From assembly GCA_005191425.1 (NCBI GenBank), contig SUPR01000003.1, positions 36,986 through 68,985 on the forward strand: DNA of 32,000 nucleotides, given 5' to 3'. Every line of letters starts with the position of its first letter. Within the stretch, counting starts at the first letter, position 1. Below are positions 1 to 32,000 of this stretch, piece after piece. This DNA is from Candidatus Helarchaeota ASGARD archaeon Hel_GB_B (GTDB lineage Archaea; Asgardarchaeota; Lokiarchaeia; Helarchaeales; HEL-GB-B). The position numbers were made by a program, and so were the translations under genes. A model generated the notes under the pieces. That model had not been told where the DNA came from, ran no database searches, and worked only from the letters and a program-made list of their open reading frames with translations.

Positions 1-1405
1 GGTGCGATAATGCTCTTGCAGCTGAAGCTACATCATGAAATGCTGGAATATGCTTTTTAATAAATCTAAGTCTGTCCCAAATACGTTCTTCTTCAAATGT
101 TGTTGGTGGGAATGCGACTAAAATTGGTTTTTTAAACTGAGATTCTTTTCTTAATTTTCTTATTTCTCCCAGAATTGTTTTATAAAAAACTTCATGAAAA
201 TCTTCGATCCCAAATCTGTTTGTCATATAAATATATTGAATTGCAACTTCGATAATAATTGAATCAATATTTTCATCTTCTCCTAATGTGGACAGTGCCG
301 ATCTTAGTGATCTTAAGTCGAAATAAGAGCCAGCCAAATCTAATGGATTTGTAATATTAATACCAACAGATTGAACTGTTTGTTTAAGTTTTTCAATAGA
401 TTTGGTAGAAAGCTTGGGTATATTCAGACCAAATTTAGCACAAGCATCTGTATTTATAACCGAACTTCCACCGCTTACTGCCATTAGTCCCACATTATTT
501 CCTCGCGGATATCGGCAATAATGAAAAATGAGTAAAGATTCTACAAGTTCGTCAAAACTGTAAACTGGTATTGCTCCTGATTGGTGTATCATCGAATCCC
601 AAATTTTAATAGAAGTTGAAATTGCCCCTGTATGTGATTGGGCTGCCTTTGCACCACTCTCTGTTAACCCTCCTTTCAATATAATTACAGGTTTAACTGG
701 AGTTGTTTTCCTTATAGCTTCAAAAAATTCATGTCCATTACGTGGCCCTTCAATATACATTCCAATATATTTTGTTTTTTTGTCCATTCTGAAATAATTT
801 ATAAAATCTGCTGCTGTCAGATCAACGGCATTTCCAAAACTTACCATTTTAGAAAAATACAATCTAAAAGTAGAACATCGTAGTCCTAAAGAAATGGCAT
901 TTCCACCACTCTGCGATATAAATCCTACATCTCCACTATTACTAGGAAAATCAGGTCTAAATGAAATTCCACTTTCAGGGCAATAAAAACCAAGACAATT
1001 AGGCCCTACTATTCTTGTTTTTGTGCCTTTTATTAGTTCTTTAAGTTCATTCTCTAATCTAATTCCTTCGGCGGTACCTGTTTCAGAAAATCCTGATGAA
1101 AAAATTATACAGACATTTACTTCTTTATCTATGCACTGTTCAACTGTTTTCAATACCAATTTTCTGGGAACAGCAATAATCGCATTATCAATTTTGTCTG
1201 GTACATCTAAAATTGAAGGAAAAAACTTGATACCCAATGCGGACTTATATTTTGGATTAATAGGAAAAATTTTACCCATATAATTTATTGATATCATATT
1301 TCTAATCCAAAAGAATCCTGAACGACTTGTTTCTCCTATAATTGCTACCGAATCTGGATGAAAATACTTATTTATTGTTTCATATAATTTTTTGTCGTCA
1401 TTCAT
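1..1405 (-). CDS. ADP-forming acyl-CoA synthetase / acetate-CoA ligase alpha subunit (AcdA-like); 3' end runs off the window
   Basis: Not in the ORF track; translated by hand from ATG at 1405: MNDDKKLYETINKYFHPDSVAIIG..., with CoA-binding domain motifs IFPINP, SSGFSE and GPNCLG, then SQSGG and the phospho-His motif AQSHTGAI. Near position 1 it reads the C-terminal DVASAARALSH. Confidence 0.9.
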   Translation of the reverse strand, partial: MNDDKKLYETINKYFHPDSVAIIGETSRSGFFWIRNMISINYMGKIFPINPKYKSALGIKFFPSILDVPDKIDNAIIAVPRKLVLKTVEQCIDKEVNVCIIFSSGFSETGTAEGIRLENELKELIKGTKTRIVGPNCLGFYCPESGISFRPDFPSNSGDVGFISQSGGNAISLGLRCSTFRLYFSKMVSFGNAVDLTAADFINYFRMDKKTKYIGMYIEGPRNGHEFFEAIRKTTPVKPVIILKGGLTESGAKAAQSHTGAISTSIKIWDSMIHQSGAIPVYSFDELVESLLIFHYCRYPRGNNVGLMAVSGGSSVINTDACAKFGLNIPKLSTKSIEKLKQTVQSVGINITNPLDLAGSYFDLRSLRSALSTLGEDENIDSIIIEVAIQYIYMTNRFGIEDFHEVFYKTILGEIRKLRKESQFKKPILVAFPPTTFEEERIWDRLRFIKKHIPAFHDVASAARALSH

Positions 1406-1521
1406 TTAGGTTCACATTTGAATAACTTTAAAATATAATTTTTAAAAGATATTATAAAGATTTTTAAATAAACTTCGGGATATCCTAACTTCTAAGATTT
1501 ATATTTTTTTTAAATAATAAT

Positions 1522-2178
1522 TTATTTTTCATGAGGTGGTCTAATAAAAATATAATATTTATCAGTATTTTTTAGTTCTATTAGAACTCGTTTCATAATC
1601 ATAATATCTGGCTCTCCTATTTTTGAAACTCTTTCAGTTAAATCCTTGAAATTTTTAAATTTCGCTTTTTTGCGTTCATTAATAATATCCCACATTAATT
1701 TTTTACCAATACCTGGAAGTAGTTCTAATTGGTGTTTTCTAGTGGTGATAGGGCGTGAATTATTAAAAAAATTCACAAACTGTTCTTCATTATCTCTAAT
1801 TATATTTAAAATAGTATCTTCTAGTTCAAATTTAGCGTTAGCAGTTAATTCATCATATGAAATCCTTCCTTTAATATGGTCTATAATGTCTCTTTGTCCA
1901 GAACCAATATATAATTTATCTCGTATTTTAATTTGGGATTTATATGACTTTCTTGGGACTAATTCTAGCAATGTAAAATAATTAATGCCGATAGACTGAA
2001 TTATCGGTTCTGTTTTAAAAGATTTAGCACGAGATTCAGCATGACCGCGAGGTAAATAATCCAGTACAATGACATAATCTTCAAATTTTTTCATAGGTTG
2101 CTGTCGAAGTTGTTTATTACCAATATATGTTTTATTATTCTTCTTGTGATTAAAATTATCTAAATTCTTACCCATCAT
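1522..2178 (-). CDS. DUF655 family putative RNA-binding protein
   Basis: EDYVIVLDYLPRGH, IGINYFTLLEL, RKHQLELLPGIGKK (HhH-like). Typical position after rpo4. SD-like GGTGAG precedes the ATG. Confidence 0.9.
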   Translation of the reverse strand: MMGKNLDNFNHKKNNKTYIGNKQLRQQPMKKFEDYVIVLDYLPRGHAESRAKSFKTEPIIQSIGINYFTLLELVPRKSYKSQIKIRDKLYIGSGQRDIIDHIKGRISYDELTANAKFELEDTILNIIRDNEEQFVNFFNNSRPITTRKHQLELLPGIGKKLMWDIINERKKAKFKNFKDLTERVSKIGEPDIMIMKRVLIELKNTDKYYIFIRPPHEK

Positions 2179-2517
2179 CTCACCACTTGTTCATTTTAAT
2201 CTAAAAAATTAGTTATCTGTTCATCTTTTTTTTTGTAATTTTATCCTTTTCCCCTATATACATTTGTAGACCTATTTATCACTAAATCTATTAATTCATT
2301 TATATTTTCATTTATGTTTTTTATTAATTTATTTAAAAATTTGATATTCATTGTGCATCAATTAATATTTTACACCAAATGATATAAAAATTTTTTATTA
2401 ATAAAAAAATTATAAAAATAAATTTAACGAAGAACTATAATATTATTACTTTTTAAAAACTAGTGTATTAATTTAAGACCTATTTAGAGTTTTGTATTGA
2501 CGCAAAAAATAAGTCTT

Positions 2518-2889
2518 TTATTCGTTCTCAATTTTTTCTTTATAAATTTGTATTAAATTTAGTAATTCCTCTTTTTGTTCATCTGAGAGTTTTATGGGGT
2601 CTTTTTTTAGAAATATTTCTAATTCATCCACTAAACTGGGAAGGTATCTTAAATTAACAATTTGTGTCGCTGTATTAATTGACAGACCGAATCGTTGAAC
2701 AATTTCATTTCTAAATTTCAATGCATCTTCAAGTGATAATTTGCAAAATTCATTTACATAGTTATATGTCATTTTTTGAAGGTATGATAATTCTTCTGGA
2801 TTATTTTTTGAACGATTTTTTAATATTTCCTTTACTTCAGCTAAAGTTAATATCTCCTCACTAATAATTTTTTTACGAAAATTAATCAC
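2518..2889 (-). CDS. rpo4: RNA polymerase subunit Rpo4 (RpoF)
   Basis: KIISEEILTLAEVKEIL...ELSYLQKMTYNYVNEF; conserved rpl21e-rpoF-DUF655 synteny; GTG start. Confidence 0.88.
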   Translation of the reverse strand: MINFRKKIISEEILTLAEVKEILKNRSKNNPEELSYLQKMTYNYVNEFCKLSLEDALKFRNEIVQRFGLSINTATQIVNLRYLPSLVDELEIFLKKDPIKLSDEQKEELLNLIQIYKEKIENE

Positions 2890-2926
2890 GACCTTTTTTT
2901 TAATTAAATTAGGAATATTTTAAATC

Positions 2927-3241
2927 TTACAATTTTTGCAAGCGGAAATGTTCGGGCCGAATAATCAATGTTTTTACCCTGTTTCCATCTTTGACATTAA
3001 TAACGTAAGCTCGACCTCGTTGCCCGACTATAGTACCTGTTCTACCGTGGAATCTATAAAATGGTTGACCTTTATGTTGGCTTGGGTCAATAATTATATC
3101 TACTTTAGTACCAGGTGTATATTTATCGCGTAGTAATAAATACCGTAAACTTCGCACTTGGCCTTTTTGACGTACTTTTTTCTTATGAATTGTCCTAGTG
3201 TGTCTTGCTTTAAATCCGTTTGATTTTTTCATGTAGACCAC
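2927..3241 (-). CDS. rpl21e: 50S ribosomal protein L21e
   Basis: SNGFKARHTR, KVDIIIDPSQHKGQPFYRFHGRTG, IRPEHF. Start may be the ATG at 3232. Confidence 0.96.
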   Translation of the reverse strand: MVYMKKSNGFKARHTRTIHKKKVRQKGQVRSLRYLLLRDKYTPGTKVDIIIDPSQHKGQPFYRFHGRTGTIVGQRGRAYVINVKDGNRVKTLIIRPEHFRLQKL

Positions 3242-3379
3242 ACAATACCGAATTTATTTTTAATATTAAAGGATTATTTTTAAATCTTTTTTCATTATGA
3301 ATTTTTTTATAAAACATTAATTCATTTTAAATTAATCCAAAATAAATCAATTGAAACTAAACTATTTATTCAAAAAAGA

Positions 3380-4753
3380 CTAGTCTATACTGATCGTATC
3401 AACAATTATAACATCTAATTCTAAGACATTACATTCAATATTCCCTAAACTCTCACTAACACTTGGGCGGGTTCTTCCATTGTCTCCAGAAATTAACTCT
3501 TTGATATAAGTACCTCCTTGAGATGTAATAATTGCAATAAACCCATAATCTGTAATTTCATCAATTTTAAATGAGTAAATTCTTTTTTTCCGAATTTTAT
3601 TAACGCGTCTATGTAAAACTCGAAGTGGAGTCCTCTGTTCAATGATCACATTGGAAAATTTTTTTTCTAATTCATAAATTTGCTCGGGGTCTACTTTAGA
3701 TTTAATTTCAATTTTAGCTCTATATGTTTTATTAACTAATTGAGAATTAGCTTTGATTTTTCTGACTCTATATTTATCAGAAAATTCTAAGTCTTTAATT
3801 ATAATTTTATTTTCGGCGTATTCATTGACAACTTTTTCTACTTTTTTAAGGTCTATGAAACGTTTTTTAGGGGCTCTAATTTCTATAACAAATGGTCTAC
3901 CTGTTCCTAGCATTAAAGCGTCAATATCTTCTCTACCTGCACCATGAAACTTAGCATCTGTGCCCTCACATATTTCAATTACTTTTTTTGTAATTAATTC
4001 TTCTATTGAAGTTTCATATTTATAGCCTTTATAATTACATTCTTCACAACCTAGACCGTTACAATTTTTACAAATCCAATGTGTCTGTGGAATTCCTCGT
4101 ATTAACTTTAAATATCTTCCATATATAAATAATGGATTGATATTTAGTTCTATTTCGTCTTTAATAGTATTAACTACAGCTACTACTTCCGGATTATTAA
4201 ATTCAACGAATTTTCCTTTTAAACCTTTTAAAACAATTTTTCCTACTTCTCTATTAAATTCTCCTTTAATAGTTTCTCCCCATTTTAATTGATATTTTGC
4301 TCTTAGCCTATCTTCATTTTCGATTATTTCAGAGTTAAATTTACTACCAACTAAAAAATTATTAAATTGAACGGTTTCTAATTTTTCCTTAACCTTATCT
4401 GCATAATATGGGATCTTATTCATTATTCCTTTACAGATAGTACACCCCTTTTTAATTTCAATATTTATCCCAAATTTCTCAAGGGTTGTAACCGCGGGCT
4501 GAAACATTCCATTTTCTGCAATTTTCTTTATAATATCTATATTTTCATCTTGATCGCCTATATTATTTAGAATTTTACTATGCGTTTCCATTAAAAGATA
4601 AGATTTTAGTGATAGCCCTCTATCATAATTTGTAATCTTTCCACCTGTAATTAAAAGCGCAAATTGTCTACCAAGACAATTATTACATATAATGTTTTCT
4701 TGTAAAATCTTTTTAACTGTTTCTATAATCATTAGGTGCACCAAATTATCCAA
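3380..4753 (-). CDS. pus10: tRNA pseudouridine(54/55) synthase Pus10
   Basis: N-terminal CNNCLGR and CTIC zinc ligands, THUMP-like region, YLKLIRGIPQT, catalytic FHGAGREDIDALMLGTGRPF, QRTPLRVLHRR, GGTYIKELI. Confidence 0.95.
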   Translation of the reverse strand: MDNLVHLMIIETVKKILQENIICNNCLGRQFALLITGGKITNYDRGLSLKSYLLMETHSKILNNIGDQDENIDIIKKIAENGMFQPAVTTLEKFGINIEIKKGCTICKGIMNKIPYYADKVKEKLETVQFNNFLVGSKFNSEIIENEDRLRAKYQLKWGETIKGEFNREVGKIVLKGLKGKFVEFNNPEVVAVVNTIKDEIELNINPLFIYGRYLKLIRGIPQTHWICKNCNGLGCEECNYKGYKYETSIEELITKKVIEICEGTDAKFHGAGREDIDALMLGTGRPFVIEIRAPKKRFIDLKKVEKVVNEYAENKIIIKDLEFSDKYRVRKIKANSQLVNKTYRAKIEIKSKVDPEQIYELEKKFSNVIIEQRTPLRVLHRRVNKIRKKRIYSFKIDEITDYGFIAIITSQGGTYIKELISGDNGRTRPSVSESLGNIECNVLELDVIIVDTISID

Positions 4754-5069
4754 ATTTCGAAAATCCTTTTTGAAATTTATTTTTTACTATAACCTTTTAA
4801 TTTTTTTTTATAAATTTTATTATATTATTTTTGTTTAGAATCCAAAATTTATAAAACTAGGGAACTTTTATCTACATTGATTATTTTTCCAAAATCTATT
4901 TTTCATATTAGGAATAGTTTATAATTTTTATAACATATTGAATTATTGTAAATTTTATTATTGAAAAAATAAGATAATAAAAATCTTTAAAAATATTGAT
5001 TATTTTAAAAATGATTAATACATAAATCAATCAATTTAATTTTTTAAAATTTATTTTTGTGAGATTAAA

Positions 5070-5642
5070 GTGATTAAAGAACTTATTAAAAATGTTAAAA
5101 ATTTACTAAAAGAACGTGGATTTGAGAATATTAAATCTGAAGAATCTTCAGATAAAGGCAAAATAATAATTAGGGCCGAATATAATCCATCTAAAAGCAG
5201 TAAACCAGAAAGTGTAATGGTCTATGTTTGGGACCCCGAAGAATCTGTCGGAGTTCAAGATGCAAGGGAAATCGTTAAAATATTTAAAAACACAAAAATA
5301 AAAAGACGATTTCTTGTTGGAGGTTCAAAATTCACTAGGATGGCTAGGATGCACTTAGAAGAAAATAAAGTGGAATATATTCCAACTGAATTAGTAATGT
5401 TAAATGTGTTAGAACATGAATTGGTCCCAAAACACAGAATTTTAGATAAAGAAGAGGCTGAAAAGTTATTATCAAAGCTAAAAATAGACAAATCTCAATT
5501 ACCAAGTATTCTAGTTAATGATCCTGTTGCAAAAATAATTGGTGCGCGTGAAGGCGATATTATAGAAATAATTAGAGAAAGTAAAACTGCTGGAACATCA
5601 ATAGCTTACAGACATGTGATAAGAAATATAGAAGGAATTTAG
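5070..5642 (+). CDS. rpo5: RNA polymerase subunit Rpo5/RPB5, two-domain (eukaryote-length) form
   Basis: C-terminal HELVPKHRIL...QLPSILVNDPVAKIIGAREGDIIEIIRESKTAG is the RpoH assembly domain. About 110 extra N-terminal residues resemble the RPB5 jaw domain (VKNLLKERGF, SVGV). Confidence 0.92.
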   Translation: MIKELIKNVKNLLKERGFENIKSEESSDKGKIIIRAEYNPSKSSKPESVMVYVWDPEESVGVQDAREIVKIFKNTKIKRRFLVGGSKFTRMARMHLEENKVEYIPTELVMLNVLEHELVPKHRILDKEEAEKLLSKLKIDKSQLPSILVNDPVAKIIGAREGDIIEIIRESKTAGTSIAYRHVIRNIEGI

Positions 5643-5687
5643 ACCTGGATATAATAAAATAAAATTATTTTTAATTTATTTATATTT

Positions 5688-6569
5688 TTATTTAAATTCG
5701 TCTGCTATTAATGGCGCTACACTAACTTTAGAGCATTCATTGGGTATTGTATCTGTCCCTATAACTTCTTTGGCGCCAGTTTTGTAAAGTTTAAGTTTTG
5801 AATTACCAATAAGTAAAGTGTGAGTAGCACAAATATAAATATCTAAAGCACCTTGTGACTTTAAAATCTCGATTGCTTTGACCATAGTACCACCAGTAGA
5901 AATAATATCATCAATTATTATTATATTTTTATTTTTTACATTTAAATCTTTTATTTTAGTCGTAACTTCACCGGTTGTCAAATCTCTAACTTTTTCTAAA
6001 TATGAAAAATTACAATTTAAAATATCTGCAATAATCTTAGCTCTTGGAGTCGCTGATTTATCAGGTGCGAGACAAAATACATTCTCAATCTTCATTTTTC
6101 TAAAGTAATCTCCAAATAACTTCATAGCGCTTATACTTTTTGCATTTCCATCAAAAAAATCGAGAATAATTTCTGAATGTATGTCCAATGTTAACACCTT
6201 TTTTAGTAGATTTCCGCAGATACTTTTAATAACTGTTGCAATTACTTTTGCACTCAATGCTTCTCCTACTTTAAATCTCTTATCTTGTCTGCTATAGGCA
6301 AAATAAGGGATGACTATAGAAATACTTTTAGGTTTTAACTCCTTTAAAGCATCTAAGATTAAAAATAGTTGAATAATACGCTGATTCTGGTCAGGAAAAG
6401 TTGTCTGAATGACTAATACATCTTCATCTTTTACTTCGCCATCAATTTTTATATATTCTTCTCCGTCTGGAAATTTTTTAAAAAAAACATCAACAATTTT
6501 TGAATTTTTAATTAAATTCGCCACTTTTACTCCAAGAATTTGAGATGCTGGTCCTGGTATTACAATCAT
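5688..6569 (-). CDS. prs: Ribose-phosphate pyrophosphokinase (archaeal type)
   Basis: FPDGE, PYFAYSRQDKRF, LDIH, APDKSA, PRPP-binding IIIDDIISTGGT. Confidence 0.96.
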   Translation of the reverse strand: MIVIPGPASQILGVKVANLIKNSKIVDVFFKKFPDGEEYIKIDGEVKDEDVLVIQTTFPDQNQRIIQLFLILDALKELKPKSISIVIPYFAYSRQDKRFKVGEALSAKVIATVIKSICGNLLKKVLTLDIHSEIILDFFDGNAKSISAMKLFGDYFRKMKIENVFCLAPDKSATPRAKIIADILNCNFSYLEKVRDLTTGEVTTKIKDLNVKNKNIIIIDDIISTGGTMVKAIEILKSQGALDIYICATHTLLIGNSKLKLYKTGAKEVIGTDTIPNECSKVSVAPLIADEFK

Positions 6570-6708
6570 TTTATCTCATACTCATATGTTTTTTTTAATA
6601 TTACCCAATTCTATTGAACTAATAATCTTATTTATAAATTTAATATTTATATTTACTTTAAAATATTTCAATCTTGAATACAATCAATCAAAATTTGATG
6701 TTAACTTA

Positions 6709-7104
6709 TTATTTTATTTTACCTAAAAATAACCGAGAAAGTTCTTTGAGAAAATTTTTTGCGCGATCTCTAATATTTTTCATTACTGTCTGATAAAATT
6801 CTTCTATCTGCTTAAAAAACAGATTTATGAGCTCTTCTATTTCCATTACCATTATTGCTTCAGGATCTCCATAGTATTTTGAGAAAATATCTTGGTCTTT
6901 AATTCCATATTGAAGCATAAAATCATATTTTCGCCTTTTATCTGGGTCCTTTAAAATACCATACGCGACATTAATTTGTTTAAACATTTCTTCTCCCGAT
7001 GGATTTTTATCTGGATGATATTTAAATGCAAGTTTTCTGTAAGCAATTTTAATTTCTTCAATAGTCGCATTTTTAGGGACACCAAGAATTTCATAAAGAT
7101 CCAT
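6709..7104 (-). CDS. Small J-domain (DnaJ class C-like) protein
   Basis: DLYEILGV...[18 protein letters not shown]...[18 protein letters not shown]. No G/F or zinc-finger region. Confidence 0.88.
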
Positions 7105-7228
7105 AAAATCAATTCCGTTTAATTAATCATTTTGTAATTTTAGAAGTTTATCAATAAAAACATTTTTTTAACTATATTTGTTAAATTCAAAATGAATAAT
7201 AAATATAATGTAACATGAGGATTTGTAG

Positions 7229-7780
7229 ATGTCCGAGATTTTTTTTGCTAAATATTATAAGTTTTATCGGTATAGAAAAGAATTGAAGGAAATTGATTCT
7301 AAATTTACAGTACCTAATGGATTTAAAATTAAAGAACTGAATCCGAATGAAGATTATGAAAAATTTAAATCAGCATGGCTAAAAATTTATTCCAAAATTC
7401 TACCTGAACCTTATATTAAATTCAAAAAAGAAGATCTTCTAAAATATCCAAAGACTTTTGTTCTCGAAAATTCAAATGATGAAATAGTCGGTTTTATTGT
7501 CTGTTATATAAAGGAAAAAGAAAAAATGGGTAAAATTCTTAGAATTGGAGTGCAAGAAAATTACAGAAAAAAAGGATTTGGTCTATTATTATATCACAAA
7601 GGTTGCGAGTACTTCCTTCAAAACAAAATTACTAATATTTATTTTGATGTTTATGAAGACGACCTTGGATTATCTAAGCTTGCAAAAAAGGCTGGCTTTG
7701 AAAAAGAAGAAGAATTCTTTATAACAATCGATGACCCAGTTGAAAATTTTATAAATTTAAGTACCATAATGTCATTATAA
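7229..7780 (+). CDS. GNAT family N-acetyltransferase
   Basis: Motif A ILRIGVQENYRKKGFGLLL and C-terminal LAKKAGF. SD GAGGA lies 7 nt before the ATG. Confidence 0.85.
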   Translation: MSEIFFAKYYKFYRYRKELKEIDSKFTVPNGFKIKELNPNEDYEKFKSAWLKIYSKILPEPYIKFKKEDLLKYPKTFVLENSNDEIVGFIVCYIKEKEKMGKILRIGVQENYRKKGFGLLLYHKGCEYFLQNKITNIYFDVYEDDLGLSKLAKKAGFEKEEEFFITIDDPVENFINLSTIMSL

Positions 7781-7786
7781 AGGTCG

Positions 7787-8563
7787 ATGGATTTGAAAAT
7801 AGTCTTCCATAAAAAATTTTTTAATGTCTATACAAATGATCCAGCAGCAAAATCTGGAAGATTGGAACCAATTATAAAAGAATTAAAAAGGCACCCTTCT
7901 GAATATGAAATTATCGAGCCAAAACCTGCTACTAAGGAAGATATTCTTCGCGCTCATACATTAGGACATTACAATGACATTAAAACAACTGATAATATTC
8001 TTGACTATGCACTGCTCGCAGCTGGTGGTGCAATAGCCGCTGCTGAACTTGCTTATGAAAATTACCCTACATTTGCTGTAATTAGACCTCCTGGGCACCA
8101 TGCTTCATCAGATAGTTGTTGGGGCTTTTGTTGGTTTAATAATATGTCTATTTCTCTCTTAAAATTACATTCAGAAAATAAAATCAAATCTGCTTTTATA
8201 TTAGATTTTGATATGCATTTCGGAGATGGGAATGTCAATATTCTTAGAGAGAATAAGCATCTAATAAAAACTGAAATTCTCAATCCAATAAGTCAAACCG
8301 AACAAGATTATCTGGAAGAAATAAATAATGCCTTTAACAACGCTGGAAAATATGATATCCTAGCAGCATCTGCAGGATTTGATGAGTATATTAAAGATTG
8401 GGGCGGAAAATTAAGTACTAATGCATACAATCAAATTGGGAAGCTAATGAAAGATTTTGCAGAAGATAAATGTAATGGTAAAAGATTTGGGATATTAGAA
8501 GGTGGATATTATACAAAAGATCTTGGAATAAATGTTAATTCTTTTTGTCAAGGTTTTAAATGA
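7787..8563 (+). CDS. Zn-dependent histone deacetylase-family amidohydrolase (compact form)
   Basis: RPPGHHA, GFCWFNN, LDFDMHFGDG, SAGFD, LEGGY. Confidence 0.93.
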   Translation: MDLKIVFHKKFFNVYTNDPAAKSGRLEPIIKELKRHPSEYEIIEPKPATKEDILRAHTLGHYNDIKTTDNILDYALLAAGGAIAAAELAYENYPTFAVIRPPGHHASSDSCWGFCWFNNMSISLLKLHSENKIKSAFILDFDMHFGDGNVNILRENKHLIKTEILNPISQTEQDYLEEINNAFNNAGKYDILAASAGFDEYIKDWGGKLSTNAYNQIGKLMKDFAEDKCNGKRFGILEGGYYTKDLGINVNSFCQGFK

Positions 8564-8748
8564 TAAAAAAAATCATTGAATATAAAATTACTTTTTTTTA
8601 TTTTACTCAATTTTTCTAATAATTTTAAATTAAAAAATTAAATTCTAAAAAATATATAAATGTAAAATTTTAAAAATCAATTAAAATATAGATAAACAAT
8701 GAATTTAACTAATATGGTCAATATATATCGGATTGTGAAGGATTTAAA

Positions 8749-9447
8749 ATGGATTTTAATGATGAATATATCGAAATAATTAATGATTTTATTAAAAAAT
8801 TAAATAATGATTATAATAAAAAAAATCTTTCAAAATATAAGGAAGATTTTGAAGAATTAAAAAATATTATAGAAACTTACCCAGGAAAAATCTCTATTTT
8901 ATATCCATATTTAAATAATATTTTCCAATTTGCATATGCAAATTACCAAAATAATCCATCAGAATTTAATTCAAAGATTTTGAGTATATGTGGATCATAT
9001 ATTGGCGAAATATTTGAATTTTGGAAGGATTATAAATCAGCAATTCATGCTTATTCTTATAGTTTTTTTGTTGATGGCGAATTACAATCAATTTCTAAAT
9101 TAATATCCGTTCAGATATTCCAGTTAATATTAAATAATCGACAATTAGGAGACGAAATTTATCATATAATTTCTGAATTATCTAATGAATTAAAAAATTC
9201 AAAATTACATAAAAACTGCTATATTAATGGAAATAAAATCACTAATGATGAAGCAATGGAGATAATAAATTTATACACAAAATTATCAAAATTTATATTA
9301 GAGCGAGCTAATTATAATTTAACTAATGAAGACAAAAAGTTTTTTACTAATAGAATAAAGTTTTTTCAAAAAGAATTAATGCTAAAAGGGATAAAAATGT
9401 ACAATATAATGAAAAATATCGACAATTTATTAAATAAATTTGAATAA
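8749..9447 (+). CDS. Hypothetical, probably alpha-helical protein
   Basis: 232-codon ORF with AAGGA SD-like sequence before the ATG; no recognisable motif. Confidence 0.6.
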   Translation: MDFNDEYIEIINDFIKKLNNDYNKKNLSKYKEDFEELKNIIETYPGKISILYPYLNNIFQFAYANYQNNPSEFNSKILSICGSYIGEIFEFWKDYKSAIHAYSYSFFVDGELQSISKLISVQIFQLILNNRQLGDEIYHIISELSNELKNSKLHKNCYINGNKITNDEAMEIINLYTKLSKFILERANYNLTNEDKKFFTNRIKFFQKELMLKGIKMYNIMKNIDNLLNKFE

Positions 9448-9546
9448 CTTCTTTTTATTATTTGAATAAATATTTTAATGAAAAAACTTAATTTATTATT
9501 AATTTTTATAATTATAAAATATGAAATAAAAATGAATGTGAATAAA

Positions 9547-9786
9547 ATGGCTAATAAAAATTCTGGGACCAAATATGTTGATATTTCAATTCCGGCACCA
9601 TTAGCAGAGAAAATTAAAAAGCGAATGGAAGGTACTGGTTTTACTTCAATCTCAAGTTATGTGGTTTATATTTTAAGAGAAGTATTGTCCAGTATTGAAG
9701 CTGAAGAGCAAGAAAGGGAAGCTTTTAGTAAAGAAGAAGAGAAAAAAGTTAAAGAAAGATTACGAAATCTCGGATATATTGATTAA
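9547..9786 (+). CDS. Ribbon-helix-helix (CopG-like) protein with C-terminal ERLRNLGY tail
   Basis: YVDISIPAPLAEKIKKRMEGTGFTSISSYVVYILREVL is an RHH pattern. The track start at 9478 lies in AT-rich intergenic sequence; ATG at 9547 (or 9532) is more likely. Confidence 0.8.
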   Translation: MANKNSGTKYVDISIPAPLAEKIKKRMEGTGFTSISSYVVYILREVLSSIEAEEQEREAFSKEEEKKVKERLRNLGYID

Positions 9787-9807
9787 ATAAATAATAGAGG
9801 CTTTTTA

Positions 9808-10956
9808 ATGATCGCACCTCATGGTGGAAGATTAATAAATCGAATTTTAGGTAAAAAAGTTTGTAAAGGATTAGAAACTCAAAAGGATGAATTTCCAAAA
9901 CTCGTGTTAAATGAAGATAGAATAAAAGAAGTAAGAAACATTGCAAATGGTGTATTTAGTCCATTAGAAGGTTTTTTAACCCAAAATGATTTTTTATCAG
10001 TATTAGAATATGGTCGCTTATCTTCTGATGTTCCTTGGACAATTCCTATTGTTTTAGACATTGATATTGAGAAAAATGACAAATTTTCAGCCGGAGACGA
10101 GGTATTATTAATTGACAAAGATGAAAAAATAATTGCTATTTTAGAATGCGAGGAATTATATCAATATGACAAAAAAAAGATGGCAGAAAGTGTGTTTGGA
10201 ACTAACGATTTAGACCACCCAGGAGTACGCCAAGTCTATTCCATGAACGATTATTTAATAGGTGGAAAGGTTTCAATGATAGAATGTACACCTACTGTTT
10301 TTCCGCAATTAAATTTAACACCAAAAGAAACACGCGTCCTTTTTAAGGCGAAGGGATGGAAGAAAGTTGTAGCATTTCAAACTAGAAATCCACCCCACAT
10401 AGGGCATGAATATGTACAAAAAACAGCATTAACATTTATGGACGGAATTTTTATTAATCCAGTGGTCGGAAACAAAAAGCCGGGCGATTTTAAGGACGAA
10501 ATTATAATTGCATGCTATCAAGAACTAATTAAACAATATTATTTAAAAAATTCTGCGGTATTATCTATTTTTGAGACGCCTATGCGATATGCTGGACCAA
10601 AAGAGGCAATATATCATGCAATTGCTCGAAAAAATTTTGGGTGCACTCATATAATTATTGGTAGAGATCATGCTGGAGTAGGCAATTATTATGGCTCTTA
10701 TGACGCCCATAAAATATTTGATGAATACCCTGATCTAAAAATTGAGCCTCTTTTTTTCAGGTCATTTTTTAGGTGTACCAAATGTGGTACAGTTGTAAAT
10801 GAAAAAATCTGTCCCCATGATGAGAAATTTCACATAAATTTTAGTGGTACCAAAATACGTAAAATGATCCAAAATAAAGTACTTATTCCAAATGACTTGA
10901 TGAGACCTGAAATTGCAAAAATAATTTTAAATACAAAGAATCCCTTTGTTGAATAA
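9808..10956 (+). CDS. sat: Sulfate adenylyltransferase (ATP sulfurylase)
   Basis: PHGGRL, FSPLEGF, FQTRNPPHIGH, MRYAGPKEA, IIGRDHAGVG, SGTKIR. Confidence 0.97.
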   Translation: MIAPHGGRLINRILGKKVCKGLETQKDEFPKLVLNEDRIKEVRNIANGVFSPLEGFLTQNDFLSVLEYGRLSSDVPWTIPIVLDIDIEKNDKFSAGDEVLLIDKDEKIIAILECEELYQYDKKKMAESVFGTNDLDHPGVRQVYSMNDYLIGGKVSMIECTPTVFPQLNLTPKETRVLFKAKGWKKVVAFQTRNPPHIGHEYVQKTALTFMDGIFINPVVGNKKPGDFKDEIIIACYQELIKQYYLKNSAVLSIFETPMRYAGPKEAIYHAIARKNFGCTHIIIGRDHAGVGNYYGSYDAHKIFDEYPDLKIEPLFFRSFFRCTKCGTVVNEKICPHDEKFHINFSGTKIRKMIQNKVLIPNDLMRPEIAKIILNTKNPFVE

Positions 10957-10974
10957 ATAATTGGAGAACAAATA

Positions 10975-12372
10975 ATGTCTAATAAACTTATTGTTATTGG
11001 TTTAGATTGTGCTGTCCCTGATTTAGTTTTCAATAAATTCATTAATGACCTACCAAATTTAAGATATTTAATTGACCATGGCATTTCAGCTCCTATGCGG
11101 TCGTCTGACCCACCAATTACTATTCCTGCATGGTTGATTATGTGTACTGGTGTTGATGCAGGATTTCTTGGACTTTATGGTTTTAGACATCGTTTAAATA
11201 ATTCATATACAGACATCTGGATAGCTAATACTCAAAAGGTAAAAATGCAGAAGGTATGGGATATTTTAGGCGACTTCGGATTAAAAAGCTGTCTAATAGG
11301 TATTCCCCCATCTTATCCAATTAAAAGAAATGAAGGATGGACAATTTCTTGTTTTATTACCCCCGATACAACAAAGCAATATACTCATCCAAAAGAGTTG
11401 AAACAAGAAATTGAAGCATTAGTCGGCGAATATATGTTCGACGTTGAATTCAGGACTGATTTAAAGGACAAATTGATAAAAGGCTTATTTGAAATGACTA
11501 AAAGGAGACATAAGGTGATCAAATATCTTTTAAAAGAAAAACCTTGGGACTTTTTCATGTTTGTGGAGATAGGACTTGATAGAGTTCAACACGCGTTTTG
11601 GAAATTTTTTGACGAAAAACACATTAGACATAAACCTGGTAAATATTCTAAAGTAATTCCGGACTATTATCGCCTGTTGGACAAACAAATAGGTGAAATT
11701 CTTGATTTAATAGATGATGATACAAAAGTTTTAGTAGTATCCGACCATGGTGGAAAAGCAATGAGTGGGTGCTTCTGTATAAATGAATGGTTGATAAAAG
11801 AAGGCTACTTAGTACTAAGAAATTACCCACAGAAAATGACCCGTCTCGAAGAATGTGATATTGATTGGAGTAAGACTAAAGCTTGGGGCTGGGGCGGATA
11901 TTATGCAAGGATATTTTTCAACGTTAAAGGTAGAGAGCCACAAGGTATTATTGATCCGGAAAATCTAGAGCAAGAAAAAATGGAATTGATTGAAAAAATT
12001 ATGCAGATAAAAGACCCTAATGGTCGAATAATGAAAAATAAAGTCTACGAGCCTAAAGATTTATACAAAATAGTTAAGGGCGATCCTCCCGACCTAATGG
12101 TCTATTTTGATGATTTATATTGGCGTTCCGCTGGGACTATTGGTCATAATAAATTATTTTTAGAAGAAAATGATACTGGACCCGATGACTTAGTCCATGA
12201 TTATTATGGAATTTTTATCCTATATGACCCCAAAATTAAGAAAAAAATACGTCTCGATAATGTTTCAATATTTGATATATCTCCTACAATCTTAAATATC
12301 TTTGATTTAGATGTCCCCGGATACATGAAGGGAAACATAATAGGTTATGGGAAAAATAATGGTCAAGTATAA
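10975..12372 (+). CDS. Alkaline-phosphatase-superfamily protein (type I phosphodiesterase / COG3379-like)
   Basis: VIGLDCA, PPITIPAW..MCTG (Thr nucleophile), GLDRVQH, VVSDHGG, C-terminal GPDDLVHDYYGIF. Confidence 0.85.
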   Translation: MSNKLIVIGLDCAVPDLVFNKFINDLPNLRYLIDHGISAPMRSSDPPITIPAWLIMCTGVDAGFLGLYGFRHRLNNSYTDIWIANTQKVKMQKVWDILGDFGLKSCLIGIPPSYPIKRNEGWTISCFITPDTTKQYTHPKELKQEIEALVGEYMFDVEFRTDLKDKLIKGLFEMTKRRHKVIKYLLKEKPWDFFMFVEIGLDRVQHAFWKFFDEKHIRHKPGKYSKVIPDYYRLLDKQIGEILDLIDDDTKVLVVSDHGGKAMSGCFCINEWLIKEGYLVLRNYPQKMTRLEECDIDWSKTKAWGWGGYYARIFFNVKGREPQGIIDPENLEQEKMELIEKIMQIKDPNGRIMKNKVYEPKDLYKIVKGDPPDLMVYFDDLYWRSAGTIGHNKLFLEENDTGPDDLVHDYYGIFILYDPKIKKKIRLDNVSIFDISPTILNIFDLDVPGYMKGNIIGYGKNNGQV

Positions 12373-12898
12373 AGGAGTTACCGTCTGGTTTACTGGACTA
12401 TCTGGGTCTGGAAAGTCTACAATTGCGGACTCTTTAAAGGAAAAACTTAAATCTATGGGAATTAAAAGGGTTGAAAGAATTGACGGCGATGTTCTTAGAA
12501 AAACTTTATGCAAAGATCTTGGCTTTACAAAAGAAGACCGCAATACGAACATTGAAAGAGTTATTTTTATTGCTAAATTATTGACTAGAAATGATGTTAT
12601 TGTATTAACAAGCTTTATTTCTCCTTATAGAAAATTGAGAAATATTGGAAAAAAGGAAATCAAAAATTTCATCGAAGTTTACGTGAAGTGCCCTTTAGAA
12701 GAATGTATTAAACGCGACCCAAAAGGACTATATAAAAAGGCATTAAACAATGAGATCCAAAATTTTACTGGGATATCTGACCCCTATGAAGAACCAAAAA
12801 ATCCAGACCTAATTTTATATACTGATAAAGAAACCGTTGATGAAAGCGTACAAAAAGTTCTCAACATAATCATAGAAAAAGGTTATATCGAAATTTAA
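12347..12898 (+). CDS. cysC: Adenylylsulfate kinase
   Basis: VWFTGLSGSGKSTIA, IDGDVLR, DLGFTKEDR, RDPKGLYKKA, FTGISDPYEEP. Overlaps the upstream stop. Confidence 0.97.
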   Translation: MGKIMVKYKGVTVWFTGLSGSGKSTIADSLKEKLKSMGIKRVERIDGDVLRKTLCKDLGFTKEDRNTNIERVIFIAKLLTRNDVIVLTSFISPYRKLRNIGKKEIKNFIEVYVKCPLEECIKRDPKGLYKKALNNEIQNFTGISDPYEEPKNPDLILYTDKETVDESVQKVLNIIIEKGYIEI

Positions 12899-12983
12899 TA
12901 TAAAATTTATTCAATAAAGCAAAAATAATTTATTTGAAGCTATGTAATTTGTAATATCTTTTATTATATTTTAAAAAATAAAT

Positions 12984-14504
12984 TTAAATTTTTATTCTTC
13001 TTATAGCTTGCGTGATTTTCTTTTTTTCAGTTAAATCTTTAAGATTTCTTTCGGAAATCTCCTTTTCTTTAAGGTGCATTACTATCTTATTTCTAAAGAT
13101 GCGATTTAATTTTGGATATTCCTTAATTACATTAATTTTTTCTTCAGGGTCGTTTTCTAAATCATACAATTCTTCATTCATAGTTTCTTCGTTTATAATA
13201 TATTTCCATTTAGAAGTTCGATATGAAATTATCCTTTTAATGGATGGGTCGTGCAAATTTGAAAATCTTGTAATACCTTCTTTATGAAATGTTTCACTAA
13301 ATACTCCTTTATGGATTGGGTCATCTTGAATTTCCTGGTCGTAATAAATTAAGTCAGCAAAACTTTTTCCAGTGAAACTTGGCTCCGGAGGTAATCCTAA
13401 CAATTTTAATATTGTAGGTGCAAGATCTCTCATATCTATGATATTTTTAATATCTTTTTGCTTTATTTTTTTAAGCTTTTTTAATTCATTACTAATGAAA
13501 ATTAATGGAACTCTTAGTATTTCGTCATGTAATTGTGCATTATGCCCATATGCTCCTCTTTCATAGAATTCTTCTCCATGGTCTGCAGTGATAACTGTAA
13601 GCGTATTTTTTAACCAATTTCTATTTTTTCGATTTAATTTCTTAAAAAATCTCCTGATTTTTGCATCCGCATATCTAATTTCCGCATCATACAAATTTAA
13701 TAACTTATCTGTCATTTTATATTCGCGTAATATTTCCATATATTCAGGGTGTTCTCGTATATATTTTATTTCTTTTAATGTTAATTTGTCTGCTTTTATC
13801 TTTTTAAGAAATCTTTTATAAGGAAAATACGGATCATGGGGTTCCATTAAGTGAACCCATAAAAAATATGGTTTTTTCTGTCTATTTTCTCCCATATTGT
13901 ATTTTTTTAACCATACAAATGCTTTATGGAGTAGTATTTTTGCGTTTTCATAGTATTCTTTTCTCCCAATAAATTTCGTATAAAACGCAACTTGAAAATA
14001 ATATTGAAACTTTTTGGGAATTTTTATACTTTGGAAAAAATTCATGATATTATTTAATAATGACCCTTTCGTCATAAACTTGCTTAATAAACTATTTTTA
14101 ATTGTGCTATCGCTATTAGTTAACATGGCATCATAAAATATATCAAATCCTCTATCATATCCATAAAATCTTGATAATAATGGCGTAGAGTGAATAGCAA
14201 CTGTTATATATCCACGACTCTGTAGAACTTCTGCTAATGTCGTCTTATTCTCAGGTAATGGTGAATATCCCCCTTGATGGAATGGATAAGTCGAAGTAAA
14301 TATAGAAGAAAATGATGGTGGAGTACAAGGACCATTTGAAATAACTTGTCGGAAAAAGAAACCCTTCCTAGCTAGTTTATCAAGATATGGTGTAGTCTTT
14401 TTTTCATAACCCATAATACTTAGGTGATCTAACCTTAAGGCATCAATTGTAATTAATAACAAATTCATTTTTCGTTTATTCATTTTTTTACCCTTATCTT
14501 TCAT
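12984..14504 (-). CDS. Sulfatase-like AlkP-superfamily hydrolase/transferase (Thr nucleophile, no CxPxR)
   Basis: ITIDALRLDH, NGPCTPPSFSSIFTS, WVHLMEPHDPY, YDAEIRYAD, TADHGEEF, ELYDLENDPEE. Confidence 0.88.
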   Translation of the reverse strand: MKDKGKKMNKRKMNLLLITIDALRLDHLSIMGYEKKTTPYLDKLARKGFFFRQVISNGPCTPPSFSSIFTSTYPFHQGGYSPLPENKTTLAEVLQSRGYITVAIHSTPLLSRFYGYDRGFDIFYDAMLTNSDSTIKNSLLSKFMTKGSLLNNIMNFFQSIKIPKKFQYYFQVAFYTKFIGRKEYYENAKILLHKAFVWLKKYNMGENRQKKPYFLWVHLMEPHDPYFPYKRFLKKIKADKLTLKEIKYIREHPEYMEILREYKMTDKLLNLYDAEIRYADAKIRRFFKKLNRKNRNWLKNTLTVITADHGEEFYERGAYGHNAQLHDEILRVPLIFISNELKKLKKIKQKDIKNIIDMRDLAPTILKLLGLPPEPSFTGKSFADLIYYDQEIQDDPIHKGVFSETFHKEGITRFSNLHDPSIKRIISYRTSKWKYIINEETMNEELYDLENDPEEKINVIKEYPKLNRIFRNKIVMHLKEKEISERNLKDLTEKKKITQAIRRIKI

Positions 14505-14703
14505 TGTGGTTTTCTGTTTTTGGTTTAAATTATTTCAATGATTAATCAATCAAATATTATAATTTTATGTCTATATAGAGTAAGAAAAATAATAATTTAC
14601 TTGAATTTAAAGTTTACATATCTCTATAATTATTTTTTTTTTAAATTGCAAATCTGCTCCTATCAAACGCAAAAAATTCTAAATAATATTTACTTTTTTT
14701 TAT

Positions 14704-15561
14704 TCAAATAAAATTAACTGGGACTCTATTCAAATCAAACCCAAGCAATTCTGGATTTATTCCTAAAGCTAATCCTAATAATTGTGTATAATAAAGTACT
14801 GGGATTTCATATTTTTCATTATATTTTTGTTCAACCTTCATTTGCATCACGTCTAATTGAACCGCGCAAAAAGGACAAATTGTAATAAAGCAGTCTGCAC
14901 CGGCTTCTTTTGCACCAATAAATTTATTGCGGACCATTTTTAAACTCAAATCTTCATTAATTCCCAAAATAGGCCCACCACAACATTGATCTTTAAATCT
15001 CCATTCTATTGGTTTTGCTCCGGTTATTATTGTTAAATTCTCAAGTATCTTAGGATTTTCCGGGTCATCTAAATTTGCAACATCTGATGGCCGTATTGCA
15101 TGACATCCATAATGTATTGCAACTTTTAAATTGTCCAATGGATTAACTATTTTATTTTTTATAAAATCAATACCAAGATCTGTATATAAAACTTCTATAA
15201 AGTGTTTTACCTTAATTGTACCATTATATATTAAATTGGTCTCACTCAATATTTCATTAATTTCATTTTTTAAATTTGATTTTGAGTCAAGAATATGTTT
15301 TGAATCTTTAAGGGTAGAAAAGCAACCATTACACAAAGTTACTAAGTCCATATCATCTTTTTCAGCAAGAGCTAAATTATATGCTCCTAATGACAGCCAT
15401 GTTTTAATATCTACAGATTTTATATTTACTGTTCCACAACAAACTGCGTTTTGTAATTCTATAAGTTCTATATTTAATGCTTTAGCTACCTGTCTTGCCG
15501 AAGCATCATAATTATTCATTCTTGCAGGTATTGTACACCCTGTATAGTATAAATATCGCAT
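14704..15561 (-). CDS. hdrB: CoB--CoM heterodisulfide reductase subunit B
   Basis: Two CCG domains: YYTGC, VCCG, TLCNGC, HYGCH, QCCGG, TICPFC. Confidence 0.95.
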   Translation of the reverse strand: MRYLYYTGCTIPARMNNYDASARQVAKALNIELIELQNAVCCGTVNIKSVDIKTWLSLGAYNLALAEKDDMDLVTLCNGCFSTLKDSKHILDSKSNLKNEINEILSETNLIYNGTIKVKHFIEVLYTDLGIDFIKNKIVNPLDNLKVAIHYGCHAIRPSDVANLDDPENPKILENLTIITGAKPIEWRFKDQCCGGPILGINEDLSLKMVRNKFIGAKEAGADCFITICPFCAVQLDVMQMKVEQKYNEKYEIPVLYYTQLLGLALGINPELLGFDLNRVPVNFI

Positions 15562-16107
15562 CTAATCTCCTTTATCATTAGATTTAAATAATTTCATTAT
15601 TCCTATTTTATTAAAAATCTTCTTAATTGCATTTTTATCAAAAGGACTTACTTCTGGTAATCCTAAATCTTCTCTTTCTTCTTCTTGGAAATCAGTAACT
15701 TCAATAGCCCTTCCATTTTCATAAATTGCTGCTGTGAATAACTTAATACTTTTCGGATATAATCCATGTGATGTAGCAATATTCTTTAAACCAAAAAAAA
15801 TATCAGTAATTTTAACATTCTGAGGGCATCGTTCTTGACAAATATAACATGTCAAACATAACCATATCGCATTACAATTAATTACTTTATTTATTAATGA
15901 TAATGAAATCATCTGCATTATTTGATGTGGCATTAGATCAAAAGCATTAGAAATTGGACAAGAGGCAGTACATGTTGTACATTGAAAACAGTATTTTAAA
16001 CTTTTAATATCAATATCTGGTAATTTAAAAAGTTTCTCTTTAAATTCTAAATCTGTTGCGCCCAAATCAAATATTTCATTTGTTGTTATTTCAATATTTC
16101 TTACCAA
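15562..16107 (-). CDS. hdrC: Heterodisulfide reductase subunit C
   Basis: CFQCTTCTASCP and CLTCYICQERCP ferredoxin motifs; TTG start; abuts hdrB. Confidence 0.93.
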   Translation of the reverse strand: MVRNIEITTNEIFDLGATDLEFKEKLFKLPDIDIKSLKYCFQCTTCTASCPISNAFDLMPHQIMQMISLSLINKVINCNAIWLCLTCYICQERCPQNVKITDIFFGLKNIATSHGLYPKSIKLFTAAIYENGRAIEVTDFQEEEREDLGLPEVSPFDKNAIKKIFNKIGIMKLFKSNDKGD

Positions 16108-16144
16108 TTTGATTCAAATCCCAAAAAATTTAGATTTATTTAGA
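15871..16144. repeat. Direct repeat copy A: 5' half of intact hdrC plus a relic of the upstream gene's 3' end
   Basis: Aligns by eye with 17505-17777 at an offset of ~1633-1635 nt, e.g. gaaatcatctgcattatttgatg and aaatatttcatttgttgttatttca are identical in both copies. Confidence 0.92.
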
Positions 16145-16417
16145 ACAAAAACAAATAAATTAATGAATATTTGCAATATATCTATTTTTAAAGATTTACT
16201 GAAACTCCTAATCTTTACTAAATTTTTCTCGGAAACCATTATCCCGTTAATATAATTAATATTTGTTTTTAGATATCAATAGGATTTACTATTAATCATT
16301 TAATAAATTTATTATATTTATTATTTCTAACACCTTTATTTATAAATAATAGATAAATATTCAAAATTTCGATTAATACATTTGTAATATATCTATTTCC
16401 TCTTATAATAAAAAAAA

Positions 16418-16807
16418 TCAATATTTTTCAATTTTTAAGTTTTTTATTCTATTAAAGTGTTTAATATTTTTAGTTACCAAATCTAAATTATTTGACAAAC
16501 AAATACCTGCAATGAATAAATCTCTTATATCAATTAATTTTCCAGATTTTTTTAGAGATGCCAGAATAATGCTGGATTCCGTGGCAGCTTTCTCATTAAA
16601 ATTAAAAATTTCTAGATTTGATAGTAATTTTTTTACTTCATTGACATTATTTTCTTTATTTACTGATATATTTGCACCATATAATAATTCAAAAATATTA
16701 ATAGCCGTTGTAGATAAAGGCTCGTGTTCCAGTTCTTTCAATTTTTTTAAAGCTTCAATTTTTCCTCTCAAAAAATCGATTAACAGGTTTGTATCAAGAC
16801 ATTTCAT
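16418..16807 (-). CDS. vapC: VapC PIN-domain toxin (ribonuclease)
   Basis: CLDTNLLID, TTAINIFEL, IRDLFIAG, LVTKNIKHF. Confidence 0.93.
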   Translation of the reverse strand: MKCLDTNLLIDFLRGKIEALKKLKELEHEPLSTTAINIFELLYGANISVNKENNVNEVKKLLSNLEIFNFNEKAATESSIILASLKKSGKLIDIRDLFIAGICLSNNLDLVTKNIKHFNRIKNLKIEKY

Positions 16808-16838
16808 TAATATCCCATATTAAAATTCATAAATACAA

Positions 16839-17057
16839 TTAAACATTTATTTTCCAACTATCCCATAAATTTTTAAGATCTTTTTCTATTTCAAGGTATT
16901 CGTCATCATTCATTTGAAATTTACCAAAACTTTCCATTATACGACCAAATCTTTTAGTTAATCTAAGAATAACATCTGAAAAGCTTTCATTTTTTAGTTT
17001 TTCTTTTAACAAAGCATTGTATGCCTCTTCAGAAATAGTTATTGTTTTAGAACCCAT
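16839..17057 (-). CDS. vapB: VapB antitoxin (archaeal DUF217-like)
   Basis: MGSKTITISEEAYNALLKEKLKNESFSDVILRL; directly upstream of vapC. ATG at 17057 is preferred over the track start at 17078. Confidence 0.88.
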   Translation of the reverse strand: MGSKTITISEEAYNALLKEKLKNESFSDVILRLTKRFGRIMESFGKFQMNDDEYLEIEKDLKNLWDSWKINV

Positions 17058-17504
17058 ATGTATATATTTAAATAACATTTATTTATAAAATTTTTTCTGT
17101 TTAAATGTATGTTTATGGATTGTTAAATGTTGTAGATAAACGAATACAACATAATTATTGTTAATAAGAGACTAAAAAGCAGCTTCAACAAATTTTAATT
17201 GATTTTCCATGGTAATTATCCAATATTTGAATAAGCTTATAAATTATAGATATATTTATCCAATCATTTTATTTAATTTCAATGTATTTACTTAATTAAA
17301 TGAATAAAAAATGAATTTTAAGTTATATTTTCCTTTTTGAGATAATTGAACATAGTAATCAAAAACATTTTAAGAGCAATAAAGAGTTTAGACAAGGAAA
17401 TTCTGTTATCAAAAAATATATGGGCAAATGAAAAAATATGTTATTCAAGAAAATTAGTTTTTTTTAATCTTTAACACGACAAGGATCATGAACCTTCATA
17501 TTAA

Positions 17505-17740
17505 ATTACAATTAATAAACTTTATTTATTACTAATAGCGAAATCATCTGCATTATTTGATGCGGCATTAGATCAAAAGCATGAGAAAATGGAAAAAATA
17601 TAGTATATATAGTGTATTGAAAACAGTATTTTTTACTTTTAATATTAATACTTAGCAATTCAAAAGTTCATCTTTAAATTTTAAATCTATTGTGCCCGAA
17701 TAAATATTTCATTTGTTGTTATTTCAGTATTTCTTATCAA
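17505..17740 (-). pseudogene. hdrC: Decayed 5' fragment of hdrC (part of repeat copy B, 17505-17777)
   Basis: TTG start at 17740 matches hdrC TTG at 16107. It has small indels relative to copy A, CFQCTTCTASCP has become CFQYTIYTIFFP, and homology stops near 17500. Confidence 0.88.
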
Positions 17741-17746
17741 TTTGAT

Positions 17747-19990
17747 TTAGCTCCCAAGAAATTCAAATTTATTTAGATACTCACTAACAATTTCTGGTAA
17801 ATCCCAAACTTTTTTAAATTCAATTGCACCATTTGGGCATCGTTCTACGCATTTTTGGCAAGCAATACACTTTATTGGTGTTATATTAATAGTACCAAGT
17901 CCCAAAAAATTTTCAGGCAATTTTATTGGCTTGCTAGGTATTTTTAAAGCTATATTTTTTATTATATTAATAATCATTTTCTTGTTTATCGGTAATTCAT
18001 CAAGTTCTTCTTTAGATAATTTAAAAATCTCTTGAATATCCCACTCATTTACCAAGTTTAATGCTGATTCTGGGCAAACTTCTTCACAGCTTTTACATGC
18101 TATACATTTCTTAATATCCCAATATATTTTTCCAAAACCGACTATATATTGTTCATAATCAAATTCAGTTTCATATTTTATTTTTGGAATTTTTATTGGA
18201 ATAAGATTTTCAATATTGATATCAATTTCTTTTTTACCTAAATTTCTAGATATTGAATCAAAAGTTCTTAAAAGTCTGTGATAATCTTTAAGAATATTAT
18301 TTAAATCTGTCCTAATAACTTTATTTGAATTATATTTGATATTACTTAAATTAGTTAATTCTTCGTCTATTTTCAATAAAGTTTCAAAAACAATTTGAAA
18401 ATTTTCCCCGTTAATTTCGCTTATTTTCAACAAAAAGTCTAAATCATTTAAAATTACATATATATTATCAAATAATGTATCCAAAAATTTTTCTGCTTGG
18501 CTTAAAACATGTGGGACATCATATATGAAATAATCTTTTTTTTCGTCAACAATATCTATTTGTTTATCATTTAACATAGTAAGAAGTAGCTCAATTATTT
18601 CTTTTTGCTCAATTTTTGTGATATTGGATAGATCAAAAGGTGTCATAGGGCCATAATTTTTTAAAGATACAATTATTAGAGCTTTATTGAATTCTGTTAA
18701 TAAGTTTTGATCCAAAAAATTAGCCAAATTAAAATTATCTTCTGTATTTTCTGTCTGTAAGAATTGACCTTTTTCAAAAACCAATGGGATTTTTTTCATA
18801 TTAAATAATTCAATTCCAGCTAAAACCCTCAAATTAAGTCTATTGACTTGTCCTTGCTTTTCAAATTCAATAATCTTATCATTAAATAATTGAATTTCAT
18901 CATTTATTAATTTTAAATATTTTAAAATATTTTCTTCATTCATTATTTCCGAATTTTTTGAAATAATGTTTTTAATTTTATCTATTTTTATAAAAAAGTA
19001 ATTTACTACTTGAAATTCTCTTAATTTATTAAAATTCTTGCTTAAATCAATTATATTTTTTAGTATTTTACTTACAGGGGGTATATCACAAATTAATTTG
19101 TAGTTAATTGTATTATCTTTTATAATAACATCCAATAATCTTCTATCCATTAATAAAAAAATAGCTTTTATTATTATATCACTTGATAAATTACTGATTT
19201 TAATCAAATCATCAAAATCAAATTCTATTTGGCTATTTAAAAGGAAGATAATTAATGATGCGACTAATTCTACCAGTAATGTATTTTGAATATACTTTAC
19301 TGTTTCTGCTTCATTTATTTTTTTTGTTGTAAAAGCTTTTTTAATTTGTATAAACGAGAATGTCAATTTTTTATTTTTTAAAATTCCAATTAATTTATCA
19401 TTTACATATTTAAAAAAAGAATTTATGACCTGTTCTTCAGGTATTAATTTTAGATTATTAAAATAAATAAATAAATTGCGTAATTCATCCATTGATCCAA
19501 TATGTTGTAATTCTTTTAAATTTGGATTCGGTATTATCTTATTTATTATATTTTCTATATTATCTAAGTAATTATTAATCTTATTAAAAGTATTATTGAT
19601 TAATTTTTCATCATAACTCTTTTTTATTCTATATAGTTGTTCCTTTTTATCTCGAACTTTCAAATTTTGAATATCTTTAATTTTTTTAATATCAATTGAT
19701 ATTTCTTCAAATATATTTAATAGATGTTTTTTTAAATTAAAATCTCTGACGTTATAAAGGATATTGTTAGAGTTAAGAAAAGATATTAAATCATTTTTTA
19801 TGATGTTTTTTACTTTTTTTATTGAACCCTTAAATTCATTAAATTTACTAATAATTTCGTTAAATTCCTTCTTAATACCTGTATTTACATTAAAAGTTCT
19901 CTTTTTTATTGTTAATAATTTTAATATTTGTTCTAAAAACTCCAATCTTTTTGATGGTATCTGAATATTTTCGATCAATAACCTACTCAC
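17747..19990 (-). CDS. Large helical protein with putative winged-helix modules and a C-terminal 2x[4Fe-4S] ferredoxin domain
   Basis: CIACKSCEEVCP and CIACQKCVERCP at the C-terminus; wHTH-like segments (LIIVSLKNYGPMTPFDLSNIT...EIIELLLTMLNDKQI); GTG start overlaps the upstream stop. Confidence 0.75.
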   Translation of the reverse strand: MSRLLIENIQIPSKRLEFLEQILKLLTIKKRTFNVNTGIKKEFNEIISKFNEFKGSIKKVKNIIKNDLISFLNSNNILYNVRDFNLKKHLLNIFEEISIDIKKIKDIQNLKVRDKKEQLYRIKKSYDEKLINNTFNKINNYLDNIENIINKIIPNPNLKELQHIGSMDELRNLFIYFNNLKLIPEEQVINSFFKYVNDKLIGILKNKKLTFSFIQIKKAFTTKKINEAETVKYIQNTLLVELVASLIIFLLNSQIEFDFDDLIKISNLSSDIIIKAIFLLMDRRLLDVIIKDNTINYKLICDIPPVSKILKNIIDLSKNFNKLREFQVVNYFFIKIDKIKNIISKNSEIMNEENILKYLKLINDEIQLFNDKIIEFEKQGQVNRLNLRVLAGIELFNMKKIPLVFEKGQFLQTENTEDNFNLANFLDQNLLTEFNKALIIVSLKNYGPMTPFDLSNITKIEQKEIIELLLTMLNDKQIDIVDEKKDYFIYDVPHVLSQAEKFLDTLFDNIYVILNDLDFLLKISEINGENFQIVFETLLKIDEELTNLSNIKYNSNKVIRTDLNNILKDYHRLLRTFDSISRNLGKKEIDINIENLIPIKIPKIKYETEFDYEQYIVGFGKIYWDIKKCIACKSCEEVCPESALNLVNEWDIQEIFKLSKEELDELPINKKMIINIIKNIALKIPSKPIKLPENFLGLGTINITPIKCIACQKCVERCPNGAIEFKKVWDLPEIVSEYLNKFEFLGS

Positions 19991-22157
19991 TTTTTAATTT
20001 AAATTTTGGTAATTTATCGAATTCATTTATTCTTTTTACAAAATCTTTAATTTTCAAGTATAATTTATTATTATCAGCTGCAAATGAAGTAAAGAATTCT
20101 ATTCTATTTTTTTCCCAACCAATTGCCTCTAATATTTCCTTAGCAGCTTCTATTTGCATTTTTGCTTTAGAATTTCCATCAATATAATGGCATTTACCTT
20201 CATCACAAGCAATTAAAAAAACGCCATTAGCTCCTTCGTTAAAACATTTAAGAATATCTAATAATGACAATCTGCCACCACATGGTAAACGAATTAACCT
20301 GATATTATCTGAATAGCTTTTTCTTAATAATCCAAGCATATCTACCGAGGCATATGCACATTCATTACATACAAATCCTAGAATAATTGGTTTTTCAAAT
20401 GTATGGGAATCTTTTAAAATAGATTCTATTTGAGCAAAAATCTCTTTGGGAGAATAATTATTTAATTTTGCTGCTCCAGTTGGGCAAACTGCATTACAAA
20501 CTCCACATCCACGACAAGAATATGGATCAATTAAAGCAAGGTATCTTACATCAGTTGAAGTTTCATTTTCCTTTTGTACCATATATGGGACTGAAAACGG
20601 GCATATCCTAACGCATAGTTCACAGCCATTGCATAGTTCAGGATCTACAATCGTAAAATTCTGAGTATTAAAGATTTCAGGGAATTCAAATAATTTAATT
20701 ATTTCCATCGACACTGAGTTTGCTTCTTTTAATGTTTCATCAATTAATTTAGGGCCCAAAACTGTTCCGCACGCAAAAATTCCATTTCGTGAAGTTTCAA
20801 TATTATTTTGTTTTGGATATTTTCCTTGAATAAATCCTTTATTCCATGTTTTAATATTGATTTGATTTAATAACTTTATATTCTCCTTATTAGGGATAAT
20901 TGCTGTGGATAAAACAATTAAATCTGGATGAATTATTAAGACTTTTTGTAATAATGAGTCGTAAATTGTTACTGACAACTTATTCTGTATTTTTTCAATT
21001 TTTCCCAATTCTCCTCTTATAAAATTTATTCCTAAAGACCTGGCTTTTTGATAATCATATTCTGCTTTCCAAGGTGTCCTAATATCTATGTAAAGAATTG
21101 TAATTTCAAATTTTGGGAAATTGTTAAGAATTTCAATAGAATAATTAATAGCTGTTATACAACAATATTTACTACAATAATCATAATACTTTTTATTTCT
21201 TGAACCAACACATTGGACTATTAAAATTCGCTTTTTTAACTTGTTATCGCTAAATATTTTCATTAAATCTTTATCAGCATTATTTATATTATGATTTTTT
21301 AAAAAATTAAAAAATTCTCCTAACTCAGATAAGGTAATTACATTTTTTTCTTCATCATATTTGTAAAAATCATTTAATTTTGGCCGAAAAATATCATGGC
21401 CCGTGGCTAATACTAGAACGGACGCATTTAATGTTTTTTCATTTAATTTATTATCGTGTTCTACGATTTTAACGGTATAATTCCCCAAATTTCCTATTAT
21501 CCATTCAACATTCCAATTAGTTAATATTCTAATTTTTTGAAAGTTTAATGATTTTACAATTTTTTCTATGAAATCTTTTCCTGATGTATTATATGGATGA
21601 ATAAATGGTAATTTATTGATAAATCCACCCAAGTAATTTTCTTTTTCTATAATTGTTATTTCATAACCAAGATCTTGTAAATTTTTTGCTATCTGTAATC
21701 CTGCTATTCCCCCCCCAATAATAACTAACTTCTTTTCTAATTCTTTGACCTCATTTGTTTTATATTCTTTAGTAAATAATTTATCAATGTGCGATTTTAT
21801 TAATATTGTAGCCTTGTAAGTAGCTTTATTAGATTCATGAACCCAAGCACATTGTTCGCGTATATTTGCGACTTCAAATAAGATATTTTGTAGATTATAT
21901 TTTTTTAACTCAAGCTTAAGTTTCATTTCTATTATCTGTGGTGTACAACCTCCAAATACAATACCTTTAATATTTTTTGTTTCCAAGATTTTAATTAGTT
22001 TTTGAAATCCTTCAGTTGAGCATAAATGGTCAAAAATATAGATGGAAGAGAGGGGAAATTCTTTTTTTAAATCAGATTCTATTAATTTAAAATTTAATTC
22101 CATTGTATTTCCGCAAGTACAAAGGCAAATTAAAACTTGATCTTGGTTAAGAAATAT
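19983..22157 (-). CDS. hdrA: HdrA-like flavoprotein (CxC domain + FAD module + ferredoxin) fused to MvhD; start uncertain
   Basis: GGCTP, ANIREQCAWVH, IGGGIAG, QCVGSR, CNGCELCVRICP, CRGCGVCNAVCP, then MvhD (GFVCNEC, LPCGGR, IACDEGKCHY). The conserved ICLCTCG lies upstream of the track ATG (22103) in the same open frame. Confidence 0.85.
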   Translation of the reverse strand: MFLNQDQVLICLCTCGNTMELNFKLIESDLKKEFPLSSIYIFDHLCSTEGFQKLIKILETKNIKGIVFGGCTPQIIEMKLKLELKKYNLQNILFEVANIREQCAWVHESNKATYKATILIKSHIDKLFTKEYKTNEVKELEKKLVIIGGGIAGLQIAKNLQDLGYEITIIEKENYLGGFINKLPFIHPYNTSGKDFIEKIVKSLNFQKIRILTNWNVEWIIGNLGNYTVKIVEHDNKLNEKTLNASVLVLATGHDIFRPKLNDFYKYDEEKNVITLSELGEFFNFLKNHNINNADKDLMKIFSDNKLKKRILIVQCVGSRNKKYYDYCSKYCCITAINYSIEILNNFPKFEITILYIDIRTPWKAEYDYQKARSLGINFIRGELGKIEKIQNKLSVTIYDSLLQKVLIIHPDLIVLSTAIIPNKENIKLLNQINIKTWNKGFIQGKYPKQNNIETSRNGIFACGTVLGPKLIDETLKEANSVSMEIIKLFEFPEIFNTQNFTIVDPELCNGCELCVRICPFSVPYMVQKENETSTDVRYLALIDPYSCRGCGVCNAVCPTGAAKLNNYSPKEIFAQIESILKDSHTFEKPIILGFVCNECAYASVDMLGLLRKSYSDNIRLIRLPCGGRLSLLDILKCFNEGANGVFLIACDEGKCHYIDGNSKAKMQIEAAKEILEAIGWEKNRIEFFTSFAADNNKLYLKIKDFVKRINEFDKLPKFKLKSE

Positions 22158-23493
22158 TATCCCTCCTAAAATTGTTAATTTCTTTAAAAATTTTTAGTGC
22201 AATACTTTTTGAAGATGTTATTGTATCAACAATATCCATTGGACTTATAACAGACCCACAAGCATAAATTCCTTCTATATTGGTGGTAATTTGATCTTCT
22301 TTTACATTAATAAAACCTTCAGAAGTTAATTCTAAATTTAATTTTCTGGATAATTCTATACTATCCTTAGACATAATAATTGCTGTACTTAATACTAATA
22401 AATCAGCTTGAATAATAAGTACCGCATTCAATAGAGCATCATATATTTTTAAAGTTAATTTATTATCATTTTCTTTATTTTCTGATTGTTTAATATCTAT
22501 TAATCTTCCCTTGATAAATTTCACATCATTTTCTCGAGCTTGGGTATAATATTTTTCTAAAAACCCCATTGTCCTAATATCTATGTAAACGATATAAACT
22601 TCAGGGGGTGGGTCATAATTTTCTTTTAGTATTTTTGCATTTTTGATAGCATATTCACAACAAAGTACACTACAATATCTATTATATTTTTCATCTCTAG
22701 ACCCTACACATTGCACTATAACTATTGATTTAACTTCTTTTTGATTTGATGGACGTATTAATTTTCCTTGAGTTGGTCCGTTTGGGTCTATCATTAATAC
22801 TAATTGATATTGTGTTATTACATCTTTATATATTCCATATTTGTAGTCGTTCATTAATTTTGGGATATATTCATCAAAACCTGTTGCTAATATTATATCT
22901 GCACATGAAATATTTATATGGATGTCTTTTTCGTTTAGATTAATTGCATTGACCGGACATGATTTTTCACATAAATTACACCCAAATTTGCATTTATCTT
23001 GATTAATAATAAAATAGTTAGATATACATTGTGGATAATGGCTTGATATAATCGGAAGATCTGGATTTCCTTTAAAAACCTCATTTAAATCGTTAATTTT
23101 TGGGCACACTACTAAACATTTTCCACAATTAATACAATCTTGGTTAACATATGTAGCGTGTTTTATTAATTTAATTTTAAAATTTCCTTTTTTACCAGAG
23201 CAAGATTCAAGTTCTGTATTATTAAGTAGAACAATATTTGGATGAAAATTTATCCCAGATCGATAAAAGCATTTTCTTATGCCATCCTTATATTTGGTGG
23301 AAAGGAGACAAAAAAAACAATCATCTGTGGGAAATGCTTTATAGAGGTGGCCGGCATGCCCTCCAAAAAAGGGTTTTTTCTCAATTAAGTATATTTTAAA
23401 ACCCAAATCTGCCAATTGTATTGCCATATTTAGGCCAGCAATACCGCCACCAAAAATACTTATCGTTTTTTCTGTTTCCAAATTTTTACTCAT
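22147..23493 (-). CDS. hdrA: HdrA-like FAD module with inserted ferredoxin (N-terminal half of a split double HdrA)
   Basis: FGGGIAG, KAFPTDDCFFC, CINCGKCLVVCP, CNLCEKSCP, QCVGSRD, CSVLCCEYAIK. Confidence 0.87.
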   Translation of the reverse strand: MSKNLETEKTISIFGGGIAGLNMAIQLADLGFKIYLIEKKPFFGGHAGHLYKAFPTDDCFFCLLSTKYKDGIRKCFYRSGINFHPNIVLLNNTELESCSGKKGNFKIKLIKHATYVNQDCINCGKCLVVCPKINDLNEVFKGNPDLPIISSHYPQCISNYFIINQDKCKFGCNLCEKSCPVNAINLNEKDIHINISCADIILATGFDEYIPKLMNDYKYGIYKDVITQYQLVLMIDPNGPTQGKLIRPSNQKEVKSIVIVQCVGSRDEKYNRYCSVLCCEYAIKNAKILKENYDPPPEVYIVYIDIRTMGFLEKYYTQARENDVKFIKGRLIDIKQSENKENDNKLTLKIYDALLNAVLIIQADLLVLSTAIIMSKDSIELSRKLNLELTSEGFINVKEDQITTNIEGIYACGSVISPMDIVDTITSSKSIALKIFKEINNFRRDNIS

Positions 23494-23791
23494 CTTTTAC
23501 ATACCAATGATGTTTTAATCGTAATTTATATATTTCAAATTCCAAATTTGTTAATTCATTTTGTAGGGCTTTTATTTCAATATTAAATTTCTCTTGGGAT
23601 ATTTCTCCAATTTGCTTTTGGACGACCAAATTCTTTAATTCTAATTGTTTTAATTTTATTGATTTTTTAATCTCTTCAAATTTATCTCTATTTTCTGAGA
23701 TTATTTGTTTCCATTTATTACTAGATTTGTTTGTCTTATCTAATTGGTCGATAATTTCCATTAATTTTTTTCTTTTTTCTTCATCAATCAC
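23486..23791 (-). CDS. Hypothetical coiled-coil protein inside the hdr operon
   Basis: 101-codon ORF with GTG start, heptad-rich sequence and a GEISQEKF motif. Its stop overlaps the next ATG. Confidence 0.65.
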   Translation of the reverse strand: MIDEEKRKKLMEIIDQLDKTNKSSNKWKQIISENRDKFEEIKKSIKLKQLELKNLVVQKQIGEISQEKFNIEIKALQNELTNLEFEIYKLRLKHHWYVKDE

Positions 23792-23826
23792 TTTTCAAAC
23801 AACTTTATATTATTTCTACACACTAT

Positions 23827-23895
23827 AATCGATCCCTGTGCAAGGGTGTCCTATTCAGAGCAGCTCTTTAAGTCTGAACAGTCATTCTATCGATT
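23827..23895 (-). promoter_or_regulatory. SECIS element, eukaryote/Lokiarchaeota type, overlapping the mvhD stop codon
   Basis: Minus strand reads AATCGAT-AGA-ATGA-CTGTTCAGA-CTTAAAGAGCTGC-TCTGAATAG-GA-CA-CCCTTGCACAGGG-ATCGATT. This gives an AUGA/GA kink-turn core, a 9-bp upper stem (one G-U), AAA 12 nt after AUGA, and a 7-bp basal helix. Confidence 0.85.
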
Positions 23896-24322
23896 TTTGC
23901 TTTTTTAATGGGTTAAGTCCCATTTTTTCCACATCTGCTGCGACTTTTTCAATGATATCTTTCAGTTTGTCAGCTTCGGCAGCTGATACAAAATGCATTT
24001 GTACCCGGTCTTCATTAATTCCAATGTCTTTCAATAATTCTCTAACAAATTTAACTCGTCTGGCGCATGCTAAATTCCCTACTTTATATTCGCAATCTCC
24101 GGGATGTCAACCAACGCTAATCACTGCATCTGCGCCATCTACTAGTCCCCGTAAGATGTGATTGACATCTACTCGACCTGTACATGGTAACCTAAGAATT
24201 CTTACTATCGGATTATATTGTAGCTTAAGAGTCCCTGCTAAATCTGCAGCAGAATAGGAACACCTCATACATGCAAACATTAATACGACAGGTTGTTGCT
24301 CTTTAATTTTACATCACTCCAT
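23882..24322 (-). CDS. mvhD: MvhD/VhuD [2Fe-2S] subunit, selenoprotein (UGA at 24107-24109); start at 24322 or 24307
   Basis: Manual translation: QQPVVLMFACMRCSYSAADLAGTLKLQYNPIVRILRLPCTGRVDVNHILRGLVDGADAVISVG*HPGDCEYKVGN...MHFVSAAEADKLK...KSIE*. The * aligns with Cys in SGCNLGECHY of the fused MvhD. Missed by the ORF track. Confidence 0.92.
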
Positions 24323-27300
24323 TTAATTATTTTCTTTTAAAATTGCATCTATTTGATTTAATATTTGGACATCTTTCCACCATCTTAAATCTCGAGCTCC
24401 AATTGGACAAGATGCTACACAGATCCCACATCCTTTACATTTCATTTCATCTGTTGTTGAAATCATTTTAAAAGGGCTAATATCTTTAATTGATATTGCA
24501 TCATATGGACATACAACTTCACATAGACCACATCCAACGCATTTTTCTATATCAACATCAGCTCTGATCATCTCAATTTCGATTCCTTTATGTTTAATTG
24601 CTGAAATACTTGCTGCCCCACGGGCAAGTGCAATGGTATCTGAAATATCTTTTGGAAAGGTAGACGCAGTATAAATTCCTGGAACTTTTGTCTCAACAGG
24701 TTTAAATTTTAAGTGAAGTTCTTCGATAAACCCATCTTCCGATCTAGTGATACCAAGTATTTTGCATAAATTTTCTATATCATCTGGTGCTTCTTGTCCA
24801 ACAGCTAAAATCACATAATCTATTTTTAATTCTAATTCTTTTTTTAATAATGTATCAAATATTTTTACTATAATCTTATCAGAATCTATTGCTTTGCTAA
24901 CTTTTGGTGGAAAATTCGGTTCCCACCTTATATAATTGACTCCCATTAATTGAGATGTGATATAATTTTCTTCCATATATCTACCAAATGCCCTAATAGA
25001 TTCTTTATAAAGTACATAAATCTCAGATTTTGATAATTCTTCCTTTAATATTATTGAATTAATAATTGAAAAATTACAACAAACTCTTGAGCAATATTCA
25101 TTACCTGGTTCGTTTTTTGTAGCTCTAGAACCAACGCATTGAATAAATACAAAACTATCATTTTCAGAAAAAAAATTATTTTTCAATTTTTCCTGAAATT
25201 CAAGAGAGGTCATGACATTTTTTATCAGACCATATCCATAATATCCTTTGGGCGGAGTCCATTCTTTTGTCCCAACCATGACTAAAATTGTGCCAACTTT
25301 AACCTTTAATATACGATTTTCTTTTTTTAACTTTATACTAACTTCAAAATTTCCTATAAATCCATTCAGATCTACAATTTCGGTTGATGTAAATATCTTA
25401 ATATTATTAAAATTATTAATTTGTTCCAATAATTTAAGTAATAAATTACGAGCTAACTCCTTTTTAGGAAATGTCTTATATAATTTATTTAACCTTCCTC
25501 CAATAATTTCCTCTTTTTCTATAATGATTACATTAAATCGTTTCTTTGCAAGGTCTAAAGCTGCGGACAAACCAGCCACTCCTCCTCCTATAATTAAAAT
25601 TGTAGGTATCAGGCTGATATTTTTCAGTGGAACTTTATCTAAATATCTTGCCCGCGCAATTTCTCCTCTTACCATTTCAATTGCTTTTTTAGTGGCAATT
25701 TCGGGATAATCATGATGGACCATTGAAATATGTTCTCTAATGTTAATTGGCCCCGTAAAATAAAATCTAGACAGACCAACATCCTCCACGCATTCTCTAA
25801 ATGTAGTTTCGTGGGTCAACGGTGAACATGAAGCGACAACAACTCTATTTAAATTGTATTTTTTAATGCTATCCTTAATTAATTGTTGACCTGGATTGGA
25901 ACACATGAATAAATAGTCTGTAGTAAATACAACATTTGGTAAATTACTAACTGCGTCAGCTACTTTTTTTGAATTAACTACATCCGAAATTACTCCTCCA
26001 CAATGGCACACAAAAACACCAATTCTAATTTGATCTTCATCCACATCATAAACTTTTTTCTTTTTTATTTTTATTTCAGGTAATTTCAATAAAGAGGTCA
26101 CCGCTGAAGCAGCTGCTTTTGCTTCAGCTATACAATCTGCACCATCACGCGGACCATGAGCAATTCCAATTACAAAAATTCCTGGTATATTTGTTAAGAT
26201 ACTCTCTAAATTTACATCCTTTTCTTTGATAAATCCATCAATTGGATCGATTTCGATTCCCAATCTATTAATTAATTTAAGAGTACTTTCTGGCAAGACA
26301 AATGCGCAATTTAGTACAACTAATTCAATATCATTAAGCTCAACTACATTATCTGTAAGTGTATCATTTAGTTTTAAGATCAAATTTTTTGTTATTGGGT
26401 CTTCTTGTATCTCAGAAACTCGTCCTCTAATAAATGTAATTTTATATTGTTCTTTTGCAATGTTATAATAATGCTCAAATAGTTTCCCTGCAACTCTTAT
26501 ATCTATATAACAAATATAAATTTCAGCGTCTGGTTCATGGAGCCTCATATTTCTTGCGTTTTTAATTGAAAACATACAACATACTTTATTACAATAATTA
26601 TGGTTAATTTGAGAATCTCTTGCTCCAACGCAATTGATCATTACAATTTTTTTAGGTCTCTTACCATCGCTAGGTCTAATAATTTTAGCAGATACTGGCC
26701 CAGTTGGGTGTGTTAACCGTTCAAATGTTAACGAAGTTATAACATTCTTGAATTTACCATATCCATATTCTTCTTTAACAGTTGGGTCGAATTCTTCTGC
26801 GCCAGTAGCTATTATTATCGCCCCTGCATAAAGTACAAAATCTTGGGGTTCCATATCATGGTCAATAGCATTAACTGGGCATGTTTGAACGCACATGTGA
26901 CAATTAATACAATAATTTTTATTTATTGTAGTAACTAATGGGATTTGTTGTGGGAAATCTAAATAAATTGCATGAGTTTTACAAAGTTTGAAATTATATT
27001 CTGAATCGATAAATACTGGGCAATTTTCAATACATTTTTGGCATCCTGTACATTTTTCTTCATCTACATATCGTGGATTTTTGTGAATAAAAACTTTAAA
27101 ATTTCCCACTGAGCCCTCTACTCCCAAGATTTCTGATAATGTCATAATATTTATTAGAGGATGATGATAAACAGAGTTCATTTTTGGAGTTAAAATACAT
27201 GCTGAACATTCATCGAAAGGAAATATCTTGTAAATTTTAGCGTAAATTCCTCCAATTGTTTGTTCTTTTTCTATAATATATGTAATATATCCAGCATTTG

Positions 27301-27397
27301 CTATATCCAATGCGCAGTCCATCCCTGATATCCCGCCTCCGATAATTATTACAGTTGACTTTGCGTCTTTTTCTGTATTTATCTCGCTATATGTCAT
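24323..27397 (-). CDS. hdrA: Double-module HdrA (two FAD modules, ferredoxins), no fused MvhD
   Basis: IGGGISG...FPFDECSAC, ferredoxin insert, CCMFSIK; then IGVFVCHCG, NIREHISMVH, IGGGVAG, CVGCGLCEVVCP, CKGCGICVASCP. Confidence 0.93.
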   Translation of the reverse strand: MTYSEINTEKDAKSTVIIIGGGISGMDCALDIANAGYITYIIEKEQTIGGIYAKIYKIFPFDECSACILTPKMNSVYHHPLINIMTLSEILGVEGSVGNFKVFIHKNPRYVDEEKCTGCQKCIENCPVFIDSEYNFKLCKTHAIYLDFPQQIPLVTTINKNYCINCHMCVQTCPVNAIDHDMEPQDFVLYAGAIIIATGAEEFDPTVKEEYGYGKFKNVITSLTFERLTHPTGPVSAKIIRPSDGKRPKKIVMINCVGARDSQINHNYCNKVCCMFSIKNARNMRLHEPDAEIYICYIDIRVAGKLFEHYYNIAKEQYKITFIRGRVSEIQEDPITKNLILKLNDTLTDNVVELNDIELVVLNCAFVLPESTLKLINRLGIEIDPIDGFIKEKDVNLESILTNIPGIFVIGIAHGPRDGADCIAEAKAAASAVTSLLKLPEIKIKKKKVYDVDEDQIRIGVFVCHCGGVISDVVNSKKVADAVSNLPNVVFTTDYLFMCSNPGQQLIKDSIKKYNLNRVVVASCSPLTHETTFRECVEDVGLSRFYFTGPINIREHISMVHHDYPEIATKKAIEMVRGEIARARYLDKVPLKNISLIPTILIIGGGVAGLSAALDLAKKRFNVIIIEKEEIIGGRLNKLYKTFPKKELARNLLLKLLEQINNFNNIKIFTSTEIVDLNGFIGNFEVSIKLKKENRILKVKVGTILVMVGTKEWTPPKGYYGYGLIKNVMTSLEFQEKLKNNFFSENDSFVFIQCVGSRATKNEPGNEYCSRVCCNFSIINSIILKEELSKSEIYVLYKESIRAFGRYMEENYITSQLMGVNYIRWEPNFPPKVSKAIDSDKIIVKIFDTLLKKELELKIDYVILAVGQEAPDDIENLCKILGITRSEDGFIEELHLKFKPVETKVPGIYTASTFPKDISDTIALARGAASISAIKHKGIEIEMIRADVDIEKCVGCGLCEVVCPYDAISIKDISPFKMISTTDEMKCKGCGICVASCPIGARDLRWWKDVQILNQIDAILKENN

Positions 27398-30300
27398 TTA
27401 TGATTTATCTCCTTAATAGTCTCCATTATATCATTTTCATAAAGTTTATCTATCTTCATCTTAAATTCGTTTATTATCTTTGCAAAAAGTTTTCCTTCAC
27501 TTGCCGAACACCATGACAACTGGAGTCGAACTGGATTTATTCCTGTATATTTTAAAATAATCTTTGCCATTTCAACTCTTCGTTGAGCTTGAAAATTTCC
27601 TGTTAAATAATGGCATTCTCCTAAATTGCAACCTGAGACTAAAACGCCATCTGCTCCAGCTTTAAATGCTTCTAAGATATGCTTTATACTTACACGCCCA
27701 CTACACATTAATCTAATAATTCTAACATTTGGTGCATACTGGAATCTACTTACTCCTGCGTCATCGGCCCCTGCATAAGAACACCAATTACACAAAAATG
27801 CAATTATTCGCGGTTCATGTTTCTTAGTTTTTAATGCAGTCTGCACCATCGAAATTATTTGTTCATCTGTAAAATGTTTCATTGAAATCGCCCCAGCAGG
27901 GCACGCCGCTGCACATGCCCCGCATCCTTTACAGAGTATTGGATTTACTACTGCTTTTACATCATTTTTAGAAATTTCTTCTAATTTAATTGCATTGAAT
28001 GGACAAGTTAATTCGCAAATTTCACAGGTTATACATAAATCTTTATTTACTGTAGCTATTATCGGCTCACTCTTTATTGTGCCCTTTAATAGCGGTATTA
28101 AAGCTCTTGAAGCAGCTCCTAATCCTTGAGATATACTTTCTTTTATTGTCCTTGGGCTTTGACATGTTCCACATAAATATATTCCATCAGTTGCAAAATC
28201 TAAAGGCCTATGCTTAATGTGTGCTTCAAGAAAAAATCCATTATATGAACGAGGGACTTTAATTAAATTTGAAATTTTTTCAGTATCCTCTGCAGGCATT
28301 AATGGTGTAGCTAAAACTATATTATCGACTATTATTTTTACTTCACAATTAAGTGTATTTGTATATGTTCTTATTATAAATTTATCATCTTTTTCCATTA
28401 CTTTTGGTTGATTTTCTCGAGTATACCTTATAAACAAAACGCCTAATCCTCTTATCTCTCTATATAGCTGTTCATCATCTCCATATACATTAATATCTCT
28501 ATATAATATAATTGGTTCAATTTTTGGAAATTTACTTTTAATATATTTAACTAATCTTAAGGTATTACTACAACAAATTGCCGAACAATAAGTAACTCCC
28601 AACCCTTCTTTCATTCGAGATCCAACACATTGAATAAATGCAATTTTTTCAATAGAACTTAATTTTTTAATTCCATTTTCTGATTTTAATAAATTATGAA
28701 ATTCAGTTTGTGTGTAAATATTTTTACTCCTTCCATAGTTAAAAAAGCTTTCTGGAACAAATTCTCGTGCTCCAATTGCTACAATAATTACACCTGGATT
28801 TAATATTATCTCATTATTAGAATTATTTTTTATTTTAACTTTAAAATTACCAATAGACCCTTCTATCTCTTCGATTTCTGCACCTAAATATATCTTACAG
28901 TTCTTATATTTAGTTATTTCATCAATAAATTTATTTATTAAATTTATTGGATCTTGGAGGTTGTTATTTATTCTATGAAGTTTATTCAAATATCCTCCCA
29001 ATTGCTCTTTTTTTTCAATTAAGTATACTTCAATCCCTTTAGATGCAATCAGTCTTGCTGCAGATAATCCTGAAACTCCTCCTCCAATTATTAACGCCGA
29101 TTGATTGACTTTTACCTTAATTTCTAATTGAGGTTCTAAGTATTTAGCCCGGGATATCGCCATTTTTACTAAATCTATTGCCTTTTCTGTTGCTAGAACT
29201 GGTTCATTTATATGAACCCATGAACATTGTTCTCTAATATTTGCAAATTCAAATAAATATGGATTTAGTCCCGCCTCTTTACAAGTATTTCGAAATAATT
29301 TTTCATGTGTTCTAGGAGTACATGCCGCAACTACTAATCTGTTTAAATTAAAATCTTTTATTATATTTTTTATATTATTTTGAGTATCAATTGAACATGT
29401 ATATAAATTAGTAGATGCATATACAACACCTGGAACTGTTTTTACTTCATTTAATATTTTATTAACATCTACTACTCCCGCGATATTTGTACCACAATGG
29501 CAAATAAATACACCAATCCGTAAATTTTTTTTAAAATCTAATTTTTCTTTTAAATCTAATTCCATTTGCTGATTTTTATCGGAAACGCATGCTAATGCAG
29601 CACCAGCGCTTGCATCGGCAACGGAATCTGGAATATCTTTAGGACTCTCACATGCACCGATCATATATACTCTTTCTTTTGATGTTCTGACCGGACTCAA
29701 CATTGATTTTGATTTAAAAAATCCAATTTCATTGGTTTCTATTCCAAAAATACGAGCAATTTCTTTTGTAGATTTCGAAGGAATAATTGATGTACATAGG
29801 ACAATTAAATCCGCATCAGTTTTTTCAATTTTTCCCGTATTTATATTTTCATAATATATTCTCACTTTCCCAGATTTTAATAAACTTTCAACCTCTGAAG
29901 GATATGCCCTAATATATCGTATATTATATTCTTCTTGGGCTCGTTCAACATATTCTTGAAAGCCTTTTCCATATGCCCTCATATCATTAAATAAAACTTC
30001 TATTTCAATGTTTGGATTATGTTCTTTTGCAATAATTGCTTCTTTAGTTGCATACATACAACAAATTCGAGAGCAATATCTATTAAACTTTATATTTCTA
30101 GACCCTACACAGTGTATTATTACAATTTTTTCGGCTGGCTTACCGTCTGATAGTCTTATAATTCTACCACCAGATGGACCTGAAGCACTCATTAGCCTTT
30201 CAAATTCTAATGCTGTTATTACATTTTTTATTTCTCCATATTTATATCTCTTAATAATATTAGGGTCAATCAAATCAAAACCTGTGGCAATAATTACTGA

Positions 30301-30855
30301 TGAAACTTGTAATTCAATTATTTTACCTTCAGGTGAATTATCAAACTCAATTGCACTAGCAGGACAAGTTTTTATACATGATCTACATTGAATACACGCA
30401 TCTTTATCTAAAATTGCTATATTTGGGACAGCTTGAGCAAATGGGATATATATTGCACTTCTCAATCTCAGTCCACAATCAAATTCGTTAGGTACTTTAA
30501 CCGGACAAATCTCTGAGCATTGATTACATCCAGTACATTTTTCCTCATTTACATATCTTTCCTTCCTTCTTATCCTAATTTTAAATCCATCTTCTATAGA
30601 TTCTGCACTTTCTAATTCACTATATGTTAATAAGCGAATATTTGGGTGCCTAGCACATTCTACCATTTTTGGAGCAAGAATACATATCGAACAGTCATTT
30701 GTTGGAAACGTTTTATCCAATTGTGCCATATGACCCCCAATAGATGGCGACTTCTCAACAAGATAAACTTTATTGCCTTGCTCAGCCAAGTCTAGAGATG
30801 CTTGGACACCGGCAATTCCACCACCTATTACCAATACATTTCTATAGATTTCCAA
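27394..30855 (-). CDS. hdrA: Double-module HdrA fused to C-terminal MvhD
   Basis: IGGGIAG...LDKTFPTNDCSIC, ALEFER, CCMYATK; IGVFICHCG, ANIREQCSWVH, IGGGVSG; two C-terminal ferredoxin motifs; MvhD FLCNWCSY, LMCSGR, SGCNLGECHY, WCSASE. TTG start. Confidence 0.95.
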   Translation of the reverse strand: MEIYRNVLVIGGGIAGVQASLDLAEQGNKVYLVEKSPSIGGHMAQLDKTFPTNDCSICILAPKMVECARHPNIRLLTYSELESAESIEDGFKIRIRRKERYVNEEKCTGCNQCSEICPVKVPNEFDCGLRLRSAIYIPFAQAVPNIAILDKDACIQCRSCIKTCPASAIEFDNSPEGKIIELQVSSVIIATGFDLIDPNIIKRYKYGEIKNVITALEFERLMSASGPSGGRIIRLSDGKPAEKIVIIHCVGSRNIKFNRYCSRICCMYATKEAIIAKEHNPNIEIEVLFNDMRAYGKGFQEYVERAQEEYNIRYIRAYPSEVESLLKSGKVRIYYENINTGKIEKTDADLIVLCTSIIPSKSTKEIARIFGIETNEIGFFKSKSMLSPVRTSKERVYMIGACESPKDIPDSVADASAGAALACVSDKNQQMELDLKEKLDFKKNLRIGVFICHCGTNIAGVVDVNKILNEVKTVPGVVYASTNLYTCSIDTQNNIKNIIKDFNLNRLVVAACTPRTHEKLFRNTCKEAGLNPYLFEFANIREQCSWVHINEPVLATEKAIDLVKMAISRAKYLEPQLEIKVKVNQSALIIGGGVSGLSAARLIASKGIEVYLIEKKEQLGGYLNKLHRINNNLQDPINLINKFIDEITKYKNCKIYLGAEIEEIEGSIGNFKVKIKNNSNNEIILNPGVIIVAIGAREFVPESFFNYGRSKNIYTQTEFHNLLKSENGIKKLSSIEKIAFIQCVGSRMKEGLGVTYCSAICCSNTLRLVKYIKSKFPKIEPIILYRDINVYGDDEQLYREIRGLGVLFIRYTRENQPKVMEKDDKFIIRTYTNTLNCEVKIIVDNIVLATPLMPAEDTEKISNLIKVPRSYNGFFLEAHIKHRPLDFATDGIYLCGTCQSPRTIKESISQGLGAASRALIPLLKGTIKSEPIIATVNKDLCITCEICELTCPFNAIKLEEISKNDVKAVVNPILCKGCGACAAACPAGAISMKHFTDEQIISMVQTALKTKKHEPRIIAFLCNWCSYAGADDAGVSRFQYAPNVRIIRLMCSGRVSIKHILEAFKAGADGVLVSGCNLGECHYLTGNFQAQRRVEMAKIILKYTGINPVRLQLSWCSASEGKLFAKIINEFKMKIDKLYENDIMETIKEINHK

Positions 30856-31140
30856 TTTTGCTCATCGGGCTATTTTAAACATAACTCAGCTTATTTAAAA
30901 AACCAAATGTTGAGTTTAAATTTTACAATTATAATTTTTTGACAATTAAAAGAAATATCCAAAAAACATGAATTTTAGAGCCAGACTAACTTTATAATTA
31001 AATTTTCTATATTAATAGTGAATATTTATCATAGTTAAATTAATTTTTATGAAACAATTTAATTATCTTTATTATATAAAAATAATCGTAAGAATGACCA
31101 ATCCACTAACTTAAAAATACAGAAATAAAGGTAATAAATA

Positions 31141-32000
31141 ATGAAAAATAAAATTATTACTTTGTTAACAGATTTCGGAACAATCGACCCATATGTATCC
31201 ATAATGAAAGGCGTTATATTATCAATAAACCCAAATGTAAATATCATAGATATTTCTCATAATGTACCGAAATTTGATATAGTAAAAGGTGCATTTATAT
31301 TATTCAATTCGGGTAGATATTTCCCAGAAGGAACAATCCACGTGATTGTAATAGACCCGGGAGTTGGATCTGAGAGGCTTCCAATTTTAATAAAAACAAA
31401 ACGATATTATCTAATTGGACCTGATAATGGTGTTTTAAGTTTATTAGCTTATAAAGATGGGATTGAGAAAATTTATACTTTAAACAACCCAAAATATTTT
31501 TTAGATCGTGTGTCAATGACATTTCATGGACGAGATATATTTGCTCCAGTTGCTGCACATCTGTCAATGGGTGTAAATCTCTCCGAATTTGGTAACGAAA
31601 TCCAATCCATTAAAAAAATCGATGAAATATATTTTTCTAATCCAATAATAAAAAGTGAATGTGAAATTATTTTTAATATCATTGATATTGATGGATTTGG
31701 AAACATTATAACAAATATTTCTGCAGAAACGATATTAAAATTGATTAAAAAATTAAAAGATAATATAAAAAAAGATGAAAAATTTATTTATATTAAGGTT
31801 TATAAAGGAGTAGATTTTGATGAATCAAAATCATTATCCATAAGTTTTCCATTTAAAAGAACATATGACGATGTAAAAAAAGGAGAATTCTTGGCATTAA
31901 TAGGCAGTCATGGAAATTTAGAATTTTCTCAAAACCAAGATAATGCAGCTAAACACTTCAAAATATTACCTGGAGATAAGTTATGTTTAAAATTATATGG
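31141..32000 (+). CDS. DUF62 SAM hydroxide adenosyltransferase (SAM-dependent chlorinase/fluorinase superfamily); runs off the window
   Basis: Not in the ORF track. From ATG at 31141: MKNKIITLLTDFGTIDPYVSIMKGVI, DISHNV, IDPGVGSER, GPDNG, TFHGRDIFAPVAAHL. No stop before 32000. Confidence 0.93.
   Translation, partial: MKNKIITLLTDFGTIDPYVSIMKGVILSINPNVNIIDISHNVPKFDIVKGAFILFNSGRYFPEGTIHVIVIDPGVGSERLPILIKTKRYYLIGPDNGVLSLLAYKDGIEKIYTLNNPKYFLDRVSMTFHGRDIFAPVAAHLSMGVNLSEFGNEIQSIKKIDEIYFSNPIIKSECEIIFNIIDIDGFGNIITNISAETILKLIKKLKDNIKKDEKFIYIKVYKGVDFDESKSLSISFPFKRTYDDVKKGEFLALIGSHGNLEFSQNQDNAAKHFKILPGDKLCLKLY

Follow-up and report, generated by a model that had tools for sequence, protein, structure and literature searches.

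A further, Asgard archaeal copy of the copG/RHH-sat-cysC sulfate-activation cassette, with candidate roles for its NPP-fold enzyme

Four genes on one strand of the window (the whole 32,000-nucleotide stretch of Asgard archaeal DNA analysed here) encode an RHH/CopG-like mini-protein, ATP sulfurylase (Sat), an NPP-fold enzyme of the AlkP superfamily and APS kinase (CysC), and a fifth, convergent with cysC and 85 nt downstream of it, encodes a sulfatase-fold protein (Table 1). The preliminary description had reported this content, order and tight packing, and the coordinates bear it out: 21 nt separate the RHH gene from sat and 18 nt separate sat from the AlkP gene, which in turn overlaps cysC by 26 nt. 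The start of the RHH gene was taken as the ATG at 9547, within a longest open reading frame from 9478, because its homologues are about 78 residues long. Sat, whose gene is single-copy in the genome, scored 504 bits against NF003166 (cut-off 387) and CysC exceeded the cut-off of TIGR00455 with 234 bits; identification of both by domain and family models supports the earlier statement that the operon makes PAPS. Equally in line with that description, a domain scan returned, for those of the window's open reading frames that it covered, no PAPS or APS reductase, no sulfite reductase and no Pfam match to a P-loop PAPS-dependent sulfotransferase (PF00685, PF13469 and relatives), and this last was rejected as a candidate among the proteins scanned.

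Table 1. Genes of the locus, with positions in the window
Feature	Coordinates	Strand	Evidence and remarks
RHH/CopG-like mini-protein, 79 aa	9547..9786	+	acidic linker and conserved C-terminal tail
sat, ATP sulfurylase, 382 aa	9808..10956	+	PF14306 and PF01747, E 1.7e-89; NF003166
NPP-fold AlkP-superfamily enzyme, 465 aa, soluble	10975..12372	+	PF01663, E 2.6e-44
cysC, APS kinase, 183 aa	12347..12898	+	PF01583, E 4.8e-61; TIGR00455
Thr-type sulfatase-fold protein, 506 aa, cytoplasmic	12984..14504	-	PF00884, E 2.7e-49, and SGSH_C

The enzyme encoded between sat and cysC belongs by Pfam match and fold to the NPP (PF01663) branch, whose Thr nucleophile and pattern of two-metal ligands it also shows. 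Thr49, the Thr of the PPIT motif, does not vary among 18 homologues of many phyla, nor do D11, D202, H206, D257, H258 and H408; T49 is the probable nucleophile and the other six are putative metal ligands, their assignment to the NPP ligands being made by pattern and not by inspected superposition. An AF2 model (pLDDT 90.7) comprises one globular domain, residues 1-459, for which the best Foldseek folds were ENPP1/ENPP3 and Xac NPP (E about 1e-16; TM 0.56-0.60 by query, 0.70 by Xac NPP). Over its full length the protein is 52% identical to ACJ17195.1 (TON_1705) of T. onnurineus (E 2e-177) and 55% identical to PYCH_17550 of P. yayanosii (E 0) and, judged by sequence, with which synteny agrees, it is the orthologue of both. 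PYCH_17550 is annotated as a ‘type I phosphodiesterase/nucleotide pyrophosphatase’ (PMC8268124, section 2.1), and TON_1705 is named a pyrophosphatase in the cited section on cluster TON_1704-1707 (PMC4463584, section 2.6.4), for which Lee et al. 2009 (J Bacteriol 191:3415) is quoted there and in PMC9653972. Beyond these, a family of thousands is labelled only ‘alkaline phosphatase family protein’, with no matching NCBIfam model. An LtaS/EptA-type transferase was rejected for both AlkP-type proteins of the window: the multi-pass N-terminal membrane anchor is absent, and each begins at the first catalytic strand and metal Asp.

The convergent protein has the PF00884 fold itself, but a formylglycine sulfatase was rejected, as the C/S-x-P-x-R motif is missing and eight relatives conserve the Thr and lack the Arg. 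Its T61 is conserved at the nucleophile position (x-T-x-P-S-[FH]; T61-P-P-S-F in the window) and the position before it, Cys60 in the window, is C, W, A or Y in relatives; taken with the invariance of T49, these features make both AlkP-type genes Thr-type, as previously described. Models of EptA/MCR matched it far below their cut-offs. The gene adjoins the cassette only in the nearest relative (L004), with relatives lying within 10 kb at three further loci (L031, L036, L054) and beside PAPS or sulfotransferase genes at another three (L102, L103, L104); it is an accessory neighbour, outside the conserved cassette.

Among 80 related loci, each from a different species, sat or cysC occurs in the fetched flanks of 77 and both occur in 56. 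At 55 of 73 loci the gene immediately upstream of AlkP is sat, and at 61 of 74 the one immediately downstream is cysC; the RHH-sat-AlkP-cysC arrangement is far from chance. A count of species genomes from archaea and bacteria found the module in at least 594, and its surroundings in other genomes include nucleotide-sugar and glycan genes. RHH homologues head the cassette at 47 of the 80 loci. A DHH gene, a clear homologue of the M. thermolithotrophicus PAP phosphatase (8A8K, E 1.2e-83), is an optional member, present at 13-14 of the 80 loci and absent from between sat and the NPP-fold gene in the window. More than 200 Sat-AlkP fusion proteins were found, and AlkP-CysC fusions also exist. Archaeoglobi and others carry RHH-DHH-AlkP-cysC or AlkP-cysC with no sat nearby, and all 11 genomes without cysC beside AlkP encode it elsewhere, so that AlkP always co-occurs with cysC: the closest partner of the AlkP gene is cysC rather than sat. 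The pathway had been called uncharacterised, which does not hold, for the cluster is already described (PMC8268124, PMC4463584), in P. yayanosii as copG (the name given there to the RHH gene), ATP sulfurylase, DHH pAp phosphatase, type I phosphodiesterase and APS kinase (pych_17520-17560; Jin et al. 2021, PMC8268124, section 2.1), and a protein identical to ACJ17195.1 stands in the order RHH, ATP sulfurylase, DHH, PF01663, APS kinase, TauE, which matches TON_1707 to TON_1704. The Asgard locus is a further, DHH-less copy of this known, horizontally spread copG/RHH-sat-(DHH)-NPP-fold-cysC sulfate-activation cassette, and the operon itself is not new.

What the NPP-fold enzyme contributes is less clear-cut, and the reading that we favour, at somewhat less than even confidence, is that it removes PPi and thereby pulls ATP sulfurylase. 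By established family chemistry Sat converts ATP and sulfate to APS and PPi; the two-metal site and Thr49 would hydrolyse the PPi, pulling an unfavourable Sat equilibrium, and CysC would phosphorylate APS to PAPS, which would most likely pass to sulfation and not to assimilation. That the window's enzyme may hydrolyse PPi is suggested by its orthologue TON_1705, listed as an inorganic pyrophosphatase with a Km of 18.8 uM, a kcat of 2.1 per s, a kcat/Km of 1.1e5 per M per s and a pH optimum of 9.5 (PMC9653972, Table 1). The link to Sat, through its many fusions and the frequent position of sat directly upstream, favours PPi removal, as does a separate PAPS user near the cassette in T. onnurineus (a canonical P-loop sulfotransferase, Sulfotransfer_1/3, three genes beyond cysC) and in the Asgard genus g27 (Sulfotransfer_3 matches at 5-10 kb). 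It is also favoured by the lack of a family I PPase match in this genome, whose PPases are two H+-PPases and one CBS-regulated family II enzyme, and by the relative rarity of family I in AlkP-bearing Asgard genomes (6/36, against 38/85 of the others). Weakening it are the NPP-diesterase fold and a kcat given as about 10,000-fold lower than the value for Ton1914, a family I PPase that T. onnurineus also encodes (PMC9653972), along with the closer partnership with cysC, the AlkP-CysC fusions and the case of G079, a genome of the same class in which sat and cysC are directly adjacent, two sulfotransferases lie alongside, and AlkP and family I PPase are both missing, so that PAPS synthesis in that genome can do without the NPP-fold enzyme. 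NPP diesterases are, to our knowledge, not known to be PPases. Were the enzyme only a PPase, moreover, 20 of the 36 AlkP-bearing Asgard genomes would make PAPS with no recognised consumer.

It is quite possible, though we hold it to be less than probable, that the NPP-fold enzyme itself spends the PAPS as a non-P-loop sulfotransferase, the role proposed for it in the preliminary description. Thr49 would attack the sulfuryl group, PAP would leave, and the sulfo-enzyme would sulfate an acceptor that could be a glycan, a sugar precursor or the Tyr of a docked LGY tail; the DHH phosphatase, where present, would clear PAP, and the PPi hydrolysis measured for TON_1705 would reflect a side activity towards a phosphosulfate mimic. 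Promiscuity is a known trait of enzymes of the AP superfamily, and PPi resembles PAPS at its phosphosulfate end. Such an enzyme would fill the one gap in a cassette that covers every step around PAPS except its consumer, and in M. thermolithotrophicus ATPS, APSK and DHH PAP phosphatase do co-occur with PAPS reductase genes (PMC10322725). Whole-genome searches at 93.7% completeness gave no match to Sulfotransfer_1, _3, _2, _4 or Stf0 (PF00685, PF13469, PF03567, PF17784 and PF09037), the control genomes likewise lacking matches to PF03567, PF17784 and PF09037, and tblastn with a Thermococcus sulfotransferase was negative. The search for cysH and sulfite reductase that had been proposed gave a divided answer: two PAPS-reductase-domain proteins are encoded elsewhere in the genome, and NIR_SIR was not found.

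The suggested comparison of AlkP with Sulfotransfer domains came out as a sulfotransferase role predicts, Sulfotransfer_3 occurring in 14/36 AlkP-bearing Asgard genomes but in 17/18 of those sampled with cysC and without AlkP (Fisher p = 9e-5, for related genomes that are not independent). Sulfotransfer_3, Sulfotransfer_1 and NIR_SIR are all missing from 19 AlkP-bearing Asgard genomes of 9 genera, among them G087, a closed, 100%-complete genome, and from 17 of 40 cassette genomes of many phyla, one a closed Nitrososphaerales chromosome. For P. yayanosii, a carrier of the cluster, likewise neither a sulfotransferase nor a sulfite reductase has been identified (PMC8268124, section 3.3). The constant company of cysC, the AlkP-CysC fusions and the two sulfotransferases beside the AlkP-less sat-cysC pair of G079 point the same way. 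Against this, the sole orthologue activity in the cited table is PPi hydrolysis at a respectable kcat/Km, and the more than 200 fusions join AlkP to the producer of PPi. Canonical sulfotransferases beside the cassette in T. onnurineus and g27 mean that AlkP is not simply their replacement; acceptor-specific sulfotransferases seldom keep 50-60% identity across two domains, and consumers may seem to be missing because metagenome-assembled genomes are incomplete or because some sulfotransferase families go unrecognised. We know of no sulfo-Thr transferase in the AP superfamily. The earlier proposal thus keeps the under-representation of sulfotransferases in its favour, and is countered by TON_1705 being presented as a pyrophosphatase in the sources cited and by the P-loop sulfotransferase near the T. 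onnurineus cassette.

A further line of evidence comes from the RHH protein, the window copy of which gave no match in an RHH_1 domain search (the Thermococcus orthologue gave a sub-threshold one, E 0.005). Its tail, FSKEEEKKVKERLRNLGYID (residues 60-79, about nt 9724-9783), contains an RLxxLGY motif of which R71, L72, L75, G76 and Y77 are invariant in 21 archaeal and bacterial sequences. The C-terminus of CysC, ...IIEKGYIEI, is similar to this motif, and at two loci without an RHH gene (L033 and L057) CysC itself ends in the full EEEEKIKERLKSLGYL tail; none of 115 stand-alone and 120 Sat-fused AlkP orthologues carries such a tail. A model of the RHH-AlkP complex places the tail in the AlkP catalytic cleft with a score of 0.78, where none of 3 controls exceeded 0.00. 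Among solved complexes 58/80 reached the mark of this model, and among mismatched pairs 2/110, counts that apply only roughly here because the alignments were our own. Three runs have at least 87% of contacts in common, with partner pLDDT of at least 72, and residues 59-79 of the RHH protein are predicted to contact AlkP 48-50, 69-71, 156-160, 306-309, 384-388 and 399-404. Under PPi removal, the RHH protein would be the likely operon regulator and the tail, by plugging the cleft, might tie regulation to whether the enzyme is occupied; the CysE tail binds CysK in a comparable way. The tail could alternatively gate or complete, from the RHH protein or from CysC, an enzyme that is the missing PAPS consumer and a second, non-P-loop class of sulfotransferase, which we regard as rather unlikely.

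The same observations also suit a regulatory partner: PPi, PAPS, APS or PAP would compete for the cleft with the RHH tail, and possibly with that of CysC, and this competition would determine how far the operon is expressed or CysC is active, catalysis being slow and secondary. For such a role CysK with CysE or CymR and glutamine synthetase with TnrA or GlnR offer analogues. The modelled placement, the invariance of the tail across archaea and bacteria, its presence on CysC at two loci without an RHH gene, its absence from the AlkP orthologues themselves and the low kcat given for TON_1705 are all consistent with a metabolite sensor. We nonetheless consider it improbable that this is the enzyme's main role, since catalytic residues invariant across domains argue for real catalysis, a CysC-borne tail makes little sense for pure transcription control, and the tail-cleft complex is a model and not a measurement.

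Far less probable still is a role as the phosphatase of PAP (3'-phosphoadenosine 5'-phosphate) in DHH-less cassettes, the window's included. The window has no DHH gene, the MtPAPP-type DHH protein of L036 used as query found no match in the whole genome, and the M. thermolithotrophicus phosphoesterase next to sat/cysC proved to be a PAP phosphatase (PMC10322725); however, the NPP-fold enzyme stands beside a bona fide DHH PAP phosphatase at 13-14 loci, in T. onnurineus and in P. yayanosii, and so serves a different function, and an Inositol_P (CysQ/SuhB-type) gene in this genome could clear PAP.

Whilst the locus itself is an ordinary Asgard copy of a described operon, it bears on a gap stated in published papers, that P. 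yayanosii and similar organisms make PAPS and clear PAP without an identified PAPS user (PMC8268124). That gap is sharpened by sulfotransferases being nearly always present where cysC lacks an NPP-fold partner and often absent where it has one, and the choice between PPi and PAPS is sharpened likewise by the fusions to Sat and CysC and by a regulator tail modelled in the catalytic cleft. If the sulfotransferase reading were true, a non-P-loop PAPS-dependent class would be spread over hundreds of archaeal and bacterial species, and the published PPase activity would be incidental.

Of the systems already known, the Thermococcales cluster (PYCH_17520-17560, TON_1704-1707) is the closest, with the same order of copG/RHH, ATP sulfurylase, NPP-fold enzyme and APS kinase, all catalytic residues kept in NPP-fold enzymes 52-55% identical, and the same RLxxLGY tail; the window differs in lacking the DHH pAp phosphatase and TauE genes, in having the convergent Thr-type sulfatase-fold gene instead, and in its host, an Asgard archaeon without detectable sulfotransferase or sulfite reductase. 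The M. thermolithotrophicus operon of ATPS, APSK, DHH PAP phosphatase and an APS-reductase-like PAPS reductase (Jespersen et al. 2023, PMC10322725) similarly unites stand-alone Sat and CysC with accessory phosphoesterases, its MtPAPP (8A8K) being the homologue of the DHH gene of fuller cassettes, but its reductase feeds an F420-dependent sulfite reductase, whereas the window has the NPP-fold enzyme in the operon instead of a reductase and its genome lacks NIR_SIR. With the cysteine synthase complex and CymR-CysK the cassette would have in common a partner's short conserved C-terminal tail in the cleft of a sulfur enzyme, predicted here by modelling, on unrelated folds and with the tail on the RHH protein or, at some loci, on CysC. 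The CysE C-terminal tail inserts into the CysK active site. LtaS and EptA have only the Thr nucleophile in common with the two window proteins. To the NPPs (ENPP1, ENPP3, Xanthomonas NPP; PF01663) the likeness extends to fold, Thr nucleophile and the D...T...D-x3-H...D-H...H pattern, but the window enzyme is only 13-17% identical to them, about 80-100 residues longer and cytoplasmic, with no signal peptide, and the substrate published for its orthologue in the sources cited is PPi in place of a nucleotide diester.

The preliminary description placed an RHH gene, sat, an AlkP gene and cysC in tight or overlapping succession, with a sulfatase-like gene convergent upon them, and this observation of the locus is real in both gene content and packing: the successive gaps are 21 and 18 nt, followed by a 26-nt overlap. 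The surrounding DNA is archaeal and of low GC content (~28%). Its genes include Pus10, RpoH/RpoF, L21e, DUF655 and Hdr/Mvh-type genes, its proteins have their closest homologues in Helarchaeota and Lokiarchaeota MAGs, and it belongs to contig C118 of an assembly of 3.54 Mb and 93.7% completeness. Both proposed threonine nucleophiles were upheld: the 'PPIT' Thr is T49 of the PF01663 protein (hereafter the NPP-fold enzyme, or AlkP), and the convergent protein has a conserved T61 as nucleophile rather than the neighbouring Cys and lacks the formylglycine-motif Arg. Scanned against NCBIfam, neither the AlkP nor the RHH protein was assigned to a family. Elsewhere in the window, the Rpb5/RpoH gene (5070-5642, plus strand) encodes an N-terminal extension of ~105 aa with a weak Pfam match to Mrr_cat, a restriction endonuclease fold (E 3e-05).

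The RHH-sat-NPP-cysC genes and the gene convergent with them (positions in the window)
Gene	Position	Strand	Family	Length
RHH-like gene	9547-9786	+		
sat	9808-10956	+		
NPP-fold enzyme	10975-12372	+	PF01663 (NPP-type, alkaline phosphatase superfamily)	465 aa
cysC	12347-12898	+		
convergent gene	12984-14504	-	PF00884	506 aa

According to Jin et al. (2021, PMC8268124), pych_17520-17560 of Pyrococcus yayanosii comprises copG, ATP sulfurylase, a DHH pAp phosphatase, a 'type I phosphodiesterase/nucleotide pyrophosphatase' and APS kinase; TauE adjoins it, and Ferroglobus, Aciduliprofundum, Aeropyrum and Ignicoccus are listed as having the cluster too. For T. onnurineus, PMC4463584 names TON_1707 as ATP sulfurylase, TON_1706 as PAP phosphatase, TON_1705 as pyrophosphatase and TON_1704 as APS kinase; TON_1705 is the NPP-fold gene: a protein identical to ACJ17195.1, a 476-aa PF01663 member, sits exactly between the DHH gene and APS kinase. 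The window's enzyme is 52% identical to this protein and 55% identical to PYCH_17550 over its full length. With this locus the described cassette gains a new Asgard member, one that lacks DHH. Literature searches on COG3379, and on the alkaline phosphatase superfamily with PAPS and sulfotransferase, returned nothing relevant.

Over 7,000 sequences are related to the enzyme at E <= 1e-10, with 55-60% identity in Asgard, Bathyarchaeia, Nitrososphaeria, Thermoplasmata and Hydrothermarchaeota archaea and in the bacterium Mobilitalea; with one genome scanned per species, at least 594 species carry the gene, including Archaeoglobi, Thermococcus, Aminicenantes, Eubacteriales and Omnitrophota. Among the best 80 loci, sat or cysC lies in the flanks of 77 and both in 56, with sat directly upstream in 55/73 and cysC directly downstream in 61/74, whilst an RHH homologue of 70-105 aa heads the cassette in 47 and a DHH gene separates sat from the NPP-fold gene in 13. 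All 11 genomes without cysC beside the NPP-fold gene have it elsewhere. Recurrent extra genes encode TauE or PhoU/TrkA_C-type transport and nucleotide-sugar functions (epimerase/dehydratase, UDP-glucose dehydrogenase, NTP-transferase, GT2). NPP-fold proteins of Methanocaldococcus and Methanotorris share 83-85% identity with one from a Thermococcus MAG (P0250-P0260), far exceeding the closeness of the organisms themselves, and the cassette has therefore moved recently among hyperthermophiles.

Removal of PPi is the role towards which we lean, at somewhat short of an even chance. Firstly, it has the sole direct measurement: TON_1705 has a pH optimum of 9.5, a kcat of 2.1 per s, a Km of 18.8 uM and a kcat/Km of 1.1e5 per M per s (values tabulated in PMC9653972), a catalytic efficiency typical of native substrates, and degradation of PPi by PYCH_17550 was a speculation of Jin et al. 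(2021, PMC8268124). Secondly, fusions to Sat, the PPi producer, are many (>200 proteins of ~865 aa); several AlkP-CysC fusions of ~690 aa also occur. Thirdly, sulfotransferases neighbour the same cassette in Thermococcus and in one Asgard genus: T. onnurineus has a canonical Sulfotransfer_1/3 gene three genes past cysC, amid a flippase, an epimerase and an aminotransferase, and the cassette there appears to supply PAPS for the sulfation of glycans. By the one query used, such adjacency is not general, since the Thermococcus sulfotransferase, run by phmmer against every ORF in the 80 loci, gave no match. Finally, family I pyrophosphatase is rarer in AlkP carriers (6/36 vs 38/85), a contrast confounded by lineage. 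The narrower proposal that the enzyme stands in for a missing soluble pyrophosphatase is weak, as the family I deficit tracks lineage (for instance, in Asgard family f2 it is absent with or without AlkP) and the window's genome has a CBS-PPase. That genome, 93.7% complete, yielded no soluble pyrophosphatase of family I; its two membrane H+-PPases (L099, L100) and one CBS-DRTGG family II enzyme (L101 247-1887) suggest a PPi-conserving metabolism.

The preliminary description proposed instead that the enzyme may spend PAPS, as a non-canonical sulfotransferase in an uncharacterised sulfation pathway. Of this, sulfation stands, in that PAPS in the window organism is likely to feed sulfation rather than assimilation; 'uncharacterised' does not, the cluster having already been described (PMC8268124). 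PAPS-spending itself is a serious but rather doubtful candidate. In its favour, PAPS to PAP is the only step otherwise missing from the cassette, the enzyme's tightest partner is cysC (including sat-less RHH-DHH-AlkP-cysC clusters in Archaeoglobi), and the NPP-type fold, the low kcat and the resemblance of PPi to the phosphosulfate end are all compatible with it; it is contrary to the only biochemistry available. Carrier genomes are, moreover, poor in canonical sulfotransferases. Among 121 evenly sampled Asgard genomes, 36 have a strict orthologue (cysC seen in 32), and Sulfotransfer_3 is scarcer in these carriers (14/36) than in genomes with a strong cysC match but no orthologue (17/18; Fisher p = 9e-5, related genomes not being independent). 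Nineteen carriers without Sulfotransfer_3, from nine genera, also lack Sulfotransfer_1 and NIR_SIR, one being closed and 100% complete. In a set of 40 cassette genomes spanning many phyla, Sulfotransfer_1 or _3 occurs in 16, NIR_SIR in 10 and neither in 17, a closed Nitrososphaerales chromosome among them. The proposed sulfotransferase role for the NPP-fold gene fits this comparative pattern of gene occurrence.

Individual genomes repeat the pattern. In G079, an Asgard genome of the window's class, sat and cysC are directly adjacent with no NPP-fold gene, and after them come genes for a methyltransferase, a sulfotransferase, a Thr-type sulfatase-fold protein, another sulfotransferase, glycosyltransferases and an ABC-2 exporter: a close relative with a sulfotransferase locus and no AlkP. 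The locus of the closed Asgard genome G087 comprises a pair of NPP-fold paralogues, RHH, sat, DHH, the orthologue and cysC; a methyltransferase gene and nucleotide-sugar genes come next, and no part of the genome shows a sulfotransferase. The window's genome, at 93.7% completeness, gave no match to Sulfotransfer_1, _2, _3, _4 or Stf0. The lack of reductases noted in the window extends across this genome for sulfite reductase (no NIR_SIR) but not for the PAPS-reductase side, where two PUA-PAPS-reductase-domain proteins are present. In an 859-aa protein encoded on contig C56 (L002 847-3426, minus strand), an N-terminal part weakly matching DNA primase PriS (residues 27-210) is joined to PAPS-reductase and 4Fe-4S domains; contig C162 (L001) encodes a second protein, with PUA and PAPS-reductase domains. 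That the enzyme is principally a PAP phosphatase is very improbable and was rejected, as the gene co-occurs with a true DHH PAP phosphatase, itself a clear homologue of the characterised M. thermolithotrophicus enzyme (8A8K, E 1.2e-83); the window's genome has no match to an MtPAPP-type phosphatase and one Inositol_P family gene.

Several related genes deserve separate mention. Divergent NPP-fold paralogues of 515-657 aa, sharing 21-29% identity with the core enzyme, adjoin the cassette in ~12/80 loci and also in a closed sulfotransferase-less Asgard genome, the sites including L105 (11704-13281 and 13694-15280), L008 (four copies), L006, L054, L055, L072, L075 and L080; tblastn found no AlkP paralogue in the window's own genome. 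A more divergent subfamily (375-437 bits, vs 630-860 for orthologues) occurs in five genomes of genus g22 (G070, G081, G100, G127, G149) and in G133; no cysC was found in these genomes, and the subfamily may represent a sister family that acts on a different substrate. The convergent sulfatase-fold gene was rejected as a cassette member, being adjacent only in the nearest relative (L004), with relatives within 10 kb in 4/80 loci, close to a rough chance estimate. Its cytoplasmic Thr-type subfamily (x-T-x-P-S-[FH]) recurs beside PAPS genes: it adjoins the cassette in the window and L004, lies between the two P-loop sulfotransferases of G079, 2.5 kb from sat-cysC, and adjoins Sat-AlkP fusion genes on two metagenome contigs (sites outside the window: L104 4320-5765; L102 2556-4028; L103 2852-4309 and 12976-14403). 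In the Asgard sample, cysC is present in 15/21 genomes with such a gene, against a base rate of 59/121.

The NPP-fold protein has neither signal peptide nor membrane segment. Its AlphaFold model, made from 18 homologues, has high confidence (pLDDT 90.7, pTM 0.91). Among solved structures its fold comes closest to ENPP1, ENPP3, ENPP6 and Xanthomonas NPP, with 13-17% identity; a PDB sequence search with the family profile matched no solved relative. More than 100 positions are invariant in the 18 sequences, among them D11, T49, D202, H206, D257, H258 and H408. The window's RHH protein has no RHH match in Pfam even at E <= 1, and its Thermococcus orthologue has only a sub-threshold match to RHH_1. 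All 47 RHH homologues end in an acidic stretch followed by [KR]-x-[RK]-L-[RK]-x-L-G-Y-[ILM], and an alignment of 21 shows R71, L72, L75, G76 and Y77 to be invariant. Many CysC proteins of the cassette finish in a comparable LGY[LI] motif, and at L033 (9355-9978) and L057 (491-1114), ordered sat-cysC-AlkP and lacking an RHH gene, CysC bears the complete RHH-type tail as an extension (EEEEKIKERLKSLGYL); the tail thus moves separately from the DNA-binding domain. It is absent from the 115 stand-alone and 120 Sat-fused AlkP orthologues checked, whilst one (L054 13864-15798) of ~14 divergent paralogues in the loci bears an RLRNLGYL tail in cis.

A complex model of the window's RHH and AlkP proteins scored 0.78, the best of three controls scoring 0.00; the mark applied to this score is reached by 58/80 solved complexes and 2/110 mismatched pairs, a rough guide only, the alignments being our own. 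Runs share at least 87% of contacts, with partner pLDDT of at least 72, and the predicted interface sets RHH residues 59-79 against AlkP 48-50 (including the nucleophile T49), 69-71, 156-160, 306-309, 384-388 and 399-404. The model supports RHH-AlkP binding, and docking of the tail would account for part of the cleft's unusual conservation. A mainly regulatory role for the enzyme is improbable. The predicted docking points to a putative enzyme-regulator coupling between AlkP and RHH, for which CysE-CysK and TnrA-glutamine synthetase are analogues.

Follow-up and report, generated by a model that had tools for sequence, protein, structure and literature searches.

The window analysed here is a stretch of 32,000 nt from a Helarchaeales genome (a MAG of 3.5 Mb with 28% GC). 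Its minus strand bears a run of hdrA-like genes, in which a 1024-aa hdrA (27397-24323) precedes a mvhD/vhuD selenoprotein gene (24307-23882), followed by a co-oriented ORF for a coiled-coil-like protein of 101 aa (23791-23486). An ortholog of this ORF also directly follows mvhD at two loci of relatives with a Cys-type gene (L009 and L013). An in-frame TGA at 24109-24107 makes ORF callers split mvhD. When TGA is translated as selenocysteine (Sec, U), the similarity to MvhD proteins continues unbroken across the codon and up to the stop UGA at 23884-23882. The internal UGA occupies exactly the conserved Cys position of the motif G-C-H-x-G-D-C, which reads G-U-H-P-G-D-C in this gene (G-U-H-x-G-D-C in general form). 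Between 19983 and 30855 of the minus strand, three HdrA/MvhD arrangements follow each other: a fused protein of 1153 aa, the 1024-aa HdrA with the separate Sec-containing MvhD, and a 448-aa protein together with a fused one of 706 aa. Sec occurs only in the separate MvhD, and the hdrA directly upstream of it contains no UGA.

Translation of mvhD probably starts at an ATT codon (24307-24305). This assignment derives from a GGAGUGA/GAAGUGA-N7-ATT layout that is common to this genome and to its congener G001, and the GGAGUGA/GAAGUGA stretch suggests a Shine-Dalgarno-like site. The first plain in-frame ATG is found at 24280, and the conserved N-terminal strand QPVVLMFAC sits upstream of it; an ATG at 24322 (minus strand), still further upstream, is followed by an in-frame UGA (region 24322-24278).

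The mvhD frame ends with ...AUA GAA UGA on the minus strand, and with the A that precedes the stop codon this gives an AUGA (23885-23882) that lies 221 nt downstream of the Sec codon and belongs to a structured element at 23895-23827. As the original prediction had stated, the stop codon of mvhD is thus the UGA of the AUGA core. At the base of the element, helix I joins AAUCGAU (23895-23889) to AUCGAUU (23833-23827) by 7 bp. The predicted basal helix is present, although it does not lie "partly" in coding sequence as had been thought: its whole 5' strand is coding (codons K-S-I) and belongs to the last mvhD codons. Helix I is followed by A-G-A-A-U-G-A (23888-23882), the putative bulged strand of a kink-turn, which leads into helix II. 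The latter consists of nine uninterrupted base pairs between CUGUUCAGA (23881-23873) and UCUGAAUAG (23859-23851), including one G-U and three G-C pairs and no mismatch. It is capped by the 13-nt apical loop CUUAAAGAGCUGC (23872-23860), in which AAA takes up loop positions 4-6, exactly 12 nt after AUGA. The 3' core GA (23850-23849) stands immediately 3' of helix II and opens the non-bulged strand G-A-C-A (23850-23847). A third helix comes next, the side hairpin CCCU-UGCAC-AGGG (23846-23834; CCCU 23846-23843, loop UGCAC 23842-23838, AGGG 23837-23834), and the 3' strand of helix I begins right after it.

RNAfold returned this three-way junction as both the MFE and the centroid structure, so that the three-helix fold stands as it had originally been drawn. 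A segment of 75 nt folds with -19.0 kcal/mol, compared with -11.2 +/- 2.6 kcal/mol for 200 shuffles, none of which was as stable (z = -3.06); for an 86-nt slice, z is -2.4. The sequence of the core is what one would expect of a kink-turn: a closing pair G23887-C23848 (positions -1b and -1n), a 3-nt loop A-A-U and the tandem pairs G23883.A23849 and A23882.G23850, next to an A.A mismatch at position -2b/-2n. In its loops, this copy departs from the consensus of the family described below. The family norm is an A-rich apical loop of 11 nt with a terminal G, whereas the loop here has 13 nt, starts with CUU and ends with C, G being the penultimate base. In the side-hairpin loop, the R of the consensus is followed by C, the sole such case among 38 members.

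We consider the element to be, very probably, a functional SECIS of the Lokiarchaeota/Asgard type in a Helarchaeales genome, enabling the UGA at 24109-24107 to be read as Sec. Seven elements from relatives and paralogs, but not the window element itself, went into a covariance model (R1). It was based on alignment A2, a subset with equal loop length that was later re-aligned to the model; A2 was preferred to the MAFFT alignment A1, in which the 15 elements collected by hand were not aligned in agreement with the structure. R1 ranks the window element first on both strands of the 32-kb window, with a full-length match of 19.5 bits (E = 0.001). A second model (R2), refined after re-alignment, assigns it 46.9 bits, the second-lowest score of the accepted set; since the training set of R2 includes the window element, only R1 is independent with respect to it. 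In the 3.5-Mb genome, R2 has six matches. The gene immediately preceding each of them contains UGA in frame where Cys is conserved, and the genes served are four vhuD/mvhD and two hdrA genes. Apart from the gene in the window these comprise three further vhuD and two hdrA genes with two UGAs each, every one of them followed by a three-arm element. A plain descriptor scan of the genome (AUGA, 9-bp stem, loop, GA/AA) had no value as a test, since most of its 161 matches were AT-rich noise.

The two hdrA genes with two Sec codons bear their own SECIS elements, at C167:2154-2209 (region C167:94-2720) and C122:8609-8665 (region C122:6623-8665). On contig C167, the vhuD gene beside hdrA has a second SECIS (2666-2720), and the same pair is present on contig C45 of G001. 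This differs from the situation described for Lokiarchaeum, where a single SECIS is shared by HdrA-VhuD, whereas on C167 hdrA and vhuD are each equipped with one.

The distribution of the element among orthologs amounts to a clean natural experiment on its role. The UGA is kept at the same mvhD position in this genome and in G001, G002, G004 and G006, which belong to two families, and the frames are intact on either side. In all five cases, the space between mvhD and the conserved coiled-coil gene is occupied by a stem-loop of the AUGA or AUGC type, complete with basal helix and side hairpin. The mvhD orthologs of G003 and G005 (loci L009 and L013) encode Cys at the Sec position; they have a spacer of about 20 nt there, with no structure in its place. 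The same was seen for vhuD on a broader basis. Among 30 vhuD loci, an element was found at all nine of the Sec type (UGA), with 46.9-62.5 bits, and at none of the 21 Cys-type loci was there any match above 16 bits within +/-1.5 kb. The possibility raised beforehand that orthologs with Cys might keep the same hairpin is therefore not borne out. A protein search with MvhD yielded four loci in genome contigs and two in metagenome contigs, with no further Sec-type ortholog among them.

These data also bear on the idea of a generic intergenic RNA element without any role in Sec insertion, such as a transcript-end or processing hairpin, or a kink-turn bound by L7Ae that regulates the 101-aa gene. 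L7Ae-family proteins bind kink-turns in many archaeal RNAs, and the next start codon follows only 35 nt downstream. From this short distance we conclude, in line with the original prediction, that the element lies within an operon, behind the Sec-containing mvhD. Such a general function is nevertheless extremely unlikely. The Cys-type orthologs keep the same downstream gene and are devoid of the element, as are 21 out of 21 Cys-type vhuD loci, and the six genomic copies all follow UGA-containing genes, regardless of the gene downstream. A terminator reading of the hairpin can be rejected as well, since no terminator-like site was found in 23500-24400.

One might also regard mvhD as a pseudogene, its TGA as a nonsense mutation and the hairpin as the relic of a decaying SECIS. 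In favour of this view, no other element of the accepted set deviates as much as this one does through its 13-nt loop, the UGCAC of its side loop and the A.A at position -2, and only one Sec position remains for it to serve, instead of the two seen in the paralogs. Decay appears very unlikely all the same, as the UGA coincides exactly with the conserved Cys of G-C-H-x-G-D-C and is retained in five orthologs of two families with intact frames on both sides. Furthermore, helix II has undergone compensatory substitutions between this genome and its congener G001 (CUGUUCAGA/UCUGAAUAG versus AUAUUCAGA/UCUGAAUAU), a pattern that selection for pairing would produce. The order comprises seven genomes, so that covariation at the level of orthologs rests on five sequences; the statistics given below were drawn from paralogous family members.

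A functional SECIS calls for a Sec machinery, which is present in the genome. On contig C9, the gene for SepSecS (481.7 bits) is immediately preceded by one for aSelB, in which the Pfam aSelB_III domain is recognised; the same contig carries a gene for a PSTK-like protein, whose score is below the curated cut-off. The genome further encodes a SelD with in-frame UGA (Sec-SelD). Neither RF01852 nor ARAGORN found a tRNA-Sec in this genome, in which only about 15 tRNAs were detectable at all. A candidate tRNA-Sec gene at C9:14937-15123 (plus strand) was found only via blastn-short with the tRNA-Sec sequences of relatives. Its acceptor stem (GGCGUUCUG/CAGAACGCC) is a perfect helix of 9 bp, the T stem has 4 bp, and the anticodon is UCA. 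Compared with the tRNA-Sec of G004, the D arm, the anticodon loop and the T loop are enlarged by insertions of about 46, 24 and 27 nt, which would make this a gene with three introns. A missing tRNA-Sec call can thus be an artefact of multiple introns in this genome. The order has six further genomes, five of which gave a tRNA-Sec score above the cut-off; the congener G001 is likewise without a detectable tRNA-Sec, and a multi-intron tRNA-Sec may be typical of the genus. No gene for an L7Ae-like or other candidate SECIS-binding protein was seen beside the aSelB-SepSecS cluster on C9. The absence of tRNA-Sec, SelB and SepSecS, named beforehand as a possible objection to a SECIS, is thus not observed. 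Taken together, the top rank with R1, the tie to Sec-type genes and the Sec machinery agree with the original assignment of the element to the eukaryote-like SECIS of the Lokiarchaeota kind.

According to our proposal, the folded SECIS would recruit aSelB with Sec-tRNA(Sec), either directly or via an adaptor, to ribosomes that pause at the Sec codon (24109-24107), 221 nt further upstream; its UGA would then be read as selenocysteine. The UGA of the core itself would terminate mvhD translation, as it is presumably too near to be served by the SECIS, which would be melted on arrival of the ribosome; the predicted C-terminus of the protein follows from this. Both recruitment of aSelB and termination at the core are modelled on the established eukaryotic and archaeal Sec systems.

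The overlap of stop codon and core deserves a closer look, as it had originally been put forward as something special. The stop inside the kink-turn would then be a selected design by which termination is ensured and the SECIS is unfolded by every ribosome that terminates, with a feedback on Sec insertion. The overlap is real in the sequence. By the time a ribosome halts at 23884-23882, helix I must already be melted, and helix II would be covered by the ribosome. In addition, UGA codons near the lokiSECIS are argued to be non-recodable in the text of Mariotti 2016 (PMC4989117). The arrangement is not conserved, however. The same-genus ortholog in G001 ends at a UAA 15 nt upstream of the core UGA. 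Owing to a single CAA/TAA difference, the MvhD encoded here runs five codons further (Q-K-S-I-E), to the next in-frame stop. Orthologs of family f2 stop 13-16 nt upstream of the core. Among 27 relatives of the element with a reliable upstream ORF, the core UGA serves as stop in six, roughly the share that reading frame alone would give, and a UAG located 5 nt upstream (consensus UAGAAUGA) in seven; the other stops are spread from -32 to +13. All three stop codons are used in this set, and one stop lies inside the apical loop: at L070:1501-1555 (minus strand), the upstream ORF (191 open codons) passes through AUGA and the 5' strand of helix II up to a UAA located 13 nt beyond the core UGA. Counted relative to the core, the three frames occur 9, 11 and 5 times, and the overlapping one about as often as chance predicts (one third), which argues against selection favouring the overlap. 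Unfolding by ribosomes would not be specific to it either. As the elements are all located within about 30 nt of a stop codon, almost no member of the family can escape the melting of at least helix I by ribosomes that terminate. We therefore think it unlikely that the overlap was selected for the sake of termination or feedback. In the text of Mariotti 2016 (PMC4989117), an AUGA doubling as stop codon is reported for VhuU.1, and in that of Huang 2024 (PMC11227280) such overlaps are called frequent. The one in mvhD is thus not new; known from the literature as a type, it looks incidental.

As far as its core is concerned, the element conforms well to the lokiSECIS. The text of Mariotti 2016 (PMC4989117) describes the latter as AUGA, a 9-bp stem, an A-rich loop of 11 nt ending in G, and GA, found just after HdrA-VhuD; the Asgard type I eSECIS-like structure of Huang, Xiao & Zhang 2024 (PMC11227280) is another name for it. 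Shared features are the AUGA directly 5' of a 9-bp stem, an apical loop containing A residues and the GA directly 3' of the stem, as well as the location at the very 3' end of vhuD/mvhD, partly over coding sequence and with AUGA providing the stop codon. Unlike the lokiSECIS, the window element has a loop of 13 rather than 11 nt that is neither A-first nor G-last, and it serves one UGA, in mvhD only, the upstream hdrA being without Sec. Its loop differs from the strict form given by Mariotti (11 nt, A-rich start, G end) but falls within the range of 8-20 nt in the model of Huang, which, as set out in the text of that paper (PMC11227280), also allows a main stem of 7-15 bp with at most two mismatches. 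The main-text descriptions of the lokiSECIS comprise a stem-loop, an internal loop and a lower stem, with a third hairpin going unmentioned there.

With eukaryotic SECIS elements, the window element has in common the AUGA...AA...GA core, an expected kink-turn, the action at a distance from the 3' side and the rule that a UGA located too near is read as stop. Differences are the three-way junction in the position of an internal loop and the residence within a polycistronic prokaryotic mRNA. Unlike eukaryotic SECIS elements (SECIS_1 and related families), it is not matched by any SECIS model of Rfam. A search of the 32-kb window at gathering score, eukaryotic SECIS models included, gave no match to a SECIS family, and at E <= 10 the 301-nt slice 23700-24000 returned noise only and again no SECIS family. 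SBP2 is stated to be undetected in Asgard archaea in the texts of Mariotti 2016 (PMC4989117) and Sun 2021. The VhuD SECIS of Methanococcales and Methanopyrus, as described in the text of Mariotti 2016 (PMC4989117), resembles our element in lying 3' of vhuD, in having AUGA and GAC flank the main stem and in possessing an extra short stem; opposite AUGA, these VhuD SECIS elements have GAC or AAC. In contrast to euryarchaeal SECIS elements, helix II shows neither the asymmetric GAA/A bulge nor a GC-only upper stem, and the original distinction from the Methanococcales SECIS can be upheld.

The side hairpin had originally been viewed as an additional feature. Its presence and the resulting three-way junction were correctly recognised, but the whole family has it as a conserved arm that covaries, and it is no peculiarity of the window element. 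With R2, which has the side hairpin in the model, matches over the full length number about 600, and they come from 136 of the 151 genomes of the class Lokiarchaeia. The model covers all four families with Sec-type vhuD, including 127 of 127 genomes of the largest one, and matches five of five sampled genomes of one other Asgard family. In three families of the class, few genomes are matched (f5, 2 of 13; f6, 0 of 3; f7, 0 of 1). Two genomes of f5 (G017 and G018) nevertheless exceed the cut-off for tRNA-Sec; either these families have a differing SECIS, or the model is too narrow.

In an alignment of 38 distinct elements, 94.5% of the cells are paired, compared with 66.5% for shuffled and 32-59% for slid controls, and the score of the whole structure is 0.826 versus 0.28 (shuffled) and 0.06-0.15 (slid), although this alignment was fitted to the model and thus leans towards the structure. 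Independent MFE folds and the many different stem sequences point in the same direction as the covariation; ten of eleven paralogous or orthologous elements folded independently into the same topology with RNAfold. Changes on both sides were observed at nine of nine pairs of helix II and at four of four pairs of the side hairpin, which is paired in 96.7% of cases. Together with the substitutions relative to G001, this amounts to the compensatory conservation for which a check had been suggested. A basal helix of at least 5 bp is found in 34 of the 38 members (89%), as opposed to 30% of mismatched flank pairs. Loops are conserved as well. The apical loop has 11 nt in 29 of 38 members and a nearly universal G as last base, and the loop of the side hairpin ends with G-C-R-A: G and C are present in 38 of 38 members, R is A in 31 and G in seven, and the final A occurs in 36 of 38.

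For the core, the family consensus is uAGAAUGA on the bulged strand and, on the non-bulged strand, GAC in most and AAC or GAU in a few members. The closing pair of the kink-turn (-1b/-1n) is G-C in 34 and G-U in three of 37 members, and the pair next to it forms in 75% of members, with compensatory changes. There is no support for a third pair underneath the kink-turn, as alignment columns 1-65 are paired in 18 of 38. We infer from these sequences that the family core would adopt a standard kink-turn placed on a three-way junction of basal helix and third hairpin. A third hairpin is mentioned in none of the main texts of Mariotti 2016, Sun 2021, Huang 2024 and a 2026 review, and the same main texts contain no mention of a G-C closing pair of the kink-turn. 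A full-text literature search for SECIS combined with "three-way junction" retrieved nothing relevant.

Such an architecture resembles the k-junction, in which a third helix branches off the non-bulged strand of a kink-turn, next to the tandem G.A pairs, so that a three-way junction arises (Wang, Daldrop, Huang & Lilley 2014, PMC4005666). In the SECIS, too, the third hairpin departs from the non-bulged strand, 2 nt after GA. In the TPP riboswitch k-junction, the third helix is located directly opposite the loop, whereas in the SECIS, as judged from its sequence, one or two Watson-Crick pairs (G-C, often followed by A-U) lie between the loop and the branch point.

Variant cores were found behind several genes that still have an in-frame UGA: AUGC_AA in the two f2 orthologs of mvhD, AGGA_GA, UUGA_GA and AAAA_AA (loci L010:1889-1946, L012:1417-1474, L047:83-137, L048:72-126, L050:101-155 and L051:186-258). 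All of them retain helix II, the third hairpin with a GCAA loop and the basal helix. The vhuD element of the relative L051 goes furthest, with AAAA_AA instead of AUGA_GA and hence no G.A pairs, while its three arms and the loop are kept. This suggests that the junction may matter perhaps as much as the kink-turn.

We tentatively propose that the SECIS of the Lokiarchaeia is a kink-turn on a three-way junction and that the archaeal SECIS reader, be it aSelB, a protein of the L7Ae family or the ribosome, requires its G-C-R-A arm for recognition or docking. In our view the odds for this proposal are close to even, if slightly against it. If true, a G-C-R-A docking arm would explain how Sec is decoded without SBP2, and it would change what the eukaryotic SECIS inherited or lost. 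The locus studied here adds one more lokiSECIS behind one more vhuD/mvhD; more interesting is the third arm, as a feature of the whole family. It concerns the very element that made the Lokiarchaeota "the transition between archaeal and eukaryotic Sec systems". The three-arm model is a better search tool for selenoprotein genes of Asgard archaea, and a third covarying arm with an invariant loop gives the search for the missing SECIS-binding factor of archaea something concrete to aim at.

Follow-up and report, generated by a model that had tools for sequence, protein, structure and literature searches.

Within a 32,000-nt stretch of DNA from the Asgard archaeon Candidatus Helarchaeota Hel_GB_B (hereafter, the window), the minus-strand frame that runs from 24307 or 24322 to 23882 most probably (probability about 0.9) encodes a stand-alone MvhD/VhuD-type Fe–S electron-transfer subunit in which codon 72, a UGA, is decoded as selenocysteine (Sec). 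Homology to MvhD spans the UGA, the UGA is conserved and the frame around it is under selection, a covarying SECIS element follows it, the genome carries Sec machinery and the base call is real; on this sequence evidence, Sec would actually be inserted at UGA-72. The sequence-only reading that first drew attention to the locus had placed a selenoprotein gene at 23882–24322 and its in-frame TGA at 24107–24109. Both sets of coordinates were right, and the strand, which that reading had left unstated, is the minus strand.

Translation of 24322..23882 (minus strand) with TGA read as U yielded a product containing ...AVISVGUHPGDCEYK..., in which U72 corresponds to TGA 24109–24107. Residues 13–135 of this product, scored with U read as C, covered the whole of the PF02662 (FlpD/MvhD) profile (1–123 of 123; 147.2 bits with a cut-off of 22.3; E 2.9e-43), and because the match is full-length the homology extends across the TGA, as had been proposed. 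Alignments with the MvhD/VhuD chains 7BKB_F, 9SFI_K, 9SW2_D and 5ODC_D of the PDB (E 1e-30 to 3e-35) also span the TGA. The conserved Cys pattern of FlpD/MvhD (CxxC, PC, GC, xxxxC) is present, and positions C18, C21, C47, U/C72 and C77 are invariant in all three MvhD modules of the window, one of which stands alone and two of which are fused to HdrA. In agreement with the sequence-only reading, U72 is aligned with the Cys of SGCNLGECHY in the 1153-aa ORF and of IACDEGKCHY in the 706-aa ORF; it is also aligned with the second Sec of Methanococcus maripaludis VhuD (PDB 9SFI chain K, where Sec is written as X in 'VAGXKPNEC') and with the second Sec of two-TGA paralogues, which carry CNKU at the first site. 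Chain K of 9SFI shows two Sec residues whose equivalents here are C21 and U72, so that U72 represents the second canonical VhuD Sec site and the first site is Cys. Instead of two Sec codons approximately 50 codons apart, the gene has TGT at codon 21 and is thus a single-Sec variant. Its score against the NCBIfam VhuD model NF045873 (an 'exception' model) was 153.4 bits, below the curated cut-off of 215, and it is therefore safer to call the product an 'MvhD-family selenoprotein', 'VhuD' being used loosely and not in the sense of the methanococcal equivalog. A literature search found no statement on which MvhD Cys or Sec residues ligate the [2Fe-2S] cluster.

Table 1. Features of the mvhD locus and of the Sec machinery; positions are those of the window unless a contig (C) is named.
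Feature	Position	Strand	Basis or remark
hdrA-mvhD fusion, 1153 aa	27394..30855	minus	Cys at both VhuD Sec sites
Type II hdrA, 1024 aa, two thioredoxin-reductase-like modules	24323..27397	minus	Pfam/NCBIfam HdrA/HdrA2
Predicted mvhD/vhuD-type selenoprotein gene, maximal frame	23882..24322	minus	146 codons + stop; PF02662
Putative Shine–Dalgarno-like site GGAGTGAT	24313..24320	minus	5 nt 5' of ATT; contains the 'codon 3' TGA, 24316-24314
ATT codon 6, probable start	24305..24307	minus	Aligned with orthologue starts
Codon 21 TGT (Cys), first canonical VhuD Sec site (CxxU)	24260..24262	minus	Aligned with X in 9SFI_K 'CYQX'
UGA codon 72 (predicted Sec; GUHPGDC)	24107..24109	minus	Aligned with Cys of homologues and Sec of 9SFI_K
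SECIS, Loki/eukaryote-like type I	23827..23895	minus	Fold, covariation, published description
SECIS closing helix P1	23895-23889 with 23833-23827	minus	AAUCGAU (last sense codons) / AUCGAUU
SECIS core AUGA	23885-23882	minus	Its UGA (23884-23882) is the gene's stop codon
SECIS stem P2, perfect 9 bp	23881-23873 with 23859-23851	minus	CUGUUCAGA / UCUGAAUAG
SECIS apical loop, 13 nt	23872-23860	minus	CUUAAAGAGCUGC
SECIS core GA	23850-23849	minus	
SECIS accessory hairpin P3	23846-23834	minus	CCCU-UGCAC-AGGG, loop UGCAC
Conserved 101-aa ORF, directly 3' of SECIS	23486..23791	minus	No Pfam/NCBIfam match
hdrA-like flavoprotein gene, 448 aa	22147..23493	minus	Pfam, NCBIfam
Second hdrA-mvhD fusion, 706 aa	19983..22103	minus	Cys at Sec site
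hdrC-like gene	15562-16107	minus	Co-directional, downstream
hdrB-like gene, CCG domains	14704-15561	minus	Co-directional, downstream
SepSecS gene	C9		380 bits
EFsec/SelB gene, adjoining SepSecS	C9		276 bits
PSTK gene	C9		115 bits
SelD gene	C31		In-frame TGA (Sec-containing)
tRNA-Sec candidate	C9:14937-15126		9-bp acceptor-stem search, hand-checked features

The gene is embedded in a co-directional string that reads 1153-aa hdrA-mvhD fusion, 1024-aa hdrA, mvhD, 101-aa ORF, 448-aa hdrA-like gene, 706-aa hdrA-mvhD fusion and 747-aa Fe–S protein gene, with the hdrC- and hdrB-like genes farther down, past the last of these. The TGA stop of the 1153-aa fusion overlaps the next ATG (ATGA). The following hdrA, assigned to type II according to PMC12054007, contains no in-frame TGA and terminates on a TAA (24325–24323) that abuts the mvhD frame. 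No operon gene contained a further internal TGA, and the possibility that the 448-aa and 706-aa hdrA-like ORFs form one Sec-joined gene was rejected because they lie in different frames. The 101-aa ORF, which probably encodes a helical or coiled-coil protein, retrieved only Asgard hypothetical proteins in an Atlas search; a similar ORF is also found 3' of mvhD in the orthologue loci that extend that far (L021, L022 and L026). When the first 580 residues of the 747-aa Fe–S protein were searched in the Atlas, no usable lead emerged. Hydrogenase genes were absent from the 32-kb window, and genes for NiFe large subunits are located on other contigs.

In Mvh/Vhu/Fdh–Hdr complexes, the [2Fe-2S] cluster of MvhD/VhuD joins the flavin of HdrA to the module through which electrons enter (PMC13518236). 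By analogy, the stand-alone MvhD would most likely dock on the type II HdrA whose gene lies directly upstream, and its [2Fe-2S] cluster would most likely relay electrons between the flavin of that HdrA and an electron-input module; we infer both this partner protein and the role of selenium at residue 72.

The coexistence of Sec- and Cys-containing MvhD in one operon had led the sequence-only reading to propose that selenium supply tunes the choice of complex, or that termination at UGA-72 is polar on the downstream genes. In its favour, the three MvhD modules do lie in one co-directional string, and the literature offers a precedent in Methanococcus, which replaces its Sec isoenzyme (Vhu) by the Cys one (Vhc), or the reverse, depending on selenium supply. 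The Methanococcus switch, however, is transcriptional and operates between separate operons, and the modules of the window share a mutual identity of only 31–37%, with two of them fused to HdrA, which argues that, unlike Vhu and Vhc, they do not compete as isoforms for a single site. Polarity through translational coupling is contradicted by the next gene, the 101-aa ORF, which begins 90 nt past the mvhD stop with a start codon of its own. In addition, the Cys orthologues found in Sec-using genomes (below) argue for a neutral or fine-tuning Sec/Cys exchange. Thus, the proposal gained no support, and we consider selenium-dependent tuning or polarity very unlikely.

A whole-genome search of 40 relatives yielded six mvhD orthologues in a matching operon context. 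Codon 72 is TGA in the orthologue from the same genus (G001) and in three orthologues from another family (G002, G004 and G006), and TGT in two orthologues from a third family (G003 and G005), whereas codon 21 is TGT or TGC (Cys) in all six. Directly at the 3' end of the window gene lies an element of the kind published as lokiSECIS, a type I eukaryotic-SECIS-like structure made of AUGA, a 9-bp stem, an A-rich 11-nt loop starting AAAAA, and GA or AA, located at the end of the coding sequence or overlapping it (PMC4989117, PMC11227280). The element begins at 23885, 224 nt 3' of the first base of UGA-72, in keeping with the SECIS that had been noted approximately 220 nt downstream. As in Loki VhuU.1, in which the SECIS AUGA doubles as the stop codon (PMC4989117), its RNA would begin on the gene's own stop and would fold into a kink-turn core (AUGA...GA), a stem of 9 bp and an apical loop that contains A, framed by a closing helix that partly consists of the last codons and by a small accessory hairpin. 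The strict SECIS pattern occurred 21 times in 7.1 Mb (both strands), several times behind other UGA-containing hdrA/vhuD genes, and the chance of a strict match within 100 nt of a stop is approximately 3e-4.

A SECIS-like core, a 9-bp stem and a GA/AA tail were found behind all five TGA genes (G000, G001, G002, G004 and G006), the cores being AUGA/GA in G001, AUGA/AA in G004 and AUGC/AA in G002 and G006. All nine P2 pairs form, and five of the nine change on both sides among the five TGA orthologues; in P1 and P3, which were paired by hand in the same five, the sequences differ between families and the pairing is kept. The helices were paired by hand via a script because MAFFT had misaligned the two SECIS subgroups, and the covariation, drawn from five related sequences, is supportive evidence and not a statistical test. 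Minimum-free-energy folds of four of the five (G000, G001, G002 and G006) contained three helices in a three-way junction, and that of G004 lacked the closing helix. The apical loop of the window element has AAA at loop positions 4–6 (CUUAAAG...) and that of G001 is 14 nt long (GAUAAAG...), while the TGA orthologues of the other family (f2) have the textbook 11 nt starting AAAAA. Behind both TGT orthologues the SECIS was absent, with the next gene beginning approximately 20 nt past the stop, and in the 160 nt that follow each of 15 Cys-type paralogues from the relatives even a relaxed SECIS pattern had no match. An Rfam search of 17000–32000 at E<=10 returned no hit, so that Rfam offers no usable model of this SECIS. 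When the 106 nt that reach from slightly 5' of the stop to slightly 3' of the next gene's start codon were folded, the result was no better than shuffles (z -0.45); the whole-stretch fold is therefore uninformative, and the structure draws its support only from the delimited element and its covariation.

The genome (3.54 Mb, GC 28%) contains the machinery that Sec decoding calls for, a check proposed with the original claim: SepSecS, EFsec, PSTK and a Sec-containing SelD were found, together with a candidate tRNA-Sec (Table 1). The candidate has a 9-bp acceptor stem (GGCGUUCUG/CAGAACGCC), a G73 discriminator, an encoded CCA, a 6-bp anticodon stem (ACCGGA/UCCGGU) and a UCA anticodon (CU-UCA-A), and three introns must be removed from it; these features are hallmarks of tRNA-Sec, and the tRNA, partly verified, is kept as a candidate. 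ARAGORN (default and relaxed), RF01852 genome-wide at E<=10 and Rfam on C9:5000-24000 returned only other tRNAs or noise in place of tRNA-Sec, and a GC-island scan of C9 gave no tRNA-Sec. Because the standard finders recovered just 16 tRNAs in the whole assembly, their blank for tRNA-Sec means little. Separately, the contig of the window carries a full-length actin homologue (446 bits), which agrees with an Asgard origin.

With these components, the SECIS would act approximately 220 nt upstream of itself, with EFsec bringing Sec-tRNA(Sec) to a ribosome paused at UGA-72; the terminal UGA, lying inside the SECIS core, would be too close for recoding and would bring about termination. A reading of UGA-72 by a near-cognate tRNA (Cys, Trp or Arg), with the 3' structure serving as a stability or terminator element, would be compatible with an element that sits at the gene's 3' end and includes stable hairpins. 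That element, however, has the AUGA/GA core, the 9-bp stem and the position of the published lokiSECIS, similar elements lie behind other UGA genes of the genome (for example, the vhuD on C41 and the hdrA on C167), and the full Sec pathway is kept, including the Sec-containing SelD. A terminator is also unlikely because the operon continues downstream. Near-cognate read-through is therefore highly improbable. Of the 1,368 open frames in the genome that are 300 codons or longer, 216 end in TGA, as do 4 of the 24 ORFs in the window; as an ordinary terminator elsewhere, TGA has not been reassigned genome-wide.

If the TGA were instead a true nonsense codon, the locus would be a pseudogene or a truncation that yields an N-terminal fragment of approximately 57–71 residues or nothing functional. 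Prodigal-type gene calls have this appearance: those of ENA and JGI break the gene up into products of 57 aa and 38 aa. Two NCBI assemblies nevertheless call a 132-aa product across the TGA, starting at ATG 24280, so that the assertion that ORF calling had missed the gene was correct for the former and not for the latter. The TGA is kept in five genomes from two families although approximately 60–70% of the aligned codons differ, and neither a frameshift nor a further stop is present. When the window is compared with G001, the 55 codons that follow the TGA carry 25 synonymous and 10 non-synonymous changes, with 29 of 41 base differences at the third position, and the codons before it show 29 synonymous and 9 non-synonymous changes, with 33 of 46 at the third position; this similar pattern on both sides indicates purifying selection on the frame beyond the 'stop', equally strong past it. 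Moreover, the covarying SECIS is kept solely with the TGA-bearing orthologues. Loss of function at this locus can hence be given almost no weight, even less than read-through by a near-cognate tRNA. As for an assembly or sequencing error that hides a TGT or TGC, for which no support was found and in whose favour only the low depth (3–5x) of the Logan data, which are contigs and not raw reads, can be cited, it is excluded for practical purposes: gene and downstream region are letter-identical, TGA included, in four other assemblies (ERZ27248458 from ENA, 3300033149 from JGI, GCA_054386495.1 and GCA_054387055.1), the Logan contigs of four runs, each from a separate study of hydrothermal-vent or marine sediment metagenomes, span 24105–24131 without a differing letter, and four orthologues carry TGA as well.

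The start codon bears on the claim that the frame has a single in-frame TGA and no other decay, which holds if translation does not start at ATG 24322; from that ATG, codon 3 (24316–24314) is a second TGA. The start that we favour, by a narrow preference based on sequence comparison, is the ATT at codon 6, giving a coding sequence of 24307..23882. The equivalent codon is ATG in G002 and G003, TTG in G004 and G006, and ATT in the window and G001, and the first residues of the PDB homologues correspond to query residues 5–8. The octamer GGAGTGAT upstream of it may be the Shine–Dalgarno-like site of this start: G001 keeps AGTGAT, a 5-nt spacer and ATT, the remaining orthologues carry GAAGGA or TGAGGA there, and GGAG/GAGG motifs are found ahead of other window genes. 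A 16S 3' end for comparison with an anti-Shine–Dalgarno sequence was not found in the assembly. Initiation at ATG 24280 (24280..23882), which would cut the first beta-strand, is rather unlikely, and initiation at ATG 24322 with Sec at codon 3 (MEUCK) is improbable; the latter was set aside as the main reading because G001 has no upstream in-frame ATG yet keeps the codon-3 TGA, and because this TGA lies inside the Shine–Dalgarno-like GGAGTGAT.

In its essentials, the locus matches the Asgard hdrA–vhuD selenoprotein pairs with lokiSECIS that were published in 2016 (Mariotti 2016, PMC4989117) and surveyed in 2024 (Huang, Xiao & Zhang 2024, PMC11227280), and the differences are small. FrhD/MvhD/VhuD occurs in 57% of Sec-using Asgard genomes (PMC11227280), and the published arrangement has vhuD directly after hdrA, an hdrA stop of UAA or UAG and a tolerated terminal UGA (PMC4989117, PMC11227280). 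The window gene shares with these pairs a UGA at a canonical Sec site, the UAA stop of hdrA, a terminal UGA stop, a SECIS over the end of the coding sequence and Sec machinery of the archaeal/eukaryotic type. Unlike them, it has Sec only at site 2, with Cys at site 1 throughout the orthologue group; its upstream HdrA is of type II and Sec-free, so that the SECIS serves one UGA; and its probable start is ATT. In contrast to the published lokiSECIS, the element here has a 13-nt loop and, both conserved, a closing helix and an accessory hairpin whose loop contains GCA; the main texts of PMC4989117 and PMC11227280 make no mention of the extra 3' hairpin and the closing helix.

The M. maripaludis VhuD (9SFI/9T1S chain K) belongs to the same fold family (E 2.5e-34), and its second Sec corresponds to U72. 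Methanococcales VhuD, a subunit of the F420-non-reducing hydrogenase with two Sec residues (Wilting et al. 1997, cited from PMC4989117), differs in having Sec at both sites and a GAA_A-type archaeal SECIS and in being encoded with vhuAGU, whereas the window holds no hydrogenase gene. Cys-type MvhD proteins (5ODC chain D, 7BKB chain F, and fusions with HdrA2 or type Ia HdrA) have the same domain, the five invariant Cys positions and, presumably, the same electron-relay role docked on HdrA, but they carry Cys where the window gene has Sec and need no SECIS. With eukaryotic type I SECIS elements, the window element shares the AUGA/GA kink-turn core, unpaired apical A residues, a position in the 3' UTR, action from a distance and the minimal-distance rule by which a nearby UGA acts as a stop; unlike them, it has a shorter upper stem (9 bp), extends into the coding sequence and is provided with an additional hairpin on its 3' side. 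Asgard archaea have no known SBP2 (PMC4989117).

The locus leaves selenocysteine biology as it is known unchanged. For annotation, it illustrates that truncated-looking Asgard mvhD and hdrA genes are usually selenoproteins, and that counting them as fragments distorts reconstructions of Hdr electron bifurcation. It also offers a clean minimal example (one UGA, one SECIS and Cys orthologues as controls) that could be used in an Asgard SECIS reporter assay. We tentatively suggest, as a possibility that has the odds somewhat against it, that the orthologue group represents a natural Sec/Cys switch and that the SECIS is a three-way junction composed of P1, the stop-containing kink-turn core and P3. 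If P1 and P3 are required for recoding, the published two-helix model of the Asgard SECIS would be incomplete, and the locus would provide a test case with one UGA and one SECIS. The syntenic operons, which come from one archaeal order, fall into those that have UGA and a full SECIS (two families) and those that have UGU, lack the SECIS and show a collapsed spacer (the third family). The genomes of these operons, UGA or UGU, all use Sec elsewhere, and those of G003 and G005, in which the mvhD codon is TGT, still carry two-TGA paralogues.

The minus-strand mvhD selenoprotein gene probably starts at an ATT codon (24307-24305), preceded by GGAGTGAT; both lie within 24305-24322 (minus strand). With ATT as the start, the TGA at 'codon 3' of the frame becomes part of the ribosome-binding site. 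The ATT and its AGTGAT motif are common to the relative of the same genus (G001), in which no in-frame ATG lies upstream.

Another UGA, the stop codon of the 1153-aa hdrA-mvhD fusion, overlaps the start of the next gene as ATGA and lies approximately 3.5 kb upstream of the SECIS element. Decoding of this terminal UGA as Sec would extend the protein by just four more residues, up to a hard stop. According to published work, Loki hdrA genes avoid UGA as a stop when a shared SECIS lies downstream of them.

The genome also encodes a canonical two-Sec vhuD (CNKU ... SUHIGEC). The hdrA in front of it seems to carry a separate SECIS-like element in the spacer of about 180 nt, whereas Loki hdrA-vhuD pairs are reported to use a single shared SECIS. 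In two orthologous SECIS elements from another family (L023 from genome G002 and L025 from G006), the 5′ core reads AUGC in place of AUGA and the 3′ side reads AA, yet the stem and both other helices are intact; the AUGC core is not among the variants given in the parts of the 2024 survey consulted (PMC11227280). In the tRNA-Sec candidate the acceptor stem is 9 bp long and the anticodon stem, with UCA, 6 bp; G73 is present and the CCA is encoded. Both ARAGORN and RF01852 miss this candidate, apparently because of several introns, and ARAGORN finds only 16 tRNAs in the whole assembly.

Directly 3′ of the SECIS lies a 101-aa ORF of no known family, the product of which looks helical or coiled-coil. 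A similar ORF follows mvhD at three orthologous loci (L021, L022 and L026) among the orthologues read that far, and its relatives in Atlas are Asgard hypothetical proteins only. The last approximately 170 residues of a 747-aa protein form a 4Fe-4S ferredoxin-like region, and residues 1-570 gave no family match; this protein could act as an electron-input module, so far uncharacterised, of the Hdr-like cluster in the window. A PIN-domain gene separates the hdrA/mvhD string from the hdrC/hdrB-like genes, and a sulfate-activation and sulfatase cluster (9808-14504) adjoins the Hdr-like genes. Elsewhere on the same contig (C118), outside the window, lies a full-length gene of the actin family (446 bits), which fits an Asgard origin.

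Coordinates of the features discussed (window positions unless a contig is named)
Feature	Position	Strand
ATP sulfurylase	9808-10956	
Phosphodiesterase-family protein	10975-12372	
APS kinase	12347-12898	
Sulfatase	12984-14504	-
PIN-domain gene	16418-16807	-
747-aa protein	17747-19990	-
101-aa ORF	23486-23791	-
UGA stop of 1153-aa fusion/ATG of next gene	27394-27397	-
tRNA-Sec candidate	G000 C9:14937-15126	+
Two-Sec vhuD locus with preceding hdrA and its SECIS-like element	G000 C41:5764 and C41:6360	+
Actin-family gene	G000 C118:27048-28157	-
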